Source of the DNA: an uncultured Bdellovibrio sp.
GTDB taxonomy: Bacteria; Bdellovibrionota; Bdellovibrionia; Bdellovibrionales; Bdellovibrionaceae
Assembly (NCBI GenBank): GCA_963932905.1
Contig: CAWVRN010000003.1
Span: 128,001-192,000 of the forward strand
Reading direction: 5' to 3'
DNA: 64,000 nucleotides
Shown here: one piece after another, positions 1-64,000 of the stretch
Position numbering within the stretch: position 1 is the first letter of the stretch
Layout of the letters: each line of letters starts with the position of its first letter
Translations under genes and position numbers: made by a program
Notes under the pieces: model-generated
What the model was told of the DNA's origin: nothing
The model's database searches: none
Seen by the model: only the letters and a program-made list of their open reading frames with translations

Positions 1-873
1 AAAGACAAACAGTTACTTCAAGGTGTTGAGCATATTGTGATCGACGAGGCCGATCGCATGCTAGATAGCGGTTTTACCCCACAGCTTAAAAGCATCCAAA
101 ATACGCTTCGAGGACTTAAACAAACCCTAATGTTTTCCGCTAGTTTAACGAGTGAAGTTGAAGCTATTGCTAAACTATTTATGAACCCGACTTCCACAAC
201 AATGATTCGATCGGCACAAGCTGAAAAACCGGTCTCGACACTAACTCAGACAGTGCTATTCATCGATAAAGCTGCTAAAAATGATCGCTTACTGGATGAG
301 TTAAACAAAACCCAAGGCAGCATCATCGTGTTCTGCCAAAACCAAGGCGGCTGCGAACGCACCGGCCAGCATTTAAAAGAGTACGGCTATGAAATGGATT
401 TGATCCACGCCGGACATTCACAAGGGCACCGCAATCGCGCCATCAAAGCTTTCCGTGACGGTGAAATTCGCGTTTTAGTAACGACAGATTTACTTGCTCG
501 TGGACTGGATGTGCCTAATGTAGAAACTGTGATAAACTTCGAAATGCCATCGCAAGCAGATGATTTCTTGCACCGAATTGGTCGCACCGCTCGTGCCGGT
601 CGCGCTGGTCACGCCATCACGTTTGTTAGTCCGTCAGATAAAAATGTGTATGGAAAAATTAAAAAATACATATTGGGTGCTGAAGAAATTAAAGTCACAC
701 CCGATTTTGAATTCATGGAACCACGTCCTTCAAACCACTTCTCTGAACGCAACAAAAAGCGCATCAAAGAAAAAAAAGAAACGTTTGATCCCACTCGTAG
801 ACCTAAAGGAAAACCGCAATCTAAAACTTACGGCGATCTTCACAAGCCAAACAAATACGCTAAAAAATCTTAA
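1..873 (+). CDS. DEAD-box RNA helicase, C-terminal part (5' end outside window)
   Basis: DEAD (VIDEADRMLD), motif III variant SAS, ARGLD and HRIGRTAR motifs; basic C-terminal tail; frame open to base 1. Confidence 0.95.
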   Translation, partial: KDKQLLQGVEHIVIDEADRMLDSGFTPQLKSIQNTLRGLKQTLMFSASLTSEVEAIAKLFMNPTSTTMIRSAQAEKPVSTLTQTVLFIDKAAKNDRLLDELNKTQGSIIVFCQNQGGCERTGQHLKEYGYEMDLIHAGHSQGHRNRAIKAFRDGEIRVLVTTDLLARGLDVPNVETVINFEMPSQADDFLHRIGRTARAGRAGHAITFVSPSDKNVYGKIKKYILGAEEIKVTPDFEFMEPRPSNHFSERNKKRIKEKKETFDPTRRPKGKPQSKTYGDLHKPNKYAKKS

Positions 874-1910
874 TCGTTTTTCCAATAAGAATTTTGATCA
901 AAGTCAGCCCGATGGATTTGATATCGCAAGGTCAATACTAGCTGACCTTGCAGGTTCGGTTCTGTAATTTTCTTCACCAACACGGCGCCAATTTTATCTA
1001 GCGCTTTCTGTGAACGAAAATTATGTTCACCAACGTCGAAATAGACAGTATCTACAAATCTATAAGCATATTCTAGCATTAGTTTTTTAAGCTCTTTATT
1101 ATAGTTTCCACCCCAGCAGTCACGCGCCAAGAACGTATAGCCAACAACCACTTCCCGCAGATAATGGTTGTATTCATAGAAACTAGAACTACCGATGACT
1201 TTTCTACCATCGGCGGTTTTGACCAGCAAAGCTCCGTGGCGATTAATTCCAGAATCAAAAAATTTTTGAAACACATCGCGCTGATAGCGAAGCGGATTCG
1301 GATGAACTTCCCAGATCAACGGGTCACTGGCCACTTTATATAAAGTTTCAAAATGATCTTTCTGCAAAGGCTCGATCTGTAAAAGCTCACCTTTTAAATG
1401 CGGTTGCCAATTCCGATTTTTAAGTTCAAAATGATTAATTGGCTCGACATCATCATGGCGAAGCCATTCAAAGCCAATATTTTCTAAAATTTTTGCCGAC
1501 GCTGGATTGCCATCTTCTGTGACAGCTTGAACCGAAGACAAGTTTAGGGTGTGAAATGCAGCTTCCACAAGGCAACGGCAAACTTCTGTAGCGTAACCCT
1601 GCCCCCAAAATTTCTTTACCATCATGTACCCAAGTTCTGCACTACGATTAGGTTTCGGCAGCAACATAAACCAGCCAATAAATTCTTTCGTATCGTTTAA
1701 TTCGACTGCCCATACTCCATTGGGTTCCTGTCCATCGTTTCTTTGAAGCTGATCTTTCAAACGTTCTCGCGTTTGCGCCTCTGTGCGTGGAGTTTTTATT
1801 CGTGTGTACCTTACAACATCCGGATCAGACTCTAATTGTCTCAAATTGGAAAAATCATTTTGATTCAAACGTCTTAGTTGCGTTCGGCGCGTTTTCAAAT
1901 CGTACTTCAT
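870..1910 (-). CDS. Tandem two-domain GNAT (RimJ/RimL-like) acetyltransferase
   Basis: Two GNAT domains: ELGY...FWGQGYATE...NPAS..LE.IGF and VGYTFLARDCWG...NFRSQKALDKIGA. Confidence 0.85.
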   Translation of the reverse strand: MKYDLKTRRTQLRRLNQNDFSNLRQLESDPDVVRYTRIKTPRTEAQTRERLKDQLQRNDGQEPNGVWAVELNDTKEFIGWFMLLPKPNRSAELGYMMVKKFWGQGYATEVCRCLVEAAFHTLNLSSVQAVTEDGNPASAKILENIGFEWLRHDDVEPINHFELKNRNWQPHLKGELLQIEPLQKDHFETLYKVASDPLIWEVHPNPLRYQRDVFQKFFDSGINRHGALLVKTADGRKVIGSSSFYEYNHYLREVVVGYTFLARDCWGGNYNKELKKLMLEYAYRFVDTVYFDVGEHNFRSQKALDKIGAVLVKKITEPNLQGQLVLTLRYQIHRADFDQNSYWKND

Positions 1911-1927
1911 GGACTCCTTAATTACGT

Positions 1928-1942
1928 GTCTTATTTTGACAC
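1928..1942. promoter_or_regulatory. GTCTYA-N3-TRAGAC-like palindrome, putative operator
   Basis: gtcttattttgacac; related sites at 30193 and 30234 precede the other Ig/RCC1 gene. Confidence 0.35.
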
Positions 1943-2020
1943 GGTTTGCATGTTAAACCTCAAGAAAAATCGATTCTTCGCCGAACAATTAAGGACGAAT
2001 GTCACCTTAAGGGAGAACCT

Positions 2021-4969
2021 TTGAACGTTGTTTTGAAACTAGTCCTGGCTATCCTACTCAATATACTTGTGATTGGTTGCACACCAGTCAATGTAGCTTT
2101 GAATTCAGAGTTTGGTTTGTCTTTAGGCAAATCAGATGATGAGCAAAACACAATCACAGCCAAGATCGTTGTTGAAACTAGACCGGAATATATCAACAAA
2201 GCCAACTCAACAAACCTAGCTTTTTCTGGGACTTGCGAAAATCTAATCAGCGCACAAGTCAAAATCAACGGTGCTGCGTCAGACTATGGTTCTATTACCT
2301 GTACTTCGGGACAATGGCGTACCAACATAGATGTAAGCCCAATACCAGATGGTAACGTCATTTTTGAATTTTTAGATTCATCTTCTAGAAAATCTTTAAA
2401 AACTTTATCCATTGCAAAAGATACCGACGCACCAACTGCATTGTTAGGCTATGCAATGACTCAAGTGAATAACAGTAGCACGATCATGATCTCAGTCGAT
2501 CCAGCTATCGGTGTAATATATTATAGTTATAAATATGGCTTAACGTCTTCTACTGACTGCTCGGTAGCAAGTGGCTACTCGACCTATGCATCGACCAATT
2601 CTTTTGCTACACAAAATCTTACAAGTGGCGATGGGAACTACAAGCTTTGCTTAATTGGCAAAGATTCATTTGAAAACGAGCAATCCTACGCAAACGCCAC
2701 AAGCATCACATGGCAACTCGATACAGCTCCACCCGTACTTAGTTTCGATAGCGCAACATCCAGCACTTATGTCAATAGTCTAAACAAAAATGCATTTTCC
2801 TTCACCGTGAATTGTTCTGAAATTGGTAGAAACGTAAAACTAAAAACCATTGATAAAAACGCTGTTGAACTATTCGCGGTTGTCGCCTGTTCCAGCAGTA
2901 ATTTGGCCACTTACACATTCAACGTGTCTCCCTTCGCAGAAGGTTTGGTTAAATTTTTTGCCATACAAGAAGATGAAGCTGGTAATACCACTAACTATCT
3001 AGCACTTTCTCTGACTAAAGATTCTCTCCCGCCAGCCTTTGCAAACTCGACAGTCGTTGATGCTAACTATTATGCAAGCCTTACTCAAAGTCCGATTATA
3101 ACTTGGTCAACAACTACTGACGTTGGTGGCAGCGGCTTTCACGAATTTCAAATTGGTTTCGGCTCAAACAATGCCTCTCCTAACTTAGTCTCCTTCCAAA
3201 GCGTCGGAACAATCACCTCCAGACAGTACACGTTTATTGGCGGCAACCTAACAGAGGACTCTTTATACTATACATTTGTTAAAGCCATCGATATGGCTGG
3301 TAACAGCGCAGTGATTGTTAGTGACGGCTGGAAACCCGATGTCACAGCTCCCACCGTGGGTACCGTTGACGATGGCACTTACGCGTCTCCAGGTTCAACC
3401 CAAACAGTTAGTTGGGGTGCTGGCAATGATAGCTCTGGATCAGGAATCGATCACTACGAGCTTGCTATCGGAACAACATCAGGTGGTACCGAAATACTAA
3501 CATGGTCTAATGTTGGCACGGTCACATCAATTACTGAATCAAACTCGGCTCTTAATTTTGGTGGTGGTACCTATTATGTGTCGATTCGCGCCGTCGATAT
3601 AGCTGGCAATATTGGATCTGCGTCCTTAGGAGATGGTTTTAGAATCAAACCTACTATCTCGTTGTTGGCGTCGAATTCAGGTGCGTACGCCGCCATCATG
3701 ACGAATGGCAAAGTCGTCGCTTGGGGTGACTCTTCGTACGGTGGTGACTACTCGTCTATTCCGACCGCGCTTAAAACCGGTTCACTAACAGCCACGCATA
3801 TCGCGGCAACAACTGACGCTTTTGCCGCCATAGCCAGCGATGGCTCCGTTTACTCCTGGGGAAATAGCTCCAGTGGCGGCGACATGTCGTCCGTAGCCAA
3901 CGATCTCAACGGCAGTATTGATGCTGTTCAAATTATATCTAACTCTTTTGCGTTCGCGGTACGCCGATCAGACGGAAGCGTTGTGTCTTGGGGTAATAGT
4001 AATTACGGTGGAACGGTGTCTGCCAGTATGAGAACAGCATTGGATGGAACGATTCCCGTAGTTGATATCAAAGCTTCAAATTCCGCCTTTGCCGCTCTTC
4101 GATCTGACGGTTCTGTGATCGCGTGGGGTTTATCTAGTGGTGGCGGCGATACCACATCGGTCGCATCGGACATAGATGGAACTAACGATGTGAGTGAAAT
4201 TTACACAACATCAGCGGCATTCATCGCCAAACGAGTCGACGGATCATTGGTATCCTGGGGATATTATCCTAGCGGAGTCAGCTTTTCTGATATTGCTAGT
4301 TCTGTAAACGGAAGCGTTCCTGTAACTCATATTCAAACTACTCCGAATGCCGCGGCTGCTATTCGTAGCGATGGCTCAGTTATAACCTGGGGATCCTCGT
4401 CACACGGAGGTAATTCTTCTGCTGTCGCTTCAGCCATTGATGGAACGATCGACGTAAGTAGCATTTATTCTAACGGTTATAGCTTCTCTGCTCTACGAAT
4501 CGACGGTTCAGTCATTACATGGGGGCAAAGTGATAAGGGCGGCGACTCAAGTGCCGTTGCGGCCTTGCTTACCGGATCACCTTATAAAACGGTTAGTATT
4601 GCTCACAACTACACCGCCTACGCAGCGATTCAAGACAATGGCTCGATCATAGCATGGGGATTGGCAAGCAGTGGTGGGTCACCTGCCTTTTCAGCCGGGG
4701 TTCTTGATGGAAGTATTAAAGCTACCTATGTTGCCGGCAGCTATGCTGCATTTGCAGCCCTTCGAGAAAATGGCTCGGTCATCACATGGGGTTCATCTGG
4801 ATATGGCGGCGACTCTTCGTCCGTTGCGACCAAGATTGACGGCACAAAACCTGTTGTCGCACTTTACGCCAACATGTGGTCGTTTGTTGCTGTGTATTCC
4901 GACGGCCAGTTTGTCACTTGGGGTGATGTCAGCGTTGGCGGCGACTCTTCGGCTATCAATCCCGACTAG
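2021..4969 (+). CDS. Lipoprotein with Ig/FnIII-like domains and C-terminal RCC1-like beta-propeller repeats
   Basis: GGAG then TTG at 2021 gives lipobox VIGC (ORF track starts 1946); DxxAP Ig linkers; about 9 AFAA..xDGSV.xWG...GGD repeats. Confidence 0.8.
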   Translation: MNVVLKLVLAILLNILVIGCTPVNVALNSEFGLSLGKSDDEQNTITAKIVVETRPEYINKANSTNLAFSGTCENLISAQVKINGAASDYGSITCTSGQWRTNIDVSPIPDGNVIFEFLDSSSRKSLKTLSIAKDTDAPTALLGYAMTQVNNSSTIMISVDPAIGVIYYSYKYGLTSSTDCSVASGYSTYASTNSFATQNLTSGDGNYKLCLIGKDSFENEQSYANATSITWQLDTAPPVLSFDSATSSTYVNSLNKNAFSFTVNCSEIGRNVKLKTIDKNAVELFAVVACSSSNLATYTFNVSPFAEGLVKFFAIQEDEAGNTTNYLALSLTKDSLPPAFANSTVVDANYYASLTQSPIITWSTTTDVGGSGFHEFQIGFGSNNASPNLVSFQSVGTITSRQYTFIGGNLTEDSLYYTFVKAIDMAGNSAVIVSDGWKPDVTAPTVGTVDDGTYASPGSTQTVSWGAGNDSSGSGIDHYELAIGTTSGGTEILTWSNVGTVTSITESNSALNFGGGTYYVSIRAVDIAGNIGSASLGDGFRIKPTISLLASNSGAYAAIMTNGKVVAWGDSSYGGDYSSIPTALKTGSLTATHIAATTDAFAAIASDGSVYSWGNSSSGGDMSSVANDLNGSIDAVQIISNSFAFAVRRSDGSVVSWGNSNYGGTVSASMRTALDGTIPVVDIKASNSAFAALRSDGSVIAWGLSSGGGDTTSVASDIDGTNDVSEIYTTSAAFIAKRVDGSLVSWGYYPSGVSFSDIASSVNGSVPVTHIQTTPNAAAAIRSDGSVITWGSSSHGGNSSAVASAIDGTIDVSSIYSNGYSFSALRIDGSVITWGQSDKGGDSSAVAALLTGSPYKTVSIAHNYTAYAAIQDNGSIIAWGLASSGGSPAFSAGVLDGSIKATYVAGSYAAFAALRENGSVITWGSSGYGGDSSSVATKIDGTKPVVALYANMWSFVAVYSDGQFVTWGDVSVGGDSSAINPD

Positions 4970-5004
4970 TTGACCGATTTCAGGCCAAACGTTAGTCTCT
5001 ATCC

Positions 5005-5343
5005 ATGAATTCATTTTATAGCATCGGCTTACTAATCGCATCTAACATATTTATGACTTTTGCCTGGTATGGCCACTTGAAGAACAATCAAAACAGTCCT
5101 TTGTGGCTGGTGATTCTAGCCTCCTGGGGAATCGCTTTTTTTGAATACTGCTTGCAAGTTCCTGCCAATCGATATGGCATTCAATCGTTTACATTGCCAC
5201 AACTTAAAATCATTCAAGAAGTGATTACGCTGTTGGTGTTTTTAGGATTCGGCTATTTCTACATGAATCAACCGCTGAAACTAAATTACTTATGGGCATC
5301 CATTTGTTTATTAGGCGCCGTGTTCTTTATTTTCCGCGATTAG
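5005..5343 (+). CDS. DMT-superfamily small membrane protein (DMT_6/DUF486-like)
   Basis: SNIFMTFAWYGHLK, SWGIAFFEY.LQVPANR.G, QLKIIQEVITL motifs. Confidence 0.9.
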   Translation: MNSFYSIGLLIASNIFMTFAWYGHLKNNQNSPLWLVILASWGIAFFEYCLQVPANRYGIQSFTLPQLKIIQEVITLLVFLGFGYFYMNQPLKLNYLWASICLLGAVFFIFRD

Positions 5344-5351
5344 TTTGGAAT

Positions 5352-6317
5352 TTACTTCGCACCGTCAGCGATCCATTTATTAATCAATGCCACATCTTTT
5401 AAAGTCACATCTGTGACTTTACCCGCTACGACATCTTTTTTCGGCGGCATTAAACGAATATCTTGACGAATATTTTCGTCTTTAACGACCGACATGTACA
5501 TGATACTTTGCTCTGGTTGACCGACAACAACAAACGATTGGCCGAACGAGTTGGTTAATGCTAACAATTCATCACGGGTACCAAACACTAGCTCATCCGC
5601 TTTGCCATCTGTTTTGTGGCAGATCATACATTTTTTTTCTAGTACTTCTGATTTCAGCAACGCAAAATCCACAACTTCTGGTAAAGCCGCACTTGGCGGA
5701 GGCTCCACTGCGATTTGCCCTTGCGGTGTCATTGCATTTATAGTCGGATCAACAGTACCTTGCGTAGGTGGCGTTGGTTGTGGCTCTACGGCTGTTGGAG
5801 CCGGCATTGTGCTTGGCGCTGGCTGCTGAGCCTTGTCCGCTGGTTGATCAGTGGGCTTAACTTCAAGTACTGGCTCTGTTTTCTTCACAGCGACGCCAGC
5901 AATCCATGCCGCTACCACATGCTGTTCTGACGGCGTAACTGACGGGTGAGGAGAATCTTTCGGCGGCATCACTTTCGCTTTACCACGAATCGATTCATCA
6001 CTAACGATCGATTTATAAAATAGACTTTCTGCCGGACGACCTGGGACCACCAAGGCACCCAAATCAGATGCCCCATCTACAATTTGGGCTTCGGTTTCAA
6101 ATGGAATATCCTTCGCATCCGATTTGCTATCAGCCTTGTGGCAGCTTAAACATTTTTTATCGATAATGTTCGTTTTAATCGACACAAATGTTGCTTCCAA
6201 GTTAACATCAGATACGGTCTGCTTGGTTGTGGCGCGACCCGACTGCCCTTGAGGTTCGGCGTATTGACTGCAGTTAACTAAAAATAAGGCACTGGTAATT
6301 AAAACGAATTTTTTCAT
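5352..6317 (-). CDS. Di-heme c-type cytochrome lipoprotein (two planctomycete-cytochrome-C-like domains)
   Basis: Lipobox-like LVNC; CLSCH and CMICH; each domain has G.P..S..Y...MPP...WI.GA pattern; Pro/Thr-rich linker. Confidence 0.8.
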   Translation of the reverse strand: MKKFVLITSALFLVNCSQYAEPQGQSGRATTKQTVSDVNLEATFVSIKTNIIDKKCLSCHKADSKSDAKDIPFETEAQIVDGASDLGALVVPGRPAESLFYKSIVSDESIRGKAKVMPPKDSPHPSVTPSEQHVVAAWIAGVAVKKTEPVLEVKPTDQPADKAQQPAPSTMPAPTAVEPQPTPPTQGTVDPTINAMTPQGQIAVEPPPSAALPEVVDFALLKSEVLEKKCMICHKTDGKADELVFGTRDELLALTNSFGQSFVVVGQPEQSIMYMSVVKDENIRQDIRLMPPKKDVVAGKVTDVTLKDVALINKWIADGAK

Positions 6318-6383
6318 AGCCTAGTTGTTTTACCAGACTTTGACTATTTAACCCCTGTCATAGAATTAGACGGTATTTTTTGC

Positions 6384-7409
6384 TTACTTCAAAAAATCTC
6401 CATAGATGCGCGTTCCTACAAGGAAGTGCTGTTCAAAACGCGAATCACCAGATTCTGGTTTAATGGTCGTCTGTGTCACCATCACGTGATAGCGAAAGAT
6501 ATCTTGAGGATAAGGTTTAAACTCGACACCCACAGCGACACCATCATACTGTTCTTTAACGGAACCATTCTTTTTCGTAGTCATCTCGTATTTAAATTTA
6601 GGTATAACGTCTTCAAAATCATAACCTGCATCGAATAACAAAGTCGTAATCGTGTCCTTCACATCGACAGCCGACACATTTTTTTGCGCAAAAATAATAT
6701 AGTCCAAGTTTATGTAGTATGGCTTTGGATCCCACTTCACACCCGCCGACGAAATATTGGTCGTCATTTTCACATCCGTCGACATGCCTTGCTTTTCATC
6801 GCTAAAGTACCCCAAGTTTGGGAACAGCGTACTATTTAAAAACTTTCCTTTGTACACCAAACCATACGCTAATTTTGTTTGTTCGATGGATTGCGAGTCC
6901 GACTGATTCACTACGTACAGAGAGACTTCTTGCCCTAGCACGGCAGCGGTTAATTTAGCACCGCTGACATACAGAAAATCATTGGTGGATAAAGCAGCAT
7001 AAGCCTGGGAAGGCAGGTATATATCGGGCGACGACATATTGCCTTCGATCGAACCTAGTTCAGAGGCAAATTTACCTAAAGTGATCCAAATATCTTCGGA
7101 AACTTTATCTTGAACATAGGCATAATCCACCTGAGTCGAAAAATTATCGGTTTTGTGCTGAGCGGTGGCGCCATCATGATCAATTCCCCAACGTAAACGA
7201 TAGGAAATATCTTTATTCAAGTTTCCTTTAAAATCCACCCGTCCTGTACGCATTAGAAACTGGGATGATGCTTTTGATCCTGCTGCTTTAGCGGCATTAT
7301 TGTAGCTAGAAGAGTCCCATTCGAAACGAAAATCAAAATTAACACTGCCTGGGTGGGCCAAACCAACTAACAATAATAAAAACACCGACACCTTGAGCGC
7401 GTTAAACAT
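6384..7409 (-). CDS. Outer-membrane beta-barrel porin (OprO/OprP-like)
   Basis: Signal peptide, R.DFKG.L...ISYRLR, DYAYV, ITLGK; amphipathic beta strands; aromatic near C-terminus. Confidence 0.7.
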   Translation of the reverse strand: MFNALKVSVFLLLLVGLAHPGSVNFDFRFEWDSSSYNNAAKAAGSKASSQFLMRTGRVDFKGNLNKDISYRLRWGIDHDGATAQHKTDNFSTQVDYAYVQDKVSEDIWITLGKFASELGSIEGNMSSPDIYLPSQAYAALSTNDFLYVSGAKLTAAVLGQEVSLYVVNQSDSQSIEQTKLAYGLVYKGKFLNSTLFPNLGYFSDEKQGMSTDVKMTTNISSAGVKWDPKPYYINLDYIIFAQKNVSAVDVKDTITTLLFDAGYDFEDVIPKFKYEMTTKKNGSVKEQYDGVAVGVEFKPYPQDIFRYHVMVTQTTIKPESGDSRFEQHFLVGTRIYGDFLK

Positions 7410-7477
7410 AACCCCTCTCTCCCAACGCTATGTTGTTGAATACAGAAATGGTGTCGTCGAATTTTTAAAAGTGCAAT

Positions 7478-7840
7478 CTATTTTTTAAGAACAGAAACAA
7501 CCGCTTCTTCAAGCTCTACACGGTTCCATGGTTTATTGATAAACGAACGAACGCTGTATGTTCGCAGCTGGTTAGCCACCATACTATCAGCGTGCCCAGT
7601 TAAAATTATAACCGGAGTATTTAGTCCCAGTAGTTTAATTTTTCGTAACAATTCAAAACCGTTCATTTTCGGCATTGCAATGTCGGAAATAACTAAATCA
7701 ATTTTCTGTTTGGTAAGAATTTCGATCGCTTCAACCCCATTGGCCGCGAAAAAAAACTGGCGTCCGTCATCTTCCAATTGCAAACTGATCAGTTCACGAA
7801 TTTCATCTTCATCATCGACAATTAATACTGAATTAGGCAT
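7478..7840 (-). CDS. Single-domain response regulator (receiver)
   Basis: VLIVDDE, DLVISDIAMPKMNG, ILTG, FINKP. Confidence 0.95.
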   Translation of the reverse strand: MPNSVLIVDDEDEIRELISLQLEDDGRQFFFAANGVEAIEILTKQKIDLVISDIAMPKMNGFELLRKIKLLGLNTPVIILTGHADSMVANQLRTYSVRSFINKPWNRVELEEAVVSVLKK

Positions 7841-7846
7841 AATCTT

Positions 7847-7874
7847 CTATCGTCTGCTAGAGTCACAAACTTGA
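7847..7874 (-). promoter_or_regulatory. Sigma-28 (FliA)-like promoter
   Basis: Minus strand TCAAG-N15-GACGATAG ending 6 nt before the ATG. Confidence 0.4.
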
Positions 7875-7904
7875 ACGTTATTGTTACGAGCTGGCCTTAG
7901 CGAC

Positions 7905-9242
7905 CTAAAGAATTCGCGATACCATATCTAATAAAATCAATAATGGTATTAAATAAAGCAAAACTACCTTCAACGGTAAATAAAACCAACCCGAAGTCAC
8001 CGTCCCATTCTTAGTAACAAAATCAAGAAATCCTGAGGACTGGATTTGTTTACGAGTCATCAGCAGCATACAAAACACCCCCAGAGGCAGCAACCAGTGA
8101 ATCAAAAAGTGGTCCATTCTTTCGATCAAATTAAAGTTATTAATCCGCATATTATTCGCCTTTACGAAGAAATTAAACGGAACCCCCATAGAAGGCAGAG
8201 AGCTAAAAATAAAGAGCGCTACACCAGTGAAAACACCCATCTTGTTTTGTAACTTCAGACTGCACTCGCCGCCCGATTTTGGCGCCACAACGGGTTTCAT
8301 CAATGCTATGACCGCACGAAATAAAATTAGCGAACTATTCAGTGCCGACAGGTATAGAAAAAAGAAAAACAAGAATCCAAAAATGGCCCCGTATTTATAA
8401 GTCAAAAACGAGGGTGGCAGAAAATCAAATAATAAGAATGGATTTGAATGAGCCTTGTCTCTTTGCAAAAATACAATAGGAAAAATCACTACCAAAGAAA
8501 CCAAAGAAAATAAAATATCCATAATCGTCATTCTTAACGCAATCGATGGTGCATGATCGTCGGATTGATACATTTCCCGAATGGTTAAAAACACCCCAAA
8601 ACCGACACTCATTGTGAAAAATACGTGGCCGATCGCATGACCGATACTTGTACGACTCCATTCTTCAAAGTCTGGATAAAATAGATAACGTAGCGAATCT
8701 CCGATACTGGTCAACTGCAAAGAACGATACAATAGCAACCCGAGTGTAATCAAAATTAACGGCAAAACCACAGCCCGAAATCGCCACAGCAAAGACTCCT
8801 TTTGAGTCATCCAAATAGAAACAAAAGCAATGATATGTACGCTGGCCAAAATCCACTGCAGCCAAGGCTGACTAAACAAAACAAACAAACCTTGCGGCAT
8901 GCGATCGGGAATCATCATCATAAGCAAAAAGTCTGTTAAGAAAAAAAGGACCCAACCACTGATAACACTATAATAGGTGAGAACGAAGAAACTTAAAACG
9001 ACGGGAACAAATCGGTAGTAGAGTTTTCTCTGCCCGCTTTTTTGCATTTCGGAAGACAAAAACATCTCTAGCACCAATACCGGCAGACCTACAAAAAAGC
9101 CCAAGAAAATATACAAGAAAACAAACGATCCACCACCATTTTCACTGACAACAAATGGAAATCGCCACAGGTTTCCCAAACTAAACGAGGTCCCAAGCGA
9201 AATCATTAGAAACAATAATTGCCGATGAGCCCCCGTGGACAC
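7905..9242 (-). CDS. Sodium-dependent transporter, NSS/SNF family (divergent)
   Basis: LGNLWRFP, ENGGGSF, YYSVISGW, FFTMSVGFG; many TM segments. Confidence 0.85.
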   Translation of the reverse strand: MSTGAHRQLLFLMISLGTSFSLGNLWRFPFVVSENGGGSFVFLYIFLGFFVGLPVLVLEMFLSSEMQKSGQRKLYYRFVPVVLSFFVLTYYSVISGWVLFFLTDFLLMMMIPDRMPQGLFVLFSQPWLQWILASVHIIAFVSIWMTQKESLLWRFRAVVLPLILITLGLLLYRSLQLTSIGDSLRYLFYPDFEEWSRTSIGHAIGHVFFTMSVGFGVFLTIREMYQSDDHAPSIALRMTIMDILFSLVSLVVIFPIVFLQRDKAHSNPFLLFDFLPPSFLTYKYGAIFGFLFFFFLYLSALNSSLILFRAVIALMKPVVAPKSGGECSLKLQNKMGVFTGVALFIFSSLPSMGVPFNFFVKANNMRINNFNLIERMDHFLIHWLLPLGVFCMLLMTRKQIQSSGFLDFVTKNGTVTSGWFYLPLKVVLLYLIPLLILLDMVSRIL

Positions 9243-9244
9243 GT

Positions 9245-10588
9245 CTATTCTCCCTGATTACGTGAACGCATACAGAAGATGCGTATAGGAACGCCGTACA
9301 GTTTAAAATGTTCTTTCATCTGATTTACAAGGAATCGACGATAGGACGGCGTCACAGCATCAGGATAGTTGGCAAATGCAATGAATGCAGGTGGTTTCTG
9401 ATACGTCTGAGTCAAATAGTAGAATTTAACGTTAACAGTACCCGCGCGCGGCGCCGGCGCTCTACGAATCGCACTAAAGAACCAATCATTCAATTCGCTT
9501 GTCGTAGTTCTGAAATTCATTTTTTCAACTGTAGACTGGATTTCATTCATCAACTCGCCAAGACCCTTGCCTTCATGCGCTGACGTAAATACGATATTAA
9601 TATCTGTGAAAAAATGAAAATGACGCTCAATCTGTTCACGGAATTTTTCTTTGTAATGAGGATTTTCTTTTCTAGCCAAATCCGACTTGTTGGCCACCAC
9701 GATAATACCACGGTGGTCTTCCAGAACTAGTTCCAAAATTTTAGCATCTTGTTCTGTTGGACCTTCCACGCAGTCAATCACTAGCAATACCATCTGTGAT
9801 TTACGAATCGCTTCACGAGTTTTAAAGTTCGCAATAACCTCGATATCTTCGTCCACTTTAGATTTACGACGGAGACCTGCGGTATCGATCAAGGTAAAAA
9901 TCTTTTTGTCGTATTCAAACTGCGAATCAACAGCATCCACGGTCGTACCCGCAATTGGACTGACCATCATCCGAGAAATTCCTAAAATTGAATTACACAG
10001 AGAGCTTTTCCCGACATTTGGTTTACCCACAATCGAGAACGTAATCCCACGCTCTTTTTCGATCGCTTTATCTGGTATCAGATTTGTGATCCACTCTAAT
10101 GTTTCTGCGATCCCTTTTCGCTGCTCGAATGCCGCCGTAATTGGATTTTCAGAAAATTCATAAAAGTCAGCTTTTGCGATTTCTTCATCTTGTACTTTAT
10201 CGACTTTATTAATTAACAATAAAAATGGCTTACCCGTTTTCTTTACAATTGTGACAATATCGCGATCTTCCGGAATTAGCCCTGCGCGACCATCAGCCAC
10301 CATGATAATTAAATCCACAGATTCCAGGAATTCGATTACCTGTTCCCTAATCATTTTCGAGAATATATCACCGGCTTCAGTGACCCCACCCGTGTCGATC
10401 AAATCAAATGTCTTGTTCCATATTTCCACGGGTTCGATCATGATGTCACGAGTGACACCCGGCTGATCTTTAACGACAGATTTGCGAGTTCCTGTAATGA
10501 TGTTAAATAGCGTAGATTTACCTACGTTTGGCCGACCGACAATGGCGACTTTAGGGACATCGTTAGTTTTTATTTCGATTTTTTTCAT
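9245..10588 (-). CDS. der: Ribosome biogenesis GTPase Der
   Basis: Two G domains (GRPNVGKS, GKPNVGKS), DTGG/DTAG, C-terminal KH-like domain. Confidence 0.98.
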   Translation of the reverse strand: MKKIEIKTNDVPKVAIVGRPNVGKSTLFNIITGTRKSVVKDQPGVTRDIMIEPVEIWNKTFDLIDTGGVTEAGDIFSKMIREQVIEFLESVDLIIMVADGRAGLIPEDRDIVTIVKKTGKPFLLLINKVDKVQDEEIAKADFYEFSENPITAAFEQRKGIAETLEWITNLIPDKAIEKERGITFSIVGKPNVGKSSLCNSILGISRMMVSPIAGTTVDAVDSQFEYDKKIFTLIDTAGLRRKSKVDEDIEVIANFKTREAIRKSQMVLLVIDCVEGPTEQDAKILELVLEDHRGIIVVANKSDLARKENPHYKEKFREQIERHFHFFTDINIVFTSAHEGKGLGELMNEIQSTVEKMNFRTTTSELNDWFFSAIRRAPAPRAGTVNVKFYYLTQTYQKPPAFIAFANYPDAVTPSYRRFLVNQMKEHFKLYGVPIRIFCMRSRNQGE

Positions 10589-11486
10589 GTGAATATCCCA
10601 ACTCTTTCATTATGCGATCATTTTTAAACCAATTTTCACGACACGATACTTTAATATCTAAGAAGATTTTCTCGCCCAGCATTTTTTCGATATCTTTACG
10701 CGCTTCACTGCCAATCTTTTTCAAATTCTCAGCACCTTTACCAATTACGATGCCTTTGTGGCCTTCACGCGCAACGATGATTTCAAGCGATAAATGAGGA
10801 ACTGTTTTAGATTCTTCATCATACTTAATCGTTCTAACAGCCAGATTATAGGGAATTTCCTGATGGCAGAATTCAAAGCATTTCTCACGAACAATTTCAC
10901 ACGCCAGGTCGCGAACACTTTCTTGTGTATAGATATCTTCATCATACAGAGCTTGCTCTGCTTCTGGCAATAATTTACGAATTTTCTCTAGCAACAAAGG
11001 CTTTTCCTGTTCGTACTCGTCTTGCTTTAAACTAACAGCAACAATTTCTACCTGATGTTCTTCCAGCATTTTACGGATAGTCACTACCCGATGTGATTTA
11101 TCAGCAAGGTCCGTTTTTGTGATGATCGCCATCCACGGTTTCTTACTTTTAGCGACTAGATTGATTACTTCTTCAATCGATTCTTTTTTCAATGAATCCA
11201 CGCTCAGCACAGCGATTAACGCATCACTCTCTTTAATTACTTCTGCCGCTTCTTTTTCCAAGAACGCGTTTAAACCTTCTTTTGCATACACTAACCCTGG
11301 CGAATCAACGAATACGATTTGACCATCTTCATGACTGTGGATTCCATGCACGCGACGTCGGGTCGTTTGTGGTTTCGCTGATACAATCGAAACTTTCTCA
11401 TCAATTAAATAATTCATCAACGTTGACTTACCCGCATTTGGTTCGCCAATCAGACCTACAAATCCTGCTCTATACCCGTTTTTCAT
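10563..11486 (-). CDS. era: GTPase Era
   Basis: GEPNAGKSTL, KPQTTR, QEIPY, IVIGKGA KH motif; follows rnc. Confidence 0.98.
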   Translation of the reverse strand: MKNGYRAGFVGLIGEPNAGKSTLMNYLIDEKVSIVSAKPQTTRRRVHGIHSHEDGQIVFVDSPGLVYAKEGLNAFLEKEAAEVIKESDALIAVLSVDSLKKESIEEVINLVAKSKKPWMAIITKTDLADKSHRVVTIRKMLEEHQVEIVAVSLKQDEYEQEKPLLLEKIRKLLPEAEQALYDEDIYTQESVRDLACEIVREKCFEFCHQEIPYNLAVRTIKYDEESKTVPHLSLEIIVAREGHKGIVIGKGAENLKKIGSEARKDIEKMLGEKIFLDIKVSCRENWFKNDRIMKELGYSHEKNRNKN

Positions 11487-12180
11487 TTATCACCTTCAGT
11501 GCCTCTTCAGCGGCACGTTGTTCTGCTTCTTTTTTCGATTTACCTTTTGCTCTGCTAATCACTGTTTCATCAAAAACTAATTCTACGATAAACACGCGAT
11601 CATGCGGTGGCCCCACTTCTTCGACCAATTGATAGCGAGGCACACGTTTATGTTGCTTCTGATAAATTTCCTGAATCCGCGTTTTAAAATCTTTCTCAAA
11701 AGGAATTTCTGAGTTCAGTGTCTGAACACGCTCCTTAAATAACTCACGACATGTTTTTTTGGCCACTTCATAGCCTGATTCCAAAAACATAGCCCCCACA
11801 ATAGCTTCGAATACCGACGCCAAAATCCTGGGATTACGAGCCCCATCCGATTTAATCTCGCCTTTGCCCATAATTAAAAACTGATCTAGTTTTAATTCCA
11901 GTGCCACGCTTGATAGAACCGTTTCATTAACCAATGATGCACGTTTTTTTGACAACGTACCTTCATCCTCATTAAAAAATAACTCCAACAACCATTCCGA
12001 GAAAATTAAGTCCACTACTGCATCACCCAGGAATTCCAACTTCTCGTTATTGAAATTCTTCTCTGTCGACACGAAACTTTTATGAGTCAGTGATTTCTGC
12101 AAATTCTTATGATCTTTAAATGTATAGCTAAGGCTACGCTCAAGCTGCGCCCAAGACGAATCAACCATAGATTTCCCCAA
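11470..12180 (-). CDS. rnc: Ribonuclease III
   Basis: NEKLEFLGDAV, FEAIVGA, dsRBD GPPHDR...GKSKKEAEQ; likely start MVDSS at 12168. Confidence 0.98.
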   Translation of the reverse strand: MGKSMVDSSWAQLERSLSYTFKDHKNLQKSLTHKSFVSTEKNFNNEKLEFLGDAVVDLIFSEWLLELFFNEDEGTLSKKRASLVNETVLSSVALELKLDQFLIMGKGEIKSDGARNPRILASVFEAIVGAMFLESGYEVAKKTCRELFKERVQTLNSEIPFEKDFKTRIQEIYQKQHKRVPRYQLVEEVGPPHDRVFIVELVFDETVISRAKGKSKKEAEQRAAEEALKVINEKRV

Positions 12181-13501
12181 TTAGATGATAGTCATTTTGG
12201 TTCACTTGCGCTGCCGCACCAATAATACGTACATCGACTTCTTGCCCGGCCCAACCGGCAGCCATCACTGGATCTACGCTAGGAAGTTTTATGTTCCAAT
12301 AATCACGACTTAAAGTCTGGCCTTTCTTTAGAACTAATGTCTTCTTCACTAAGCCTTTTTGCTTTTCAGCCTGCTCGCGAAGGCGCTGATTGCTTAACGT
12401 TCGCATTTCTTCCGCACGCTGTTTACGAACACTGTGAGGAACAGATGTTTCCATCACGGCGGCTTTAGTACCTTTGCGTTCAGAGTATGGAAATACATGA
12501 ATGCGAGTCCACGGCGTTGATTTTAATGAGGTCATTGTTTCTTTAAAATCATTTTCAGACTCTGTCGGAAACCCCGTGATGACATCCATGCCGACATAGG
12601 CATTTGGAACTTTGACCGCGATTTTGTGTAATGCGGTTTCAACATCAGATCGCGTGTACTTACGCTTCATCTCTTTCAAAACTTCAGACTGTGCACTTTG
12701 AATGCTCATATGAAAATGCGAACACACTCGGGAATCTTGAAATACATCCAACAGTCGATCAGAAACTTCAATCGGCTCAAGACTGCCTAAACGAATCCGC
12801 TGAATTTTAGTTTTTGATAGAATAGCCTCAATCAAACCTTCCAGACCTAGATTTACGTCTGTATCATAATAGTCACCTATATGAACGCCGGCTAGTACAA
12901 CTTCTTGCACCTTTTGCGATTCTAGCTCCCAAATTCTTTCAATCAGTGTTTTCACTTTCAATGATCGAGACGTCCCACGTGCGTACGGAATGATACAAAA
13001 AGAACAGAAACTATTGCAACCATCTTGAATTTTTAAGAATGAACGCGTGTGGGAATCTTCCTCGCCACCGCCAACGCCCAAATCTTCTTTCTTAAATATA
13101 TTGCTCTTAAACGTTTTGTTTAGATCACGCTTACGGAAAAAATTATCTAAGATAAATGGCAGTTCATGCTTGTGCGAATTCGCAACGACCAAATCGACTG
13201 ACGGCAAATCGATAAAGCTTTCTGTATCAACTTGGGCCGCACAACCCGTCACTACGATCGTAGAAAAGGGCTCCTTCGCTTTCAATTTACGGATCAAACG
13301 AACCGCCTGTTGAGTGGCTTCTTTCGTTACCGCACATGTATTTAGAATATGCACAGCCGGTTTCGCAGCTGGTAACGTCACTAATGGCGACGCCGTCAAA
13401 AGACTAGCGTGTTTTTTTAAATTTTTCTGAATCAAACCCGTGTCGTAAGTATTCACCTTACAACCAAATGTATGATACTGGAGGTTTAAATTACTATCCA
13501 T
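12161..13501 (-). CDS. mtaB: tRNA t6A37 methylthiotransferase
   Basis: TFGCKVN, NTCAVT, VTGC.AQ, radical SAM CNSFCSFC with LKIQDG, IHVFPYS.R.GT. Confidence 0.93.
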   Translation of the reverse strand: MDSNLNLQYHTFGCKVNTYDTGLIQKNLKKHASLLTASPLVTLPAAKPAVHILNTCAVTKEATQQAVRLIRKLKAKEPFSTIVVTGCAAQVDTESFIDLPSVDLVVANSHKHELPFILDNFFRKRDLNKTFKSNIFKKEDLGVGGGEEDSHTRSFLKIQDGCNSFCSFCIIPYARGTSRSLKVKTLIERIWELESQKVQEVVLAGVHIGDYYDTDVNLGLEGLIEAILSKTKIQRIRLGSLEPIEVSDRLLDVFQDSRVCSHFHMSIQSAQSEVLKEMKRKYTRSDVETALHKIAVKVPNAYVGMDVITGFPTESENDFKETMTSLKSTPWTRIHVFPYSERKGTKAAVMETSVPHSVRKQRAEEMRTLSNQRLREQAEKQKGLVKKTLVLKKGQTLSRDYWNIKLPSVDPVMAAGWAGQEVDVRIIGAAAQVNQNDYHLIGEIYG

Positions 13502-14595
13502 CCCCCACCTATCAACTTTTTATCCTTGTATATCACAGCCGCTTGTCCTGGTGTGATCGCCCGTTGTTTTTCCAAGAAGGAAACTTTAAATCCGTTGCCA
13601 TCTTTTTTAATTTTCGCGGGTGCACCTTTGTGCTGGTAGCGAATTTTAACGTTATAGATTTGCTCCTCATTCAGATCGTCCATCAATTTCATGTCACGTA
13701 AATTTAAATCATGACCAAACAAATGCGACTCGTCACCTAACCACACCGTTTTGGTATCAGCATCGACTTTGATGACGAACATTTTTTCGTGATGATCTAA
13801 ACCAAAGCCTTTACTTTGTCCGTACGTATAGTGATGAATACCTTTGTGTTCACCCATCACTTCGCCATTTGGATAGCGACGGAACAAACCACGAAGGTCT
13901 TCCAGAGCTTTTTTGCCAACTTGCGATTCAATAAAGTTACCGTAACCCTGATTACCTACAAAGCATATACCTTGCGAATCTTTTTTCTTGGCGACAATTA
14001 AACCTTTTTCTTCCGCTATTTTGCGAACATCTGGTTTTTGCAAATGGCCAATAGGGAATAAAAGTTTAGGAATGATTTGCGAATTGGTTGTGAACAAGAA
14101 ATACGTTTGGTCTTTCCAATCATCAACAGAGGTAGCGATAAAACTTTTCCCGTTTTCAGTTTGTATTTGTGCATAGTGACCGGTAGCTAAGTAATCGCAG
14201 TCCAATTCGCGCATTTTATGAATTAGGTGATCAAATTTTAAGTACGTATTGCAATTCACACACGGAAGCGGTGTTTGCCCTTTCATGTAATCCGCAACGA
14301 ACGGATCAATAACACTTTCTTTGAATTTCGTTTCACAATTAATCACGTAGAATGGAATTTTAATTTTATCAGCCACCGAACGTGCATCGTCCACATCCAA
14401 GCTGGAACAACACGTACCGTTGCCTTCGTCGATATCACACTGAGAATAATCCCAGACTTGCATCGTAGCCCCGATAACCTCAAAACCCTGATCCACCAGC
14501 AGCGCTGCGGCTACAGAGCTATCCACCCCGCCGCTCATCGCAACCAGCACTCTTTTTTTTGCCCGCACATTGCCTGACATTTTAGGCTGTGACAT
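13486..14595 (-). CDS. mnmA: tRNA 2-thiouridylase
   Basis: AMSGGVDSS, PCVNCN, ATGHY, KDQTYFL, DSQGICF, TPGQAAV. Confidence 0.98.
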   Translation of the reverse strand: MSQPKMSGNVRAKKRVLVAMSGGVDSSVAAALLVDQGFEVIGATMQVWDYSQCDIDEGNGTCCSSLDVDDARSVADKIKIPFYVINCETKFKESVIDPFVADYMKGQTPLPCVNCNTYLKFDHLIHKMRELDCDYLATGHYAQIQTENGKSFIATSVDDWKDQTYFLFTTNSQIIPKLLFPIGHLQKPDVRKIAEEKGLIVAKKKDSQGICFVGNQGYGNFIESQVGKKALEDLRGLFRRYPNGEVMGEHKGIHHYTYGQSKGFGLDHHEKMFVIKVDADTKTVWLGDESHLFGHDLNLRDMKLMDDLNEEQIYNVKIRYQHKGAPAKIKKDGNGFKVSFLEKQRAITPGQAAVIYKDKKLIGGGWIVI

Positions 14596-15805
14596 TTTCT
14601 AGTTCCTTTTTCATTTGTCTCAATCGCGATACTATTTCGCCCAGTCGCTGAACAAATTTTTCTAAATCATCTGCTTTCGAGCCCCACCCCAGCGACACAC
14701 GCAGACTGGTTTGCGCTTCAAAGCGAGTGAAACCCATCGCTAATAACACTGGACTTGGCTCTGGATTTCCCGAACTGCAGGCAGCGCCCGTTGAAACACA
14801 GAATCCATCTAGATCCAAATTGATCAACAACGTTTCAGCATCAATACCGGCGATCATCATGTGACTTGTGTTTGTTAATCGTGGTGATTTCTGGGCCGTG
14901 ATATACAGTTCAGGAATCTCGGCCACTAAACGAGCTTCCATCGCATCACGCAACTGACCTAACTCAGATACCTTACCCACAAGATCCATCGTTGCCATTT
15001 TGCCTGCCATGTGACCCATGGCAGCGATACCGACCGTATTTTCTGTGCCACCACGACGGAAGCGCTCTTGGGCACCACCATCGATCAAATTTTCAAGCGG
15101 CGCGGTTTTCTTGGCATACATAAATCCGCTACCTTTTAGCGAATAAAACTTATGCCCTGAAAAGGTCGCATAGTCGACGCCTAGTTTTTTTAGATCCAAT
15201 GTGTGTTTGCCGAACATTTGCACGCAGTCACTGTGAACTAAGGCCCCTGCCGCTTTAGCCAGATCTACGATTTCGGCGACCGGAAACAAAGTTCCTGTTT
15301 CATTGTTAGCTGACATGACAGAAACAAGCGCCGTTTTTGACCCTAAATGCATTTTCACAAAATTTAAATCCAAGGCACCCTCTTTGCTGACGGGAATCCA
15401 GCGAATGACGGCGCCCTTTTTTTCGATCGACTGCATCGCTTTGATCACACTCGGATGCTCGACCGCCGAGCATAAAAATTCTGGGCGTTCTTTACCGCGA
15501 CGATCCCAAATCGCCTTGATAACGGTGTTATTGCCTTCGCTAGCACCCGATGTGAAAACGATTTCTAAAGGCGATACGTTCAACAATTCAGCGATTTTTA
15601 CACGCGCTTCGCGGATTAAGGTACGCGGGCCACGAGACGCCTGATGAATAGAACTTGGATTCCCAAATTGAGACATCCAGGTCGGGACCAGTTCAAAGAG
15701 CGATGGGTCGACTGGAGTCGTGGCGTTGTGATCTAAATAGACCCCGTCAAAGGTACTAGCTGTAACTATTTTCATTGGGATTTCGATACCATAAATCGCC
15801 CCCAA
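14582..15805 (-). CDS. iscS: Cysteine desulfurase (IscS/NifS type)
   Basis: YLDHNATTP, GNPSS.H, SGHKF PLP lysine, STGAACSSG; likely start at 15775. Confidence 0.93.
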   Translation of the reverse strand: MGAIYGIEIPMKIVTASTFDGVYLDHNATTPVDPSLFELVPTWMSQFGNPSSIHQASRGPRTLIREARVKIAELLNVSPLEIVFTSGASEGNNTVIKAIWDRRGKERPEFLCSAVEHPSVIKAMQSIEKKGAVIRWIPVSKEGALDLNFVKMHLGSKTALVSVMSANNETGTLFPVAEIVDLAKAAGALVHSDCVQMFGKHTLDLKKLGVDYATFSGHKFYSLKGSGFMYAKKTAPLENLIDGGAQERFRRGGTENTVGIAAMGHMAGKMATMDLVGKVSELGQLRDAMEARLVAEIPELYITAQKSPRLTNTSHMMIAGIDAETLLINLDLDGFCVSTGAACSSGNPEPSPVLLAMGFTRFEAQTSLRVSLGWGSKADDLEKFVQRLGEIVSRLRQMKKELENVTA

Positions 15806-15879
15806 TGAGAAGGGATCATTCTGTATTACTTTTTTACAGGACCTGATAGGGAAACTTATCGGTACAGCCGCTTATTTCA

Positions 15880-15906
15880 TAAAGATTTTTCAATACGTTC
15901 CGATCA
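15880..15906 (+). promoter_or_regulatory. Sigma-28 (FliA)-like promoter
   Basis: TAAA-N15-TCCGATCA just upstream of ATG 15915. Confidence 0.45.
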
Positions 15907-15911
15907 CTCCA

Positions 15912-17345
15912 TTGATGGCAATGAATTTAAAATGGTCTCAGCAGTTCCAAAACTATCTCGCTGACTTTGAGAACAAGTACAAAGCTGCTCAATCCACATT
16001 GAGTCCGCTTGGTTTTGCTTTAAGCCAAAAGATCATTCCTATGAATCAATATCTGAAATGGGCACAATCAACGTATCATCTGCCTATAATCAATGAGGAT
16101 TACTTCAACACTCACTTACCTTCTGCAGAAGACTGGAAATCTTGGAAAACTGAATTTCAATGGAGTGAAGAAATCGTACCTATTGGATTGTGGGACGGTC
16201 ACTTGCTAGTGGCGTGTCTAGAAACCCCTACCCGTTTCCCGGCTTCATTTTATCCTATTTTTTTATTAGCTGACTTCAAACATACGCAGCGTACTTTTCA
16301 GTTTTACGTAAACTCGGACAAAGGCAGCGAATCAGCTAAAAAAGTAAAAGAACTTATCAATCCTCAACCGGCCGTTGCCCAAACACCGCCACCTGCGAAA
16401 TCGCAAGCATCACAGGTTGTAAAAATTGAAACTCTTGAGTTAATCGACGCGTCCGCAGAAGAAAGTAATAACGACGCTGAAGAACTGAATTTAAATCCAG
16501 TTGAAGAACAACCAGAGGGATTGAATTTTTCTATTGAATCGTTGTCAACGAACGCACCTTCTGTGGCATCACTGTCAAACTCACTTTCTACTTTGTCGTC
16601 AACATCAACACCCAGCGCACCGACTGAAATTTCATTTGATAACTTAGACATCTTATCAAACCCTGGTAAGGAAGAAATTTCTTTAAAATTTACAAACGTC
16701 GAAGTGACCTCTGGATCTGGCAAAAAAATTATCAAAGACAGCAATACAGGTATAACAAATTCCGGCATGACGAATGTGACCAGTGTGGGAAATTTAACAA
16801 CGATCAGCCACACTAACCTGCCCGCGTCGATCCAAAATGAAATTAATAAAGGTCTTCCTTATTTCATCGCGATCAAAAAAGACAACCCAATAAATTTCGA
16901 AACAATAACTCAAGGATTTTTCGCTAAAGGATCAAATTTGTTCAACAAATTCATTCTTGTGGCGGTGGACCCTAGTGAGTTACACGCGGTACCAGTTTCA
17001 TGGTCCGACGCGATCAATCCCCGATCAAAAGATTTAGAAAAATTAGATCTTAACGAGCCTAGCATTTTTAAAACTGTGGCAAGTACATTAAAAAGTTACC
17101 ACGGCCACATCGTCCTCAACGAAAGCAATGAAAAGTTTTTTGAGTTCTGGAACCAAGGGCAAGTCCCTGGAAATATCACCATGGTTCCACTCATCGTACG
17201 CAATAAATTAGTTGGTATGTGGATGGGCTTAGGTGAGTCTAATACATACAACTGGAACACGCTAAAGCAAATGGAAGCGCGAGGCAAAGAACTCTGCGAA
17301 ACTTTCAGCAATATGTTCAAAGACTCTAAAGAATCAGCGGCTTAG
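15912..17345 (+). CDS. Hypothetical protein: possible GspE/PilB N-terminal-like domain, Ser/Thr-rich linker, possible GAF-like C-terminus
   Basis: Long ORF; IVPIG..DG.LLVA pattern near N-terminus; C-terminal ITMVPLIVRNKLVGMW resembles GAF strands. Confidence 0.55.
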   Translation: MMAMNLKWSQQFQNYLADFENKYKAAQSTLSPLGFALSQKIIPMNQYLKWAQSTYHLPIINEDYFNTHLPSAEDWKSWKTEFQWSEEIVPIGLWDGHLLVACLETPTRFPASFYPIFLLADFKHTQRTFQFYVNSDKGSESAKKVKELINPQPAVAQTPPPAKSQASQVVKIETLELIDASAEESNNDAEELNLNPVEEQPEGLNFSIESLSTNAPSVASLSNSLSTLSSTSTPSAPTEISFDNLDILSNPGKEEISLKFTNVEVTSGSGKKIIKDSNTGITNSGMTNVTSVGNLTTISHTNLPASIQNEINKGLPYFIAIKKDNPINFETITQGFFAKGSNLFNKFILVAVDPSELHAVPVSWSDAINPRSKDLEKLDLNEPSIFKTVASTLKSYHGHIVLNESNEKFFEFWNQGQVPGNITMVPLIVRNKLVGMWMGLGESNTYNWNTLKQMEARGKELCETFSNMFKDSKESAA

Positions 17346-17403
17346 TACAATCTGATATCACGATATCGAATATCCCCGATATCTGACTGCACTGACTGCA
17401 CAC

Positions 17404-18132
17404 TTAAAACTCACCATCAAACATGGGTGGTGGCGGTGGTGGCGGCGGAATATAGCCATCGCCCATCTCCCCTCCTCCGTTATTAAAGTCGGCCGGGAAC
17501 GGCGGCGGTGGCGGAGGCGGAATTTCATCATAGAATGGCTCATTCGACATCTCAGCTGGCAATGGCGGCGGTGGCGGTGGAATATAGCCCGAATCGGTTG
17601 CAAAATCTGGCGCAGAAGCTCCTGAACTACCGCTTGAGCCCGCACCTGGTTTTGTTGCAATTTTATATTTTGGCTTTGCCCCGTAAATCGCCCGTTTTTT
17701 ATAATCGTATCGTGGGCGCTCAACAAAAATACCTAGTTCTTCTTCTTCCGTGAAATCACGTTTATTTTGAATGATTTTACTTTTGCGCTGATTTTTACGA
17801 TACTCTTCCATTGCCACGCGATCGGCTTTATCTTGTTTCAGCTGCTCGGCCAAATACTCTTTGTAATTGTCGACCTCGTCATTTTCCTGTTTTTCTAATT
17901 TCTGACTTTTTCGAAAATCACGTAGCGCTTTGTTTTTCTCAAAAAGATCTTTTTCGACGCTTTCCAAATACGCCCGATAACTACGCAGTCGTTCTCGGTC
18001 GAACACCTGACTTTCCTCAACGTATTCTTTGTACCCCGACAGACGCTCTTGTTCCATTTCATGCTCCTGAATACGAGCCGAAACAGGCAAAACAAGCATA
18101 AGACTAAGCAACAGGGTTAAAGGTGAGTTCAT
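17404..18132 (-). CDS. Secreted coiled-coil protein with C-terminal polyproline tracts
   Basis: Signal peptide; charged helical core; three IPPPPPPP runs. Confidence 0.75.
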   Translation of the reverse strand: MNSPLTLLLSLMLVLPVSARIQEHEMEQERLSGYKEYVEESQVFDRERLRSYRAYLESVEKDLFEKNKALRDFRKSQKLEKQENDEVDNYKEYLAEQLKQDKADRVAMEEYRKNQRKSKIIQNKRDFTEEEELGIFVERPRYDYKKRAIYGAKPKYKIATKPGAGSSGSSGASAPDFATDSGYIPPPPPPLPAEMSNEPFYDEIPPPPPPPFPADFNNGGGEMGDGYIPPPPPPPPMFDGEF

Positions 18133-18244
18133 ACCCCTATCATATCACTTTTTTTAATTTTCGAATCTAAATTATTTTCCTCTCGACTTTTTAAACGATT
18201 TTAGGAATCATGAGATCCAAATTGAATCTACTTCGAGGTCCCTT

Positions 18245-19270
18245 ATGGAATTTTGGTCTGAAATTGGCGTCTTTACTATTAAAACATTGGTCCTATTCTT
18301 GTTCTTTGCTGGGATTATTATTGTCATCGCCGTAATGGCCATGAAATCTCAAATGAAGTCAGCCCTTGAAATCGAAAAATTAAACGAAAAAATGACTAGT
18401 TACGAAAATTCGTTTAAGTCAATTCTGCTAGATAAAAATCAACTCAAAGAAGAAAAAAAGAAGGACAAGAAAGCTAAAAAAGAAAAGGACAAAGATAAAG
18501 AGCTAACCAATAAGTCACGTTTATTCGTTGTCGATTTTCATGGCGACATCAAAGCCTCACAAGTAGAAAACCTTCGCGAAGAAATCACCGCCATTCTAAC
18601 CACAGCTAACGACAAAGACGAAATCCTTGTTTGCGTCGAATCCCCTGGCGGCGTTGTCAATAATTATGGTCTAGCGGCCAGCGAACTCGTGCGCGTTCGC
18701 GAACGCAATATTCCATTGACAATCGCCGTTGATAAAGTCGCTGCTAGTGGCGGTTATTTGATGGCCTGCACGGCAAACAAAATTCTATGTGCCCCATTCG
18801 GAATTGTTGGCTCCATCGGAGTAGTAGCTCAGGTTCCCAATTTCAATCGTTTGTTAAAAAAGTACGACGTTGATTTCAAAGAATACACCGCCGGCGATTT
18901 TAAAAGAACGGTTTCTCTTTTTGGAGAAATTACACCTAAAGGTGAAGAAAAATTTCGTGATCAATTGGAACAAACGCACCAGCTATTTAAATCTTTCGTA
19001 TCCCGCTATCGCCCTCAACTAGACGTAGAAAAAGTGGGAACTGGTGAATATTGGTTCGGCGAACAGTGCTTGGAATTAAAGTTAATAGATCAAATAAAAA
19101 CAAGCGATGACTACATCTTAGAAGCAGCTAAAGACCGCACTGTTTTAAAAGTGAAATTTGAAAAGAAACAGGGCCTTTCAGAAAAACTTTCTGGAATTTT
19201 GGGACAGGCATTCGAATTAGCATTCGAAAAAATCGTTGCCAAAATGGAACCAGCTCAACGATTACTATGA
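18245..19270 (+). CDS. sohB: S49-family serine peptidase SohB
   Basis: F.GDIKASQV..LREEI, ESPGG.V..YGLAAS, DKVAASGGYLMAC, TAGDFKRTV. Confidence 0.95.
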   Translation: MEFWSEIGVFTIKTLVLFLFFAGIIIVIAVMAMKSQMKSALEIEKLNEKMTSYENSFKSILLDKNQLKEEKKKDKKAKKEKDKDKELTNKSRLFVVDFHGDIKASQVENLREEITAILTTANDKDEILVCVESPGGVVNNYGLAASELVRVRERNIPLTIAVDKVAASGGYLMACTANKILCAPFGIVGSIGVVAQVPNFNRLLKKYDVDFKEYTAGDFKRTVSLFGEITPKGEEKFRDQLEQTHQLFKSFVSRYRPQLDVEKVGTGEYWFGEQCLELKLIDQIKTSDDYILEAAKDRTVLKVKFEKKQGLSEKLSGILGQAFELAFEKIVAKMEPAQRLL

Positions 19271-19334
19271 TAAAATTTTAGTTCTGAAAACTAAATGATA
19301 GACTCGTGTTCCCCTTTGTTATAATTCATAAACA

Positions 19335-20333
19335 GTGGTTGGATGGATCCGATCAAAAATGGGGGGAATGAATTTGTCACTGGTACGTGTCGAAAATCTG
19401 GAAACTACATTCTACTTAAAATCGGGTCCGTTCCGCGCTGTAAACAACATATCTTATGAAATCAACAAAGGTGAAACATTAGGTATTGTTGGCGAAAGCG
19501 GTTGCGGAAAATCCGTTACTTCGTTTTCATTAATGCGTTTAATTGAACGCCCGGGCAAAATCACTCGCGGAAAATTCACACTCGACGGCAAAGACGTTTT
19601 AGCCGCCTCCGAATCCGAAATGGAAGAAATTCGTGGTGGCGACATGGCCATGATTTTTCAAGAGCCTATGACAGCGCTGAATCCTGTTTTAACAATAGGA
19701 TTCCAAATTGACGAACAAATTATAAAACACAAAAAATGCAGCCCAAAAGAAGCGCGCGATCGCAGTATCGAAATGCTTAAATTGGTTGGCATTCCGTCCC
19801 CGGAATCACGTTACACCAACTACCCTCACCAACTCTCTGGAGGAATGAGGCAGCGAGCGATGATTGCTATGGCTTTATCTTGTGATCCTAAATTTTTAAT
19901 TGCCGATGAACCTACAACCGCCCTTGACGTAACGATCCAGGCGCAGATTTTAGAATTGATTCAAAAGGTTCAATCTCAATTTCATATGAGCGTTCAATTT
20001 ATCACACATGATTTGGGCGTTATTTCAGAAGTTTCTGATAAAGTTTTAGTTATGTATGGTGGTCAGATGTGTGAAAAATCGCCAACACAAACTTTGTTTA
20101 CTTCACCAAAACATCCGTACACCGCGGCCTTAATTGAATCGCGACCAAAACTAGGCCAGCGATCATCGCGTTTAAAAACTATAGAAGGCTCAGTCCCGGC
20201 GCCGCATGAATTACCTGCTGGTTGCCCGTTTGTGAATCGTTGTTCGCGAGCCAAGTCGGAATGCTCTCACCAAAAACCATTGCCTGTTGAAGTTGCACCT
20301 AACCATTCGGTGGCGTGCTTCAACCCACTTTAA
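19335..20333 (+). CDS. oppD: Oligo/dipeptide ABC transporter ATPase
   Basis: GESGCGKS, LSGGMRQR, DEPTTALD, C-terminal Cys cluster; likely start 19368. Confidence 0.92.
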   Translation: MVGWIRSKMGGMNLSLVRVENLETTFYLKSGPFRAVNNISYEINKGETLGIVGESGCGKSVTSFSLMRLIERPGKITRGKFTLDGKDVLAASESEMEEIRGGDMAMIFQEPMTALNPVLTIGFQIDEQIIKHKKCSPKEARDRSIEMLKLVGIPSPESRYTNYPHQLSGGMRQRAMIAMALSCDPKFLIADEPTTALDVTIQAQILELIQKVQSQFHMSVQFITHDLGVISEVSDKVLVMYGGQMCEKSPTQTLFTSPKHPYTAALIESRPKLGQRSSRLKTIEGSVPAPHELPAGCPFVNRCSRAKSECSHQKPLPVEVAPNHSVACFNPL

Positions 20334-20342
20334 GGATTACGT

Positions 20343-21341
20343 ATGAAACAAATATCAAACGAAATTATTCTTAAAGCCATTAATGTAAAAAAATACTTCC
20401 CCATCAAAAAAGGTTTACTTTTAAAAACCGTAGGTCAAGTTAAAGCCGTTGACGACGTTTCTCTTGAAGTTCGCCAAGGGGAAACCTTAGGTCTTGTTGG
20501 CGAAAGTGGCTGCGGCAAATCGACGCTTGGTCGAACGTTGATACGTTTATATGAACCAACTTCAGGCGGGATCGAATTTGAAAATAAAAACTTCTTAAAT
20601 GTCAGTGGCCGCAGTTTACGCAATCTGCGCAAAGACATCCAAATGATTTTCCAAGACCCGTATGCGTCATTAGATCCACGTATGACTGTCGGGCAAATCA
20701 TTCAGCAACCCTTTGACATTCATGGCGTGGGCAGTGGTCGCGAACGTGAAAAACGAGTAAAAGAGCTTCTAGAATTAGTCGGCTTAAAGGCGTCTCATGT
20801 TAATCGCTACCCGCATGAATTTTCAGGCGGTCAACGTCAGCGTATTTGTATTGCGCGCGCAATTGCCTTAAATCCAAAATTGATCATTTGCGATGAACCC
20901 GTATCCGCACTGGATGTATCGATCCAAGCCCAAATTTTAAATTTACTAAAAGATCTTCAAGAAAAACTGGGCCTGACATATGTTTTTATTTCGCATGATC
21001 TATCCGTTATCGAATATTTCTGTGATCGTGTCGCAGTTATGTACCTAGGAAAAATTGTCGAGATCGGCACGCGCGACGAAATGTTCGCGGAACCAAAACA
21101 TCCTTACACACAAGCATTGTTGTCCGCAATTCCACGTGTTGGTGAAGGAAAAAAGGCTATGAAGAAATCTCTTTCTGGTGAAGTTCCTAGCCCGATCAAC
21201 CCTCCCTCTGGTTGCACCTTCCATCCTCGCTGCCCTCAGGCTATGGATATTTGTTCAAAACAAATTCCGCTGCTACAAGGCAAAGGGACACAAAGCGTAG
21301 CCTGCCATCTATACGACGAAAATTTAAAATTAAAAAAATAA
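20343..21341 (+). CDS. oppF: Oligo/dipeptide ABC transporter ATPase
   Basis: GESGCGKST, FSGGQRQR, DEPVSALD, GC.FHPRC. Confidence 0.92.
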   Translation: MKQISNEIILKAINVKKYFPIKKGLLLKTVGQVKAVDDVSLEVRQGETLGLVGESGCGKSTLGRTLIRLYEPTSGGIEFENKNFLNVSGRSLRNLRKDIQMIFQDPYASLDPRMTVGQIIQQPFDIHGVGSGREREKRVKELLELVGLKASHVNRYPHEFSGGQRQRICIARAIALNPKLIICDEPVSALDVSIQAQILNLLKDLQEKLGLTYVFISHDLSVIEYFCDRVAVMYLGKIVEIGTRDEMFAEPKHPYTQALLSAIPRVGEGKKAMKKSLSGEVPSPINPPSGCTFHPRCPQAMDICSKQIPLLQGKGTQSVACHLYDENLKLKK

Positions 21342-21354
21342 CCAGGAGTTAGAA

Positions 21355-23046
21355 ATGTCACTGACTAGAACACTACTGTCTGTTGCTGTAAGTTTGGGAA
21401 TCGCGATGCCTGCCTTTGCAGCCAAAGCGACTAATAACGAACTAAAAATCGGCATTTCGCAAGAATTCGACTCCCTAAACCCGATCCTTTCATCCATGGT
21501 GGCGTCATCTTACATTCGCTATATCGTTAATCGCCGTCTAACCAATTTAGATAGCGATAACAAATGGCAACCTCAAATCGCTAAAGAACTTCCTACGCTT
21601 GAAAATGGATTAGCTAAAATCGTAACGGTTGATGGCAAAAAGAAAATCGTTACGAACTGGGAAATCAAAGAGGCTGTAAAATGGGGCGACGGAACACCGT
21701 TAACATGCGACGATATCATTTTCTCGCGTACAGTGGCCTTATCGAACAACGTCAGTATCCCGGAACGCGAAGTTTACGAGCAAATCGAGAAAATCGATGT
21801 GGATCCTAAAAATCCAAAAAAATGCACCTTCACCTATCAAAAAGCTATCTGGAATCACGTGAATCAACTGGGTACGTTTTATTTATTACCAAAGCACTTA
21901 GAAGAAAAAGTATTTAACAAATACAAAAACCAAAAAGAAGGTTACGAAAAAAATTCGAACTACACTAAAAACCCATCAAACCCCGGTCTATACAACGGAC
22001 CTTATGTGGTATCGGAATTAAAACTGGGGGATCATATCACGATGGTTCCAAACAAACATTTCTATGGTGAAGCGCCTAAAATTAAACGAATCATTATCAA
22101 ATTGATCCCAAATACGGGAACCCTAGAAGCGAACTTACGTTCTGGTACTGTGGATAAAATTTCAGTATTGGGGTTAACGTTTGATCAAGCGATCTCACTA
22201 GATAAGAAAATCAAAACGGAAAATGTTGATTTTTCAGTCGTGTTTGAACCCAGCGCCGTGCATGAACACATCGATTTAAATTTGGATAATCCTATTTTAA
22301 AAGATATAAAAGTACGTAAAGCCCTGGCGACAGCCATCGACAAAGAACAGCTTGTAAAATCATTGTTCGAAGGCAAACAACCGGCCTCTCTGCATTTCAT
22401 CACCCCTAAAGATCCTTGGTACACCGATGACCCAAAATCAGTAACAACGTATCGCTATTCTAAGCGACAAGCGGCCAAAATGTTAGACGAAGCTGGTTGG
22501 AAGGAAGAAAAAGATGGTTACCGTTACAAAGATGGTAAAAAGCTAAGCCTAAACTTCATGACGACCGCGGGAAACAAAACACGCGAAGCTGTTCAGGTGT
22601 ATTTACAAAATCAATGGAAACAAGTCGGCGTTGAAATCATTATCAAAAATGAACCCGGCCGTGTCTTCTTTGGTGAAACAACCAAGAAACGTCGCTTCGA
22701 TATGGCGATGTATGCCTGGGTAGCTAACCCAGAAAACAATCCACGATCAACTTTGCATAGCGGAATGATCTCGACGGAAAAAAACGGTTGGTCAGGACAG
22801 AACTACCCCGGCTTTAAAAATGCCCGTATGGACAAAATCATTGAAGATATGGAAGGTGAATTTAATCCTAAAAAGCGTTTAGAACTAGCCGCTGAAATGC
22901 AAAAAATCTACACAGATGAAGTGCCGGTATTACCTTTGTACTACCGAACAGATAACGCTGTTATTCCTAAAAATATGAAAAACTTTAGAATTCCAGGACA
23001 TCAGTTCTCGGAAACGAACGATGTTGAACGTTGGACAATGGAGTAA
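21355..23046 (+). CDS. oppA: Peptide ABC transporter substrate-binding protein (family 5)
   Basis: Signal peptide, KWGDGTPLT, GPY, VRKAL..AID, LDEAGW; operon context. Confidence 0.92.
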   Translation: MSLTRTLLSVAVSLGIAMPAFAAKATNNELKIGISQEFDSLNPILSSMVASSYIRYIVNRRLTNLDSDNKWQPQIAKELPTLENGLAKIVTVDGKKKIVTNWEIKEAVKWGDGTPLTCDDIIFSRTVALSNNVSIPEREVYEQIEKIDVDPKNPKKCTFTYQKAIWNHVNQLGTFYLLPKHLEEKVFNKYKNQKEGYEKNSNYTKNPSNPGLYNGPYVVSELKLGDHITMVPNKHFYGEAPKIKRIIIKLIPNTGTLEANLRSGTVDKISVLGLTFDQAISLDKKIKTENVDFSVVFEPSAVHEHIDLNLDNPILKDIKVRKALATAIDKEQLVKSLFEGKQPASLHFITPKDPWYTDDPKSVTTYRYSKRQAAKMLDEAGWKEEKDGYRYKDGKKLSLNFMTTAGNKTREAVQVYLQNQWKQVGVEIIIKNEPGRVFFGETTKKRRFDMAMYAWVANPENNPRSTLHSGMISTEKNGWSGQNYPGFKNARMDKIIEDMEGEFNPKKRLELAAEMQKIYTDEVPVLPLYYRTDNAVIPKNMKNFRIPGHQFSETNDVERWTME

Positions 23047-23050
23047 GCCC

Positions 23051-24022
23051 GTGGGAACATACATCCTAAGACGACTGATTCAAACGGTGGTGGTGATCGG
23101 GTTGATCTCTTATATGTGCTTCTATTTGATGACACTGATGCCGGGCGATCCTGTGGAACTGATGATTCAGTCAAATCCCCGCATCACTTCCGAAGACATC
23201 GCTCGTTTAAGAGAGTTGTATAACCTTGATCAACCTGCTTATGTTCGCTACTTTAGCTGGGCCAAAGATATCGCATCTGGCGATCTAGGTTACAGCCGCA
23301 CCTACCGCGTACCTGTTCAAGAGTTGATGGGTCCTCGCTTGAAAAATACGTTCGTATTATCGTTCATGGCTTTATTGACATCTCTATTGATCGCATTGCC
23401 ATTTGGAATTTACTCGGCGCTAAAACCAGGCAGCCGAGTCGACTACTTTGTTAACCTTCTATCGTTTGGCGGAATTTCAATCCCGTCGTTTTGGCTGGGT
23501 TTAATTCTGATCATTGTCTTTTCCGTCCAGCTTGGAATTTTACCTGCCGGCGGAACTGAAACGATTGGTGTCGATCATGAATCCACCTGGGCGTTTATAA
23601 AAGACCGCGCACTTTATTTAATTCTACCGGTGATTTCACTCAGTGTTCAGTCCATCGGCGTCTTTGTTCGTTATATTCGATCCTCGATGATGGAAGCGAT
23701 GAGAAATGATTTTATCCGTACCGCCAAAGCCAAAGGTTTATCTCGTACCGTGGTTGTATGGAAACATGGTTTTAGAAATGCGTTGATTCCATTAATTACG
23801 ATCTTTGCATTGAGCTTCTCGGGATTATTTTCAGGCGCAATTTTAACGGAAACGGTATTTGCGTACCAAGGCGTGGGCAAACTGGTTTACGATTCGATAA
23901 TGGCTAATGATTATAATGTAGCCATGATCTCATTTATTATTTCAGTGAGCATGGTTTTAATGATGAACCTTTTAGCGGATATTTTATATGGATTTGCAGA
24001 CCCAAGAATCTCCTACACATAA
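23051..24022 (+). CDS. oppB: Peptide ABC transporter permease
   Basis: YILRRL, PGDP, DFIRTAKAKGL, KHGFRNA, DPRI; GTG start at 23051. Confidence 0.92.
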   Translation: MGTYILRRLIQTVVVIGLISYMCFYLMTLMPGDPVELMIQSNPRITSEDIARLRELYNLDQPAYVRYFSWAKDIASGDLGYSRTYRVPVQELMGPRLKNTFVLSFMALLTSLLIALPFGIYSALKPGSRVDYFVNLLSFGGISIPSFWLGLILIIVFSVQLGILPAGGTETIGVDHESTWAFIKDRALYLILPVISLSVQSIGVFVRYIRSSMMEAMRNDFIRTAKAKGLSRTVVVWKHGFRNALIPLITIFALSFSGLFSGAILTETVFAYQGVGKLVYDSIMANDYNVAMISFIISVSMVLMMNLLADILYGFADPRISYT

Positions 24023-24041
24023 CACCCAGAAAGAGCCCAAT

Positions 24042-25250
24042 ATGTCATCAACTCACAGCTCACTTACTGAAGTCGAACGCAAAGCTCTGGAATCGGCACT
24101 GCCGATGTGGAAGATCGTGTTCTATCAATTCAAAGAACATAAAATGGCGTTCTATTCCGCTTTTGTAATTTTATTTTTCCTGATTGTAGCTTTATCAGCA
24201 GAACTGATAACCAAGGTTACAGGTCTAGATCCAAATCGCCAAAACGTCGGCGCGCGCTATCAAGCCCCGATGACTCGCGCAGAAGCTACCGATGACATTA
24301 AAGAATCTGCCGTAGAGGTATACATCAATCAACATCCCGAAGAAGCTAAACTTCTCGCTACAGAACTACGGTCGCAAAAAGTTCTGATTGCGAGTGAGGA
24401 TCCTGAAAACAACAATCAGGACGCGTTGTTCACATTGATGACAAAACCCACTGAGGAAATCAAAGCAACACTGGCCCAGCTTAAAAATGTTGACTACACA
24501 AACTACGCAGCAATTTTAAAAACATTTAGTACATTTCATATTTTTGGCACAGATGAAGTGGGCCGTGACGTTTTCATTCGATTGATATACGGCGCTCGCG
24601 TATCGATCGGTGTGGGAATCATGGTTGCATTTTCGAGTGCGTTGATTGGCCTGTTAATCGGCGGTATCGCCGGTTTCTATGGCGGCAAAATCGATATGGC
24701 TTTAATGCGTGCCACAGACGCACTCCTATCACTGCCAACAATTCCCATCCTAATTGTATTTTCCGCTGTTGATTTATCAAAATTGCCAATGATTAAACAA
24801 ATGATGAACCCCAGCTACGAAAGCATTATCAAAATGTTCGTTGTCATGTGTTTATTTTCATGGATGACGGTGGCACGTTTGGTTCGTGGCAGTATCCTGA
24901 GCTTAAGAGAACGCGAATTCGTACTGGCAGCAAGAACACTGGGCGCATCAGATGCTACAATCATTATTCGCCATATGTTTCCTAATGTGATTGCTCCCAT
25001 GCTGGTGGCTATCACACTGGGCATAGGTAGTTCGATCATATACGAATCGGCGTTAAGCTTCCTTGGCCTAGGCATCATGCCTCCCACACCGAGTTGGGGG
25101 AATATGCTAAACAATGCCCAGGAAGTGATTTACAAAAACGTTTGGTTGACGGTACTGCCAGGCTTGATGATTTTCATCACGACTGTTTCGTTTAACTTTA
25201 TTGGAGATGGGCTGCAGGATGCTGTAGATCCTAAGTCGATCAAGCGGTAG
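24042..25250 (+). CDS. oppC: Peptide ABC transporter permease with periplasmic insert
   Basis: FGTDEVGRD, EFVLAARTLGA, ESALSFLGLG, PSWG.ML, GDGL.DAVDP. Confidence 0.92.
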   Translation: MSSTHSSLTEVERKALESALPMWKIVFYQFKEHKMAFYSAFVILFFLIVALSAELITKVTGLDPNRQNVGARYQAPMTRAEATDDIKESAVEVYINQHPEEAKLLATELRSQKVLIASEDPENNNQDALFTLMTKPTEEIKATLAQLKNVDYTNYAAILKTFSTFHIFGTDEVGRDVFIRLIYGARVSIGVGIMVAFSSALIGLLIGGIAGFYGGKIDMALMRATDALLSLPTIPILIVFSAVDLSKLPMIKQMMNPSYESIIKMFVVMCLFSWMTVARLVRGSILSLREREFVLAARTLGASDATIIIRHMFPNVIAPMLVAITLGIGSSIIYESALSFLGLGIMPPTPSWGNMLNNAQEVIYKNVWLTVLPGLMIFITTVSFNFIGDGLQDAVDPKSIKR

Positions 25251-25257
25251 AACGCTT

Positions 25258-25392
25258 CCGTCGATCCGTAACCGCACCGGGTCCGTGTCCGGGTCCGTGA
25301 CCGTACCGGAACCGTCACCGCGACCGCGACCGCGACCGTCACCGCAAACCGTGCCGTGGCCGTCGCTGTACCGTTTCCGTGGCCGTACCGTT
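25258..25392. repeat. Left arm of a long inverted repeat made of CCG-anchored 5-7 bp units
   Basis: GC-rich ccgtga/ccgta/ccgcga/ccgtca units; reverse complement of 25743-25861. Confidence 0.95.
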
Positions 25393-25708
25393 AGCTTTTT
25401 GGTAGCGTTTTTGGTTTGCTTAGTTTGTATAGCATTGCACCTAGGCGATCTGATAATTTTAGCAAGATTGGATCATTTATTTTTTCTATCGCTAGAATAG
25501 CTTGGCATTCTCTTACGCTTCCAAACGCTATGGAATAAAATCGCCTTTGATCTTCCATCGTTCGTTTGCCGGAGCCTTCGGCTATATTTAAGGCAATCGA
25601 TGAACTAGCCCGCAACAGCTGATCCTTTAGAAAGTGAGGAAGTTTTAAGCACTTGCATTTCTCATAAAATTCACTAGCGACAACAAAAGCATCAAAATTT
25701 TCAATCAT
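25391..25708 (-). CDS. Four-helix-bundle protein (23S rRNA IVP / TIGR02436 family, Avd-like fold)
   Basis: DQL.RASSSI.LNIAEG.G...RF..IA.GS..E signature; ATG at 25708 (MIENFDAF). Confidence 0.92.
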   Translation of the reverse strand: MIENFDAFVVASEFYEKCKCLKLPHFLKDQLLRASSSIALNIAEGSGKRTMEDQRRFYSIAFGSVRECQAILAIEKINDPILLKLSDRLGAMLYKLSKPKTLPKS

Positions 25709-25742
25709 AACAAAAGACAAAAGCAACCCCAAAGCCAAGTTC

Positions 25743-25861
25743 AACGGTACGGAAACGGTACGGCCTCGGCTACGGCACGGTTTGCGGTGACGGTCGCGGT
25801 CGCGGTGACGGTTCCGGTACGGTCACGGCCCCGGTGCGGTGACGGTCAGACGGCTCGACGG
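25743..25861. repeat. Right arm of the inverted repeat (CGG-anchored units)
   Basis: Includes a 38-bp exact reverse complement of ccgtgaccgtaccggaaccgtcaccgcgaccgcgaccg. Confidence 0.95.
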
Positions 25862-25925
25862 TTCGCCCGCGCTACGCACCGAAGAACAACTAGACAAACC
25901 CCCCTCAATTTGATGAATTTACCCT

Positions 25926-26627
25926 ATGGGAAAATCATGGAAAAATGCGGGTAAATCCGAAAATGCAGCAAAAAAGGGTAAGATCTTCACTAAACTAGCA
26001 CGCGAAATTATGGTCGCGACCAAAGCCGGTGGCCCTGACCCGGGCTCCAATGCTCGTCTTCGTTTAGCGATCGATGCCGCCAAAGCCGCGTCTTGCCCGA
26101 ACGACACAATCGATCGTGCGATCAAAAAAGGTTCTGGTGTTTTAGCCGATGGCGAAGTGATCGAAGAGTTAACTTATGAAGGTTATGGCCCCCATGGAGT
26201 GGGCGTTATTGTTGAAACTCAAACAAACAATAAACACAGAACGGCTCCTGAAGTTCGCACCCTTTTTAAATCTCATGATGGTGCATTGGGTGAATCCGGA
26301 TCGGTGGCGTGGATGTTTGATCGCGTTTCGTTAATTCAAGGAACCAAAGAAGGCTCATTTGACCCAGAAGAGGAAGCTATCGAAGCCGGCGCCAATGATG
26401 TGGAAAAAGACGAAGATTCCTATTTGTTCTATGGCAATCCAGAGAATCTAGATTCAATCAAAAAAGCCTTGGCCGCTCGTAAATGGAATATCACGACAGC
26501 CGAGCTATCGTACAAAGCTAAAAACATCACTGAACTGACTGAGGCCCAACTGAAAGACGTTCATGAATTTTTAGAAGAAGTCGATGAATTTGATGACACT
26601 CACCGAGTTCACGCTACAATCAAGTAA
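25926..26627 (+). CDS. yebC: YebC/PmpR family protein
   Basis: KIFTKLAREI..A...GGPDP..N.RL, YEGYGP.GV, TNN..RT, G.V.WMF. Confidence 0.95.
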   Translation: MGKSWKNAGKSENAAKKGKIFTKLAREIMVATKAGGPDPGSNARLRLAIDAAKAASCPNDTIDRAIKKGSGVLADGEVIEELTYEGYGPHGVGVIVETQTNNKHRTAPEVRTLFKSHDGALGESGSVAWMFDRVSLIQGTKEGSFDPEEEAIEAGANDVEKDEDSYLFYGNPENLDSIKKALAARKWNITTAELSYKAKNITELTEAQLKDVHEFLEEVDEFDDTHRVHATIK

Positions 26628-26629
26628 GA

Positions 26630-27697
26630 ATGAATAAATTGATCCAGTCACAAGCCTTAGCCCAACTTTTAGAAATTGAACCGTACACTTTGCTGGGCTT
26701 GCTTGTGTTTGTGACCTATCTCTTTTACCGCTTTTTCTTGCGGGATGCTTCGGAAGAACGACATAAAAACATTCAAAATCATTTTGCCAATATCACTCGT
26801 CACTTTTTAGTGCTGAGTCTGTTATTTTTTACGTTTTTAATATTAAACGAAGTCGATACGGAATGGACAAGCTTCCGCAGAATCGGCCCTTACGTGGGCT
26901 TGGTGACCTTGCTGTGGGGAATGATTGTGTTTGTAAAAACGTGCCGCTTGATCGTTTTACAATACCTATTCATGAGCTCGATGCAAACGGGCGTTCCGTT
27001 GTTACTAGTAAATATCTTCTCGCTATTGCTTTCGATCATATTGGTATTCTGGACGGCCTCGCATGTCTTTGGCGTGCAGCTGGCGCCGCTCTTAGCAACG
27101 TCGGCCGCGTTCTCGATCATTCTGGGTTTGGCTCTGCAAGATACGCTGGGAAATCTATTTGCCGGCATCGCGATGCAGGTCGATAAAACATTTGAAATCG
27201 GCGATTGGGTTGAGGTGGTTCAAGGGACTCAAAAAACTGTTGGCAAAGTCAAAGAACTCACTTGGCGTTCAACAATCATGGATGGCTTCTTTGACGAGGT
27301 CATCACGATCCCAAATCGTGTGATGGCTCAAGCTCAAGTGTATAATTTCTCACCCAAAGAAACACCCATCGTCCGTTCGGTTGTTTTCCGAATGGCCCAC
27401 GGAGTGGACCCGGAAAAAGTAAAAGAGGTCCTAGAAAACTCGGTCGCTGGCCTCAGTGACATCCGCGGCATCCCATCCCCGTTATGTTTCATCAACGACA
27501 CAAATGAAAGCTACCTGGCCTTCAAATTAGTCTTCCACATCGACAACTACGGCTCCCAATACGTCATCGCCGACAAGGTCTACCGCAAAGGCTTCGAAGC
27601 CCTAGAAGCCAACGGCCTACCCATGGCCCGCCCCTACATCGAATACGCAGCCAAAACCCCAGGCGATTTCATACCAGTGCCACCCCGCACGACTTAA
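26630..27697 (+). CDS. mscS: Small-conductance mechanosensitive channel family protein
   Basis: LGLALQDTLGNLFAG, F.IGDWV, G.V.E..WRST, IPN. Confidence 0.93.
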   Translation: MNKLIQSQALAQLLEIEPYTLLGLLVFVTYLFYRFFLRDASEERHKNIQNHFANITRHFLVLSLLFFTFLILNEVDTEWTSFRRIGPYVGLVTLLWGMIVFVKTCRLIVLQYLFMSSMQTGVPLLLVNIFSLLLSIILVFWTASHVFGVQLAPLLATSAAFSIILGLALQDTLGNLFAGIAMQVDKTFEIGDWVEVVQGTQKTVGKVKELTWRSTIMDGFFDEVITIPNRVMAQAQVYNFSPKETPIVRSVVFRMAHGVDPEKVKEVLENSVAGLSDIRGIPSPLCFINDTNESYLAFKLVFHIDNYGSQYVIADKVYRKGFEALEANGLPMARPYIEYAAKTPGDFIPVPPRTT

Positions 27698-27806
27698 AAA
27701 GTCCATCCGTATTAAAATCAGGGGATAGAATCCCAAAGACAGGGAAATTTTAACATCCCAGCCCAGAACCCTAGATTTACCAAAAAAAATAGTCTATCAC
27801 CAATCC

Positions 27807-28568
27807 ATGACTGTTGATTACGAATTGCCATTAGCTCAAAAAATCCGCAAAGATATCGTTCGTGCATTGAATGATTTCGATATGATTCAAAATAACGATC
27901 GTATTATGGTTTGCGTTTCTGGAGGCAAAGACTCAACGATCCTATCCCTACTACTAAAAGAAATTCAGCGCCGAGCTGAAGTTGATTTTTCGTTCGAGTG
28001 CGTATGTCTGGATCAAAAACAGCCAGGATTCGATGCCTCTGCGTTTATAAATTTTTACAAAGTTCACGAAATTCCATTAACCATAGTTGAGCGGGATACC
28101 TATTCTGTCGTTAAAGAAAAAACACCAGAAGGTAAAGCCTACTGCACTCTATGTTCTAAGTTTCGCCGCGCGATTCTGTATGACCACGCAACCACCCTAG
28201 GAATCAGTAAATTGGCTCTAGGTCACCACCGCGATGATTTAATAGAAACGCTTTTCCTAAACATGTTCTACGTTGGTCACATTTCTTCAATGCCACCTAA
28301 ATTGGTCAATGACGAAGGAACTCACACGGTCATCCGTCCGCTATGTTACGTGAAAGAGGATGATCTAATTGCACTCAAAGACAAATGGAACTTCCCGATC
28401 ATTCCGTGCAACTTGTGTGGATCTCAGGAAGGATTAAAACGCAAAAAGATGAAGAAGCTAATTAAGGAACTAGAGGTAGATATCCCTAACGTTGGCTCTA
28501 GCGTGATGACGGCGATGAAGAATATTAAACCGAGCCACTTGTTAGATTCTAATTTGTGGAAGTTTTAA
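27807..28568 (+). CDS. ttcA: tRNA 2-thiocytidine(32) synthetase
   Basis: SGGKDS, LDQKQPGF, CTLCS, LGHHRDD, IIPCNLCGSQ. Confidence 0.97.
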   Translation: MTVDYELPLAQKIRKDIVRALNDFDMIQNNDRIMVCVSGGKDSTILSLLLKEIQRRAEVDFSFECVCLDQKQPGFDASAFINFYKVHEIPLTIVERDTYSVVKEKTPEGKAYCTLCSKFRRAILYDHATTLGISKLALGHHRDDLIETLFLNMFYVGHISSMPPKLVNDEGTHTVIRPLCYVKEDDLIALKDKWNFPIIPCNLCGSQEGLKRKKMKKLIKELEVDIPNVGSSVMTAMKNIKPSHLLDSNLWKF

Positions 28569-30039
28569 TACATTCTTGAACACACGATTCGTTTGCCATT
28601 GAAACCGCCGGCATACGGCAAGATGACTTTGTACTTAATCTGACCAATGAAAAATAGCTTAGCTTAATTTTCTTAGTCGAGCCGTTCTTTTTACGTTCAC
28701 AATAGTTTTTTGCGTACTCGACAAATCCTTTTTCCATCGTGCTGTTCGTCAGTAAATAATCTTTTCCAACATAGACGTTAATGCCAACCCCATCTTTGCT
28801 TGGTGACGATTGCATCAAGTCAAAATCGAAATTCTGACTATCTACCATTTTACAATCGGTTAAGTTTTCAATACCGTAAGGATCCTTGCCGGCACGATAA
28901 ATCATAAATGTGTGACCATCCATAGAAGCAATATCACCCGCCAGCATCGGCTCTTCAGTTTCGGCTGCAAAATCCACTGAATCTAAACAGTTCCAGCCTT
29001 TGGATTCAGGATCTAAAAACTGACGAGACTGGGCGGCAACGACGTCACTAGCAACAAACATTTTATTTTCTTTTAAGCGGAATCCCGCCCCCATTACAAC
29101 GGTGTACACCATCGCTGAACAATCATAACCCAATACTTCCGATCCGCCGTAATTAGTAAAGAAGTTCAACTTACCTGTCGAACCACGAGTAAATGCCGGG
29201 CGACCACCAAAGTCATAAATTAATGGCTTCTTTCTGATATCAACACACTGACTACCGTAGGATGTTTGCAAATAAGGATGAGTCGCTTGCACTTGGCTAA
29301 GACTCGCAATATGGCGAATCAAACCGCCCCCTTCATGGCAGCACTCCTCGGTAATTCCTTGGACATTCTTGTCCGTTTTATCAAGAGGTTTTTTCTCCAG
29401 CACTTGGCAACTTTGGTAAGTCACTGCTAAAACTTTCCTCATCGACGCAATCAAATCGCTGGTTACAACTTCGCGATCAGTTGGATTAGAACCAGGAACT
29501 GGTTTCGGTTCACCACCCCCACTGCCCTGATTATTATTCTCATCACTCGGGCATGAATAACCCATACTTTTCATATTTGTGCTGATTTCATTTACCTTAG
29601 TTTTGTATTTGGTCACCATATTTTTTCGCGCTTCAGAATCTGTATCTTCGACTTTTAAAAATGAAATCAATTCAGGCAAATTTGAATTTTTCTCGACGGC
29701 AGAAAGATATTTTACGTCCTGATAAAATTCTTTATATAACGAATACAATTCGGTTTTAAAATAGGAATTTGCGGCCCCTTGAAATGTTTGGTCGGTATTT
29801 ACGGCTTCAGAGAAATCTTGTTCAGAAATTTCAGTCGATTTATTTTCTTGTTCCGACACCAGTTGATTGAAAAAATCCATGGTTACTTCGTAACTTTGTG
29901 GACAAACGATTGATCCCATTTCTGAAGACACCGGGTTTGAGTTTGAATTAAATTTATTACATGCGACTAAATTTAAACTTATCGTTAGCGTGAACGCCGC
30001 GACTACTGTCGTTTTCAATGTCTTTTTATTTTTTTGCAT
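28549..30039 (-). CDS. Hypothetical lipoprotein, possible NlpC/P60-like C-terminal catalytic domain
   Basis: Lipobox LVAC; YDFGG...GYDCSA.V...AGDI....GHT resembles a Cys/His papain-like site. Confidence 0.55.
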   Translation of the reverse strand: MQKNKKTLKTTVVAAFTLTISLNLVACNKFNSNSNPVSSEMGSIVCPQSYEVTMDFFNQLVSEQENKSTEISEQDFSEAVNTDQTFQGAANSYFKTELYSLYKEFYQDVKYLSAVEKNSNLPELISFLKVEDTDSEARKNMVTKYKTKVNEISTNMKSMGYSCPSDENNNQGSGGGEPKPVPGSNPTDREVVTSDLIASMRKVLAVTYQSCQVLEKKPLDKTDKNVQGITEECCHEGGGLIRHIASLSQVQATHPYLQTSYGSQCVDIRKKPLIYDFGGRPAFTRGSTGKLNFFTNYGGSEVLGYDCSAMVYTVVMGAGFRLKENKMFVASDVVAAQSRQFLDPESKGWNCLDSVDFAAETEEPMLAGDIASMDGHTFMIYRAGKDPYGIENLTDCKMVDSQNFDFDLMQSSPSKDGVGINVYVGKDYLLTNSTMEKGFVEYAKNYCERKKNGSTKKIKLSYFSLVRLSTKSSCRMPAVSMANESCVQECIKTSTN

Positions 30040-30301
30040 ATTTCATTATCGCGAGCGAATGCTCAAGATTGTATCACTCAGTCGTATGTCTCGATGTAGA
30101 TCTAGTGAAATTTAGACCGAAATCAAGTCTGGACTGCAAAATCACAGGGACATAAGTCTTAATAATATACGATTTAGTTGTCGTGCATCTATGTCTCAAG
30201 TTAAGACGTTCTCCATTGGAAAACATTAAATTCATCTCATATTTAGATGACCCCTTTCTCTATATAAATAATTGACCGACAATATATTCAGGGGGCGTGG
30301 A

Positions 30302-33280
30302 ATGATCAATTTCTCGAAACGAACGTTGAGTCGTGTGGTATTAGCTTTTATTTTTGCAACTTTGGCCTTATCGTTTCAAAACTGTGGCACTCAAAATTTC
30401 CATGTCGACCAAGCGTCTGAATTGCCTTCAAACGAAATCAAAGCAAATAATGATGACCTCAGTAACGGAGGAAAATCTTTATCCACGGCCGTTCCTAAAA
30501 TTTCCTTACTATCGGCCCCGGATATGGTCAGTGCCTCACTCTACAGCGTATCTTTTAAAGTTTCCGGAATTGAAGCCTCGCAAATTAAAAATGTAACGTG
30601 CCAGTTAAATGAATCAGCGCCCGTCAACTGCAGTGACAATTCATTTACAGTCGATTTTGCTACGGATGGTGATTACAAAATCAAAATTATGGTTGAAACG
30701 TTGGCTGGCATAAAAAGCGATGTCAGTAAACTTGTTCGCAAAGATGCCACGGCTCCGCAAGTGAGTCTCATCAATACGCCTAACCCCATCAGCAATGAAT
30801 CTTCAACCGTAGTGTCATTCAATGTTGTCGATACTCTGTCAGGCATTGATCGAATCGAATGCTCTCTAGATAATGCTGCATTCACCAAATGCACATCGCC
30901 TTTGACTTTGAATAGCTTATCAAGCGGTTCCCATACTTTGTCCATTCAGGCTTTTGATGTTTTAAAAAATAAAAGTAACGTTAAAACGCTAACTTGGTCG
31001 GTGGATCTAAGTTTACCGACACTAAGTTTTTCGCAAACTCCGGCGTCTCTAACTAATACATCAGCTGCTTCGTTTGAATTTATGTCAACCTCTGCCATCA
31101 GCTATCAATGTCAGCTTGATAACGCCGCCTATACGACGTGTACGTCACCTAAATCATTTTCTGGACTATCTAATGGCAGCCACACATTTAAAGTTAAAGC
31201 TACAAATGCTTTGGGAACAGTCTCTTCCGAGCTGAGCTATTCCTGGACAATCGATCTTTCAATTCCAACTCTGACAATTTCGCAAATGCCAGCCAGCATA
31301 ACTAATTCAACCAGCGCGGCCTTTGCATTCTCAGGAAGCGGGATAGTATCTTATGAATGCCAACTCGATGGCGCTGCATTTGCGGCGTGCTCATCACCCA
31401 AAGCTTACACTAGTTTAGCGGCTGGCAATCACATCTTTTCTGTTCGTGGAAAAAGCAATGCAGGAACGCTATCTAATCCGGTCAGTTATTCATGGGCGGT
31501 CAATTTACAAGCACCGACGATCTCCTGGACACAATTACCGGCAGCACTTTCTGCATCATCATCCGTCAATTTTACGTTTTCGGGAGCCAATGTAACAAGG
31601 TATGAATGTCGTCTTGATGGTGGTGCCTACTTCGCATGCGCAAGCCCACATAGTCAAAGCGGCTTGACAGATAAAACACATACATTTGAAGTTCGTGGTT
31701 TTAATAGCTTAGGAATCGTTTCCAATGTTCTTTCCTACAATTGGATTACCGACCTAACAAGTCCGTCGCTACCGATGATTAGCATCAACGTCCCGGTCTA
31801 TACGACAAGTCGTTCAGCGACGTTAACGTTTAATTCAAACGATAGTAACGGTGTCGGTGGGTATATTTGCCGGATAAATTCAGAACCCGAGTTTACCTGC
31901 TCAAGTCCTTATACCTACACTGCAAATGAAGATGCGACTTTGACATTTAGTTTAGTGGCCGTCGACAGCGTTGGCAATAAATCGGCTAAGGCCATTCAAT
32001 CATGGACGACGGATGCTACTCCTCCCAGCGCACCAAGCCTAGTGCCCGACGTTATTGTGGGAACATCTCGATCTAGCAGTATCACGTTTACGTTTTCTGG
32101 CTTCGATTCAGGATCAAACGTTGATAGCTATCGATGCTTACTGGATGGCGTAACCGGATGGAACCCATGCACAAGTCCGAAAACATTATCGGATTTAAAG
32201 GATGGCCGTCATGTTTTTGAAGTCAGCGCTGTTGACAAAGCAGGTAATGTTTCCCAGTCGACGAAATACACTTGGGATATAAGCACCGTTACTTACACAG
32301 CGATTGCCAACGGCGGAAATCATGCCTGCGGCTTAACATCAGATAAAAAAGTAAAATGCACAGGTTGGAATGGCTTTGGAGCTCTGGGTATTGGCATTTT
32401 TGACAGTTACGAAAGTGGCGGAATTAAAACAGTGGACGTTCTTAACCTATCAAACAATATAGTGGCTGTCTCCGCCGGCAACTATCACAGTTGTGCACTG
32501 ACTTCCGCTGGTGACGTAAAATGTTGGGGTGACGCTATCGCAAATGGCACAGCAGCTAAAAGTTCTGTTCCTGTTAATGTTCCGGGATTGAGTGGAATCA
32601 AAGCTATTTCTAGTGGTGGTAGTCATACGTGCGCCATCACATCAGATGACAAAGTAAGATGTTGGGGCAGCAGCACGTTCGGTGAACTTGGCAATGGATC
32701 GACGGCAAGCTCCGCAACACCGGTTGAGGTCAGTGGTCTCACGGGTGTTAGCTCGATCTACACGACGATGTGGTATTCATGCGCTATTTCTGGTGGGCTT
32801 TTAAAATGTTGGGGTAATTTAAATGGTCACATGTCTGGCAGTGATTCCTCGGTGCCTGTCACAGCCAGTCCACTTTCAGGTTTAAAATCAGCGTGTTTAG
32901 GCACCAACCACACCTGTGTTATTGGTTCCGATGATAAAGTTAAATGCTGGGGCGATAATAGCAAAGGCATGTTGGGCAATGGAACCACAACAAGTTCTAG
33001 TACGCCTGTTGATGTATCGGGTCTTGGTACTGTCAAAAGTATTTCGTGCTACACCGGCACCACATGCGCCATTACGTCAGACAACACTGTAAAATGTTGG
33101 GGTGATAACTCTCTTTATCAATTGGGAAATGGGACCACAGCATCATCAAGTGTGCCCGTCGCATTTAAAACGAGTGAAATTAGCTCAGCAGCCGCTGTCG
33201 GTTCTGGTCCACTGTACACGTGCGCTTTAAGGACCAATGGCTATGTGACATGCTCGGGAAATATGTTGGCGGAGTGGTAA
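30302..33280 (+). CDS. Surface protein with about 6 Ig-like repeats and C-terminal RCC1 repeats
   Basis: LSFQNC signal motif; repeated YEC.LD...F..C.SP.....L..G.HTF.V; H.CA....V.CWG.N..G.LG repeats. Confidence 0.88.
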   Translation: MINFSKRTLSRVVLAFIFATLALSFQNCGTQNFHVDQASELPSNEIKANNDDLSNGGKSLSTAVPKISLLSAPDMVSASLYSVSFKVSGIEASQIKNVTCQLNESAPVNCSDNSFTVDFATDGDYKIKIMVETLAGIKSDVSKLVRKDATAPQVSLINTPNPISNESSTVVSFNVVDTLSGIDRIECSLDNAAFTKCTSPLTLNSLSSGSHTLSIQAFDVLKNKSNVKTLTWSVDLSLPTLSFSQTPASLTNTSAASFEFMSTSAISYQCQLDNAAYTTCTSPKSFSGLSNGSHTFKVKATNALGTVSSELSYSWTIDLSIPTLTISQMPASITNSTSAAFAFSGSGIVSYECQLDGAAFAACSSPKAYTSLAAGNHIFSVRGKSNAGTLSNPVSYSWAVNLQAPTISWTQLPAALSASSSVNFTFSGANVTRYECRLDGGAYFACASPHSQSGLTDKTHTFEVRGFNSLGIVSNVLSYNWITDLTSPSLPMISINVPVYTTSRSATLTFNSNDSNGVGGYICRINSEPEFTCSSPYTYTANEDATLTFSLVAVDSVGNKSAKAIQSWTTDATPPSAPSLVPDVIVGTSRSSSITFTFSGFDSGSNVDSYRCLLDGVTGWNPCTSPKTLSDLKDGRHVFEVSAVDKAGNVSQSTKYTWDISTVTYTAIANGGNHACGLTSDKKVKCTGWNGFGALGIGIFDSYESGGIKTVDVLNLSNNIVAVSAGNYHSCALTSAGDVKCWGDAIANGTAAKSSVPVNVPGLSGIKAISSGGSHTCAITSDDKVRCWGSSTFGELGNGSTASSATPVEVSGLTGVSSIYTTMWYSCAISGGLLKCWGNLNGHMSGSDSSVPVTASPLSGLKSACLGTNHTCVIGSDDKVKCWGDNSKGMLGNGTTTSSSTPVDVSGLGTVKSISCYTGTTCAITSDNTVKCWGDNSLYQLGNGTTASSSVPVAFKTSEISSAAAVGSGPLYTCALRTNGYVTCSGNMLAEW

Positions 33281-33498
33281 TCCAGGTTGCCTTATTTCCC
33301 CCTTTTGTCGACACAAGCAGCGTGAAACAAATAGGAAGTTGATATTGAAGGCGCAATGATAATGTAAAGTTTCTATACACTATTTTAGAACCATAGTATT
33401 TACCTATGGAATATATATAAATTTCAAGAATTCCCCTACTTCGCATTCTCATTTATATTCCATCCCGACCTTAACAATTCAAAACAAAAGGAGATATT

Positions 33499-33924
33499 AT
33501 GAAAGGTTTAGTTAAATTAATTTTAGTTTCTGGATTCGTTTTCGCCCACGCTTCACTGGCTTCTGTTTATTACAACACAGCAACAGTAACCTTAAAGGCT
33601 GGCAAAGAAAAACGTTACTACGATGCAGCTGTTCAGCATAATGTGGTGATCGAAACGGTAAAAGAAGCCGGCAACCTAGGCTACACTTTACTTCCAAATC
33701 GAAAAAACCTTAAAGAAGTCGTATTCAAAGAAATCTGGAAATCAAAAGCAGACCTAGATGCTCACTTGGGCGCACCTCACATGTTGGCGTTTTTCAAAAG
33801 CGTAAACTTTGACCCAGCATTATACGACATTGCACCTCAAGGCAGCGCTCTTGTTTTTACGGCTAAACCAAGTTCTAAGAACATCGTTATCGAGAAATTG
33901 GTTCTTGATGGCTACCAAGATTAA
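33499..33924 (+). CDS. Secreted ABM (antibiotic biosynthesis monooxygenase)-like protein
   Basis: Signal peptide; E.GN.GY.L, E.W.S.A.LDAH..APH; AAGGAG RBS. Confidence 0.7.
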   Translation: MKGLVKLILVSGFVFAHASLASVYYNTATVTLKAGKEKRYYDAAVQHNVVIETVKEAGNLGYTLLPNRKNLKEVVFKEIWKSKADLDAHLGAPHMLAFFKSVNFDPALYDIAPQGSALVFTAKPSSKNIVIEKLVLDGYQD

Positions 33925-33971
33925 GAAAATCATTTCAACGTATTCACAATATAAATTCTAAAGTAAGTCGA

Positions 33972-34005
33972 GTTCAAAACCGATCATAGCGACTCGGTTT
34001 TGAAC
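33972..34005. terminator. Hairpin between convergent genes, probable terminator
   Basis: gttcaaaaccga...tcggttttgaac, 12-bp stem. Confidence 0.6.
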
Positions 34006-34022
34006 AAATGTTACCTAGCTAG

Positions 34023-34961
34023 TTACGGTTTAATATTAATAATTTTGCCGATAGCGCCAACGATCGATTCGATCTGCTGTTTAAACAAAACGTCAGCATT
34101 CGGTGCCGGTATGTTCGCAAAGATTTGATTTAAAGTATCCGCTAATCTTAAGCCTGAATAAAGAACCCGCGCATCTAAGTATGGTAGATTCAATGCCTGG
34201 TAGCGAGCTTGATCTTTGTTGTACATTTGATCGTATGTTTGCGCACGCAATGCAATCGATTCGTTTAACCAAGTTTCTAAACTTGTTTGTTGATATACGA
34301 TTCTAGCCCGATGGGCTCCCTGAGCTAAATACTGAGCATAAACTAAACTAGCCTGCTCTAAAGTCATTCCGGATTTGATAATGTCTTGGTGACCTGTTTC
34401 GATCATTCCGTAATCCCAAACTCCATGAAGACTCATCGATGTTCCGAACCAAGCGACTTGAATTTTAGTCGCACCGCTGTCTTGTGGGCGACCTGTGTGA
34501 AGAGGCTGATGAATATCACCAATAAAATGAGTTATAAATTTCAAAGCGTCGGTCTTGTCCCATTTCGTCGCAGAAGGTGATCTTAAAATATCTTGGCAAA
34601 CTAAAATCACTTGAACCACACCACCTAAAGCCCGTTGTTCTTTGGGCATAGCTTGCAAATTTTTTAAATAATTAAATCCGTCAGCGATTTTTTCGAAATG
34701 ATACCAGTGAGTTGCCTGGTAGGTATTGCCTGATTTGATGCTGTCAGCCCAGTTGGCAACATCGGCTAATGATTGCTGACCTAGTAATTGATTAATTGCC
34801 ATTTTAGCTTGTGGAGTTAAATGGGCATCAGCGATTAAACCAGAGGCTCTGTGACCCAGATCACCCCAACCGAATGAAACCAAAGAGAACAACATGCTGA
34901 ACAACATCGCGATTATTTTCGTCATTTTTACGCCAATTTTATAGGGGTTATTTGTATGCAA
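34023..34961 (-). CDS. Secreted S1/P1 nuclease
   Basis: WG..GH after signal peptide, WAD, WHY, HFIGDIHQPLH, LH.VWD. Confidence 0.95.
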   Translation of the reverse strand: MHTNNPYKIGVKMTKIIAMLFSMLFSLVSFGWGDLGHRASGLIADAHLTPQAKMAINQLLGQQSLADVANWADSIKSGNTYQATHWYHFEKIADGFNYLKNLQAMPKEQRALGGVVQVILVCQDILRSPSATKWDKTDALKFITHFIGDIHQPLHTGRPQDSGATKIQVAWFGTSMSLHGVWDYGMIETGHQDIIKSGMTLEQASLVYAQYLAQGAHRARIVYQQTSLETWLNESIALRAQTYDQMYNKDQARYQALNLPYLDARVLYSGLRLADTLNQIFANIPAPNADVLFKQQIESIVGAIGKIINIKP

Positions 34962-35129
34962 TAATTTGTCTATCAGCAGACAGCATAAGGCAAGAATTAA
35001 AACCGCATTAATTGTCCGGTGTCTAAGACTTAATCACAAAATTTCTAAGCTCAACAATTATATTCTGTTATGTCCGGGCCTACTTTTCGCAGCTACCGCC
35101 ATCTTGACAGAAAACAAACGGAGCCTCCC

Positions 35130-36266
35130 ATGATTTCAACAAAAAATACGTTAAAATCCCTACTTTTAATTTCGTTAACTGCATTGTTAGCAATACGTAG
35201 TTCGGCAAAAGATTTTGAATTGGATGTTCTGCCTCAGGCCGAGCACCCTAATTTCATTTTGACGGATATGATCGGACAAACCTATTACGACGTCGTTCAC
35301 AACAAAATTGCTCATGCCATGGAAGAAGAAGGCGCCATTCGCGGTGGCGACAACGAAAAGAAATTGCGAACTGGTGGTGGTGTATCGGTTTATCTGGCTC
35401 CCGCGATTTACAATATTCACATCAATTTCCCAAAATCTGAAATGGGTGGCCGAAGCTACGGCTGGAACCACGGCAAAGTGGGTGACTGGTCTGATTCTAT
35501 GTACTTAAGAAGCCTTGCTAAAGTAACTCAAAAATCCAGCGAACAAGAAATTTCGGACTTCTATAGAGTCATAATTAATATTTTAGGTTCGTCCGATTCT
35601 AGAGGTATCAGCACACTGGAACCAGACGCCATTCGAGTGGCTACAAACTATTTGGCCATTCACACAGCAGAGCAATATCGCCGTATTCAGAAAAATACGA
35701 CTCGTTGGGATGACGCCCTATTACAAGTAACGTTACTTGCCGCGTTTCACAGCGGACAAGAGCGATTCCAAATGTTTTATACGGGTGACTTCACAGATGT
35801 AGTGCGCAAAAAAAACCCTGGTGTTTACGCCAACGGCCATGAAGGCGTCTTGTTCAATAATGCTAAATCAGAACGCGCTGATCTTGAATCTTACCACCAA
35901 TTTTCAGGTAAAACCCCAGATCAAAAAGGTTCAAATAGATCAGGAATTAACCTAACTCGTAAAGATTTCGAACGAATGGGACAGGAAATCACAAGCTATT
36001 TCGAAGCTACCGGAAGTAAAAACCTAGACGCCATCAAAAAAATCGTGGGCTACCGACCAAACAGAGATTCTAATATCATTGCGGCAATTGCTAAATACTA
36101 TTGCGAGGGCTTTGCAAAATCAAAAGATACGCAAGCCTTGGCAGCAGCGGTATCGGCGTTCATGATTGAAACTCGCGATCACGCCAACGAAATTACAAAA
36201 GTAGTCGCAAAGCGAGTTCATCAAGATTCAGCAGCCACTTCGTGCCTAAGGTTCTACACCCACTAA
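35130..36266 (+). CDS. Secreted hypothetical protein ending in SCLRFYTH
   Basis: GGAG RBS before ATG 35130; signal peptide; long ORF. Confidence 0.75.
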   Translation: MISTKNTLKSLLLISLTALLAIRSSAKDFELDVLPQAEHPNFILTDMIGQTYYDVVHNKIAHAMEEEGAIRGGDNEKKLRTGGGVSVYLAPAIYNIHINFPKSEMGGRSYGWNHGKVGDWSDSMYLRSLAKVTQKSSEQEISDFYRVIINILGSSDSRGISTLEPDAIRVATNYLAIHTAEQYRRIQKNTTRWDDALLQVTLLAAFHSGQERFQMFYTGDFTDVVRKKNPGVYANGHEGVLFNNAKSERADLESYHQFSGKTPDQKGSNRSGINLTRKDFERMGQEITSYFEATGSKNLDAIKKIVGYRPNRDSNIIAAIAKYYCEGFAKSKDTQALAAAVSAFMIETRDHANEITKVVAKRVHQDSAATSCLRFYTH

Positions 36267-36396
36267 GGGCAACCACTCCTGTCGACGTTACCGGTTTATT
36301 ACAAGGATGAAGCCGTTATTTGGATAAATAAAACGATGTAATGTTGACTCTGGCCGATCTTCTTTACTACTCTCTTGTGCATCGAGGGGGATTCCA

Positions 36397-37484
36397 TGAT
36401 TGGCCGTATTTCATTTTTGATTTTCGCAGTGTTTTTAATTTTAAACCCAGCCCAGGCGGATGAACGCGTTCTACCTATAGCAACGCTACAGAAAATGGGT
36501 TATCGTCCGTTTAATTCATTTCCTCATTATCGTGGTCAACGCCGAGTGCGATCGGAACTGCCGACGGGTTTAAAATGGCCCGTTCAGTTTGTTGATGCCT
36601 CTCGCACGATCGCGCAAAATTATGTAAATTACCAGCAGTATGGTTCGGCCCTGCCTTATTATCACAAGGGTTGCGACCTGCGATCCCCACCTAATTCCGT
36701 GGTGACGGCGCCCGTTACAGGCGTTTTGGAAGCTGGTTATTACAGTTACTCTGACAGTCCAGATGGTTCTGAAGTTAAACATTGGATTCCATGGAACGGC
36801 AAAACTCACGATGATCCCTATTTTGAATTAGCAGTTGTCACCGCCGATGGTTACCGCTTTGAAATGCATCACGTGGATTCTATGAATCTACCAAAAGAAA
36901 CGATTCAGGCATTAAACAAAGGAAACGTTGTTGTTCAGGAAGGCACCGTCATCGGCCGAGTTCTTCCTTGGGGCGGCAATTATGATCACATTCATTACAA
37001 TATCTTTCGTCAAGATGGCGTGATTGTAAATCCAGAGGCGTACACTGTTTCACCGGTGGACCATATTGCTCCAAAAATTCATGGTGTTTATGGGGTTCGC
37101 GCGGATGGAACTGTTGTTGAACTTATAAACGGCGGCACGACGGCTCCATTGCAACAAATTATCGTCGCCACAACAGAAACTCGAGATAACAACATCTATG
37201 TTCAAACACCTCCCTATGTTGGAATTCAATTTCAGACTCGTGAGATGTTTGCTTGGGATTTTAGAAAAGTAATCATGGGTCCCGATAACAAATGGCCTGA
37301 TATTCGTCAGGTGTTTGTGACAAAGCTAAAAACTCCAAGTGGCAAAGTTCTTTCGACAACCGGTCAATACGGCAAAGGACTATTCCTAATGCGTTTGGTG
37401 GTGCCTGCGTCGCGTGGGCCTTTCGCGATTGCCGTGTCGGATACAGCAGGAAATACAACGCGATTTACCGGCGTCATGCAGTAA
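36397..37484 (+). CDS. Secreted M23-family-like peptidase
   Basis: H.G.D (YHKGCDL), V.APV.G, H.H (DHIHY), VNP; signal peptide. Confidence 0.75.
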
Positions 37485-37741
37485 GAACTGGCCCCTTAGC
37501 CTGCGGCTACGGCCAAGTAAAATATCGTCAAATCAAGTGAATTTAAAACGTGCTATCTAAAATCCAGAAAGATCCAACACGCTCGCTTTTTTGAGGGATC
37601 GAAACTCGAATGTATTACGAGTTAATTCGGATAATAATTTTTTTTTGAAAAACTGTTTCAAGACAGCGCTTTTAAATTTCAGCTAAACAACTGTCTTTCC
37701 AATAGATTTTAGCTTCTTAGCCGCAAGCTAAGGAGCCAGTT

Positions 37742-38083
37742 CTAGTCACCTAAATCAAAAAGAACGACTTCATTTGGTCCGGGAAGATGTTCTGTATCCA
37801 GACTGTCTTCCGAATAGTCCTCGAATTCCTCGAGGGTATAAATACCCTCTACGATAAAACGTTTGATATCAATCGCCTTAAGTGCAGGATCCAAGCTTCT
37901 AATTTTTTGGGTAAATAAATCTCTCGCTTCTTTGGTCGATTTAGCCCAAACAGAAACATGTCCTTCAAGATCATTGTTCGCAATACTAAATGCCACCACA
38001 AAGATTGGCTTTTTTTCCTTTTTTTTCATACCAATGCAGCTTACACGATTTTTAAAATCCGCCATAGCAAAATTGTTGACCAA
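37742..38083 (-). CDS. Small hypothetical protein with acidic C-terminus
   Basis: ORF followed by hairpin gcttcttagc..gctaaggagc; probable start MKKKEK. Confidence 0.55.
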   Translation of the reverse strand: MVNNFAMADFKNRVSCIGMKKKEKKPIFVVAFSIANNDLEGHVSVWAKSTKEARDLFTQKIRSLDPALKAIDIKRFIVEGIYTLEEFEDYSEDSLDTEHLPGPNEVVLFDLGD

Positions 38084-38110
38084 AGTAAGGCTTAGTAATC
38101 CAATCGTAGC

Positions 38111-39700
38111 ATGCGACCTCCAAACTCTAACGACAATAAAAAAAAATCAATGTTAGTATACATCGTCGCCTCCCTACTGTTAGGCCTGTCACTTTTTGTG
38201 AGGGTCTATAACCTTGATGGGAAATTCTATTGGATTGATGAAGTTTCGAGTTCATTTGCAATCACGGGGCATTGGCCAGAACATATCGAGCAGCAGCTGA
38301 GCCAAAAAGTTGGTCAGATTATTTCAATCGGGCAATTTCAAGACTTTTTAGAGCATAAACCTATATCTGACACCGGACCATTGGTATCATCGTTGTTAAA
38401 ACGCGATCCGCAACACTCACCGCTCTATTTTATCTTAGCTCAAAAGTGGGCGACTATTTTTGGCGCTAGCCCACAGAGTCTACGAATGGCTTCCGCTTTT
38501 TTAAGTTTCTTAGGCATACCCATTTTCGTATGGCTATGCATTGAGCTATTCGGATCGTTACTGGCGGGCATGGTAGGACTAGGTATTGTAGCCATTGCCC
38601 CATTTCCCGTTCTATTCAGTCAGCAAAACAGAGAGTACGGCATGTGGTTCACTCTGTGCGCCCTTTCCACGGTTATTCTGCTGTTAGCAAATCGAAAAAA
38701 CACGTATCCCTACTGGGTCGCTTACGGTTTTTCTGTTGCTGTGAGTTTGTACACATTTTTATTTTCTCTTCCATTCTTGGTTAGTCATCTATTATTTCAA
38801 CGGATTGAATTAAAGAAATATTCTGACTCAAGATTTCGAAGGTTTATTATTGCCTTTTCTTTAGGAATTCTGGCTTACACGCCATGGCTGATAAATATAT
38901 TTATAAATAGAGAACAAGTATTAAGGTTGAACGATTGGTCCTCAAAATATCTAGATCCCGCCATTTATCTTCAAGGTCTTCTGCTTAACGTATCAAGGCT
39001 ATTTGTAGATTTCGGATTACCTTCATTTAAGCCCCTGCCATGGAAACATTTGGAATTGTTGTTACCAATTTTAATAGCCGTAGCTATCGCAATTACAAGC
39101 TTATCCCTATCAGCAAGACGTCTAACTCATTCAAAACGGATTCTTATTATTTCGATGTTTGCCATTCCAATTTTATTTCTTTTTTTGATGGATATCGTTG
39201 CAGGAAAAGGTATACACGCACTTGTTGCGAGGCAGCTAATGCCGTCATGGATGGCAATCTATCTGTCTGTGACCTTTTCCGTAACCTTCGGATTGAATTC
39301 AAAATCTTTTACGAAAAATGGATTCGCATTTGGTGCACTAATCTTGGTTCTGATATTTGAAACTATTTCGATGATGTCCTATTTGCCAGAGCGACAATGG
39401 TGGACATTAAAACCGAAACCCATTTTTAATGACGTCCTTGTGATTGAATCTACAAATCCAGATTTGTTGATTGTCACGGAATCAGAAATCGAGCTCAAAG
39501 AATTTCTTTCCATTGGCTACAGTTTAAAGCCAGAACTCCCTTTACTGGCACTTAACGAAAACGACATCCTCCCTAACTTAGACAAATTTCAGAAAATAAC
39601 TCTTTACCACCCTAGTCAGCGACTATTAGAAAAAATTAAAAGTAATTTCGCTACAGAAGAGATTTCCAAAGAAATTTGGCTTGTACGTAGCCGGTTCTGA
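38111..39700 (+). CDS. GT-C (family 39/ArnT-like) membrane glycosyltransferase
   Basis: YWIDE..S, PQHSPLYF.L...W, SQQNREY, multiple TMs. Confidence 0.85.
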   Translation: MRPPNSNDNKKKSMLVYIVASLLLGLSLFVRVYNLDGKFYWIDEVSSSFAITGHWPEHIEQQLSQKVGQIISIGQFQDFLEHKPISDTGPLVSSLLKRDPQHSPLYFILAQKWATIFGASPQSLRMASAFLSFLGIPIFVWLCIELFGSLLAGMVGLGIVAIAPFPVLFSQQNREYGMWFTLCALSTVILLLANRKNTYPYWVAYGFSVAVSLYTFLFSLPFLVSHLLFQRIELKKYSDSRFRRFIIAFSLGILAYTPWLINIFINREQVLRLNDWSSKYLDPAIYLQGLLLNVSRLFVDFGLPSFKPLPWKHLELLLPILIAVAIAITSLSLSARRLTHSKRILIISMFAIPILFLFLMDIVAGKGIHALVARQLMPSWMAIYLSVTFSVTFGLNSKSFTKNGFAFGALILVLIFETISMMSYLPERQWWTLKPKPIFNDVLVIESTNPDLLIVTESEIELKEFLSIGYSLKPELPLLALNENDILPNLDKFQKITLYHPSQRLLEKIKSNFATEEISKEIWLVRSRF

Positions 39701-39884
39701 CATAAAACAGGTTTGTAAAACCGGACCTTCCATTGCATGGCAATCACACGTTATCAACTCCTTTCAAAAGAAAAAAAATCCTTATGGAGTGTACACAGAT
39801 GTGAACAGAAGTACGGTGATAACAAGCCATCTCTTTGACCCAACACTGCCTCCCAGTTACGACAGTCATCAACAAGGAGATACT

Positions 39885-40277
39885 ATGAAATTTGTTTTCG
39901 CATTTATTTTATTACTAACAGCAATCGCTTTTTCTGAACCATTTGAGGCGTCACAGATTCCAGCAGAGACACCACGACCATTTGGTGCATTCACTTATGG
40001 AAACTATCTTTACGTTACGATTCCTGGTGATTGCAACAAACAAGGCGCACATCTGGAAGTCAGTAGCCTTTGCAACAAAAACCGCTTAACTCGCAATTTA
40101 GCACTCAGCTGCGAGGTTAATTTAAATATTGTTTCCACGCTGATGTACTGCACGACTATGGTACACGCCCCAAAAGTCTTTATGTTCGATTTAGCTAATG
40201 AACCAATTGCGCCCGAAGCCCGCGAACTTGTGATTCAGAGTGGAAGTCATTCCATCACTGTACCCGTAAATCGCTAG
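39885..40277 (+). CDS. Small secreted Cys-containing hypothetical protein
   Basis: AAGGAG RBS, signal peptide MKFVFAF..., four Cys. Confidence 0.7.
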   Translation: MKFVFAFILLLTAIAFSEPFEASQIPAETPRPFGAFTYGNYLYVTIPGDCNKQGAHLEVSSLCNKNRLTRNLALSCEVNLNIVSTLMYCTTMVHAPKVFMFDLANEPIAPEARELVIQSGSHSITVPVNR

Positions 40278-40305
40278 TTGATATCATCCTAGTGTAGGGT
40301 GATAA

Positions 40306-40746
40306 TTGCCTATACTAGGAACGACTATGCCACTATTTACAGTGATACTTTTGTTTACATCCATCACATTTGCACAAAATCTGGTTCCAGGTATATGGAA
40401 AGCAACCGTAAGAGTAAAATTACTTGGCATTCCGCTGCCCACCAATGAACAGAAGGAATGTGTACGCCCCAAAGATATTAAAAATATAAAGACTGTAGTT
40501 TCAGAGGCGCTAGAAAAAAATGGTTGCAAGTTAAAAGAATGGAAACTTAAAAAGCAAAAATTAGATGCTCAGATTCAATGTAAAACCGAAGACCTAGATG
40601 CGGCCGGAAAATTGACTGGCACAATCAAAGAAAAGAGTTACGATCTGGCCGGCACTGCCGAAGGCTACTACCAAAGTAAAATCCCAACCAAGGCCGAAAT
40701 CAGCCTAAAAGGCGAATGGTTAGGCTTTTGCTCTGAAAAATATTAG
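40306..40746 (+). CDS. DUF3617-like secreted protein
   Basis: PG.W, C...C...C pattern, terminal G.W.G.C. Confidence 0.7.
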   Translation: MPILGTTMPLFTVILLFTSITFAQNLVPGIWKATVRVKLLGIPLPTNEQKECVRPKDIKNIKTVVSEALEKNGCKLKEWKLKKQKLDAQIQCKTEDLDAAGKLTGTIKEKSYDLAGTAEGYYQSKIPTKAEISLKGEWLGFCSEKY

Positions 40747-40821
40747 TCATCGCCCCTTAAGCGAAAAATCATAGTTTCGCCTGAATTGACATATATCTCA
40801 AATATATAATAAAATTACGTA

Positions 40822-40844
40822 GTATATCTTAAAACGATACAAAA
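40822..40844 (+). promoter_or_regulatory. Putative LysR box, similar copy at 41741-41763
   Basis: gtatatcttaaaacgatacaaaa versus gtatagttaaaatgaatacaaaa, upstream of the regulator and of its downstream operon. Confidence 0.45.
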
Positions 40845-40861
40845 AAATACGGAGGGTATTT

Positions 40862-41746
40862 ATGAGCCCATGGATCAATTATCACCACCTTTTTTATTTC
40901 AAAACCATCGCAGAAGAGGGCACTGTCTCTAAGGCCGCTGAAAAACTTCGCGTCGGACAACCCTCTTTGTCCGCGCAATTAAAGCAATTTGAAGCAACGC
41001 TCGGAGTGCAACTTTTCGAACGGCAACATAAAAAACTCATCCTTACCGAACAAGGCAAAGTCGCGTTAGACTATTCCAAAAGTATTTTTCGTATGGGGTC
41101 TGAAATGTTCGAAGTTTTACATGATCGCCTTAAGCCTTTAAAACCTTCGCTTCACCTGGGCGCTTTGGATAGCGTGCCGAAACAGATCGTCCTCCAGCTC
41201 GTTAAACATGCTTTCAGAATTTCGCCCTGCCAAATTACGTTATCTGAAGGTAAACCAGACGAGCTTTTGAGAGAACTCACTGCTCATCGAATGGATCTCA
41301 TGGTCACAAACTTCTTGCCTAGCGGAATAGACGCCAAGGGGCTCTACCCAAGATCTATCACAAAAAAGAATGTGGCCATTTACGGGGCCCCGAAATTCAA
41401 ATCACTACGAAAAGGTTTTCCAAAATCTATTTCCGGGGTTCCGATGATTTTACCAACTTATGATAGCCAGTTGAGGCAAGATTTAGACCACTGGGCCAAA
41501 ACTCATCAGATAGAACTTAATATAGTGATCGAAAGCCAAGACATCTCGGTCAAAAAACTTTTGGCCATAAATGAAATGGGTCTAGTGGCCACGGCTACAC
41601 ACACCGTCACAGGACAGATTTTAAGAGGCGAACTTATCGAGATTGGTCAACTGAAAGGCGTTTACGAAGAACTGTATCTCCTGACGGCACAACGGAAAAT
41701 TGAAAACCCTATCGCGGCCAAACTAAAGTCGTCATTTTTAGTATAG
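40862..41746 (+). CDS. LysR-family regulator, NhaR-like
   Basis: WINYHHLFYF..IA.EG.V.KAA..L...QP.LS.QLK; G..DS.PK. Confidence 0.92.
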   Translation: MSPWINYHHLFYFKTIAEEGTVSKAAEKLRVGQPSLSAQLKQFEATLGVQLFERQHKKLILTEQGKVALDYSKSIFRMGSEMFEVLHDRLKPLKPSLHLGALDSVPKQIVLQLVKHAFRISPCQITLSEGKPDELLRELTAHRMDLMVTNFLPSGIDAKGLYPRSITKKNVAIYGAPKFKSLRKGFPKSISGVPMILPTYDSQLRQDLDHWAKTHQIELNIVIESQDISVKKLLAINEMGLVATATHTVTGQILRGELIEIGQLKGVYEELYLLTAQRKIENPIAAKLKSSFLV

Positions 41747-41860
41747 TTAAAATGAATACAAAATAGAGTTATTATATATTTTAATGATTCAGTATTACTC
41801 CGTAGACTCGTTGTTAAGTGAGAGCGTTATGCTTGCACTTCTATCAAAAGGAGGATACGA

Positions 41861-42985
41861 ATGGTCACTTCAAAACAGAATGCTTTAAAACCACTTCTCG
41901 CTTCGAGAGACGGTGTGCACCTGACAGCTTATTTGGTCAATCGCGCAGACTTGATTGATATTAAATCACAGCTAAGAACAGCCATCGAAGAAGCCAATGA
42001 ATGGCTTTCTCCAGCAATGACCGACGACGACAGGAAGAGGTTTCTTGAACCTCTCGAATCACTACTCGCAGATGCGAGTGTGTTTCGACAAATGAAAGGC
42101 AACATCGGACTTTTCCGAAACGAAGTCTCGTTTCGAATTCTAAATATTCCCGTAGACGTTGAACCCAGTTGCCAAGTAGCCACCAGTTTTCATGTTAAGC
42201 CCCTCCTTAGATGGCTACAAGGTGATCAAGATTTTATCTTTTTAGGGTCAGAGAAAAACAAAGCCCACCTCTATTTTGGAAATCAAGACTCGTTTAAATT
42301 GATCGAAACGATTTGGTTTGACGGCGCCTCCTCACCCAGTTCTTCGAAGCCCAAGACCACACAAGCCGGAAAAATAAAAAAAGAAAATGTACATGTTTGG
42401 TTAAACGATTGGATTGACGAACTCACAAAGAAATCTAGACCAAAATTATTTTTGGCGGGAGATAAAAAAGTCATTCAGTCAGTATGTAAGCATGTAAAAT
42501 ATAAAAACATAATTACTACGCCAATATCTAATATATATATCGACAGTCTTTCCATTAAAGCGTGTCAAACCATTCGTAAAGTTCTTAAAAGTGATTCCGC
42601 AAAGTCACTAGAACGAGCATTACTTGAATTCAGATTTGCCGAAAGAGGAAATCGAGTTAAAAAAAATATTTTTCAAATTTCCAAAGCCGTGGTCCAAGGC
42701 AAAGTTCGAAAACTCGTTGTCACCGACGAGCTCAGCATTTTCGGTAAAATCGATCTAAAATCCGGCGGCCTCGCCATTCATCCTTTTGACCTCGATCACG
42801 AGGACGATTGCATACTCGATGATTTAGCTCAACTAGTTTTAGGCCAAGGCGGAGAAGTTATTGTCGCCAAACGAAATGAAATTCCAAATGGACGCCCCAT
42901 ACTGGCCATTTTAGATGATGACGATGAAAATATAGAAAAGATGGAAGACTTTCACTATCGAGATCTCGCGGAACGCTTTGGGTGA
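41861..42985 (+). CDS. Bacterial archaeo-eukaryotic release factor-like protein (baeRF3-like)
   Basis: SFHVKPLL, LFLAG, A...GKV..L, DD.LDDLA..V...GG.V C-terminal motif. Confidence 0.7.
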   Translation: MVTSKQNALKPLLASRDGVHLTAYLVNRADLIDIKSQLRTAIEEANEWLSPAMTDDDRKRFLEPLESLLADASVFRQMKGNIGLFRNEVSFRILNIPVDVEPSCQVATSFHVKPLLRWLQGDQDFIFLGSEKNKAHLYFGNQDSFKLIETIWFDGASSPSSSKPKTTQAGKIKKENVHVWLNDWIDELTKKSRPKLFLAGDKKVIQSVCKHVKYKNIITTPISNIYIDSLSIKACQTIRKVLKSDSAKSLERALLEFRFAERGNRVKKNIFQISKAVVQGKVRKLVVTDELSIFGKIDLKSGGLAIHPFDLDHEDDCILDDLAQLVLGQGGEVIVAKRNEIPNGRPILAILDDDDENIEKMEDFHYRDLAERFG

Positions 42986-43018
42986 AAACATATACAGATT
43001 CAAAAAAAGGAGTTAAAT

Positions 43019-43405
43019 ATGATTCTGGTAAAATTTAAAAACCTAGAAAAGTCCGAAATGGCCCGAAACGCCGTTCACGACAGAATTGAAGACCTTGTCG
43101 AAAAATTCTCCGATCTGAAAGAGAGCAAAATTCATGTGACACTGGATATGCAAAACTCACCAGTTCAGGTCGGTCCGGATCTGTTTAAAGTCAAACTTCA
43201 CGTATATCAAGGTCGCTTTGATGGTGTTACAGTTGAAAAATCAAATTCCAATTTGTACGTAGCTTTGGCCGATGTGGTGGACCACATGCTAGAGGTTCTA
43301 AATCGATACGGTGACCGGCAACGCACGAAAGAAAGAAAAAAGGCCAGAGCACTGACCAAATACAAAGAATTTGACCCCCAAATTGAAAGTGAAAAACGTG
43401 AATGA
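43019..43405 (+). CDS. HPF/RaiA-family ribosome-associated protein
   Basis: F.NLE.SE...V..RI..L.., ..LY.A...V...L...L pattern; AAGGAG RBS. Confidence 0.7.
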   Translation: MILVKFKNLEKSEMARNAVHDRIEDLVEKFSDLKESKIHVTLDMQNSPVQVGPDLFKVKLHVYQGRFDGVTVEKSNSNLYVALADVVDHMLEVLNRYGDRQRTKERKKARALTKYKEFDPQIESEKRE

Positions 43406-44346
43406 CCCATTTCGCTGGTTTCGATTTTATTATTCTTTTCTTTGTTCTGGGAGGCTTTGCCTCCTGGATCAATTCAGACCTAGAAATTCCAGAACCTATA
43501 TCTAAATTTTTGTCGATATTTTTACTACTGGCATTGGGTTTAAAGGGCGGACATGAAGTGCAAAGCGCTGACAATCTGACCGGCTTCACAACTACGCTGT
43601 CGCTGGGAATTGTTTCGTGTGTCGCTCTACCCATAGTTATGTTCTATTTACTGAAAAACAAACTTAGCATCGGAAATGCAGCGGCCATTTCGGCATCATA
43701 CGGTTCCGTCAGCGCCGTCACTTTTATAACGGCCCAAGGCCTACTAACCAACAAAGGTATGATTTTTAGCGGGTTTATGGTAGCGATCATGGCCTTAATG
43801 GAGATTCCCGGGATTCTGATTGGCGCCTATCTTTATAAAAAACATACCAAGAGCCTGGCTTTTGGAAAATCAATTTTTTTAAATATCTTGTCAGCAAAAT
43901 CAGTGATTCTTTTACTGGGCGGTTTCATCATCGGCTTGCTTATGAATGATAAAACTTGGCTGGGTGTCTCCCCTATGTTTCAGGATTTATTCAAGGGTGC
44001 ACTTGCTTTTTTCCTGCTCGACTTAGGCATCGCAGCTCAACGACGTATTCGCGAAGCCTGGACATTTAAAAGGGTTATCCTACCCATAGCAATACTCTTC
44101 CCATTATTTTGGGGAACGGTGTTTTTATTATTGGGCCATGCAGCCGGAGTCGCTCAGGGAGATCTCGTTCTACTGGGCACCTTGGTTGGCAGCGCTTCGT
44201 ACATTGCCGCCCCAGCAGCTATGAGATCGCTGATTGTCGACTCTAACCCTAGCCTCTATTTAGCTTTGCCACTGGCTCTGACATTCCCATTTAATTTAGC
44301 TGTGGGCATACCTTTCTATATTGAGTTAAGCAGTTGGCTAGCTTGA
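43402..44346 (+). CDS. sbtA: Sodium-dependent bicarbonate transporter
   Basis: SDLEIP, LL.A.G.KGG, YGSVSAVTF, FLLD.G, SASYIAAPAA, TFPFN...GIP. Confidence 0.9.
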   Translation: MTHFAGFDFIILFFVLGGFASWINSDLEIPEPISKFLSIFLLLALGLKGGHEVQSADNLTGFTTTLSLGIVSCVALPIVMFYLLKNKLSIGNAAAISASYGSVSAVTFITAQGLLTNKGMIFSGFMVAIMALMEIPGILIGAYLYKKHTKSLAFGKSIFLNILSAKSVILLLGGFIIGLLMNDKTWLGVSPMFQDLFKGALAFFLLDLGIAAQRRIREAWTFKRVILPIAILFPLFWGTVFLLLGHAAGVAQGDLVLLGTLVGSASYIAAPAAMRSLIVDSNPSLYLALPLALTFPFNLAVGIPFYIELSSWLA

Positions 44347-44595
44347 AAATTTTAATTACAAGAGTCAGGTCTAAAATTGATATTATTTTTGCTAATTTAA
44401 CAATTTGTGGAATCAATTGGACCTGAAACAGTGATATCTTCCGTCTTAAGGAAGTGCAGTACCGGAACGAAAACCATTACAACCGTTCTCCCTATTTTGT
44501 CACTACTGCCGACGTCCCTGTAAAGTGTCACTGAAGTAACTGTGGGTAGCCTCTCTGGCAACGTATAACGGCATACCTATTGTAAATTTGAAGAT

Positions 44596-47500
44596 ATGCG
44601 CCTAGGTCTTTTTATTCCTCTATGTATCCTAATTATTTTCGCTTTTAAATCCTCCTACGCGCTTGCGGATGATGTCTCAAAAAAAGACAATCTCTATGAT
44701 CAAGTTGGTGAACTTCTTCAAAACGATTCTTACTTCCGCGCCGGCTGGACTTCATTATTAGAAAGCCTGAAAGCTAATTCCATTTCTGAAATCATCAGCT
44801 ACAATGGTGGTCTAGCAACCGAAAACCTGGAACTGGCCGCACAATGGAATCGCGAGCTATACAAAATTTACGATGAATTGATCGTTGGTTTTGAAGATAA
44901 AATGCAAGGTCGCAGGCCGCTGATCCTGATTTCTGACGGCCCTAGTACTTCCATCGAAGTTGGGAAAATACACACTCAAAACATAATCGACGGTATTGCC
45001 AAACGGCTGAAACTTTCTACCCAAAGTCTTTACGTGATTGTCGTGTCAACCCGTACGCTGAATGAATTTGGTTCCGTTCGCGATCAAATCGCCGGGCAAT
45101 TGGCGCATGAACTGACTCACATCAAAAATGGTGACCTAGATAAATCCGGTGCAAGTGGCTTTATCAGTCGTGCCCACTCTAAAGGAAACGAAACCGCTGC
45201 CGATCTGGGCGCCATTGAATTCTGCAAGGGGAAATTTTCTTTGCGTAGCCTGATCAACAATTTTTCAAGGCTTCAGGTGGTTCATTCAAATAAAAACAAA
45301 CCATCGATAGTCAGTACTTTAACTCGAGCCCATCCCGCCGATGAAGTAAGGCAAAATTCGTCCGCCCTTTCTGCCATTGATTTATTAATGATGTATCCTC
45401 AGTACGATATCGCTGAAACCAAATTGAAAATTCCGCATTTCGGGTTGTATTCAAAAATCGACTACGCTAGTGCGGTCGAGCGCGCCCAAATAGTTCAAAT
45501 ACTTTTGTCGTCAAGTCATAAATTAAATGAATCTGAATTTATGAAATTAAAAATCTCCGTTCGCAAACTGACACCGCATGAATCCGTAGAAATCCAAAAC
45601 GAAGTTTTAGATCGCGTAATGTCGCAACCATCAAAGGACATTTCTCTTAACGCTAGCACCGTTACCGATCTTTTAAAATTACCCAACAAGTTAGCAGAAA
45701 TCGACCTACAAAATACTTTAACCGACTCTACGTTTGTTCGTTGGTTTGATCAGGTAGGAAAATTCATAAACGAGATCAATCTGGACATGCTTTCTTCAAA
45801 AGAAAGAGAGTCGTTGTTTAAACTTGTCCTGAAACCAGAAAACACCGACTACCTTATTCGTCACAGACAAGATGGGTCGGTAAAACAATTTTTTGAAAAT
45901 GTTTTAGTTCCCATTTTCAAAGACACCGGAATGTGGGCCGTTTTTTTTGATAGTCCGCTATCGCTTGAATTAATTCGCCACCTAAAGCAATCATCACTGC
46001 CCGTTACCGAACACGAAGTCGTCAATCTAGAATCGATAACTCGACGACATTATACCTATTTTCAAAACCTACCGGGATCCCAATCTGTGTACTGGTATTA
46101 CCAACAAGCCAAAAAAACCTATTACAGCCAGGTCAGTATCAACGCAACAAATTTAGGCAAAGACTTCGTCATCGATAGCATTTTAGAAACTCTACAGACC
46201 AAGGAACTCAAAGGTTTAGAAACCAAATTCCCCAAAACTATATCATTTGAAAATTATAAAAAAAAAGATGACGTCAAAAAACTCGTTCTCAGCCTGAGTC
46301 AAAATTTCGATTGGCAAATTGAATTTATTCAAAGGTTATCTTCACGTATCCCGCCATATTCTATTTTCCATAACGGGTTCGCGGGTGATTTTGATTTAAA
46401 TGACGAAATAAAAAAAATATTCTATCGAACTCTGGCGTCTGAAAGGACAACCACGGAACAAAAAATATTAATTTTTAAGTTGTTACTAAAATCTAATATT
46501 CACTTTGATGGCAAAGGAATGAATTTCCTTAGCTCGGCCTACAAACAGTTTACTCCAGACCAACGACGCAGTTTGTTCTACCCAAAAGAATTGCTAGCAT
46601 TGACGGATGACGACTTTAGTAAAATCCAACAAAAAGAGCATTCCGGCCACGAGCACAATAGTATATTGTTTCGGTCCGGTTCCTACTACGTTGAGCTTGT
46701 AGAGCTTTTTTACAAACGTGGCCTAGAGTTTCCTTTAACTGGCAAGGAACTAAGTCAGCTAATCAAATTTTTCGAAGCCACTGGACAGCACTATACGCTA
46801 AACACAAAGAGTCACGTCGTTAAATATTTAGTTTCTGAATTAATTAAGCATAAATCTGAAGTCCCATTCGAAGAATTTGCAAAAAGCTTTCAGATTCTTT
46901 TGAACCGTGTAGCCTACCCGGCTTCAAGGCCAGCGGTCCAACATGTCTTCCCCCATCAACTAGATGAATTTTCAAATGCATTTAAAGAATCGCTTCAACA
47001 AACAGGAACGTGGGATTTACGAACAGTGGCTAAATTTGCAGACCACAATGCCATGTTCCTTAACCTTTCCACCGCTTCGGTAGCCGAACTAATGGAAAAA
47101 CATTTCGAGCAAATCTTAGCGATCGAAAATCGTGACTATAAGCTATCATCCGCTCAAAACATGTTTAAAGAATTTCGAAAAACCTACTACCTGCATGTTA
47201 GTCATCGAACGGCGTACTTAAATCTGTTTGAAAAATCGTTGGCATTGATGCAGGTGACTCCAGCTGAGTATAAAAGTTTCAGATCCAACGCGTTGGATGT
47301 CGATGGTCTTAGTTTGGATCGTCCAAGTATTTTGGATAAAATGCTAGTTGATTTTGGTGATGGCATTATCGAATGGACAATGAACCAAGAGCCTAAAAAT
47401 CAACTAGAGTTTATTGACTATATAATGAACTCAGAAAAACCCTTGCCTGGATGGGTCACAGAGGAAACACAAAAAAAATCCCGAAATGGCGAAATTGCAG

Positions 47501-49128
47501 AATACGTATCAGATGTGCTAGAGAAAGTTGAAAATCTGAAAAGCATCTATCTTCGATCAGATCCCGTTATGCAATCGGCAGTGATCAGCTATTTCCTTAC
47601 GAATAGTCGTCGGGGACTTTTACAGTCGACCACTCATGAGGATATTCTATTGAAGCGGTTAACCAAAGGTATGTCGCCCAATCAAACTGAAATGGTAATG
47701 GCATTCTATCGCGCGATGAAAAAAACAGAACCAAATTTCTACACCCACATGCTGTCACGGGCTGTTGTCCTGAAGAATCAAAATCGCGGAAAATCCACCG
47801 ACCCTTCTCCGCTTTTAGTACCGGTAGTAGAGTATTTTGATGTCCCAGGAATTAAGCTTGCGCAACTGTCGCATTTCGGGTTTGACGGGGCCGAGAAAAT
47901 GGAAGGCTTTGAAAAATTTTACGAATCGGCGGTAGTTCTTTCTAATTCGCAAATACTGGATCACATCGCCGAACTCTATGGTGATCGTTTTCCTGCTCAG
48001 TGGAGATTTATTAAACCGCTTGGTTTTGGTTCTGCCAATTATGCTGTTTTAATCTATGATGAAAATGAAAAACGCGAATTTGTTTTAAATATTCCAAGGA
48101 AAAATATTGCCGCAATATCCAGTCAAAAGTTTACGCACTTTCAAACGTTTTTGAATCATTTAAATAGTGAGCTTCAGGGTAAAGGAGAAGTTATAGAACT
48201 TTTGGGCGGTCTATCTAAATTCCTTAAGAGGTCCATGGAACTAGAATTCGATCGCGCCCGTGTATTCCAAAGAACCAAGCAAGCTTCAAATATATATCGA
48301 GGAAGGGCAAAAGGTTGGAAGTTCGTTCCGGTCCAGGTCGGTAACGTCGATGCAAACGGAGTCATCAGTATGAGTCGCGCTCAAGGCGAATCGTTGGCCA
48401 GTTTAGAAAAATCCAATCCAAAACTATTTCGAAAAAGCTCTGAAGCGATTGCCGATTTCTTGGGTGATCGACTATTAAATCAAAACGAGACCGTTCGCCT
48501 AAATACCAATGGCGACTGGCACCCGGGGCAATTTTTTGTTGATCGAACTACGTCACAATTTTCCATTTTAGATTTTGGACAAGAGTCAGAAATGACCGAA
48601 AACGAACTTATCTTCGCCAAAGACCTATTGACGATTCTTTCCGCCGATGAATTTGCAAAACATACCAATTTCGATCGCGACCAGGCGTTTGCACTATTAC
48701 AAAAAAGCCTTTCCGAACACATGGGAGTTACACTTTCTGCAAAAAGATTAGATGGCTTCACACACGCTATGGATCGCTCGACATCCATGTCACGTTTTAT
48801 TTACCTAGTTAGTTATCTGGAAAATCAAGGCATCCAAGTCCCGGTCACATCAGGGCACTGGATCAAAGAAGTAAATGCCATCCTAAATTTTGAACGCGAA
48901 GCGGGCGTGAAAAACAGATTCTCTGACAAATTAAAAACAGAACTTTTTAATCACCTACGGTCCCGCCGTCCCGATGTGAAAATCAAACTAAACTCCATCT
49001 GGGGCGACCGTATGGCTAGAATGAAATCGTTATTTACTCAGGCGAAACAAAAAACAGTATCCCTGTTTAGAAAACAAAAAGAAGCACCGACCGATGAATC
49101 TAATGCCTGTCTAAAATTTTACAAATGA
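44596..49128 (+). CDS. Large secreted protein: N-terminal M48-like zinc peptidase plus C-terminal ABC1/UbiB-like atypical kinase
   Basis: Signal peptide; LAHELTH...E.AAD...HP...R; IKLAQL, PLG.GS, ELEF, DWHPGQ, LDFG. Confidence 0.75.
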   Translation: MRLGLFIPLCILIIFAFKSSYALADDVSKKDNLYDQVGELLQNDSYFRAGWTSLLESLKANSISEIISYNGGLATENLELAAQWNRELYKIYDELIVGFEDKMQGRRPLILISDGPSTSIEVGKIHTQNIIDGIAKRLKLSTQSLYVIVVSTRTLNEFGSVRDQIAGQLAHELTHIKNGDLDKSGASGFISRAHSKGNETAADLGAIEFCKGKFSLRSLINNFSRLQVVHSNKNKPSIVSTLTRAHPADEVRQNSSALSAIDLLMMYPQYDIAETKLKIPHFGLYSKIDYASAVERAQIVQILLSSSHKLNESEFMKLKISVRKLTPHESVEIQNEVLDRVMSQPSKDISLNASTVTDLLKLPNKLAEIDLQNTLTDSTFVRWFDQVGKFINEINLDMLSSKERESLFKLVLKPENTDYLIRHRQDGSVKQFFENVLVPIFKDTGMWAVFFDSPLSLELIRHLKQSSLPVTEHEVVNLESITRRHYTYFQNLPGSQSVYWYYQQAKKTYYSQVSINATNLGKDFVIDSILETLQTKELKGLETKFPKTISFENYKKKDDVKKLVLSLSQNFDWQIEFIQRLSSRIPPYSIFHNGFAGDFDLNDEIKKIFYRTLASERTTTEQKILIFKLLLKSNIHFDGKGMNFLSSAYKQFTPDQRRSLFYPKELLALTDDDFSKIQQKEHSGHEHNSILFRSGSYYVELVELFYKRGLEFPLTGKELSQLIKFFEATGQHYTLNTKSHVVKYLVSELIKHKSEVPFEEFAKSFQILLNRVAYPASRPAVQHVFPHQLDEFSNAFKESLQQTGTWDLRTVAKFADHNAMFLNLSTASVAELMEKHFEQILAIENRDYKLSSAQNMFKEFRKTYYLHVSHRTAYLNLFEKSLALMQVTPAEYKSFRSNALDVDGLSLDRPSILDKMLVDFGDGIIEWTMNQEPKNQLEFIDYIMNSEKPLPGWVTEETQKKSRNGEIAEYVSDVLEKVENLKSIYLRSDPVMQSAVISYFLTNSRRGLLQSTTHEDILLKRLTKGMSPNQTEMVMAFYRAMKKTEPNFYTHMLSRAVVLKNQNRGKSTDPSPLLVPVVEYFDVPGIKLAQLSHFGFDGAEKMEGFEKFYESAVVLSNSQILDHIAELYGDRFPAQWRFIKPLGFGSANYAVLIYDENEKREFVLNIPRKNIAAISSQKFTHFQTFLNHLNSELQGKGEVIELLGGLSKFLKRSMELEFDRARVFQRTKQASNIYRGRAKGWKFVPVQVGNVDANGVISMSRAQGESLASLEKSNPKLFRKSSEAIADFLGDRLLNQNETVRLNTNGDWHPGQFFVDRTTSQFSILDFGQESEMTENELIFAKDLLTILSADEFAKHTNFDRDQAFALLQKSLSEHMGVTLSAKRLDGFTHAMDRSTSMSRFIYLVSYLENQGIQVPVTSGHWIKEVNAILNFEREAGVKNRFSDKLKTELFNHLRSRRPDVKIKLNSIWGDRMARMKSLFTQAKQKTVSLFRKQKEAPTDESNACLKFYK

Positions 49129-49389
49129 TATTATAGCGAGAAAAACCCTATTTTAGAGCGATGATACCGCAGTCCATGGACCAGATCCTAAACACAGAAT
49201 GATTTCTTCGGCCTAAATATTTTTAGACGATTTTCCCGTAGAAGGAAAAATGGCGCGATATGCGCTAAAATCGACGGCGCCGGGAAACCATGTCGCCCTG
49301 CCAAGACCAAACCAGGAAACTATTTCCGAATGTTTGTAAAATCCAAATATTCCGTTGCTTCAGGATACTTTCGCCCTTAGAAGTGTCCT

Positions 49390-49740
49390 ATGCATAATTT
49401 AACTAAAGAACAGATCATGGTCATTTCAGATTCTATGCGCCAAGAAAACGGCGCTACTCACGAAGAAGTTTCAAATTTATTGAAACGTGCAATGACCGTA
49501 GGGGATTTAAAAAAACTACTAACTACCGTTGACGATTCTCTTCCCGTTGAACTTGAAGTCATTATGGAAATTTCTGAAGATGGACAGTGCACGGCTCAGC
49601 CTGGTCTAGCGATTCATCATTATCAAGTTCAAAGTGGGGATGATGGGTACCCTCGATTAACTTTAGTCGGCGCTCAACCGCAAAACGTCGAGTTGTACGC
49701 AGAGGCCTTTGAGTTAGATCTTCCAGTGCAACCCAACTAA
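49390..49740 (+). CDS. Small acidic hypothetical protein
   Basis: ORF with MTV.DLK..L...DD.LPV motif. Confidence 0.6.
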   Translation: MHNLTKEQIMVISDSMRQENGATHEEVSNLLKRAMTVGDLKKLLTTVDDSLPVELEVIMEISEDGQCTAQPGLAIHHYQVQSGDDGYPRLTLVGAQPQNVELYAEAFELDLPVQPN

Positions 49741-49750
49741 ATTAGAGTCA

Positions 49751-49927
49751 ATGAAAACCCAAGAACCAAATCCAATACTTCAACTCTTAAAGCAAAAAGA
49801 AGCGACTCAAAAGGCCGCTAAGAATTTTGGTTTCTTCGGTAAATCAAAACCCAGCGCATTTTCACGGCCCAGCAATTCCAGCCGACCAACACATCGTGGT
49901 GGCCGCAATGGTCACGGCAAACCGTAG
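49751..49927 (+). CDS. Small basic protein (58 aa, MKTQEPNPILQLLK...HRGGRNGHGKP)
   Basis: Read by eye, below ORF-track cutoff; 10 nt after the upstream stop; Lys/Arg/Gly-rich. Confidence 0.45.
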   Translation: MKTQEPNPILQLLKQKEATQKAAKNFGFFGKSKPSAFSRPSNSSRPTHRGGRNGHGKP

Positions 49928-49964
49928 ATCGCTACCATTGGTGGTTCTGTTTTAATTGAGCGTT

Positions 49965-50092
49965 CTACCAGAGACTGGACGATATTGCCAGAAATGGGCC
50001 GATCCCGAGTCTATGCATTCAATCCAAAATCACCTCTCTTAAAACCAGTGAAAGAACCAAAGTGGAAAACCGCCACTGAAGAACAAATAGGT
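49965..50092 (+). pseudogene. Multiply deleted remnant of a paralogue of the 53746-54685 wHTH/NTase module
   Basis: Three joined pieces similar to 53746-53772, 53984-54051 and 54147-54190. Confidence 0.85.
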
Positions 50093-50097
50093 TGGAC

Positions 50098-51327
50098 TCA
50101 ATTTGAGTAAATTAAGTCTGAGTACACATAACCGTCCAATTCAGCAGTCAATATTGGAAAATCCTTGTTCGTAATGGTAACAACGATATGACGATTTACA
50201 TTTGTTTTTGGGTCATGAAAATAGGTTTCAAATTGCACCGATGTTTCAAGCATACCAAAATCCTTCGACGAAAGAACCCCATGCCTATCCATAAAAACTC
50301 TTTGCTCCGCGGGAAGAACCAATTTTAAAATAGGTTCCCACTTAATGTCTCGTTGGCCATTTTTACGTTCTACCAACTGAACTTTTTGCCTATCACCCGA
50401 CTTAGAAACAAAATCCAAATCTAAAACGTACTGACCATCTTGCATTGAATATTCGTAGTAGGCACAAAGAGGATTAATAGTTAGATGAAAGAACTTCTTT
50501 AATCGTATTTCAGCAGGACTCCATGAACCAGGCTTAACTGCATAATTTGGACTATTCGGGTTTACAATACTGAACCAGCACGTTCCACTTCGCTTGGAAC
50601 TCGTATCCTGATTATAAGAAGCTCTCACCTTAAAAAGATCGGCCAAATAGAAATCGCTGCGGACCTTATCAAGAGTATAGTGCTGCCAAAAATTATTAGT
50701 CGTAACAAACCTTACATAAGAATCACGCATTAATGGAATTCGATCAGAATGAGAAAGTCCAAACACATGACCAAGTTCGTGCACAACCGTCAATTGCGTC
50801 GTCCAGCCATCAAATTCGCTCCATGTCTTTGGCCACATTAACTCTGGATCCAAGGCCAAAGGACCGCGTTCAGGAGCTAAATAAATAAAACCTTTACCAC
50901 GAAGGTGTACTCGGTCGTAATCCGTCCTGACGGCCATCGCAATTTTTTTATCAATTCCGGAAAGGTTTTGAAGCTGCTCCAAACTTAAAACACCAAATTG
51001 AAAACGAAGATCAGTTGATGGAGCGCAGTCTTCGTAAGTAAACACCTGTTTACCAACTGGGAAGTCGGCATCTGCATAGTAGGACTCTGCGAACTGCCTA
51101 GTCCAAAATTTAAGAGCTCTTTCAACAATCATTTCTAGTTGTGGTTTTTTAAGGCTAAAGTTAGTTTCGTCAACTTGAATGCAGTAACGGACATTCTTGT
51201 TATTGTTTAAAAACCAAGGGTTATCGGTATCACTCTGGATTTGACCACCGCCTACGACCCAACCGCCCGCGTAGGAATAGCATGATCCAAACAACATACA
51301 AAGGATAAATAAATTTGTAAGTTTCAT
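50098..51327 (-). CDS. Secreted metzincin-type zinc metalloprotease
   Basis: HELGHVFGLSH plus Met-turn (PLMR); signal peptide followed by GGWVVGGG. Confidence 0.85.
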   Translation of the reverse strand: MKLTNLFILCMLFGSCYSYAGGWVVGGGQIQSDTDNPWFLNNNKNVRYCIQVDETNFSLKKPQLEMIVERALKFWTRQFAESYYADADFPVGKQVFTYEDCAPSTDLRFQFGVLSLEQLQNLSGIDKKIAMAVRTDYDRVHLRGKGFIYLAPERGPLALDPELMWPKTWSEFDGWTTQLTVVHELGHVFGLSHSDRIPLMRDSYVRFVTTNNFWQHYTLDKVRSDFYLADLFKVRASYNQDTSSKRSGTCWFSIVNPNSPNYAVKPGSWSPAEIRLKKFFHLTINPLCAYYEYSMQDGQYVLDLDFVSKSGDRQKVQLVERKNGQRDIKWEPILKLVLPAEQRVFMDRHGVLSSKDFGMLETSVQFETYFHDPKTNVNRHIVVTITNKDFPILTAELDGYVYSDLIYSN

Positions 51328-51475
51328 TTCTCGAACTCCTCTCTATTTTTCTACCTAAATTAGAACAGCATGGTGTTTCTACTGTTATATGGAGACTTGA
51401 TTAAGTAAATTATTTAGTTAATAATTTTAATTAAATTGGTTAACTTTTTATTAACATCATATCACCCAGGATACT

Positions 51476-52288
51476 ATGAGCGTGTTTGAAATTTCAAGCT
51501 ATAAAGACATCATTAAATATAAAGTCGGATTACTAAAAAAAGTAAACTTTAAATACACTTTTGATTCACTCGCCAAGGCCATTGATGTCCATAAACCTTA
51601 TTTATCGCGTGTCTTGAATCAAAAAGGGGACCTCAGCAGCGATCAAATTTATAAGTGTTCACGCTACCTAAAATTTAGCGATCTAGAGAAACAGTATTTC
51701 GCCTTAGTATACGAAGAAAACATCTCTACTTTGCCCGACAGAAAGTCCATGCTTACAAATGAAATGGATAAGATCCGCAGGAAAGCACTTAAAAGCGATG
51801 TTCTTTATCCTGAAACACCTCAAGATATCGAACGACCAGAAAATTATTTTTTAGATCCTTATCATGCCTTGGTACATATGCATTTACTTATCCCAAAGTA
51901 CAAGAACAATACCGACCTAATTGCTGCAAAACTAAATTTATCAAAGCCTAAAGTGAACGAATACGTAGAAGCTCTACATGACATGCAAATCATTAATAAA
52001 ACTGGCAGCGAAATCAAAATCATGAAGGAGTTTGTTCGTCTGCCCGATAGCTCTCACTTAATGACCTCGTTCAGAAATCTATCAAAATTGAAAGCCCTTG
52101 AAAAAATCACTCAACTCCCGAACGAGGACTATCTCTCTATGCACGTTTTCTTTGTGGCCGATAACTCCGGAAAACAGAAAATCCAGAAATTATTTTTAGA
52201 TTTCCTTAACGAAGCTAAAAAAATAGCAGACAAATCAAAGTGTGAAGACGTTTATCAATTGAATTTTGACTTGTTGAAATGGAGCTAA
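51476..52288 (+). CDS. TIGR02147/DUF4423-family protein (N-terminal XRE-like HTH)
   Basis: LA..I.V..PYLSRVL, L.F...E..YF..LV, C-terminal VYQLN.DL..W. Confidence 0.8.
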   Translation: MSVFEISSYKDIIKYKVGLLKKVNFKYTFDSLAKAIDVHKPYLSRVLNQKGDLSSDQIYKCSRYLKFSDLEKQYFALVYEENISTLPDRKSMLTNEMDKIRRKALKSDVLYPETPQDIERPENYFLDPYHALVHMHLLIPKYKNNTDLIAAKLNLSKPKVNEYVEALHDMQIINKTGSEIKIMKEFVRLPDSSHLMTSFRNLSKLKALEKITQLPNEDYLSMHVFFVADNSGKQKIQKLFLDFLNEAKKIADKSKCEDVYQLNFDLLKWS

Positions 52289-52293
52289 GCAGC

Positions 52294-52324
52294 ACCTCTT
52301 CCACGTCAAGGAAGTGGGCTACCA
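52294..52324 (-). repeat. tRNA-Val(GAC) fragment (D-loop to variable loop), att-like site
   Basis: acctcttccacgtcaaggaagtgggctacca; homologous to the longer copies. Confidence 0.8.
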
Positions 52325-52407
52325 AATAGCGCCCTTTGCAATTAAAACCATTTTGAGCTTATAAAATCTAAAGTCCTCCGTTGTAGATTCTGTCTTTTTG
52401 TCATAAT

Positions 52408-52632
52408 ATGGCAGAAAGCGATACTAAGGTTTGTATGGAAGTATATATAAAAGAATCTCTAAATTCAGTTTTAGCAAATACGGATCACGACTTAATTGAC
52501 TTTAATCTTTCGCTTTCTTATGAAGAACGACTGTTAAATCATCAGCGCTCACTAGACACAATAAACGAATTACTAAAGGCACGAGTACAAATTTATGGAG
52601 AATCTGAATCTTCTACTCAAACGCCTTCTTGA
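52408..52632 (+). CDS. Small partner protein, putative antitoxin
   Basis: D..LI..NL.LS.EERL motif; overlaps the start of the NTase gene. Confidence 0.65.
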   Translation: MAESDTKVCMEVYIKESLNSVLANTDHDLIDFNLSLSYEERLLNHQRSLDTINELLKARVQIYGESESSTQTPS

Positions 52633-53518
52633 TGCCAAAATCGACTTTGTACTGATTGGCGGATATGCCGCCGTTGTACATGGAGCATCCCAGGTCACTC
52701 ACGATCTGGATATTTGCGCCGTTATTACAGAAGAACAACTTGTAAAACTAAAAGCGGCACTCAAGGGACTAGATCCTAAACACAGAATGAATCCTTCGGC
52801 TCAATTATCTTTGGACGATTTCCCAGCCGAAGGAAAGACCATAGACAACTACTATCTAAGAACTACAGCAGGAGTTTTGGATATCTTAAAAGAAGTTTCA
52901 ATTGTCGGAGATTTTGAAAAGTTAAAATCTAATGCCAATACAGTGAAAATTTTTGGTCACGAATGCAAAGTGATTTCACTCGATGATTTAATTACAGTAA
53001 AGAAATCAATGACTCGTCCAAAAGACAAAAGTGTTTTGGATGAGCTTTTGACAGTTAAGCAAAAGCTTTCAATAGATAGCGAGAGTTTTCTGAAAACTAT
53101 AAAAGCAAATAGTATCAGCTTTTCAGCAGTTAAAGTTATTGATGAAAATCACTTTGAATCTCGCGTAATTTTCAAAGATTCAAAAAACGAGTCCCTTAAT
53201 TTTGAAGTTGCAATATCCAAAGAAGATTTACGGAATTTTGCAGAAAGACTAAAATCCTTCCCAAAAGACAGTCACGACTATTTAGAAGTCATACTGAAGT
53301 CACTTAAATCTGAAAAAATTGGTTTATCCGTAAAAGTAGTAGATTCAAGCGGAAGATGCGAATTCAAATTAGAGCTAAAAGAAGTTAAAAAAATTGAACT
53401 AGGAATGAAATTCTCAAACACTATTTTAGCAGAACCTTTAAAACTTAATAAGTTAGGCCAATCAATAGAAAGTTGGCTCAATCATCCTTCGGGGAACTTC
53501 TTATTTTCCCTAAAATAA
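52595..53518 (+). CDS. Nucleotidyltransferase (DUF6036/AbiEii-like) with extra ~150-aa C-terminal domain
   Basis: FVLIGG.A...HG....T.DLDI; L...K....RPKD ends the typical domain near residue 155. Confidence 0.8.
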   Translation: MENLNLLLKRLLDAKIDFVLIGGYAAVVHGASQVTHDLDICAVITEEQLVKLKAALKGLDPKHRMNPSAQLSLDDFPAEGKTIDNYYLRTTAGVLDILKEVSIVGDFEKLKSNANTVKIFGHECKVISLDDLITVKKSMTRPKDKSVLDELLTVKQKLSIDSESFLKTIKANSISFSAVKVIDENHFESRVIFKDSKNESLNFEVAISKEDLRNFAERLKSFPKDSHDYLEVILKSLKSEKIGLSVKVVDSSGRCEFKLELKEVKKIELGMKFSNTILAEPLKLNKLGQSIESWLNHPSGNFLFSLK

Positions 53519-53566
53519 AAGGCGCAGCTAAAAGCCAGCAAGAACAAAAACGACGAGACAAGCAAA

Positions 53567-53694
53567 CCAATTCTTCCTAAAATTTCAAAATGCGAGGCGC
53601 CCGAGGACTTCGCGCGGAGGCGTGGCCCGTCCACGCCGCACAAGCGAGGTCCGAAGAGGCAACGAAGTCAGTTTGGAATTTTAGGAAGAATTGG
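53567..53694 (+). ncRNA. Structured hairpin element, copy A (unknown family)
   Basis: 23-bp outer stem with one G.T pair; nested stems ggacttcgc/gcgaggtcc and ggcgtgg/ccacgcc; covaries with copy B. Confidence 0.65.
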
Positions 53695-53751
53695 TGCGAA
53701 TAACTGGACTCGAACCAGTACCCACTTCCATGTCAAGGAAGTGGGCTACCA
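53692..53751 (-). repeat. tRNA-Val(GAC) 3' fragment, 60 nt, D-loop to CCA, att-like
   Basis: Minus strand TGGTAG...CTTCC TTGACAT GGAAG...ACTGG TTCGAGT CCAGT TATTCGC A CCA; no D-stem partner upstream. Confidence 0.9.
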
Positions 53752-53803
53752 GAAACTGGACTATATTGACCAATATTTGGTTGATATCGACCAGTTTCTG
53801 GTA
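53747..53803. promoter_or_regulatory. Operator palindrome over the promoter of the wHTH gene
   Basis: 13-bp perfect IR taccagaaactgg/ccagtttctggta plus inner imperfect IR; TTGATA-18-TATGAT before ATG 53817. Confidence 0.65.
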
Positions 53804-53816
53804 ATATGATAAATCC

Positions 53817-54149
53817 ATGCTAGAAGGAATATTCGGAAACAAAACCGCGGAAAAAGTACTACTTCATATTTTTCACTATGGAGAATCTCATGCATCGGCT
53901 ATTGCTGGTGATTTTAAAATGGCCCACAACCCTATTATTCAACAACTTAATCGTTTTGAGTTAGCGGGAATCTTAATTTCAAAAGAAATGGGTCGATCTC
54001 GAGTTTATTCATTTAATCCCAAATCACCTCTCTTAAAACCAGTGAAAGAACTTATAGAAATTGCGTACGAATCCATATCAATCTCTGAACGCCAAAAAAT
54101 ATTTCAAGTCCGTCGCCGTCCGCGCCGCAAAGGCAAGCCGGTTCAATGA
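53817..54149 (+). CDS. Winged-helix protein, putative antitoxin/regulator
   Basis: FG.KTA.KVLL, QL..E..G.L.S...GR.RVY.FNP; ATGA overlap with next gene. Confidence 0.8.
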   Translation: MLEGIFGNKTAEKVLLHIFHYGESHASAIAGDFKMAHNPIIQQLNRFELAGILISKEMGRSRVYSFNPKSPLLKPVKELIEIAYESISISERQKIFQVRRRPRRKGKPVQ

Positions 54150-54685
54150 AGGAACCTAATTGGAAAACCGCCACTGAAGAAAAAGTATGGCAATACGTGG
54201 GCTGGCATTTAGCCAAAAACGGAATTGAGACAATACTTGTCGGCGGCGCTGTCGCTGCAATTTATTCCGAAGGAATTTACAAATCAGGAGATTTAGATTT
54301 TGTTCTAAAAACATATATCGAAAACAAACTCACTGAAGCAATGGAGTCGATAGGTTTTCAAAGGCCTACTGGTCGACACTACGTTCACCCAGAATGCAGT
54401 ATTTTTATAGAGTTCATGCATGGACCGGTGGGTATAGGTGATGACGTAAAAATTAAGCCTGATGCAAAAACGATCGAAGGACAAAAACTATATATTTATT
54501 CTCCTACAGATTGCATACGCGATCGCCTAGCCTCTTATATTCATTTCAAAGCACGTGAATGTTTAGACCAGGCCGCACTCGTTGCTAAAAAATTTCCTTT
54601 TAATCAAAAGAAAGTAAAAGACTGGTGCGCTTCCGAAGGAGCTCCGCACGCTTTCGATGACTTAATGAAAAAAATTAAAAATTAA
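54146..54685 (+). CDS. Nucleotidyltransferase-fold protein, putative toxin
   Basis: LVGGA.A.IY..G.Y.SGDLDF; SPTD...DRL. Confidence 0.75.
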   Translation: MKEPNWKTATEEKVWQYVGWHLAKNGIETILVGGAVAAIYSEGIYKSGDLDFVLKTYIENKLTEAMESIGFQRPTGRHYVHPECSIFIEFMHGPVGIGDDVKIKPDAKTIEGQKLYIYSPTDCIRDRLASYIHFKARECLDQAALVAKKFPFNQKKVKDWCASEGAPHAFDDLMKKIKN

Positions 54686-54752
54686 GTCCCGCACAATCTA
54701 CAACTATTGGTAAATCAGGTAAGGGATCAAGACCTAACTTCTACAACTAAAC

Positions 54753-55358
54753 TCAGTCGATATGCTGACAACCTGCGCTTGTTATTCCAGAGCCAAGCAA
54801 AAGATTGGGTTTTAAAACGCCAGTTTTTAAAGCGTTCTTAATATCCTCACGAAACTGAGCCCAAAACTTGTCATTAATTGTCCATGGAAAATCATGTCTG
54901 ACTACAAAGTCGTGCGCCCCAAACAAAGCCATTAATACATTTCTGGCCTCAGTCGTTAGTTGTCCTCTTTCATCATAGGGGATTAACTTCCCGTCGGTTA
55001 CCGCAAATTTGATTGCGGCACCTCCTGAATAATCTTTTGTTCTCTTTAGAAGAAAACTATCGAAATTCAGCAGCTGAAATACCTTGCCTCGCTCAGGATC
55101 CTGCATTTCTTTGTCTAAACGCGTATCCATCTGATAGAGTTCTCCGAATTCATCCTTTTGCAAGCCCGCCGAGAAAATGTAATCCGCAATTGAAAACCCA
55201 TTCTGATTGGGGTTTTCAAGCGGTATTTCAATAATTTTTTTTACGTCTAGTTTTCTATCAGCAAAATAAATTCCTACTTCGCAATTCATTGTTCCTGAAT
55301 AAGCAGAACATGCAAAAAAGGAAGTAAGTAGGATTAAAATCTTATTATGCGCTTTCAT
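54753..55358 (-). CDS. Secreted hypothetical protein
   Basis: AGGAG RBS, signal peptide MKAHNK...AYS. Confidence 0.7.
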   Translation of the reverse strand: MKAHNKILILLTSFFACSAYSGTMNCEVGIYFADRKLDVKKIIEIPLENPNQNGFSIADYIFSAGLQKDEFGELYQMDTRLDKEMQDPERGKVFQLLNFDSFLLKRTKDYSGGAAIKFAVTDGKLIPYDERGQLTTEARNVLMALFGAHDFVVRHDFPWTINDKFWAQFREDIKNALKTGVLKPNLLLGSGITSAGCQHID

Positions 55359-55366
55359 GGAATCTC

Positions 55367-55768
55367 CTAGTTGCATTCAATTCTGCTTTTACTGCCGTCA
55401 TTTTCTAGCACATCCATGTAAAATAATTTTCCCCAACTATGAATTGATAATTTTCTATACTTAATGGCAGCACCCGTCTTTGGGTTGTACTCATAAATTT
55501 CAATGCCTTCCAAATCAGCGCCCTCCGAATGAGATTTAAATTCCAAATTTACAGACTCTTTTAGAGTCGCTCCCTCTAACTCGTAGCGATTTTCAAAGTG
55601 AATAATACCTCTGCCAAATCCAACCGCATATTTATACTGCAGCAAAGAGTAAGGTCCGCACTGGGCTACCTTTTTGGATTCAAATCCAGCGTCCGAAGTA
55701 GCCATGGCCTCTGAAAGAAGTGAAATAAGTAATGTTAAAACAAGTGTATTTAAAATTTTCATAGTCAT
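55367..55768 (-). CDS. Secreted hypothetical protein
   Basis: GAGG RBS, signal peptide, Cys near both ends. Confidence 0.7.
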   Translation of the reverse strand: MTMKILNTLVLTLLISLLSEAMATSDAGFESKKVAQCGPYSLLQYKYAVGFGRGIIHFENRYELEGATLKESVNLEFKSHSEGADLEGIEIYEYNPKTGAAIKYRKLSIHSWGKLFYMDVLENDGSKSRIECN

Positions 55769-55774
55769 ATCCTC

Positions 55775-56209
55775 CTATTTGATCGTCACGCAAAAATCTT
55801 TTTTTGTTCCATCGCCAACATAGGCACTTAACAACGCGTTGGCTCCTTCACTGCAATAGCTGGTGGTATAGGATAAATTCGATCCAGTGCTGTTGCGCCC
55901 AATTACGATTAGATTTTGATCATTATATTTTTGAGTAGTAGGGTTTAAATTTAAACTATAGAAGAAATATTTTTTTGGTTTTGTTACGTAAGCGAAAATT
56001 TTTCCATCTTCCAAAGTCGCCTCGCCAATATCTTCACCTTCGATTAACATTTCGCTAATACCTGTCTTATTTAACGAAACTTGAATTTTCTTTGTCAGAA
56101 CAGCATTAAGTTCACGATCATAGCCCGTGTTGATCTGGCCCGATTTCACGACGGGTGCGGCACTGGCCATAGCACTTATGACGGTTAATAAAACGGTAAA
56201 GCTTTTCAT
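55775..56209 (-). CDS. Secreted hypothetical protein
   Basis: AAGGAG RBS, signal peptide ending ASA. Confidence 0.75.
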   Translation of the reverse strand: MKSFTVLLTVISAMASAAPVVKSGQINTGYDRELNAVLTKKIQVSLNKTGISEMLIEGEDIGEATLEDGKIFAYVTKPKKYFFYSLNLNPTTQKYNDQNLIVIGRNSTGSNLSYTTSYCSEGANALLSAYVGDGTKKDFCVTIK

Positions 56210-56345
56210 AAAAACTCCTTTATTGGTTGATGACGCGAAGATAATTCATTGCGTTAATCGCTTCTAGATTAAATTGGTACAAAAGTTTACATTTTCAGTA
56301 CTTTTAGTTCATTATTTTCATTAAATAACCGATTATATTGATATA

Positions 56346-57149
56346 ATGAGTATTTTTAAATATCAGAATTTTCGCAAATACTTGAAGTCTGTCCAGGATG
56401 AACTACCTAAGAAGGGCCGCGGTACGATTACCCTATGGGCTTCTATTATCCAATCTACACCCACTCTAGTGAGCCAGATTTTAATAGGTAACAAGTCAAT
56501 GAGTTTAGAAATGGTCGATCGCCTATCGACTCATTTGGAGCTGTCTGAGAAAGAAAAAGACTACTTTATCTTGCTTGTAGAATTTGATCGCGCGGGTACA
56601 AAATCTTTAAAAGATTACTTCCTTAAGAAGATAGTGATTATGCAGGATGAATCACGCTATTTGAAAAATCAAATTAAAGGTATTACTGAACTACCGGCCG
56701 AGGTAAAAGCCATCTACTACTCACAGTGGGTGTATGCCGGTATTAGAAACCTCGTCGCCTGTGCTAAAATTGCGAATGCTGAAACGATCGCTGAGGAACT
56801 GAATCTTCCTAGGGAAACTATCTCTAATGTGATCGATTTTCTTGTGAAACATCAACTTATAGTTCCTGCAAAGAAAGGATGGGCTCCTGGTCCGCAAAGT
56901 ACGTTTGTTCCCGCCGACTCCCCGTTAGTTTACAAGCACCATCAGAATTGGAGGCTTAAAGGTATTCAACAAATGGATCTACAATCCAAAGAAGATTTGT
57001 TTTACACTTCACCAATGTCACTTTCGGCAGACTTAGCGAAAGAACTGCGCAGCCGTATCGTAAAGGTTATTCAAGACTTTCAAAAAGACATCGGCCCGTC
57101 AGAATCAGAAGTCGTTCGTTGCCTAAATATTGACTGGTTTGAATACTAG
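56346..57149 (+). CDS. TIGR02147/DUF4423-family protein
   Basis: IF.Y..FR.YL, E.DYF.LLV...RAG, YYS.W.Y..I, H.NWR, V..LNID.F; paralogue of 51476. Confidence 0.85.
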   Translation: MSIFKYQNFRKYLKSVQDELPKKGRGTITLWASIIQSTPTLVSQILIGNKSMSLEMVDRLSTHLELSEKEKDYFILLVEFDRAGTKSLKDYFLKKIVIMQDESRYLKNQIKGITELPAEVKAIYYSQWVYAGIRNLVACAKIANAETIAEELNLPRETISNVIDFLVKHQLIVPAKKGWAPGPQSTFVPADSPLVYKHHQNWRLKGIQQMDLQSKEDLFYTSPMSLSADLAKELRSRIVKVIQDFQKDIGPSESEVVRCLNIDWFEY

Positions 57150-57181
57150 GTTTTGGCCAACCATTTGCTATTTTATAGGGT

Positions 57182-58528
57182 ATGACGAAGACTACCCCCA
57201 ACCTATTGATTCCTATAGCATTTACGGTGTATTTCGTCGCATTTTTAGTCGCCTGTCAGCCTAAAAAAGATACTTCGCCTACAGCTTCACCCGCCCCTAC
57301 GAGCCCTCCGGGTCCGAGCGTTCCCGATTCCAAGGGTACGTCCGATCAAGGTGGAGGGGGAAATTTGATTAACGGCAAGCCTCTAGAGTTCTACAAAAAA
57401 GATATTACTCAGTTACCTGAGTATATAAAATTCGTAGATCCCATCGACAAAAAATTAAATGATATCCGTGAAGACAATCAAGCCGACAACGGAGTGACGT
57501 ACTTGGCAACCGCTGCCAAAAGAAAAACGTGGTACATAGTGCCGGTAAAACTTGAAGAGTTAGAAGCTGCGCGCATCGGCACCAATTTTAAATCGGATCA
57601 GGGCGCCTACCAAACAGAAAAAGAAATCTTTATTTCAGAACTTATATACAAAGATATGGACGAGGAACACAAAGCCCAATTACTTCTACATGAAACGGTA
57701 ATGGCTTTTTACTTGGTTAAATATGAAGACGGCCGTTTCTACTGTGAGGCATTCAAAAAAGCGAGCGTCCGTGAAAATTGTTTAAATAGTTTTACTGATA
57801 TGTCGGCTAAAACGGAATTTAAGCCTGCGCAAAGAAACGGAAAGTTTTTGGATCCGGAAGAATATGAAAGCATTCGCCATGTCACAGAATGGCTTTTTAA
57901 TGGATACAAAGCACTAACAAAATTAAAATTCGAAGAGAAAATGTTTGAAAAGAAATTTGATCCACGCGTATTCAACAATCGAAATATAGTTGATCGTCAA
58001 CAAAACCAGCCTACGGAAATGCAGACCAACGATATCTTAAAAATTCTCGAAACTCAGCAACTTACAAATCAATCCCTTACATACTGCGGATTTGATTTCA
58101 GCGCAAAAACTCCGACAGCTAGGCGTACATGCAAAATCGTCTACAACGTCAAAGATAAACTTTTAAATATGACAATTCAATCGGATGACGGAAAAACAGA
58201 ATCGATAGATTTTAATATCTACCCGACTATATTTGCTGCAAAAGTTGGTTTTAAAAATGGACTAACCTTATTCAACGTAAGATTCCAAGAAGCAGTACGT
58301 TCTGAGCACGGTAAATCATTCAGAACACTAATGTTTTGGTTACAGCATTCTACATCTACAGAATTCAATATTAAAGCCATCCGAATTCAAAAAAGCATGT
58401 GGATCAAACAAGATGAATCCGGAAATTCTCTTCGTTCCGAAGAAGTAAACCAAATTCCAGAAGAGGATATGTATAGACTCATTTACGGGGCTAAAGAAAC
58501 TGATATTTCTTTCGATGATTTAAACTAA
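57182..58528 (+). CDS. Lipoprotein with GT.D.GGGG motif and HExxM zincin-like motif
   Basis: Lipobox LVAC, Pro-rich linker, GTSDQGGGG, QLLLHETVM. Confidence 0.7.
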   Translation: MTKTTPNLLIPIAFTVYFVAFLVACQPKKDTSPTASPAPTSPPGPSVPDSKGTSDQGGGGNLINGKPLEFYKKDITQLPEYIKFVDPIDKKLNDIREDNQADNGVTYLATAAKRKTWYIVPVKLEELEAARIGTNFKSDQGAYQTEKEIFISELIYKDMDEEHKAQLLLHETVMAFYLVKYEDGRFYCEAFKKASVRENCLNSFTDMSAKTEFKPAQRNGKFLDPEEYESIRHVTEWLFNGYKALTKLKFEEKMFEKKFDPRVFNNRNIVDRQQNQPTEMQTNDILKILETQQLTNQSLTYCGFDFSAKTPTARRTCKIVYNVKDKLLNMTIQSDDGKTESIDFNIYPTIFAAKVGFKNGLTLFNVRFQEAVRSEHGKSFRTLMFWLQHSTSTEFNIKAIRIQKSMWIKQDESGNSLRSEEVNQIPEEDMYRLIYGAKETDISFDDLN

Positions 58529-58558
58529 AAAAAGAGAAAAGAACGGAAGAATCAGAAC

Positions 58559-58618
58559 TGTTGATCTGTAGTGAACTCGAACCACTGACCTCGTCGATGT
58601 CAAGGACGCGCGCTACCA
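58559..58618 (-). repeat. Divergent tRNA-Val(GAC) 3' fragment, 60 nt, att-like
   Basis: Minus strand TGGTAGCGCG CGTCC TTGACAT CGACG AGGTC AGTGG TTCGAGT TCACT...; same endpoints as the other copies. Confidence 0.8.
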
Positions 58619-58879
58619 AGATATAACTCATCCCAATTTGGACAGCAAAGCCTACAAACTTAACAGAGGCCGTTCCGAAACCTAGGGTCATAGTGACCGT
58701 AAGCTAGGATGAAAATTCGACAAGAATTGGAGACAATCGTCTCTTTAGCCAAATTCAGTACAGTTCAAATCATCTAAGAATTACAGCATCATAGGGGTTT
58801 TTCTCGCATTTTTGTACTGGGTTTAGTCAAAAAAAAGGGCGAATTAGTGTTGGCATAGCTTGCAGAATTTTTTATACAG

Positions 58880-59830
58880 ATGAAAGATTTAGGATTTAAA
58901 TTTTTAATATTCGTTTTAGTAGGACTAGCTCCTCACTTTGTTAATGCTCAAGCTTGCTTAAAGTTTTACAGCAGGTCGAATATTAAATCTGTACCTATGA
59001 AAATTGTGAATGACTTGTTTGCTGGATCCATTGACGGCTATTATGGTGAAACAAAAGCAGTTCTTGTGAATGCCTCCTTGGTATCAAGAAGGAATATTTC
59101 TGAGATCAATTCCTTATTTAATCAAACCCCTAATGGATACTATGGCCCAACGAAAGCATCGCTTGTGTACACATCGATTGTCTCTGGAAAACCAATTTCC
59201 GAACTGAACGCCATGTTTAATAAAACCACCGATGGCTATTATGGTGAAACAAAAGCAGCACTTGTGCATGCTGCTGCCGTCTCTGGAAAGCCAATTTCAG
59301 AAATCATCGATTTATTTAATCAAACCCCTAATGGATACTATGGCCCAACGAAAGCATCGCTTGTGTACACATCGATTGTCTCTGGAAAACCAATTTCCGA
59401 ACTGAACGCCATGTTTAATAAAACCACCGATGGCTATTATGGTGAAACAAAAGCAGCACTTGTGCATGCTGCTGCCGTCTCTGGAAAGCCAATTTCAGAA
59501 ATCATCGATTTATTTAATCAAACCCCTAATGGTTATTACGGTGAAACAAAGGCGTTACTCGTATACTCGGTGGTGGCCTCGGGAAAACCGATTTCGGAAA
59601 TCATCGATTTGTTTAATCAAACCCCTAACGGTTATTACGGTGAAACAAAGGCGTTACTCGTCTATGCTTCGATCGCTTCAGGAAAACCGGTTTCCCAGAT
59701 CAATGCTTTATTTAATCAAACCCCTAATGGTTATTACGGGCCGACAAAAGCATTGCTTGTCCTAAGCTCATTGGGTCTAAAAATTCCATTTGAACATCTT
59801 TTAATTGTCCTAAATCTTAAAAAGAAATAA
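58880..59830 (+). CDS. Secreted protein with eight 33-aa GYYG repeats
   Basis: Signal peptide; FNQTPNGYYG[EP]TKA.LV...SGKPISEI..L units; exact 198-bp DNA period 59114-59532. Confidence 0.85.
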   Translation: MKDLGFKFLIFVLVGLAPHFVNAQACLKFYSRSNIKSVPMKIVNDLFAGSIDGYYGETKAVLVNASLVSRRNISEINSLFNQTPNGYYGPTKASLVYTSIVSGKPISELNAMFNKTTDGYYGETKAALVHAAAVSGKPISEIIDLFNQTPNGYYGPTKASLVYTSIVSGKPISELNAMFNKTTDGYYGETKAALVHAAAVSGKPISEIIDLFNQTPNGYYGETKALLVYSVVASGKPISEIIDLFNQTPNGYYGETKALLVYASIASGKPVSQINALFNQTPNGYYGPTKALLVLSSLGLKIPFEHLLIVLNLKKK

Positions 59831-60139
59831 GCCAGATGGGTTTTGATGTTTTCCCTTCCCAATGAAATTTCGGACTTGTGAACGCTGGATCAAATGCACA
59901 AGAACTAGTTAACAAAATGCTCAAAGAACATTCTGTCGCCCTTCTAGGGTGATCTCATTACGGACTACCAAACCACATCAGAATTTCTGTAGGTTTACCA
60001 GAAACAAATCGGACAGTTTTATCACAACTCAAAATTCAATTCCAAAAGATAAACACTCAATCCTGTTAGAAATTTTACGCAAAACAACAAAGAGCGCAGC
60101 CAAAGGCCAGCCAGAAAAAAGAACGACGATCCAAGCACA

Positions 60140-60269
60140 CTTAAACTTCCTAATAGATCAAAATGCACGGCGGACCGATTTCAAAAGCGCGGAGGCGTGC
60201 TCAATGCACGTCGCAGCGATTTTGGAATCGAGGCCAACGCAGTCAGTTTGATCTATTAGGAAGTTTAAG
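60140..60269 (+). ncRNA. Structured hairpin element, copy B
   Basis: Perfect 23-bp outer stem cttaaacttcctaatagatcaaa; nested cgatttcaaaa/ttttggaatcg and ggcgtgc/gcacgtc. Confidence 0.65.
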
Positions 60270-60272
60270 AAT

Positions 60273-60332
60273 AGGTGCGAATAACTGGACTTGAACCAGT
60301 GACCTCTTCCATGTCAAGGAAGCGCGCTACCA
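60273..60332 (-). repeat. tRNA-Val(GAC) 3' fragment, 60 nt, most canonical copy (ends CCT)
   Basis: TGGTAGCGCG CTTCC TTGACAT GGAAG AGGTC ACTGG TTCAAGT CCAGT TATTCGC A CCT; 5' acceptor strand absent. Confidence 0.9.
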
Positions 60333-60668
60333 AAGACTGAAGAATCACCAGCCCGGTTGCATAAATTTAGAAATTCCACATAATTAATAGATTTGGGATG
60401 CAGGATCGGGATTCTAATTGGTTTTGGTCAGGACATTTCTATTCGATTGCGAGTTAAATTAGAATGTGTAGCCATTTTAGGACTTCAATTATGTTTAATT
60501 CTGAGACCTTCTAAATAACAAAATTTATTGTTCGATAGTCGGGTAAACATTTAGCCGATTAACTAATTGCCATAAACCTTTGAGTTATTTAACCGGATCT
60601 GAAACCATTTCGCTAAGTGAAGCTATTTTCGTCATTGACAGAAAAAAATATCAATTGGGAGAAAATCT

Positions 60669-62045
60669 ATGTCTTCAAAAAAAATTGCCGTGGAATATAT
60701 CAAACTTATTGAAGACTACTTTAATCCCCTATTTAAGCTTGGCCCCAATGAAATTGATCATATTAGTTTGGGAGAAGAGTTTTCAAACTACAGATCACTT
60801 TCAAACCTAATATCAAGCTCGCTCGATGACCTAGGGAAAGATATTAAATCTTTTTGGGAAGCGAATAATAACGAGCTACAGCAAGAATTAAAGAATTCTG
60901 ATGGCATGAAATGCATCTACTCAGGCGACATTTCTCCACACAATGCCCTAAAATTAACAAAGAAAACCGCAATGTACATGGACAGTGTACTAATCCCAGA
61001 TCCACTCTATAAAATTTCAGTGCAACTTTCTGAACTAAAAAGAGATAAACCAGAATACCTTAGCAGAATTATTAGACATGCAGCAAATATGTATAAATTA
61101 AGAGACCTAATTACAGCCGACACAGCGTACCCGATAGTATGCGTGGCTCCGCTCGGCCTTGATCATATTTCACCTGAGAAAAAAAAAGAGATAGTACAAA
61201 GCGGAATCGAAAATCTCACCAGATATGGATCTAAAATTTTCGATAAAGATTTTTCAACTTTTGATAATTTATACGACTACCTTTCGAAAATAAATACAAT
61301 TGAAGGTCTCACTACAGAAATCTCGAAATGGGATCAACTTCCCCCTGATATAAGAGATACAGCATCATTGAACGAGCTAGTGAGCGGTTTTTCTAAATTG
61401 GGAAAGACCATGCAAAGACAAAACAAAGAAACATACGGTCAATCTTTTATTATTTATCTGAATTCCCAGCTTATCCGAGTTGAAGAACATAAGTATCTTT
61501 GCAACGAGCTCGGAGCTTCGCCTATCTACGATTTTCATCGACCTTGGTTTTTTATGAATAGAGATCTTAATGCTCCCAACATTGATTCCGCAATAGCTCA
61601 GGGACTGCAGGACACTAAATTAGAATGGCTTGGAAATATTCCGCCGGAGGCAATTAAAGTGCTTAGGGAGGAAAATGAATTGGAAGATTTTAGACAGCTT
61701 TTACGGAAAGGCCTTCACGATGTAAAGGTAAAAAACGATCCAAACTTAAATAGGACCGTCGATACACTTCAGCAAAACTTAAAATCTTGCATTGAATTTC
61801 ATAATTCAAAAATTGATGATATTCAAAAGAAGGTAAATCGAATTGCAAATTACGATATCCCTATAACGACAATTGGTGCACTAGTCGGATGGATACCTGT
61901 TGTTGGAAATTTCTTGAGCATGCCTTTTACTATTAAGGATTGGTTTTCTCAGTCTAATGAAGTCGAGGCTGCTACAAAAGAGTTAGCTAAGAGTGAGGCT
62001 GGTTTTATAAACTTCTTAATACAGGCAAAAGATGACAGAAAGTAA
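60669..62045 (+). CDS. Hypothetical cytoplasmic protein with C-terminal coiled coil and hydrophobic segment
   Basis: 458-aa ORF, GGAG RBS; MY.D.V.IPDP motif; TIGALVGWIPVVG segment. Confidence 0.75.
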   Translation: MSSKKIAVEYIKLIEDYFNPLFKLGPNEIDHISLGEEFSNYRSLSNLISSSLDDLGKDIKSFWEANNNELQQELKNSDGMKCIYSGDISPHNALKLTKKTAMYMDSVLIPDPLYKISVQLSELKRDKPEYLSRIIRHAANMYKLRDLITADTAYPIVCVAPLGLDHISPEKKKEIVQSGIENLTRYGSKIFDKDFSTFDNLYDYLSKINTIEGLTTEISKWDQLPPDIRDTASLNELVSGFSKLGKTMQRQNKETYGQSFIIYLNSQLIRVEEHKYLCNELGASPIYDFHRPWFFMNRDLNAPNIDSAIAQGLQDTKLEWLGNIPPEAIKVLREENELEDFRQLLRKGLHDVKVKNDPNLNRTVDTLQQNLKSCIEFHNSKIDDIQKKVNRIANYDIPITTIGALVGWIPVVGNFLSMPFTIKDWFSQSNEVEAATKELAKSEAGFINFLIQAKDDRK

Positions 62046-62766
62046 ATTTATCTCTTATGGTATTTTATTTTTCCTTGGATATGTTCAAAGAAAACTCAGA
62101 TCAGACCCTCAATATTTGCCGAATTCTTTAATTAGAGCAATCAACGCAGCAGCAGCGGCGGCGGAAACAGTAACGGTGGATAGAAATGCAATGGGAACGG
62201 CATTTGACGTCAAAGAGGATGACATTCAACAAGGTTATGCAGTCATTGTTGCACGTCGGTCATATGGAATCGAGATTTTAAAAATTCAAGATTTAACTAA
62301 CAACGTCGAAATTCCTCCAGAGCTTTGTTTAAATATTTTTAATATTCAAATCCTACTCGACAAATATTCTGGTGAAGAAATAAGTGTTTTCGACGCCGTC
62401 GACGTTATGAACAGTTGCTTCGAGTCTCCGCAGTTTATTGCCCTAGGAGATAATTGGCCCGCCGCTAGGGACAAATTTATAGAAGCGGTAAATAGAAAAA
62501 CATTTAATTTTGGTAGCCAGGAAGAAAAGGTATTCGTGCAAACTATGCTGTCGAAAATAACCCGAAACACAAATTGGGAAGATTACCCTTCACGATTAAG
62601 ATCCTTGATTTCCGCATATTTCGTAGACAAAGATAACGGCAAACCAAATACCTTAGTGATATCTACTACGGGCAAACATTTAGTAAAAAAATCCCAAATA
62701 TTTAAGTTTTCAAATAATATCGTCATGGATTTTGGAATGAAATACATGGCACCAAAATTTAGGTAA
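62032..62766 (+). CDS. Hypothetical protein coupled to upstream gene
   Basis: 244-aa ORF overlapping the upstream stop by 14 nt. Confidence 0.7.
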   Translation: MTESKFISYGILFFLGYVQRKLRSDPQYLPNSLIRAINAAAAAAETVTVDRNAMGTAFDVKEDDIQQGYAVIVARRSYGIEILKIQDLTNNVEIPPELCLNIFNIQILLDKYSGEEISVFDAVDVMNSCFESPQFIALGDNWPAARDKFIEAVNRKTFNFGSQEEKVFVQTMLSKITRNTNWEDYPSRLRSLISAYFVDKDNGKPNTLVISTTGKHLVKKSQIFKFSNNIVMDFGMKYMAPKFR

Positions 62767-62771
62767 TTATT

Positions 62772-63995
62772 TGTAGAAGTTAGGACTTGATCTGACACAT
62801 CTTGGATAGAAAAGATGTGGAAAACTCAGTTACCCTTTTGTTTGGTACTAACAAACAAAAGGGGCCAATCCCCAAAGGATAACTGAGCATGCAAACAATA
62901 CAACAAAAAATCATATCAAACAAACTCGGACTTTTAAGTTTAGCTGAAGAATTACAAAATGTTTCTAAAGCCTGTAAAATAATGGGTTATTCTCGTGACA
63001 CATTTTACCGATATAAAGAATTAAAAGACGACGGAGGAATCGATGCGCTTCACGAAAGAACTCGAAAGAAACCCAATTTTAAAAACAGAGTAGATGGAAC
63101 TATTGAATCTAGCGTCTTGAAAATGGCTATCGACTTTCCGGTTTTTGGCCAAAAACGCGCTGCCAATGAACTTCGAAAGAACGGAATTTTTCTATCGCCA
63201 GCTGGGGTTCGAAGTATTTGGCGTCGTCAAGATCTAGAGACTTTTAAAAAGCGCCTCGCGGCACTAGAAGCTAAAAGCGCTGCTGAGGGGTTGGTTTACA
63301 CCGAAGCCCAAATCGCTGCGCTAGAACGTAAGAAAGACGACGACGTTGCCTTCGGTGAAATTGAAACGGCACATCCTGGATATTTAGGATCGCAAGACAC
63401 GTTTTACGTTGGCACGATTAAAGGCGTTGGTCGAATTTACCAGCAAACTTTTGTTGATACATATTCCAAAGTTGCCTTCGCTAAATTATATAATCAGAAA
63501 ACACCGATCACCGCAGCTGACATATTAAACGACAAGGTTCTTACATTTTTTGAAAGTTACTCCGTGCCTTTGCTAAGAATATTAACAGATCGCGGAACTG
63601 AATTTTGCGGCAAGGTCGATCAGCACGACTACCAGCTCTATATTGGCGTTAACGACATCGAACACACCAAAACTAAAGTCGCACATCCACAAACCAACGG
63701 AATATGCGAAAGATTTCATAAAACAATCCTGCAAGAGTTTTATCAAGTCACGTTTAGAAAGAAAATTTATAAAGCGATGGATGATCTGCAAACTGATTTA
63801 GATCAATGGATGATAGAATATAATGAAAGGAGAACCCACCAAGGTAAAATGTGCAATGGACGAACCCCGATGGAAACTTTTATTGACGGAATTAAAATCT
63901 GGAGACAAAAGGACATCGGTTTAAACTTGAACTGACAGTACAAAATAATTTGCTGAACAAAAAGGCGACTGTCAGATCAAATCTAAACTTCTACA
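62772..63995 (+). mobile_element. IS481-family insertion sequence, 1224 bp
   Basis: 26-bp terminal IRs, 23/26 match, TGT...ACA ends (62772-62797, 63970-63995); single transposase ORF. Confidence 0.93.
62889..63935 (+). CDS. IS481-family DDE transposase
   Basis: NVSKACK.MG.SRDTFYRY HTH; QDTFYVG, LTDRGTE, PQTNGICERF, YN..R.HQG. Confidence 0.95.
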   Translation: MQTIQQKIISNKLGLLSLAEELQNVSKACKIMGYSRDTFYRYKELKDDGGIDALHERTRKKPNFKNRVDGTIESSVLKMAIDFPVFGQKRAANELRKNGIFLSPAGVRSIWRRQDLETFKKRLAALEAKSAAEGLVYTEAQIAALERKKDDDVAFGEIETAHPGYLGSQDTFYVGTIKGVGRIYQQTFVDTYSKVAFAKLYNQKTPITAADILNDKVLTFFESYSVPLLRILTDRGTEFCGKVDQHDYQLYIGVNDIEHTKTKVAHPQTNGICERFHKTILQEFYQVTFRKKIYKAMDDLQTDLDQWMIEYNERRTHQGKMCNGRTPMETFIDGIKIWRQKDIGLNLN

Positions 63996-64000
63996 CCTAA

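Follow-up and report, generated by a model that had tools for sequence, protein, structure and literature searches.

Probable tandem accretion at a tRNA-Val(GAC) gene

A window of 64,000 nucleotides from the genome of an uncultured Bdellovibrio sp. is probably the old distal end of a stack of about 68 kb that was built by tandem site-specific accretion at an ancestral tRNA-Val(GAC) gene. The genome (G000; 4.55 Mb) is a draft of 58 contigs, and the window corresponds to C3:128001-192000; bare coordinates refer to the window and those with the prefix C3: to the whole contig. Integrative elements would have entered successively at this one tRNA-Val(GAC) gene, using the divergent tyrosine integrase of a 54-kb conjugative element. 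Each entry would have pushed aside the 3' part of whichever tRNA copy was functional at the time and joined it, at the core, to the arm of the newcomer, leaving a piece that spans tRNA positions 16/17 to 76. The small units between the pieces (1.4-5.7 kb) may be integrase-less elements or remnants, resembling cis-mobilizable elements (CIMEs), and would now mostly be inert scars; the resident integrase could still mobilise the two units nearest the tRNA, which have perfect cores.

Four true, co-oriented 3' pieces of tRNA-Val(GAC) lie on the minus strand of the window, and all start in the D-loop, at linear tRNA position 16 or 17, as the first-pass annotation had described. The leftmost (52294-52324; 30 nt, positions 16-46) shows a variant D-stem arm and three mismatches in the 27-nt core, and has lost everything beyond about position 46. 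It is followed by a piece of variant type (53692-53751; 60 nt, positions 17-76; seven mismatches over 61 nt to the intact tRNA), a type B piece (58559-58618; 60 nt; four mismatches over 61 nt to the intact B copy at C3:207241-207316), which derives from a second tRNA-Val(GAC) type and not from the type beside the integrase, and a type A piece (60273-60332; 59-60 nt; one mismatch over 61 nt to the intact tRNA). The next piece, C3:193999-194058, also on the minus strand, lies 2 kb past the window end, forms the right boundary and is identical to the intact tRNA at 60/60 positions. By chance, no occurrence of the exact 60-mer with up to three mismatches is expected in the window. A genome-wide search returned seven matches to the tRNA, all on one strand of C3 within 70 kb, and none elsewhere in the 4.55 Mb; the 60-mer is not dispersed over the genome.

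With increasing distance from the tRNA, the mismatches over 61 nt number 0, 1, 4 and 7, followed by truncation. No mismatch occurs in the 27-nt cores at C3:193999 and 188274, one occurs at 186559, and three each occur at 181692 and at 180295, the truncated piece. Such decay is expected of old scars, not of maintained cassette boundaries. The units delimited by the sites in the window measure 2.3, 1.4, 4.8 and 1.65 kb and contain one to seven ORFs each, in agreement with the small sizes (1.4-4.8 kb) first reported; their GC content is 36.8-39.6%, as compared to 40.7% for the genome. A lipB-like gene on the 5' side of the tRNA is the neighbour of tRNA-Val(GAC) in six of nine congeners, which identifies the site in G000 as the ancestral target. 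Synteny did not fix the left chromosomal border of the stack.

Doubtful tRNA signals

A fifth site had been proposed at 49965 on the basis of the motif ctacca, for which a tRNA origin is not established. This motif proved to be half of an operator-like palindrome preceding an HTH gene, situated within a decayed collinear copy (49169-50089) of the region 52757-54187; the copy comprises a nucleotidyltransferase remnant followed by remnants of the HTH-gene promoter and gene. BLAST aligned 49169-49248, 49965-50008, 49990-50057 and 50046-50089 with 52757-52836, 53746-53790, 53984-54051 and 54144-54187, respectively. The palindrome itself (53747-53803; an inverted repeat by self-BLAST) is kept in the metagenome homologue L048 and in other loci that lack an adjoining tRNA piece. 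It mimics the 5' half of a tRNA and thus gives rise to pseudo-tRNA calls: ARAGORN and Rfam called 53692-53770 a whole tRNA (39.9 bits), the 5' part of which is the palindrome, with one of seven acceptor pairs and two of four D-stem pairs mismatched.

An imperfect hairpin of 130 nt (53566-53695, minus strand) begins in the ACCA end of the tRNA piece and trails the 3' part of the displaced tRNA; the fold of 53510-53695 has a free energy of -66.4 kcal/mol (z -4.37). The genome holds only two copies of this trailer, the second at 60140-60269. The hairpin flank also follows the intact tRNA of the relatives G006 (94% identity over 235 nt) and G001 (80%), the trailer, which may be host flank or element arm, occurring behind displaced pieces as well as intact tRNAs.

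Integrase and probable conjugative element

The first-pass annotation had taken the pieces for footprints of a tRNA-targeting tyrosine integrase, and had expected the intact tRNA and any integrase to the right of the window. Both were found there, about 56 kb past the window end: an intact tRNA-Val(GAC) at C3:248450-248525 and, convergent to it, an integrase gene at C3:246767-248206 that ends 244 nt from the tRNA. Orientation and side of the pieces, and the family of the integrase at the intact tRNA, agree with the footprint reading; behind the tRNA, the minus-strand pieces follow at C3:193999, 188274, 186559, 181692 and 180295. The integrase (about 428 aa) is single-copy in the genome and very divergent. 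Its match to PF00589 is weak (E 8e-4, 19.7 bits, below the cut-off of 27.1 bits). The catalytic residues typical of tyrosine recombinases, R264, K310, H376, H403 and Y412, are invariant in 21 of 21 aligned homologues; position 375, the usual place of the second arginine, is K or R. An AlphaFold model (pLDDT 84) gave 25 PDB matches at E<=1e-3 and resembles XerA, XerH, Tn1549 Int, lambda Int and Cre. Xer, Tn1549 Int and lambda Int head the list of fold matches, in which the integron integrase 2a3v ranks 45.

The interval C3:194059-248449 is probably a conjugative element of 54 kb; it contains the integrase, genes of a putative type IV secretion module, and cargo for metal resistance. Genes for a VirB4/TraC-like protein of 800 aa, TrbI and an FtsK/SpoIIIE translocase beside the integrase are all clear; a TrbC/VirB2 match falls just under the cut-off, a TrbL match is weak, and no clear relaxase was detected in the element apart from a weak MobC-like replication-relaxation match. 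The element would consist of two accreted parts: the first, of 41 kb, includes the integrase, efflux cargo and the genes for type IV secretion, and the second, which is integrase-less and 13 kb long, includes copper/arsenic genes and its own tRNA-Val B copy at C3:207241-207316. In both G000 and the congener G003, the 13-kb part is bounded by the same two site types, with a rearranged interior.

Gene content and origin of the small units

Unit A (50098-52288) consists of a gene for an M10-like peptidase (50098-51327, minus strand) and one for a DUF4423/TIGR02147 protein (51476-52288, plus strand; Pfam, NCBIfam); the same gene pair occurs in G001:C19, with 36% and 58% amino acid identity. Unit B (52408-53518, plus strand) encodes a 74-aa ORF and a 307-aa DUF2204 nucleotidyltransferase (Pfam), homologues of which were found downstream of tRNA-Asp in the metagenome loci L050 and L052. 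Unit C (53817-58528) has seven ORFs on both strands, namely a 110-aa HTH protein, proteins of 179, 207, 133 and 144 aa, a DUF4423 protein of 267 aa and a protein of 448 aa; its right part is shared with G006:C43 (83% nucleotide identity) and G001:C114 (88%), and this homology ends at the stop codon of the 448-aa gene, at 58528. Unit D (58880-60269) codes for a 316-aa protein with 99-nt tandem repeats and a weak RTC4-like match, followed by the second copy of the hairpin trailer. The left part of unit E (60669-64000, plus strand) encodes proteins of 458 and 244 aa and an IS481-family transposase (62889-63935); the unit extends to the piece at C3:193999-194058.

The units had been described as devoid of recombinases. 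This is correct for tyrosine and serine recombinases, none of which was detected by per-ORF Pfam and NCBIfam searches or by six-frame searches with PF00589, PF00239 and the family profile A1 (E<=1), but not for DDE enzymes, since the last unit contains the IS481-family transposase. That gene is the sole mobility gene of the small units, which otherwise lack integration and transfer genes, as do CIMEs, a class that by definition descends from an ICE or IME through decay and can be moved by a neighbouring element. No integrase or conjugation pseudogenes were found in the small units of G000, and no reliable excision joint was found in contigs of public runs. As simple decay of full elements should as a rule leave some remnant, remnant-free units count against the accretion explanation; at the same time, their lack of any recombinase remnant makes CIME-like mobilisation of the small units in trans a possibility, as far as gene content tells.

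Taken further, the same observation could mean that the locus is a cassette platform served in trans, with a tRNA-Val core through which integrase-less circles that were never autonomous enter and leave. The circles would carry an attachment site that restores the tRNA, and the integrase would come from a resident or visiting conjugative element. The array would in that case serve for gene capture, in line with the first-pass annotation. We regard this reading as rather unlikely, although several findings fit it. Besides the one integrase, C3:177000-246000 gave no tyrosine or serine recombinase and no family-profile signal, and no recombinase family, integrases included, was found among 17 scanned unit ORFs of G001 and G006. 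Every unit has its own tRNA 3' part (A, B or variant) at its tRNA-proximal end, so that each goes back to a site-specific entry of its own; G000 and G003 agree in the two site types that bound the integrase-less 13-kb metal-resistance part; and G001 and G006 share the junction at which a 1.36-kb two-gene unit (a DUF6036 nucleotidyltransferase and a 216-aa partner) adjoins a type-B piece. The perfect 27-nt cores in the two pieces nearest the tRNA likewise suit functional sites, but the growing decay of those farther away does not. The arms beside 17 pieces share no motif above shuffles; the integrase model includes a small N-terminal beta-sheet-plus-helix domain that is predicted to be of the arm-binding kind, as in lambda-type integrases. 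Other findings also speak against this reading. In relatives, unit homology breaks off before it reaches the piece on the tRNA-3' side, at a distance of 30 nt, about 140 nt or 2 kb. The P-end genes of unit C recur in 12 further metagenome loci with upstream sequence, none of which has an adjoining tRNA-Val piece. The arrays of G006 (tRNA and three pieces, no integrase match) and G001 (pieces, with the integrase reduced to a 45-residue remnant) persist in the absence of an intact integrase. Unit proteins are 86-90% identical to those of G006 and neighbouring core genes 68-94%, and this similarity of the two ranges gives no indication of recent transfer. The same order occurs in just one further record, L047, which is 100% identical and may be the same data.

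Site of strand exchange

Piece starts were compared for 18 pieces from G000, G001, G003, G006 and G009. Identity to the tRNA begins at position 16 in eleven, at 17 in three and at 18 in two pieces (16/18 in total), and at 13 and about 25 in the remaining two. Most probably, the D-loop start is the outer limit of the left core half-site of the integrase, with exchange in the anticodon loop, as judged from the following tRNA fragments. In six of eight genomes with the integrase family (L012 and L016 being taken as one genome), the integrase side shows a 5' tRNA piece ending at position 40-42, a spacer of 137-155 nt and a complete tRNA, the tRNA being Val-GAC, Val-TAC or Gly-GCC. Among congeners other than G000, the 5' piece is present in all three with a large integrase match and in none of the six others. 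In G003:C74, a hybrid tRNA with mismatched acceptor halves is of type B to position 28 and of type A from position 42, which places an exchange between these positions. The shared core would accordingly span positions 16/17 to 41/42, with exchange in the 7-nt anticodon loop and a left half-site of about 14-16 bp, and many elements of the family would carry a whole replacement tRNA gene some 140-155 nt behind the core. G000 and G074 have neither 5' piece nor spacer, which obliges the model to postulate either a later deletion or another mode of integration for them. The tRNA-Val(TAC) and tRNA-Gly members yielded no displaced 3' piece, so the D-loop edge is documented for tRNA-Val(GAC) only.

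The D-loop end could alternatively be a new exchange point, and if strands were cut there, the same start base beside unrelated arms would follow directly. The 16 of 18 starts at positions 16-18 beside motif-free arms fit this, and a preprint, in the part that concerns such sites, names the D-loop a 'novel sublocation' of some Klebsiella island integrases (10.1101/2020.11.02.365908). The type switch of the G003:C74 tRNA between 28 and 42 nevertheless speaks against it, as do the 5' pieces of three tRNA species, which end at 38-42 and thereby add another abrupt boundary, this one at the anticodon stem. Moreover, the anticodon stem and loop provide the usual layout of an inverted repeat plus 7 nt, and a half-site that extends about 14 nt leftwards from the anticodon loop ends exactly in the D-loop. 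Exchange in the D-loop is consequently improbable, and the D-loop end of the pieces is more plausibly the limit of the shared core. In the Klebsiella islands as presented in that part of the preprint, the attachment-site repeat also reaches the tRNA D-loop, but there the D-loop is proposed as a site preference, whereas the evidence from Bdellovibrio favours anticodon-loop exchange.

One piece of G001 changes type inside the T arm, a switch for which the accretion model offers no explanation. An origin of the pieces without any integrase, by duplication of segments or by homologous recombination between tRNA copies, would accommodate this hybrid and the decayed duplicate of the junction region at 49169-50089, but is hardly credible, given that orientation and tRNA side fit the standard island signature (PMC4383910, in part), that a tRNA-targeting family integrase resides at the intact tRNA, and that the same sharp start recurs beside unrelated sequence in several genomes.

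Comparison with known systems

Tandem accretion as proposed here, with repeated insertion at one tRNA, is a known route of genome growth and not a new integron-like machine. Primary work on accretion and CIMEs of ICESt1/ICESt3 is reportedly that of Pavlovic 2004 and Bellanger 2011. Such elements of Streptococcus exemplify tandem accretion and CIMEs according to the relevant portion of PMC5704250. As in that portion, an integrase-bearing conjugative element occupies the target, integrase-less units with putative attachment repeats lie behind it, and the composite would stem from repeated entry at one site. Unlike the elements described there, the Bdellovibrio stack has a tRNA anticodon-stem region as target, belongs to a predatory bacterium, and comprises at least five successive small units without detectable remnants of integration or transfer genes.

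The integron-like organisation originally suggested finds no support. With integrons the locus has in common a row of short gene units split by recombination-site repeats, and one tyrosine recombinase per row. Unlike in integrons, where a cassette mostly has a single promoterless ORF in the common orientation and closes with the attC imperfect palindrome, the units hold one to seven ORFs on both strands, and the repeats, which reproduce tRNA positions 16-76 directly, decay along the array and lack attC-like palindromes or folds. No IntI-type enzyme, which in integrons adjoins attI and a shared promoter, lies beside the array; the only integrase belongs to the conjugative element, 54 kb away from the small units. 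The unrelated arms, the arrays of G006 and G001 that lack an intact integrase, and the homology that ends off the pieces also disagree with such an organisation.

For islands in tRNA genes, anticodon-loop, T-loop and junction subsites as well as tandem arrays are recognised in the part of PMC4383910 that deals with them. The Islander 'A'-site islands of that part resemble the present locus in their intact tRNA with co-oriented 3' pieces on its 3' side, a signature that is present here, and in the tyrosine integrase beside the tRNA, a feature that applies to the 54-kb interval only and not to the small units. The Bdellovibrio locus differs from them in that the identity block reaches the D-loop (60 nt), and in that six of eight genomes do not have a simple restored gene but a 5' piece and a spacer together with an entire tRNA as replacement. 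Since the score of the Bdellovibrio integrase lies under the PF00589 cut-off, an Islander-style filter would probably miss it.

Probable accretion at one tRNA-Val(GAC) gene

The small gene groups between the tRNA-Val(GAC) pieces, designated units A to E with increasing proximity to an intact tRNA gene, were probably built into a stack by repeated site-specific entry at this one gene, i.e., by accretion, and most of them are then inert remnants. The newest and sole complete element would adjoin the tRNA, and the older, integrase-less units would lie farther away. Such a history would show the genome of a predatory bacterium growing at a single tRNA gene. Positions refer to the window, the strand of which is the plus strand of contig C3 (C3 coordinate = window coordinate + 128000), or, where prefixed, to C3. 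The genome of the uncultured Bdellovibrio sp. (G000) is a 4.55-Mb draft of 58 contigs, and all assemblies compared are drafts, of 40 to 540 contigs each. The 76-nt tRNA gene is numbered linearly (D-loop, 14–21; anticodon stem, 27–31 and 39–43; anticodon loop, 32–38).

Repeat finding and BLAST located minus-strand pieces, i.e., displaced 3' parts of the tRNA, at 52294–52324, 53692–53751, 58559–58618 (type B of the two tRNA-Val sequences) and 60273–60332. Further pieces lie at C3:193999–194058 (60/60 identical to type A) and C3:207458–207484 (positions 16–42 alone). An intact type-B gene, differing from type A in the acceptor and T stem, occupies C3:207241–207316 (minus strand), and the intact type-A gene occupies C3:248450–248525 (minus strand) with an integrase gene beside it; an intact tRNA-Val(GAC) and a tyrosine integrase had been predicted to the right of the window by the first-pass annotation. 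Querying the whole genome with the tRNA gave seven matches, each on the C3 minus strand in the interval 180295–248525, and the 60-mer is therefore confined to one locus rather than scattered. The proposed common D-loop start also holds, since every piece in G000 begins at tRNA position 16 or 17. Mismatches increase with distance from the intact tRNA (0, 1, 4, 7, then truncation).

On its 5' side, the intact tRNA of G000 is flanked by a lipB-like gene, which is the direct neighbour of tRNA-Val(GAC) in six of nine congeners; judged from gene order, the tRNA-Val(GAC) beside the lipB-like gene is the ancestral attachment site. The left chromosomal border is not fixed by synteny, because the 1510-aa gene on the left flank has distant homologues in just three of nine congeners and the regions downstream of the tRNA in two relatives (G007 and G017) have nothing in common with G000. 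This ORF (44596–49128), directly left of the array, matches no Pfam or NCBIfam family, shares 26–40% identity with its congener homologues, and may itself be accessory DNA.

An eroded tRNA site had been proposed for the motif ctacca at 49965. The segment 49169–50089 is a decayed, collinear copy of 52757–54187, in which the motif corresponds to one half of a palindrome (53747–53803) preceding a 110-aa HTH gene. Since the same palindrome precedes a homologous HTH gene in a metagenome contig (L048) that has no tRNA piece there, we do not count 49965 as tRNA-derived. The palindrome also accounts for the single tRNA-Val(GAC) that ARAGORN predicts in the window (53692–53770, 79 nt), and which Rfam scores as a whole tRNA-Val above the gathering score (39.9 bits). 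We reject it as a whole tRNA, as its 5' third is the operator-like palindrome and the acceptor and D-stem contain mismatches; automated annotation would probably list a spurious tRNA gene at this place. Island finders that trust such calls, or that require an integrase match, will mis-annotate the region. Besides this pseudo-tRNA, Rfam found just one tRNA piece over 49000–64000, and a psRNA2 match below threshold (62689–62885).

The integrase and its 54.4-kb element

A 479-codon frame lies immediately 3' of the intact type-A tRNA and runs convergently to it; homologues begin at its residue 51, indicating an integrase of about 428 aa. The protein matches PF00589 with an E value of 8e-4, and in an alignment of 21 homologues R264, K310, H376, H403 and Y412 are invariant, position 375 being K or R. 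A profile search of PDB sequences produced weak matches to Xer-type recombinases (E 0.026), and the AlphaFold model (pLDDT 84) matches XerA, XerH, the Tn1549 integrase, lambda integrase and Cre. The gene is present in one copy in G000. The family comprises 36 homologues in a search of 5.8 billion clusters and occurs in 15 of 121 Bdellovibrionaceae genomes; the nearest named records are Bdellovibrio and Bdellovibrionaceae metagenome-assembled genomes, and tblastn against 50,697 phage records gave no match. The analysis identifies a tyrosine integrase family that is missed by standard Pfam thresholds. The available text of a Bdellovibrio genome paper (PMC3539863) mentions neither tRNA-Val nor an integrase.

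Upstream of the integrase gene are genes for a DNA methylase, an FtsK/SpoIIIE-type translocase, TrbI, a weakly matching TrbL, a VirB4/TraC-like ATPase and a TrbC/VirB2-like pilin, followed by a sigma-54 activator, a radical-SAM protein and an RND efflux system, and then by copper chaperones, P-type ATPases, a multicopper oxidase and arsenic-resistance genes. The far end of this 54.4-kb element is the 60/60 piece at C3:193999–194058. Within the element, C3:207484–207241 consists of a foreign arm, tRNA positions 16–42, a 141-nt spacer and the complete tRNA-Val of type B; this junction may be the seam between two accreted elements. Contig C74 of the relative G003 is organised alike internally: its type-B tRNA-Val is 100% identical, and its metal-resistance genes are related but rearranged.

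Attachment core and proposed replacement tRNA genes

Compared base by base, 18 pieces from G000 and the relatives G001, G003, G006 and G009 begin their identity with the tRNA at position 16 (eleven), 17 (three), 18 (two), 13 (one) or about 25 (one); the 150-nt arms beside 17 of the 18 contain no common motif above shuffles. On the integrase side, six of the eight genomes with a family member carry a 5' tRNA piece ending at 40–41, a spacer of 137–155 nt, and a complete tRNA, which is Val-GAC in G003, G008 and G009, Val-TAC in G108 and G092, and Gly-GCC in G013; G000 and G074 are without this arrangement. Among the congeners other than G000, the 5' piece is present in all three with a large integrase match and in none of the six without. 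As the 3' and 5' pieces overlap, their common segment extends from 16/17 to 41/42.

Strand exchange would, as usual, take place in the anticodon loop, with the arms of the anticodon stem as the inner parts of two half-sites; the D-loop edge would then mark the outer end of a left half-site of about 14–16 nt that every element must keep. G003:C74 contains a complete hybrid tRNA, of type B as far as position 28 and of type A from 42 onwards, the acceptor halves of which cannot pair. On sequence grounds, it marks an exchange between 28 and 42. A piece in G001 (L027, 10939–10999, contig C19) is of type B up to the T-loop and of type A thereafter, so that the two strands of its T stem do not match; the anticodon-loop model offers no explanation for such an exchange or conversion within the T arm.

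The two-edge pattern suggests that, in many elements, a whole replacement tRNA gene lies behind a bare core, and the occurrence of 5' piece, spacer and complete tRNA at three tRNA species argues that this gene is brought in by the element. The loci that show this order beside family integrases, with 5' pieces covering 1–40/41 and spacers of 137–155 nt, are L012 (7472–7513), L016, L045, L046, L041, L042 and L043. Of 235 papers matched, the best 12 do not speak of an attachment site with a complete tRNA gene; the layout, to our knowledge unusual, may still have been described. A promoter scan of the spacers was uninformative: it detected no site in the spacer region of G000 and, at L012, a single one upstream of the host 5' piece, no more than in shuffles.

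Gene content of the units and their occurrence in relatives

Unit E (5.7 kb) encodes a 535-aa protein, an IS481 transposase, and proteins of 244 and 458 aa; unit D (1.65 kb), a repeat protein; unit C (4.8 kb), seven ORFs; unit B (1.4 kb), a DUF2204 nucleotidyltransferase; and unit A (2.3 kb), a DUF4423 protein and an M10-like peptidase. The tRNA-proximal side of each unit opens with its own type of tRNA 3' part (A, A, B, variant). Behind two pieces lies a 130-nt imperfect hairpin trailer (53566–53695 and 60140–60269; −66 kcal/mol, z −4.4) that starts in the ACCA end of the tRNA; just these two copies exist in G000, and the trailer also follows the intact tRNA-Val in G006 (94%) and G001 (80%). 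PADLOC gave only weak matches for the 18 unit proteins (PDC-M05A for the HTH protein, CasR-like for the DUF4423 protein). At 59007–59801, a 316-aa ORF with a weak RTC4-like domain match contains six tandem repeats of 99 nt (33 codons).

On one contig of G001, three pieces stand at spacings of 1.4 and 1.9 kb; this genome has additional pieces as well, and of an integrase only a 45-residue remnant. In G006, the tRNA and two pieces share a 5-kb stretch, a further piece lies apart from them, and the integrase has no match. In both genomes, genes for a DUF6036 nucleotidyltransferase and its 216-aa partner form a unit (82% over 1.36 kb) that abuts a type-B piece at the same junction and continues differently on its other side. 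The right half of unit C is likewise present in G006 and G001, the 448-aa gene's stop codon marking the end of homology in each of the three genomes; the distance from there to the neighbouring piece is 30 nt, about 140 nt or 2 kb across G000, G001 and G006, two extra genes filling the gap in G006. The unit C proteins are 86–90% identical to those of G006. This is within the range of adjacent core genes (68–94%), so that the array may be old and inherited.

The HTH gene and a 179-aa partner from the end of unit C recur at 20 further metagenome loci, and none of the 12 with upstream sequence has a tRNA-Val piece there. In L050 (6710–10543) and L052 (6084–10064), from other organisms, the pair and a homologue of the unit B nucleotidyltransferase lie behind tRNA-Asp(GTC), which suggests that different tRNA hot spots accumulate the same cargo modules.

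Apart from the one integrase, signals of tyrosine or serine recombinases and of this integrase family were absent from C3:177000–246000, and Protein Atlas gave no recombinase lead for the proteins of 448 and 458 aa, the largest two of unknown function among those checked. Remnants of integrase or transfer genes are wholly absent from about ten small units in three genomes; either sequence next to the site is systematically deleted, or the units lacked an integrase when they entered. This absence mildly favours the first-pass annotation's reading of the pieces as cassette boundaries served in trans; we nevertheless consider it unlikely that the units are in such active service. It likewise seems doubtful that Bdellovibrio and its relatives host tiny integrase-less elements, moved in trans, and that this integrase family uses a two-core attachment region with two integration products. 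Each element would then consist of a cargo of one to a few genes and an attachment site that restores the tRNA; a visiting conjugative element would supply the integrase for its insertion and excision, and the tRNA-Val locus would act as an open gene-capture array. In the unusual attachment region, a bare 16–42 core would precede, by about 140 nt, a complete replacement tRNA gene that contains a second core, and this two-core layout would give two alternative integration products. The analogy to an integron, also proposed for the array, is not supported and seems unlikely: it fails on gene orientation, site type, site decay and enzyme context, and arrays persist without the enzyme (a remnant in G001, no match in G006). 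The identities of unit C to G006, being no higher than those of neighbouring core genes, give no evidence of recent horizontal transfer.

Repeated entry at one tRNA gene would correspond to the accretion pattern of cis-mobilizable elements (CIMEs) that is reviewed in PMC5704250. The locus fits the tRNA-island signature of PMC4383910.

Logan contigs from runs X5, X6 and X7 of other studies cover about 46.0–55.0 kb of the window, leaving 55.0–59.8 and 60.4–61.6 kb uncovered. Two candidate excision joints were discarded, namely a single joint 58619/60307, unreliable because its shorter side has just 23 letters and it lies in the repeat, and a joint running back from 60303 to 53877, with 8 added letters, which is below the table thresholds. 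The IS481-family transposase copy (62797–63969) appears to be present or absent among metagenome contigs, one of which (depth 17) joins across it (62797/63969) with 24 other letters. Terminal sequences of 48–64 nt of this copy recur in the G001 loci L027 and L033.

What the first reader, a model, noticed from the sequence alone, without database searches (positions are those of the whole stretch)
53522..60332. Two covarying copies of a ~128-nt nested hairpin fused to the tRNA fragment 3' end
Seen: copy A (53567-53694) and copy B (60140-60269) have different stem sequences but keep pairing in three nested helices. Linker motifs are conserved (aaaatgc..ggcg, gcggaggcgtg, gagg...aacg.agtcagttt). 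All four non-Watson-Crick pairs I found in these stems are G.T on the plus strand, so the fold is favoured on the strand antisense to the tRNA. Homology extends ~45 nt further left (gcgcagc.aaa.gccagc.agaa...aacgacga..caagca.ac), giving a ~230-240 nt unit of leader, hairpin and tRNA fragment. In copy A the stem includes the CCA complement. Inference: a selected RNA or ssDNA structure, possibly a recombination substrate like attC/REP sites, or an ncRNA/MITE that targets tRNA ends.
Basis: partly seen in the sequence, partly recalled or inferred. Interest (0 to 1): 0.75.

Follow-up and report, generated by a model that had tools for sequence, protein, structure and literature searches.

The report
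ERIC-like hairpin repeat fused to tRNA
The two hairpins are real, but they are copies of a widespread scattered repeat, first listed in Geobacter and resembling the E. coli ERIC repeat, of which a minority sit exactly on the tail of tRNA genes and often copy the tRNA's last few letters into their own stem.

Summary
Observation confirmed: A (53566-53695) and B (60140-60269) are strong, covarying long hairpins that fold best on the + strand. They are not a tRNA-specific novelty. The same core occurs 13 times in this genome (11 away from tRNA), in 22 of 41 related genomes and across several phyla, and matches the Gmet_R1001-1024 repeats of Geobacter metallireducens, none tabulated beside a tRNA. 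Structure-aware models link it weakly, in both directions, to E. coli ERIC/IRU; sequence-only profiles do not. Still, a minority of copies start exactly at the CCA of many different tRNAs, always in one orientation, and in 12 of 20 junctions the stem pairs with the tRNA's last 4-7 bases. In this genome and one complete relative all 13 copies face the same way relative to replication; other genomes are weaker or unbiased. Best reading: a non-autonomous ERIC-type element whose tRNA-Val-fused copy was multiplied by tandem island integration, with arms kept matched by fold-back copying. No attC boxes, no partner transposase found. The scan's index holds no look-alike of this sequence, but similar kinds of repeat were noted in other lineages.

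The parts
53522..53565 (+). 45-nt extension ('leader') of unit A; shared only by the tRNA-fused lineage (A, B, G006, partly G007), marks the unit's outer boundary
   Evidence: 41/45 identical to G006, 38/46 to B
53566..53695 (+). Hairpin element copy A (purine-rich folding strand = +); outer stem includes the complement of the tRNA's last 4 nt
   Evidence: 126/130 identical to the copy fused to intact tRNA-Val in G006
53692..53751 (-). tRNA-Val(GAC) 3' fragment, nt 17-76, att-site remnant
   Evidence: 90% to the intact gene at C3:248450-248525
53721..53745 (.). Anticodon arm of fragment A turned into a perfect 9-bp palindrome around the 7-nt loop
53747..53803 (.). 27-bp-arm inverted repeat whose end overlaps the 5' edge of fragment A
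   Evidence: I9
60094..60139 (+). Extension ('leader') of unit B
60140..60269 (+). Hairpin element copy B; best hit of an ERIC-only model in the whole window
60274..60333 (-). tRNA-Val(GAC) 3' fragment, nt 16-75, identical to the intact gene
58559..58619 (-). tRNA-Val fragment of the second (C3:207241) type, no hairpin; att remnant
52294..52328 (-). Short tRNA-Val fragment, no hairpin; att remnant
44410..44463 (-). Decayed tRNA-Val fragment, outermost att remnant found

Best explanation
A and B are copies of a dispersed, non-coding, non-autonomous ~130-nt hairpin element: the family that Aklujkar et al. 2009 listed as Gmet_R1001-1024, which works like (and is probably a distant relative of) ERIC/IRU. 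SHOWN: multi-copy, intergenic, several phyla; conserved purine-rich internal loops inside freely varying but paired stems; folding on the purine-rich strand; young near-identical families with fixed ends and tandem multimers; a minority of copies fused to the CCA of many tRNA species in one orientation. SHOWN locally: the region is a tRNA-Val(GAC) integration hotspot (intact gene plus conjugative island at C3:248 kb, a string of 3' fragments down to 172 kb), and a near-identical copy of unit A follows the intact tRNA-Val in G006. INFERRED: (1) the element spreads in trans through a folded single strand, by an unidentified enzyme that reads the loops and not the stem sequence; (2) one lineage landed on a tRNA CCA end, became part of the arm that follows the tRNA in small tRNA-targeting islands, and was left behind each displaced 3' fragment as newer islands integrated, giving A and B; (3) fold-back copying (template switching) rewrites one arm from the other, which explains mirrored changes and the overshoot that copies the tRNA's last 4-7 nt, halted where longer pairing would compete with the acceptor stem.
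For: 13 copies in own genome, 2 at tRNA fragments. R1 matches in 22 of 41 genomes, up to 60 per genome. Geobacteraceae, Acidobacteriota, Nitrospirae, Gemmatimonadota, Myxococcota, Omnitrophica, Planctomycetia; R1, built only from this genus, scores most of those tested at 41-70 bits, a few at 34-38. Same core in the published Gmet alignment. Covariation and strand bias. G039 family with fixed ends, tandem arrays and 5 mirrored rare arm changes in 23 copies. ERIC cross-hits: R2 finds the ERIC position on the purine-rich strand in 13 of 14 E. coli loci, best 38.6 and 35.6 bits; an ERIC-only model ranks copy B first in the 64-kb window, 26.6 bits, E 4.7e-4. Island context; G006 match. Inverted copies of 21-23 nt of a tRNA 3' end beside elements in L076 and L315.
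Against: No partner enzyme found: no copy in 30 Y1 or 10 DUF772 loci, no co-occurrence with either family, no recurrent mobile gene among neighbours. Several copies hold the same site across the genus and beyond (zapA, flgN-flgK, rplU-rng), which fits a retained function as well as an old insertion. No empty site was compared, so mobility is inferred. One-sided arm changes (16) outnumber mirrored ones (5) in G039. ERIC link is absent in sequence-only profiles, weak in a motif-only score (2 of 13 ERICs above the 99th background percentile), absent with strict filters on the whole E. coli chromosome, and an unrelated perfect hairpin scored 26.4 bits with the ERIC model. G.T bias shows that one strand's fold matters, which template switching alone does not explain.
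Confidence: 0.55

Rival explanations
1. Domesticated cis-acting RNA structure (mRNA-end stabiliser, RNase substrate or terminator-like element, as shown for ERIC in Yersinia) kept by selection at fixed gene boundaries; tRNA-fused copies act on the tRNA precursor.
For: Copies are intergenic and often just downstream of a gene: 99 of 145 have the right-hand gene ending at the element on the pyrimidine-rich strand (crude ORF calls). Sites conserved across genera. Conserved purine-rich internal loops. Orientation-dependent effect of ERIC on mRNA stability is reported in PMC2229807 (passages read).
Against: The strand that folds better and carries the G.T pairs is mostly the non-transcribed one. 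Copy number runs from 0 to 60 among relatives. In G000 and G017 orientation follows replication even where genes lie on the other strand.
Confidence: 0.2
2. A dedicated tRNA-end-targeting retro- or ssDNA element: the tRNA's CCA end (or the gene's CCA) is recognised by pairing with the distal arm, as in tRNA-primed reverse transcription, so that the captured 4-7 nt are a footprint of the insertion reaction itself.
For: Base-exact fusion to CCA at Val, Arg, Phe, Ser, Cys, Met, Asp, Leu, Lys genes; 6 of 145 against 0.06 expected per base; 11 vs 0 by orientation; the G007 tRNA-Arg copy follows the tRNA against the replication bias (L375); 12 of 20 junctions pair 4-7 tRNA nt; in G016 7 of 8 copies sit on tRNA ends or their fragments.
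Against: About 95% of copies are not at tRNAs; per intergenic gap the excess is slight (6 vs 2.1 expected, P 0.02; two of the six were in the training set); 8 of the 12 capturing junctions come from one genome; 1 of 123 distant loci is fused; no reverse transcriptase among the recurring neighbours listed.
Confidence: 0.15
3. A polar chromosome signal (replication, restart or segregation site) rather than a mobile repeat.
For: 13 of 13 copies in G000 and 13 of 13 in the complete G017 chromosome put the folding strand on the leading-strand template; 14 of 17 and 20 of 25 callable copies in G007 and G012.
Against: 7 of 17 in G036; about 15 of 24 in G. metallireducens (counted with origin and terminus assumed); 19 of 41 relatives have no match. 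A bias also follows if copies with the fold on the lagging-strand template are lost faster.
Confidence: 0.06
4. attC- or REP-like recombination substrate for the local cassettes.
For: Long imperfect hairpin with a preferred strand, beside short gene cassettes.
Against: No GTTRRRY box in either unit; only 2 of the 5 fragments in the window carry the hairpin; cassettes are bounded by tRNA fragments, which a tyrosine integrase explains; no link to Y1 genes.
Confidence: 0.04

Closest known systems
Gmet_R1001-R1024 'predicted short RNA elements' of Geobacter metallireducens (Aklujkar et al. 2009, PMC2700814, Suppl. Fig. S1, Table S4)
   Same: Same core read on the pyrimidine-rich strand (TTGTGCGRCGT..ACGCCTCCGCG with CGTTG and GCC(T)TG motifs outside it), multi-copy, intergenic; Geobacter loci found with that core score strongly with a model built from this genus only.
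   Different: The paper gives no structure of the whole element, no mechanism, a narrow range, and no tRNA neighbour for any of 24 copies. A and B have longer outer stems, a variant central palindrome, a 45-nt extension and fusion to a tRNA end.
ERIC / IRU / RU-1 (127-bp enterobacterial repeat; consensus read in Delihas 2007, PMC2759123 Table 1a; properties in Delihas 2008, PMC2229807)
   Same: Same length, same nested long stem-loop, same order and spacing of loop motifs, same folding strand; reciprocal covariance-model hits.
   Different: No sequence-only similarity; A and B lack the TA-flanked ERIC ends; different phyla; tRNA-end fusion is not mentioned in the passages I read (0 occurrences of 'tRNA' in both papers).
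Tandem tRNA-anchored genomic islands with tyrosine integrases (attL/attR fragments; general knowledge, recalled)
   Same: Intact tRNA-Val(GAC) next to an integrase-like gene and conjugation genes, followed by a series of 3' fragments bounding cargo.
   Different: Explains the fragments and the local duplication, not the hairpin; fragments start at the D-loop (nt 16), and the integrase hit is below the Pfam cut-off (19.7 vs 27.1 bits).
REP/REPIN with RAYT, and integron attC
   Same: Folded single strand with conserved unpaired bases; tandem clusters; strand bias relative to replication (recalled for attC and IS200/IS605).
   Different: No GTAG/CGTC-footed short palindrome seen, no Y1 linkage, no R boxes.

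Membership tests
Gmet_R1001-1024 family | Central palindrome GRCGTAG...CTACGCC with its conserved flanks | tested here: met
   A carries a covarying variant (GGCGTGG/CCACGCC) and the exact flanks of the pattern; B a further variant
Gmet_R1001-1024 family | Multi-copy, intergenic | tested here: met
   13 copies in own genome; flanking ORFs listed
Gmet_R1001-1024 family | Direct score of the G. metallireducens copies against the model | not tested
   That genome was not among the 80 named loci; other Geobacter loci score 44-70 bits; the published alignment was compared by eye
ERIC/IRU | About 127 nt, long imperfect stem-loop with central inverted repeat | tested here: met
   130 nt
ERIC/IRU | Sequence similarity to the ERIC consensus | tested here: not met
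   Reciprocal nhmmer profiles give nothing: 0 of 109 members reach 5 bits
ERIC/IRU | Shared structure plus loop motifs (covariance-model cross-match) | tested here: inconclusive
   13 of 14 ERIC loci hit at the right place and strand, 6 at E<0.01; copy B top of the window, copy A 11.1 bits; but a generic hairpin reached 26.4 bits and strict filters found nothing
ERIC/IRU | TA at both termini with TA target duplication | tested here: not met
   A ends ACC...GGT, B CTT...AAG; TA-flanked ends do occur in the G039 family
ERIC/IRU | Orientation-dependent RNase E effect on co-transcribed mRNA | not testable with these tools
   No RNA run was listed
Integron attC | R'/R'' boxes (GTTRRRY and its complement) at the stem base | tested here: not met
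   None within 53522-53770 or 60093-60335
Integron attC | Integron integrase beside the array | tested here: inconclusive
   10 PF00589 matches in the genome, none within C3:165-255 kb over the threshold; not typed as IntI or otherwise
REP/REPIN (RAYT) | Repeats flank a Y1 (RAYT) gene and co-occur with it | tested here: not met
   0 matches in 30 Y1 loci (30 of the Y1 matches had loci); G012 39 copies, 0 Y1; G029 and G040 17 and 15 Y1, 0 copies
IS5/IS1182-derived MITE | Ends shared with a DUF772 transposon present in the same genomes | tested here: not met
   PF05598 in 6 of 41 genomes, absent from G007, G012, G039; 0 matches in its 10 loci
Rfam RNA families | Gathering-score match | tested here: not met
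   Only tRNA matches

The most novel reading that the evidence does not exclude
ERIC is the enterobacterial tip of an ancient, cross-phylum superfamily of structure-defined mobile hairpins that are recognised by their purine-rich loops rather than by terminal repeats, rebuild one arm from the other during insertion, and have repeatedly evolved lineages that home to the CCA end of tRNA genes by pairing with it; the mobilising enzyme is unknown and is neither a Y1 nor an IS5/IS1182 transposase.
Probability: 0.2. Interest if true: 0.8.

Novelty: new variant of a known kind. Interest (0 to 1): 0.5.

Why it matters
How ERIC moves and where it came from is, to my knowledge (recalled), still open. 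A related family with young expansions (G039, G007, G012), a strand and replication bias, and base-exact tRNA junctions gives datable insertions and natural footprints with which the mobilising enzyme and the arm-copying step can be sought. It also warns that perfect covariation in long bacterial hairpins can come from a repeat family and from template switching, not only from a new RNA gene. For this locus alone the result is modest: two relic copies in an island hotspot.

Tried and rejected
Rfam, whole window at gathering score and 53400-60500 at E<=10: only tRNA. attC boxes: none. Y1/RAYT and DUF772 partners: no linkage. Clustering of neighbouring ORFs of about 180 loci: the 30 largest clusters printed were housekeeping genes. 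BLAST/nhmmer side hits C2:25610, C5:72118, C17:59765, C48:13688 were inspected and dropped as partial or coding-region chance matches; the models do not report them. Two of four relaxed-threshold tRNA calls in the 123 distant loci overlap the hairpin itself and were dropped. One search, the first reverse-orientation control, had too short a gap and is void; it was repeated. RNA evidence: no RNA holder was listed, so no reads were laid; this says nothing about expression. Sequence-only and motif-only tests of the ERIC link were negative or weak. In one search the G039 arm display was out of register and was redone. Literature searches that gave nothing on this family outside the Geobacter papers or on an ERIC link: (listings only), PMC3733652 has no occurrence of Geobacter, Bdellovibrio or Desulfo-; most subscription papers, including Hulton 1991, De Gregorio 2005 and Wilson and Sharp 2006, were not seen. 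The G. bemidjiensis supplements (PMC2996986), which list more repeat families, were not opened.
Full report
OBSERVATION. Both hairpins are present where stated. A spans 53566-53695 and B 60140-60269. As RNA the + strand gives -70.5 and -69.0 kcal/mol (z -8.2, -11.0) against -62.0 and -61.1 for the - strand; DNA parameters agree. The two share 91 of 130 positions, their left extensions 38 of 46. Rfam knows nothing here but tRNA.

LOCAL CONTEXT. The window is G000:C3:128001-192000. The intact tRNA-Val(GAC) lies at C3:248450-248525, a second intact Val(GAC) gene at 207241-207316, and seven fragments between 172.4 and 207.5 kb, most starting near nt 16. Beside the intact gene lie an integrase-like ORF (PF00589, 19.7 bits, below cut-off), a TraG/TraC ATPase and an FtsK-type protein. 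This is a tandem island hotspot (inference from general knowledge). Only 2 of the 5 fragments inside the window carry the hairpin. In G006 a copy 126/130 identical to A, with a 41/45 identical extension, follows the intact tRNA-Val; in G001 a related copy does too; in G007 a copy with B-like outer arms and a similar extension follows an intact tRNA-Arg(TCG). So A and B are best read as the stretch that follows the tRNA in island arms, stranded behind displaced 3' fragments. DUF4423 regulators among the cargo suggest a Bdellovibrio-like host (recalled association, not tested).

THE FAMILY. Iterated profiles and two covariance models find 13 copies in the genome, 11 away from tRNAs. R1 (14 sequences of this genus) matches in 22 of 41 genomes, 0 to 60 copies each. 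The core is that of the 24 Gmet_R10xx elements in Aklujkar et al. 2009 (PMC2700814: passages, Suppl. Fig. S1 read whole, Table S4 rows searched). None of the 24 is tabulated next to a tRNA. In 109 model-aligned copies 87.1% of cells pair and 43 of 45 pairs show two-sided changes, 0 of 500 shuffles (the alignment leans to the model). The conserved letters lie in the internal loops and the inner helix. With wobble pairs switched off, 1x1 mismatches in the outer stem are G.T 90 times and A.C 8 times on the purine-rich strand, so one strand's fold is favoured.

SIGNS OF MOBILITY. The G039 copies examined (21 regions, of 60 matches) are nearly identical, end in fixed TA-flanked arms and form head-to-tail multimers. 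In 23 of them the arms hold 473 Watson-Crick, 46 G.T, 2 A.C and 8 other pairs, with 5 mirrored and 16 one-sided rare changes. G007 and G012 have their own young sub-families. No partner gene emerged. Other copies keep their site across the genus or beyond.

REPLICATION POLARITY. In G000 all 13 copies have the purine-rich strand on the C-rich strand, that is the leading-strand template (the skew is weak at the two C23 copies and the C1 copy). In the complete G017 chromosome, dnaA at position 394, 8 copies at 0.01-1.11 Mb are on - and 5 at 1.97-2.91 Mb on +. Against the 61% of ORFs on the G-rich strand each 13/13 has P 0.0016. Elsewhere: G007 14 concordant, 3 discordant, 3 unclear (20 of 31 tested); G012 20/5/1 (26 of 39); G034 3/0 (3 of 11); G036 7/10/1 (18 of 18); G. 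metallireducens about 15 of 24 (from, origin and terminus assumed). The bias is real in some genomes and not a family law.

TRNA ENDS. Of 145 copies with flanks (of 157 matches in 9 genomes), 6 start at the 3' end of an intact tRNA (Arg, Phe, Val, Ser, Cys, Met), all in the window's orientation; two were in the training set and three come from G016, where four more sit on duplicated tRNA 3' fragments. Expected: 2.1 per gap (P 0.02) or 0.06 per base (using G000's gap counts). A strict pattern found 11 fusions in 10 of 384 genomes, 0 for the backward control, adding Asp, Leu, Val(TAC), Phe and Met genes; the reverse orientation gave 0 of 384. Among the 123 distant loci one is fused (L076, tRNA-Lys) and one follows a terminator (L045). 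In 12 of 20 junctions the outer stem pairs with the last 4-7 nt of the tRNA, whatever the tRNA (L440, L436, L174 and L076 left out as cut, partial or complex; 8 of the 12 are from G016 and A/G006 are orthologues). L076 and L315 carry inverted copies of 21-23 nt of the tRNA end. Fragment A's anticodon arm has also become a perfect palindrome. These are the marks expected of fold-back copying; that template switching can create and maintain hairpins is argued in PMC8794818 (abstract only). The stop at 4-7 nt is what selection for acceptor-stem folding would give (inference).

ERIC. The motif order recalled ERIC to me, so I tested it. The element in the E. coli aceF-lpd gap matches the consensus printed in PMC2759123 Table 1a (passages). 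R2 (109 sequences, no ERIC) matches it at full length, 21.2 bits. In 14 loci found by BLAST with it R2 hits the ERIC position on the purine-rich strand in 13, best 38.6 and 35.6 bits, 6 at E<0.01, off-target at most 10.9 bits, and no hit on the opposite strand of the same hairpins. An ERIC-only model ranks copy B first in the 64-kb window (26.6 bits, E 4.7e-4) and A fourth; in 57 family loci 11 of 16 hits fall on elements, but the two best are an unrelated hairpin. Sequence-only profiles fail; a motif-only score prefers the purine strand in 13 of 13 ERICs but exceeds the 99th background percentile in only 2; R1 with strict filters finds nothing in E. coli. I put distant homology at about even odds. 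It works like ERIC; it is not a member by sequence or ends.

VERDICT. Real feature, known kind. New here, as far as my searches reach: the breadth of the family, its possible tie to ERIC, the replication bias, and the CCA-fused lineages with capture of the tRNA end. Mechanistic steps beyond these observations are inferred. The scan's index has no look-alike of this sequence but lists similar kinds of element in other lineages; I did not test their claims on their own sequences.

Noticed in passing
L321 (G016:C33), L164, L324, L441-L443, 40-120 nt beyond the hairpin: A second repeat type, beginning like a tRNA T-loop and forming its own hairpin, recurs behind tRNA-fused copies and in L321 ends in a regenerated tRNA 3' fragment; tRNA trailers in these genomes collect several repeat kinds.
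   Followed up: no
G000:C3:207241-207316 and 207455-207485: A second intact tRNA-Val(GAC) with a different acceptor stem lies inside the island array, preceded by repeated TGGTA words that also occur at the left end of the conjugative island (possible integrase arm sites).
   Followed up: partly
window 58880-59830: 316-aa ORF made of about seven 33-aa repeats (GYYG motif), signal peptide-like start; no convincing Pfam family.
   Followed up: partly
window 49169-49248 and 49990-50089: Non-coding remnants that copy pieces of the nucleotidyltransferase-like and HTH genes at 52595-54685.
   Followed up: no
window 52408-53518 and 53817-54685: Two small-gene plus nucleotidyltransferase-like pairs flank unit A; the first is fused to a HEPN-like piece (weak Pfam hits), toxin-antitoxin-like cargo.
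   Followed up: partly
window 62767-64000 and 54725-54750: IS481-like element (rve, HTH) with 31-nt inverted ends, and a solitary end at 54725.
   Followed up: partly
G000:C7:43976-44115: One copy lies right after zapA, where 6S RNA usually lies (recalled), and is conserved there in several genus members.
   Followed up: no
G000:C2:184054-184147 and G017:C1:66407-66507: Shortened copies lack the inner helix but keep the outer loop motifs and a perfect outer stem.
   Followed up: no
window 44596-49128: 1510-aa secreted-looking protein with a HEXXH-like motif near its start and a kinase-like end; no Pfam match.
   Followed up: partly
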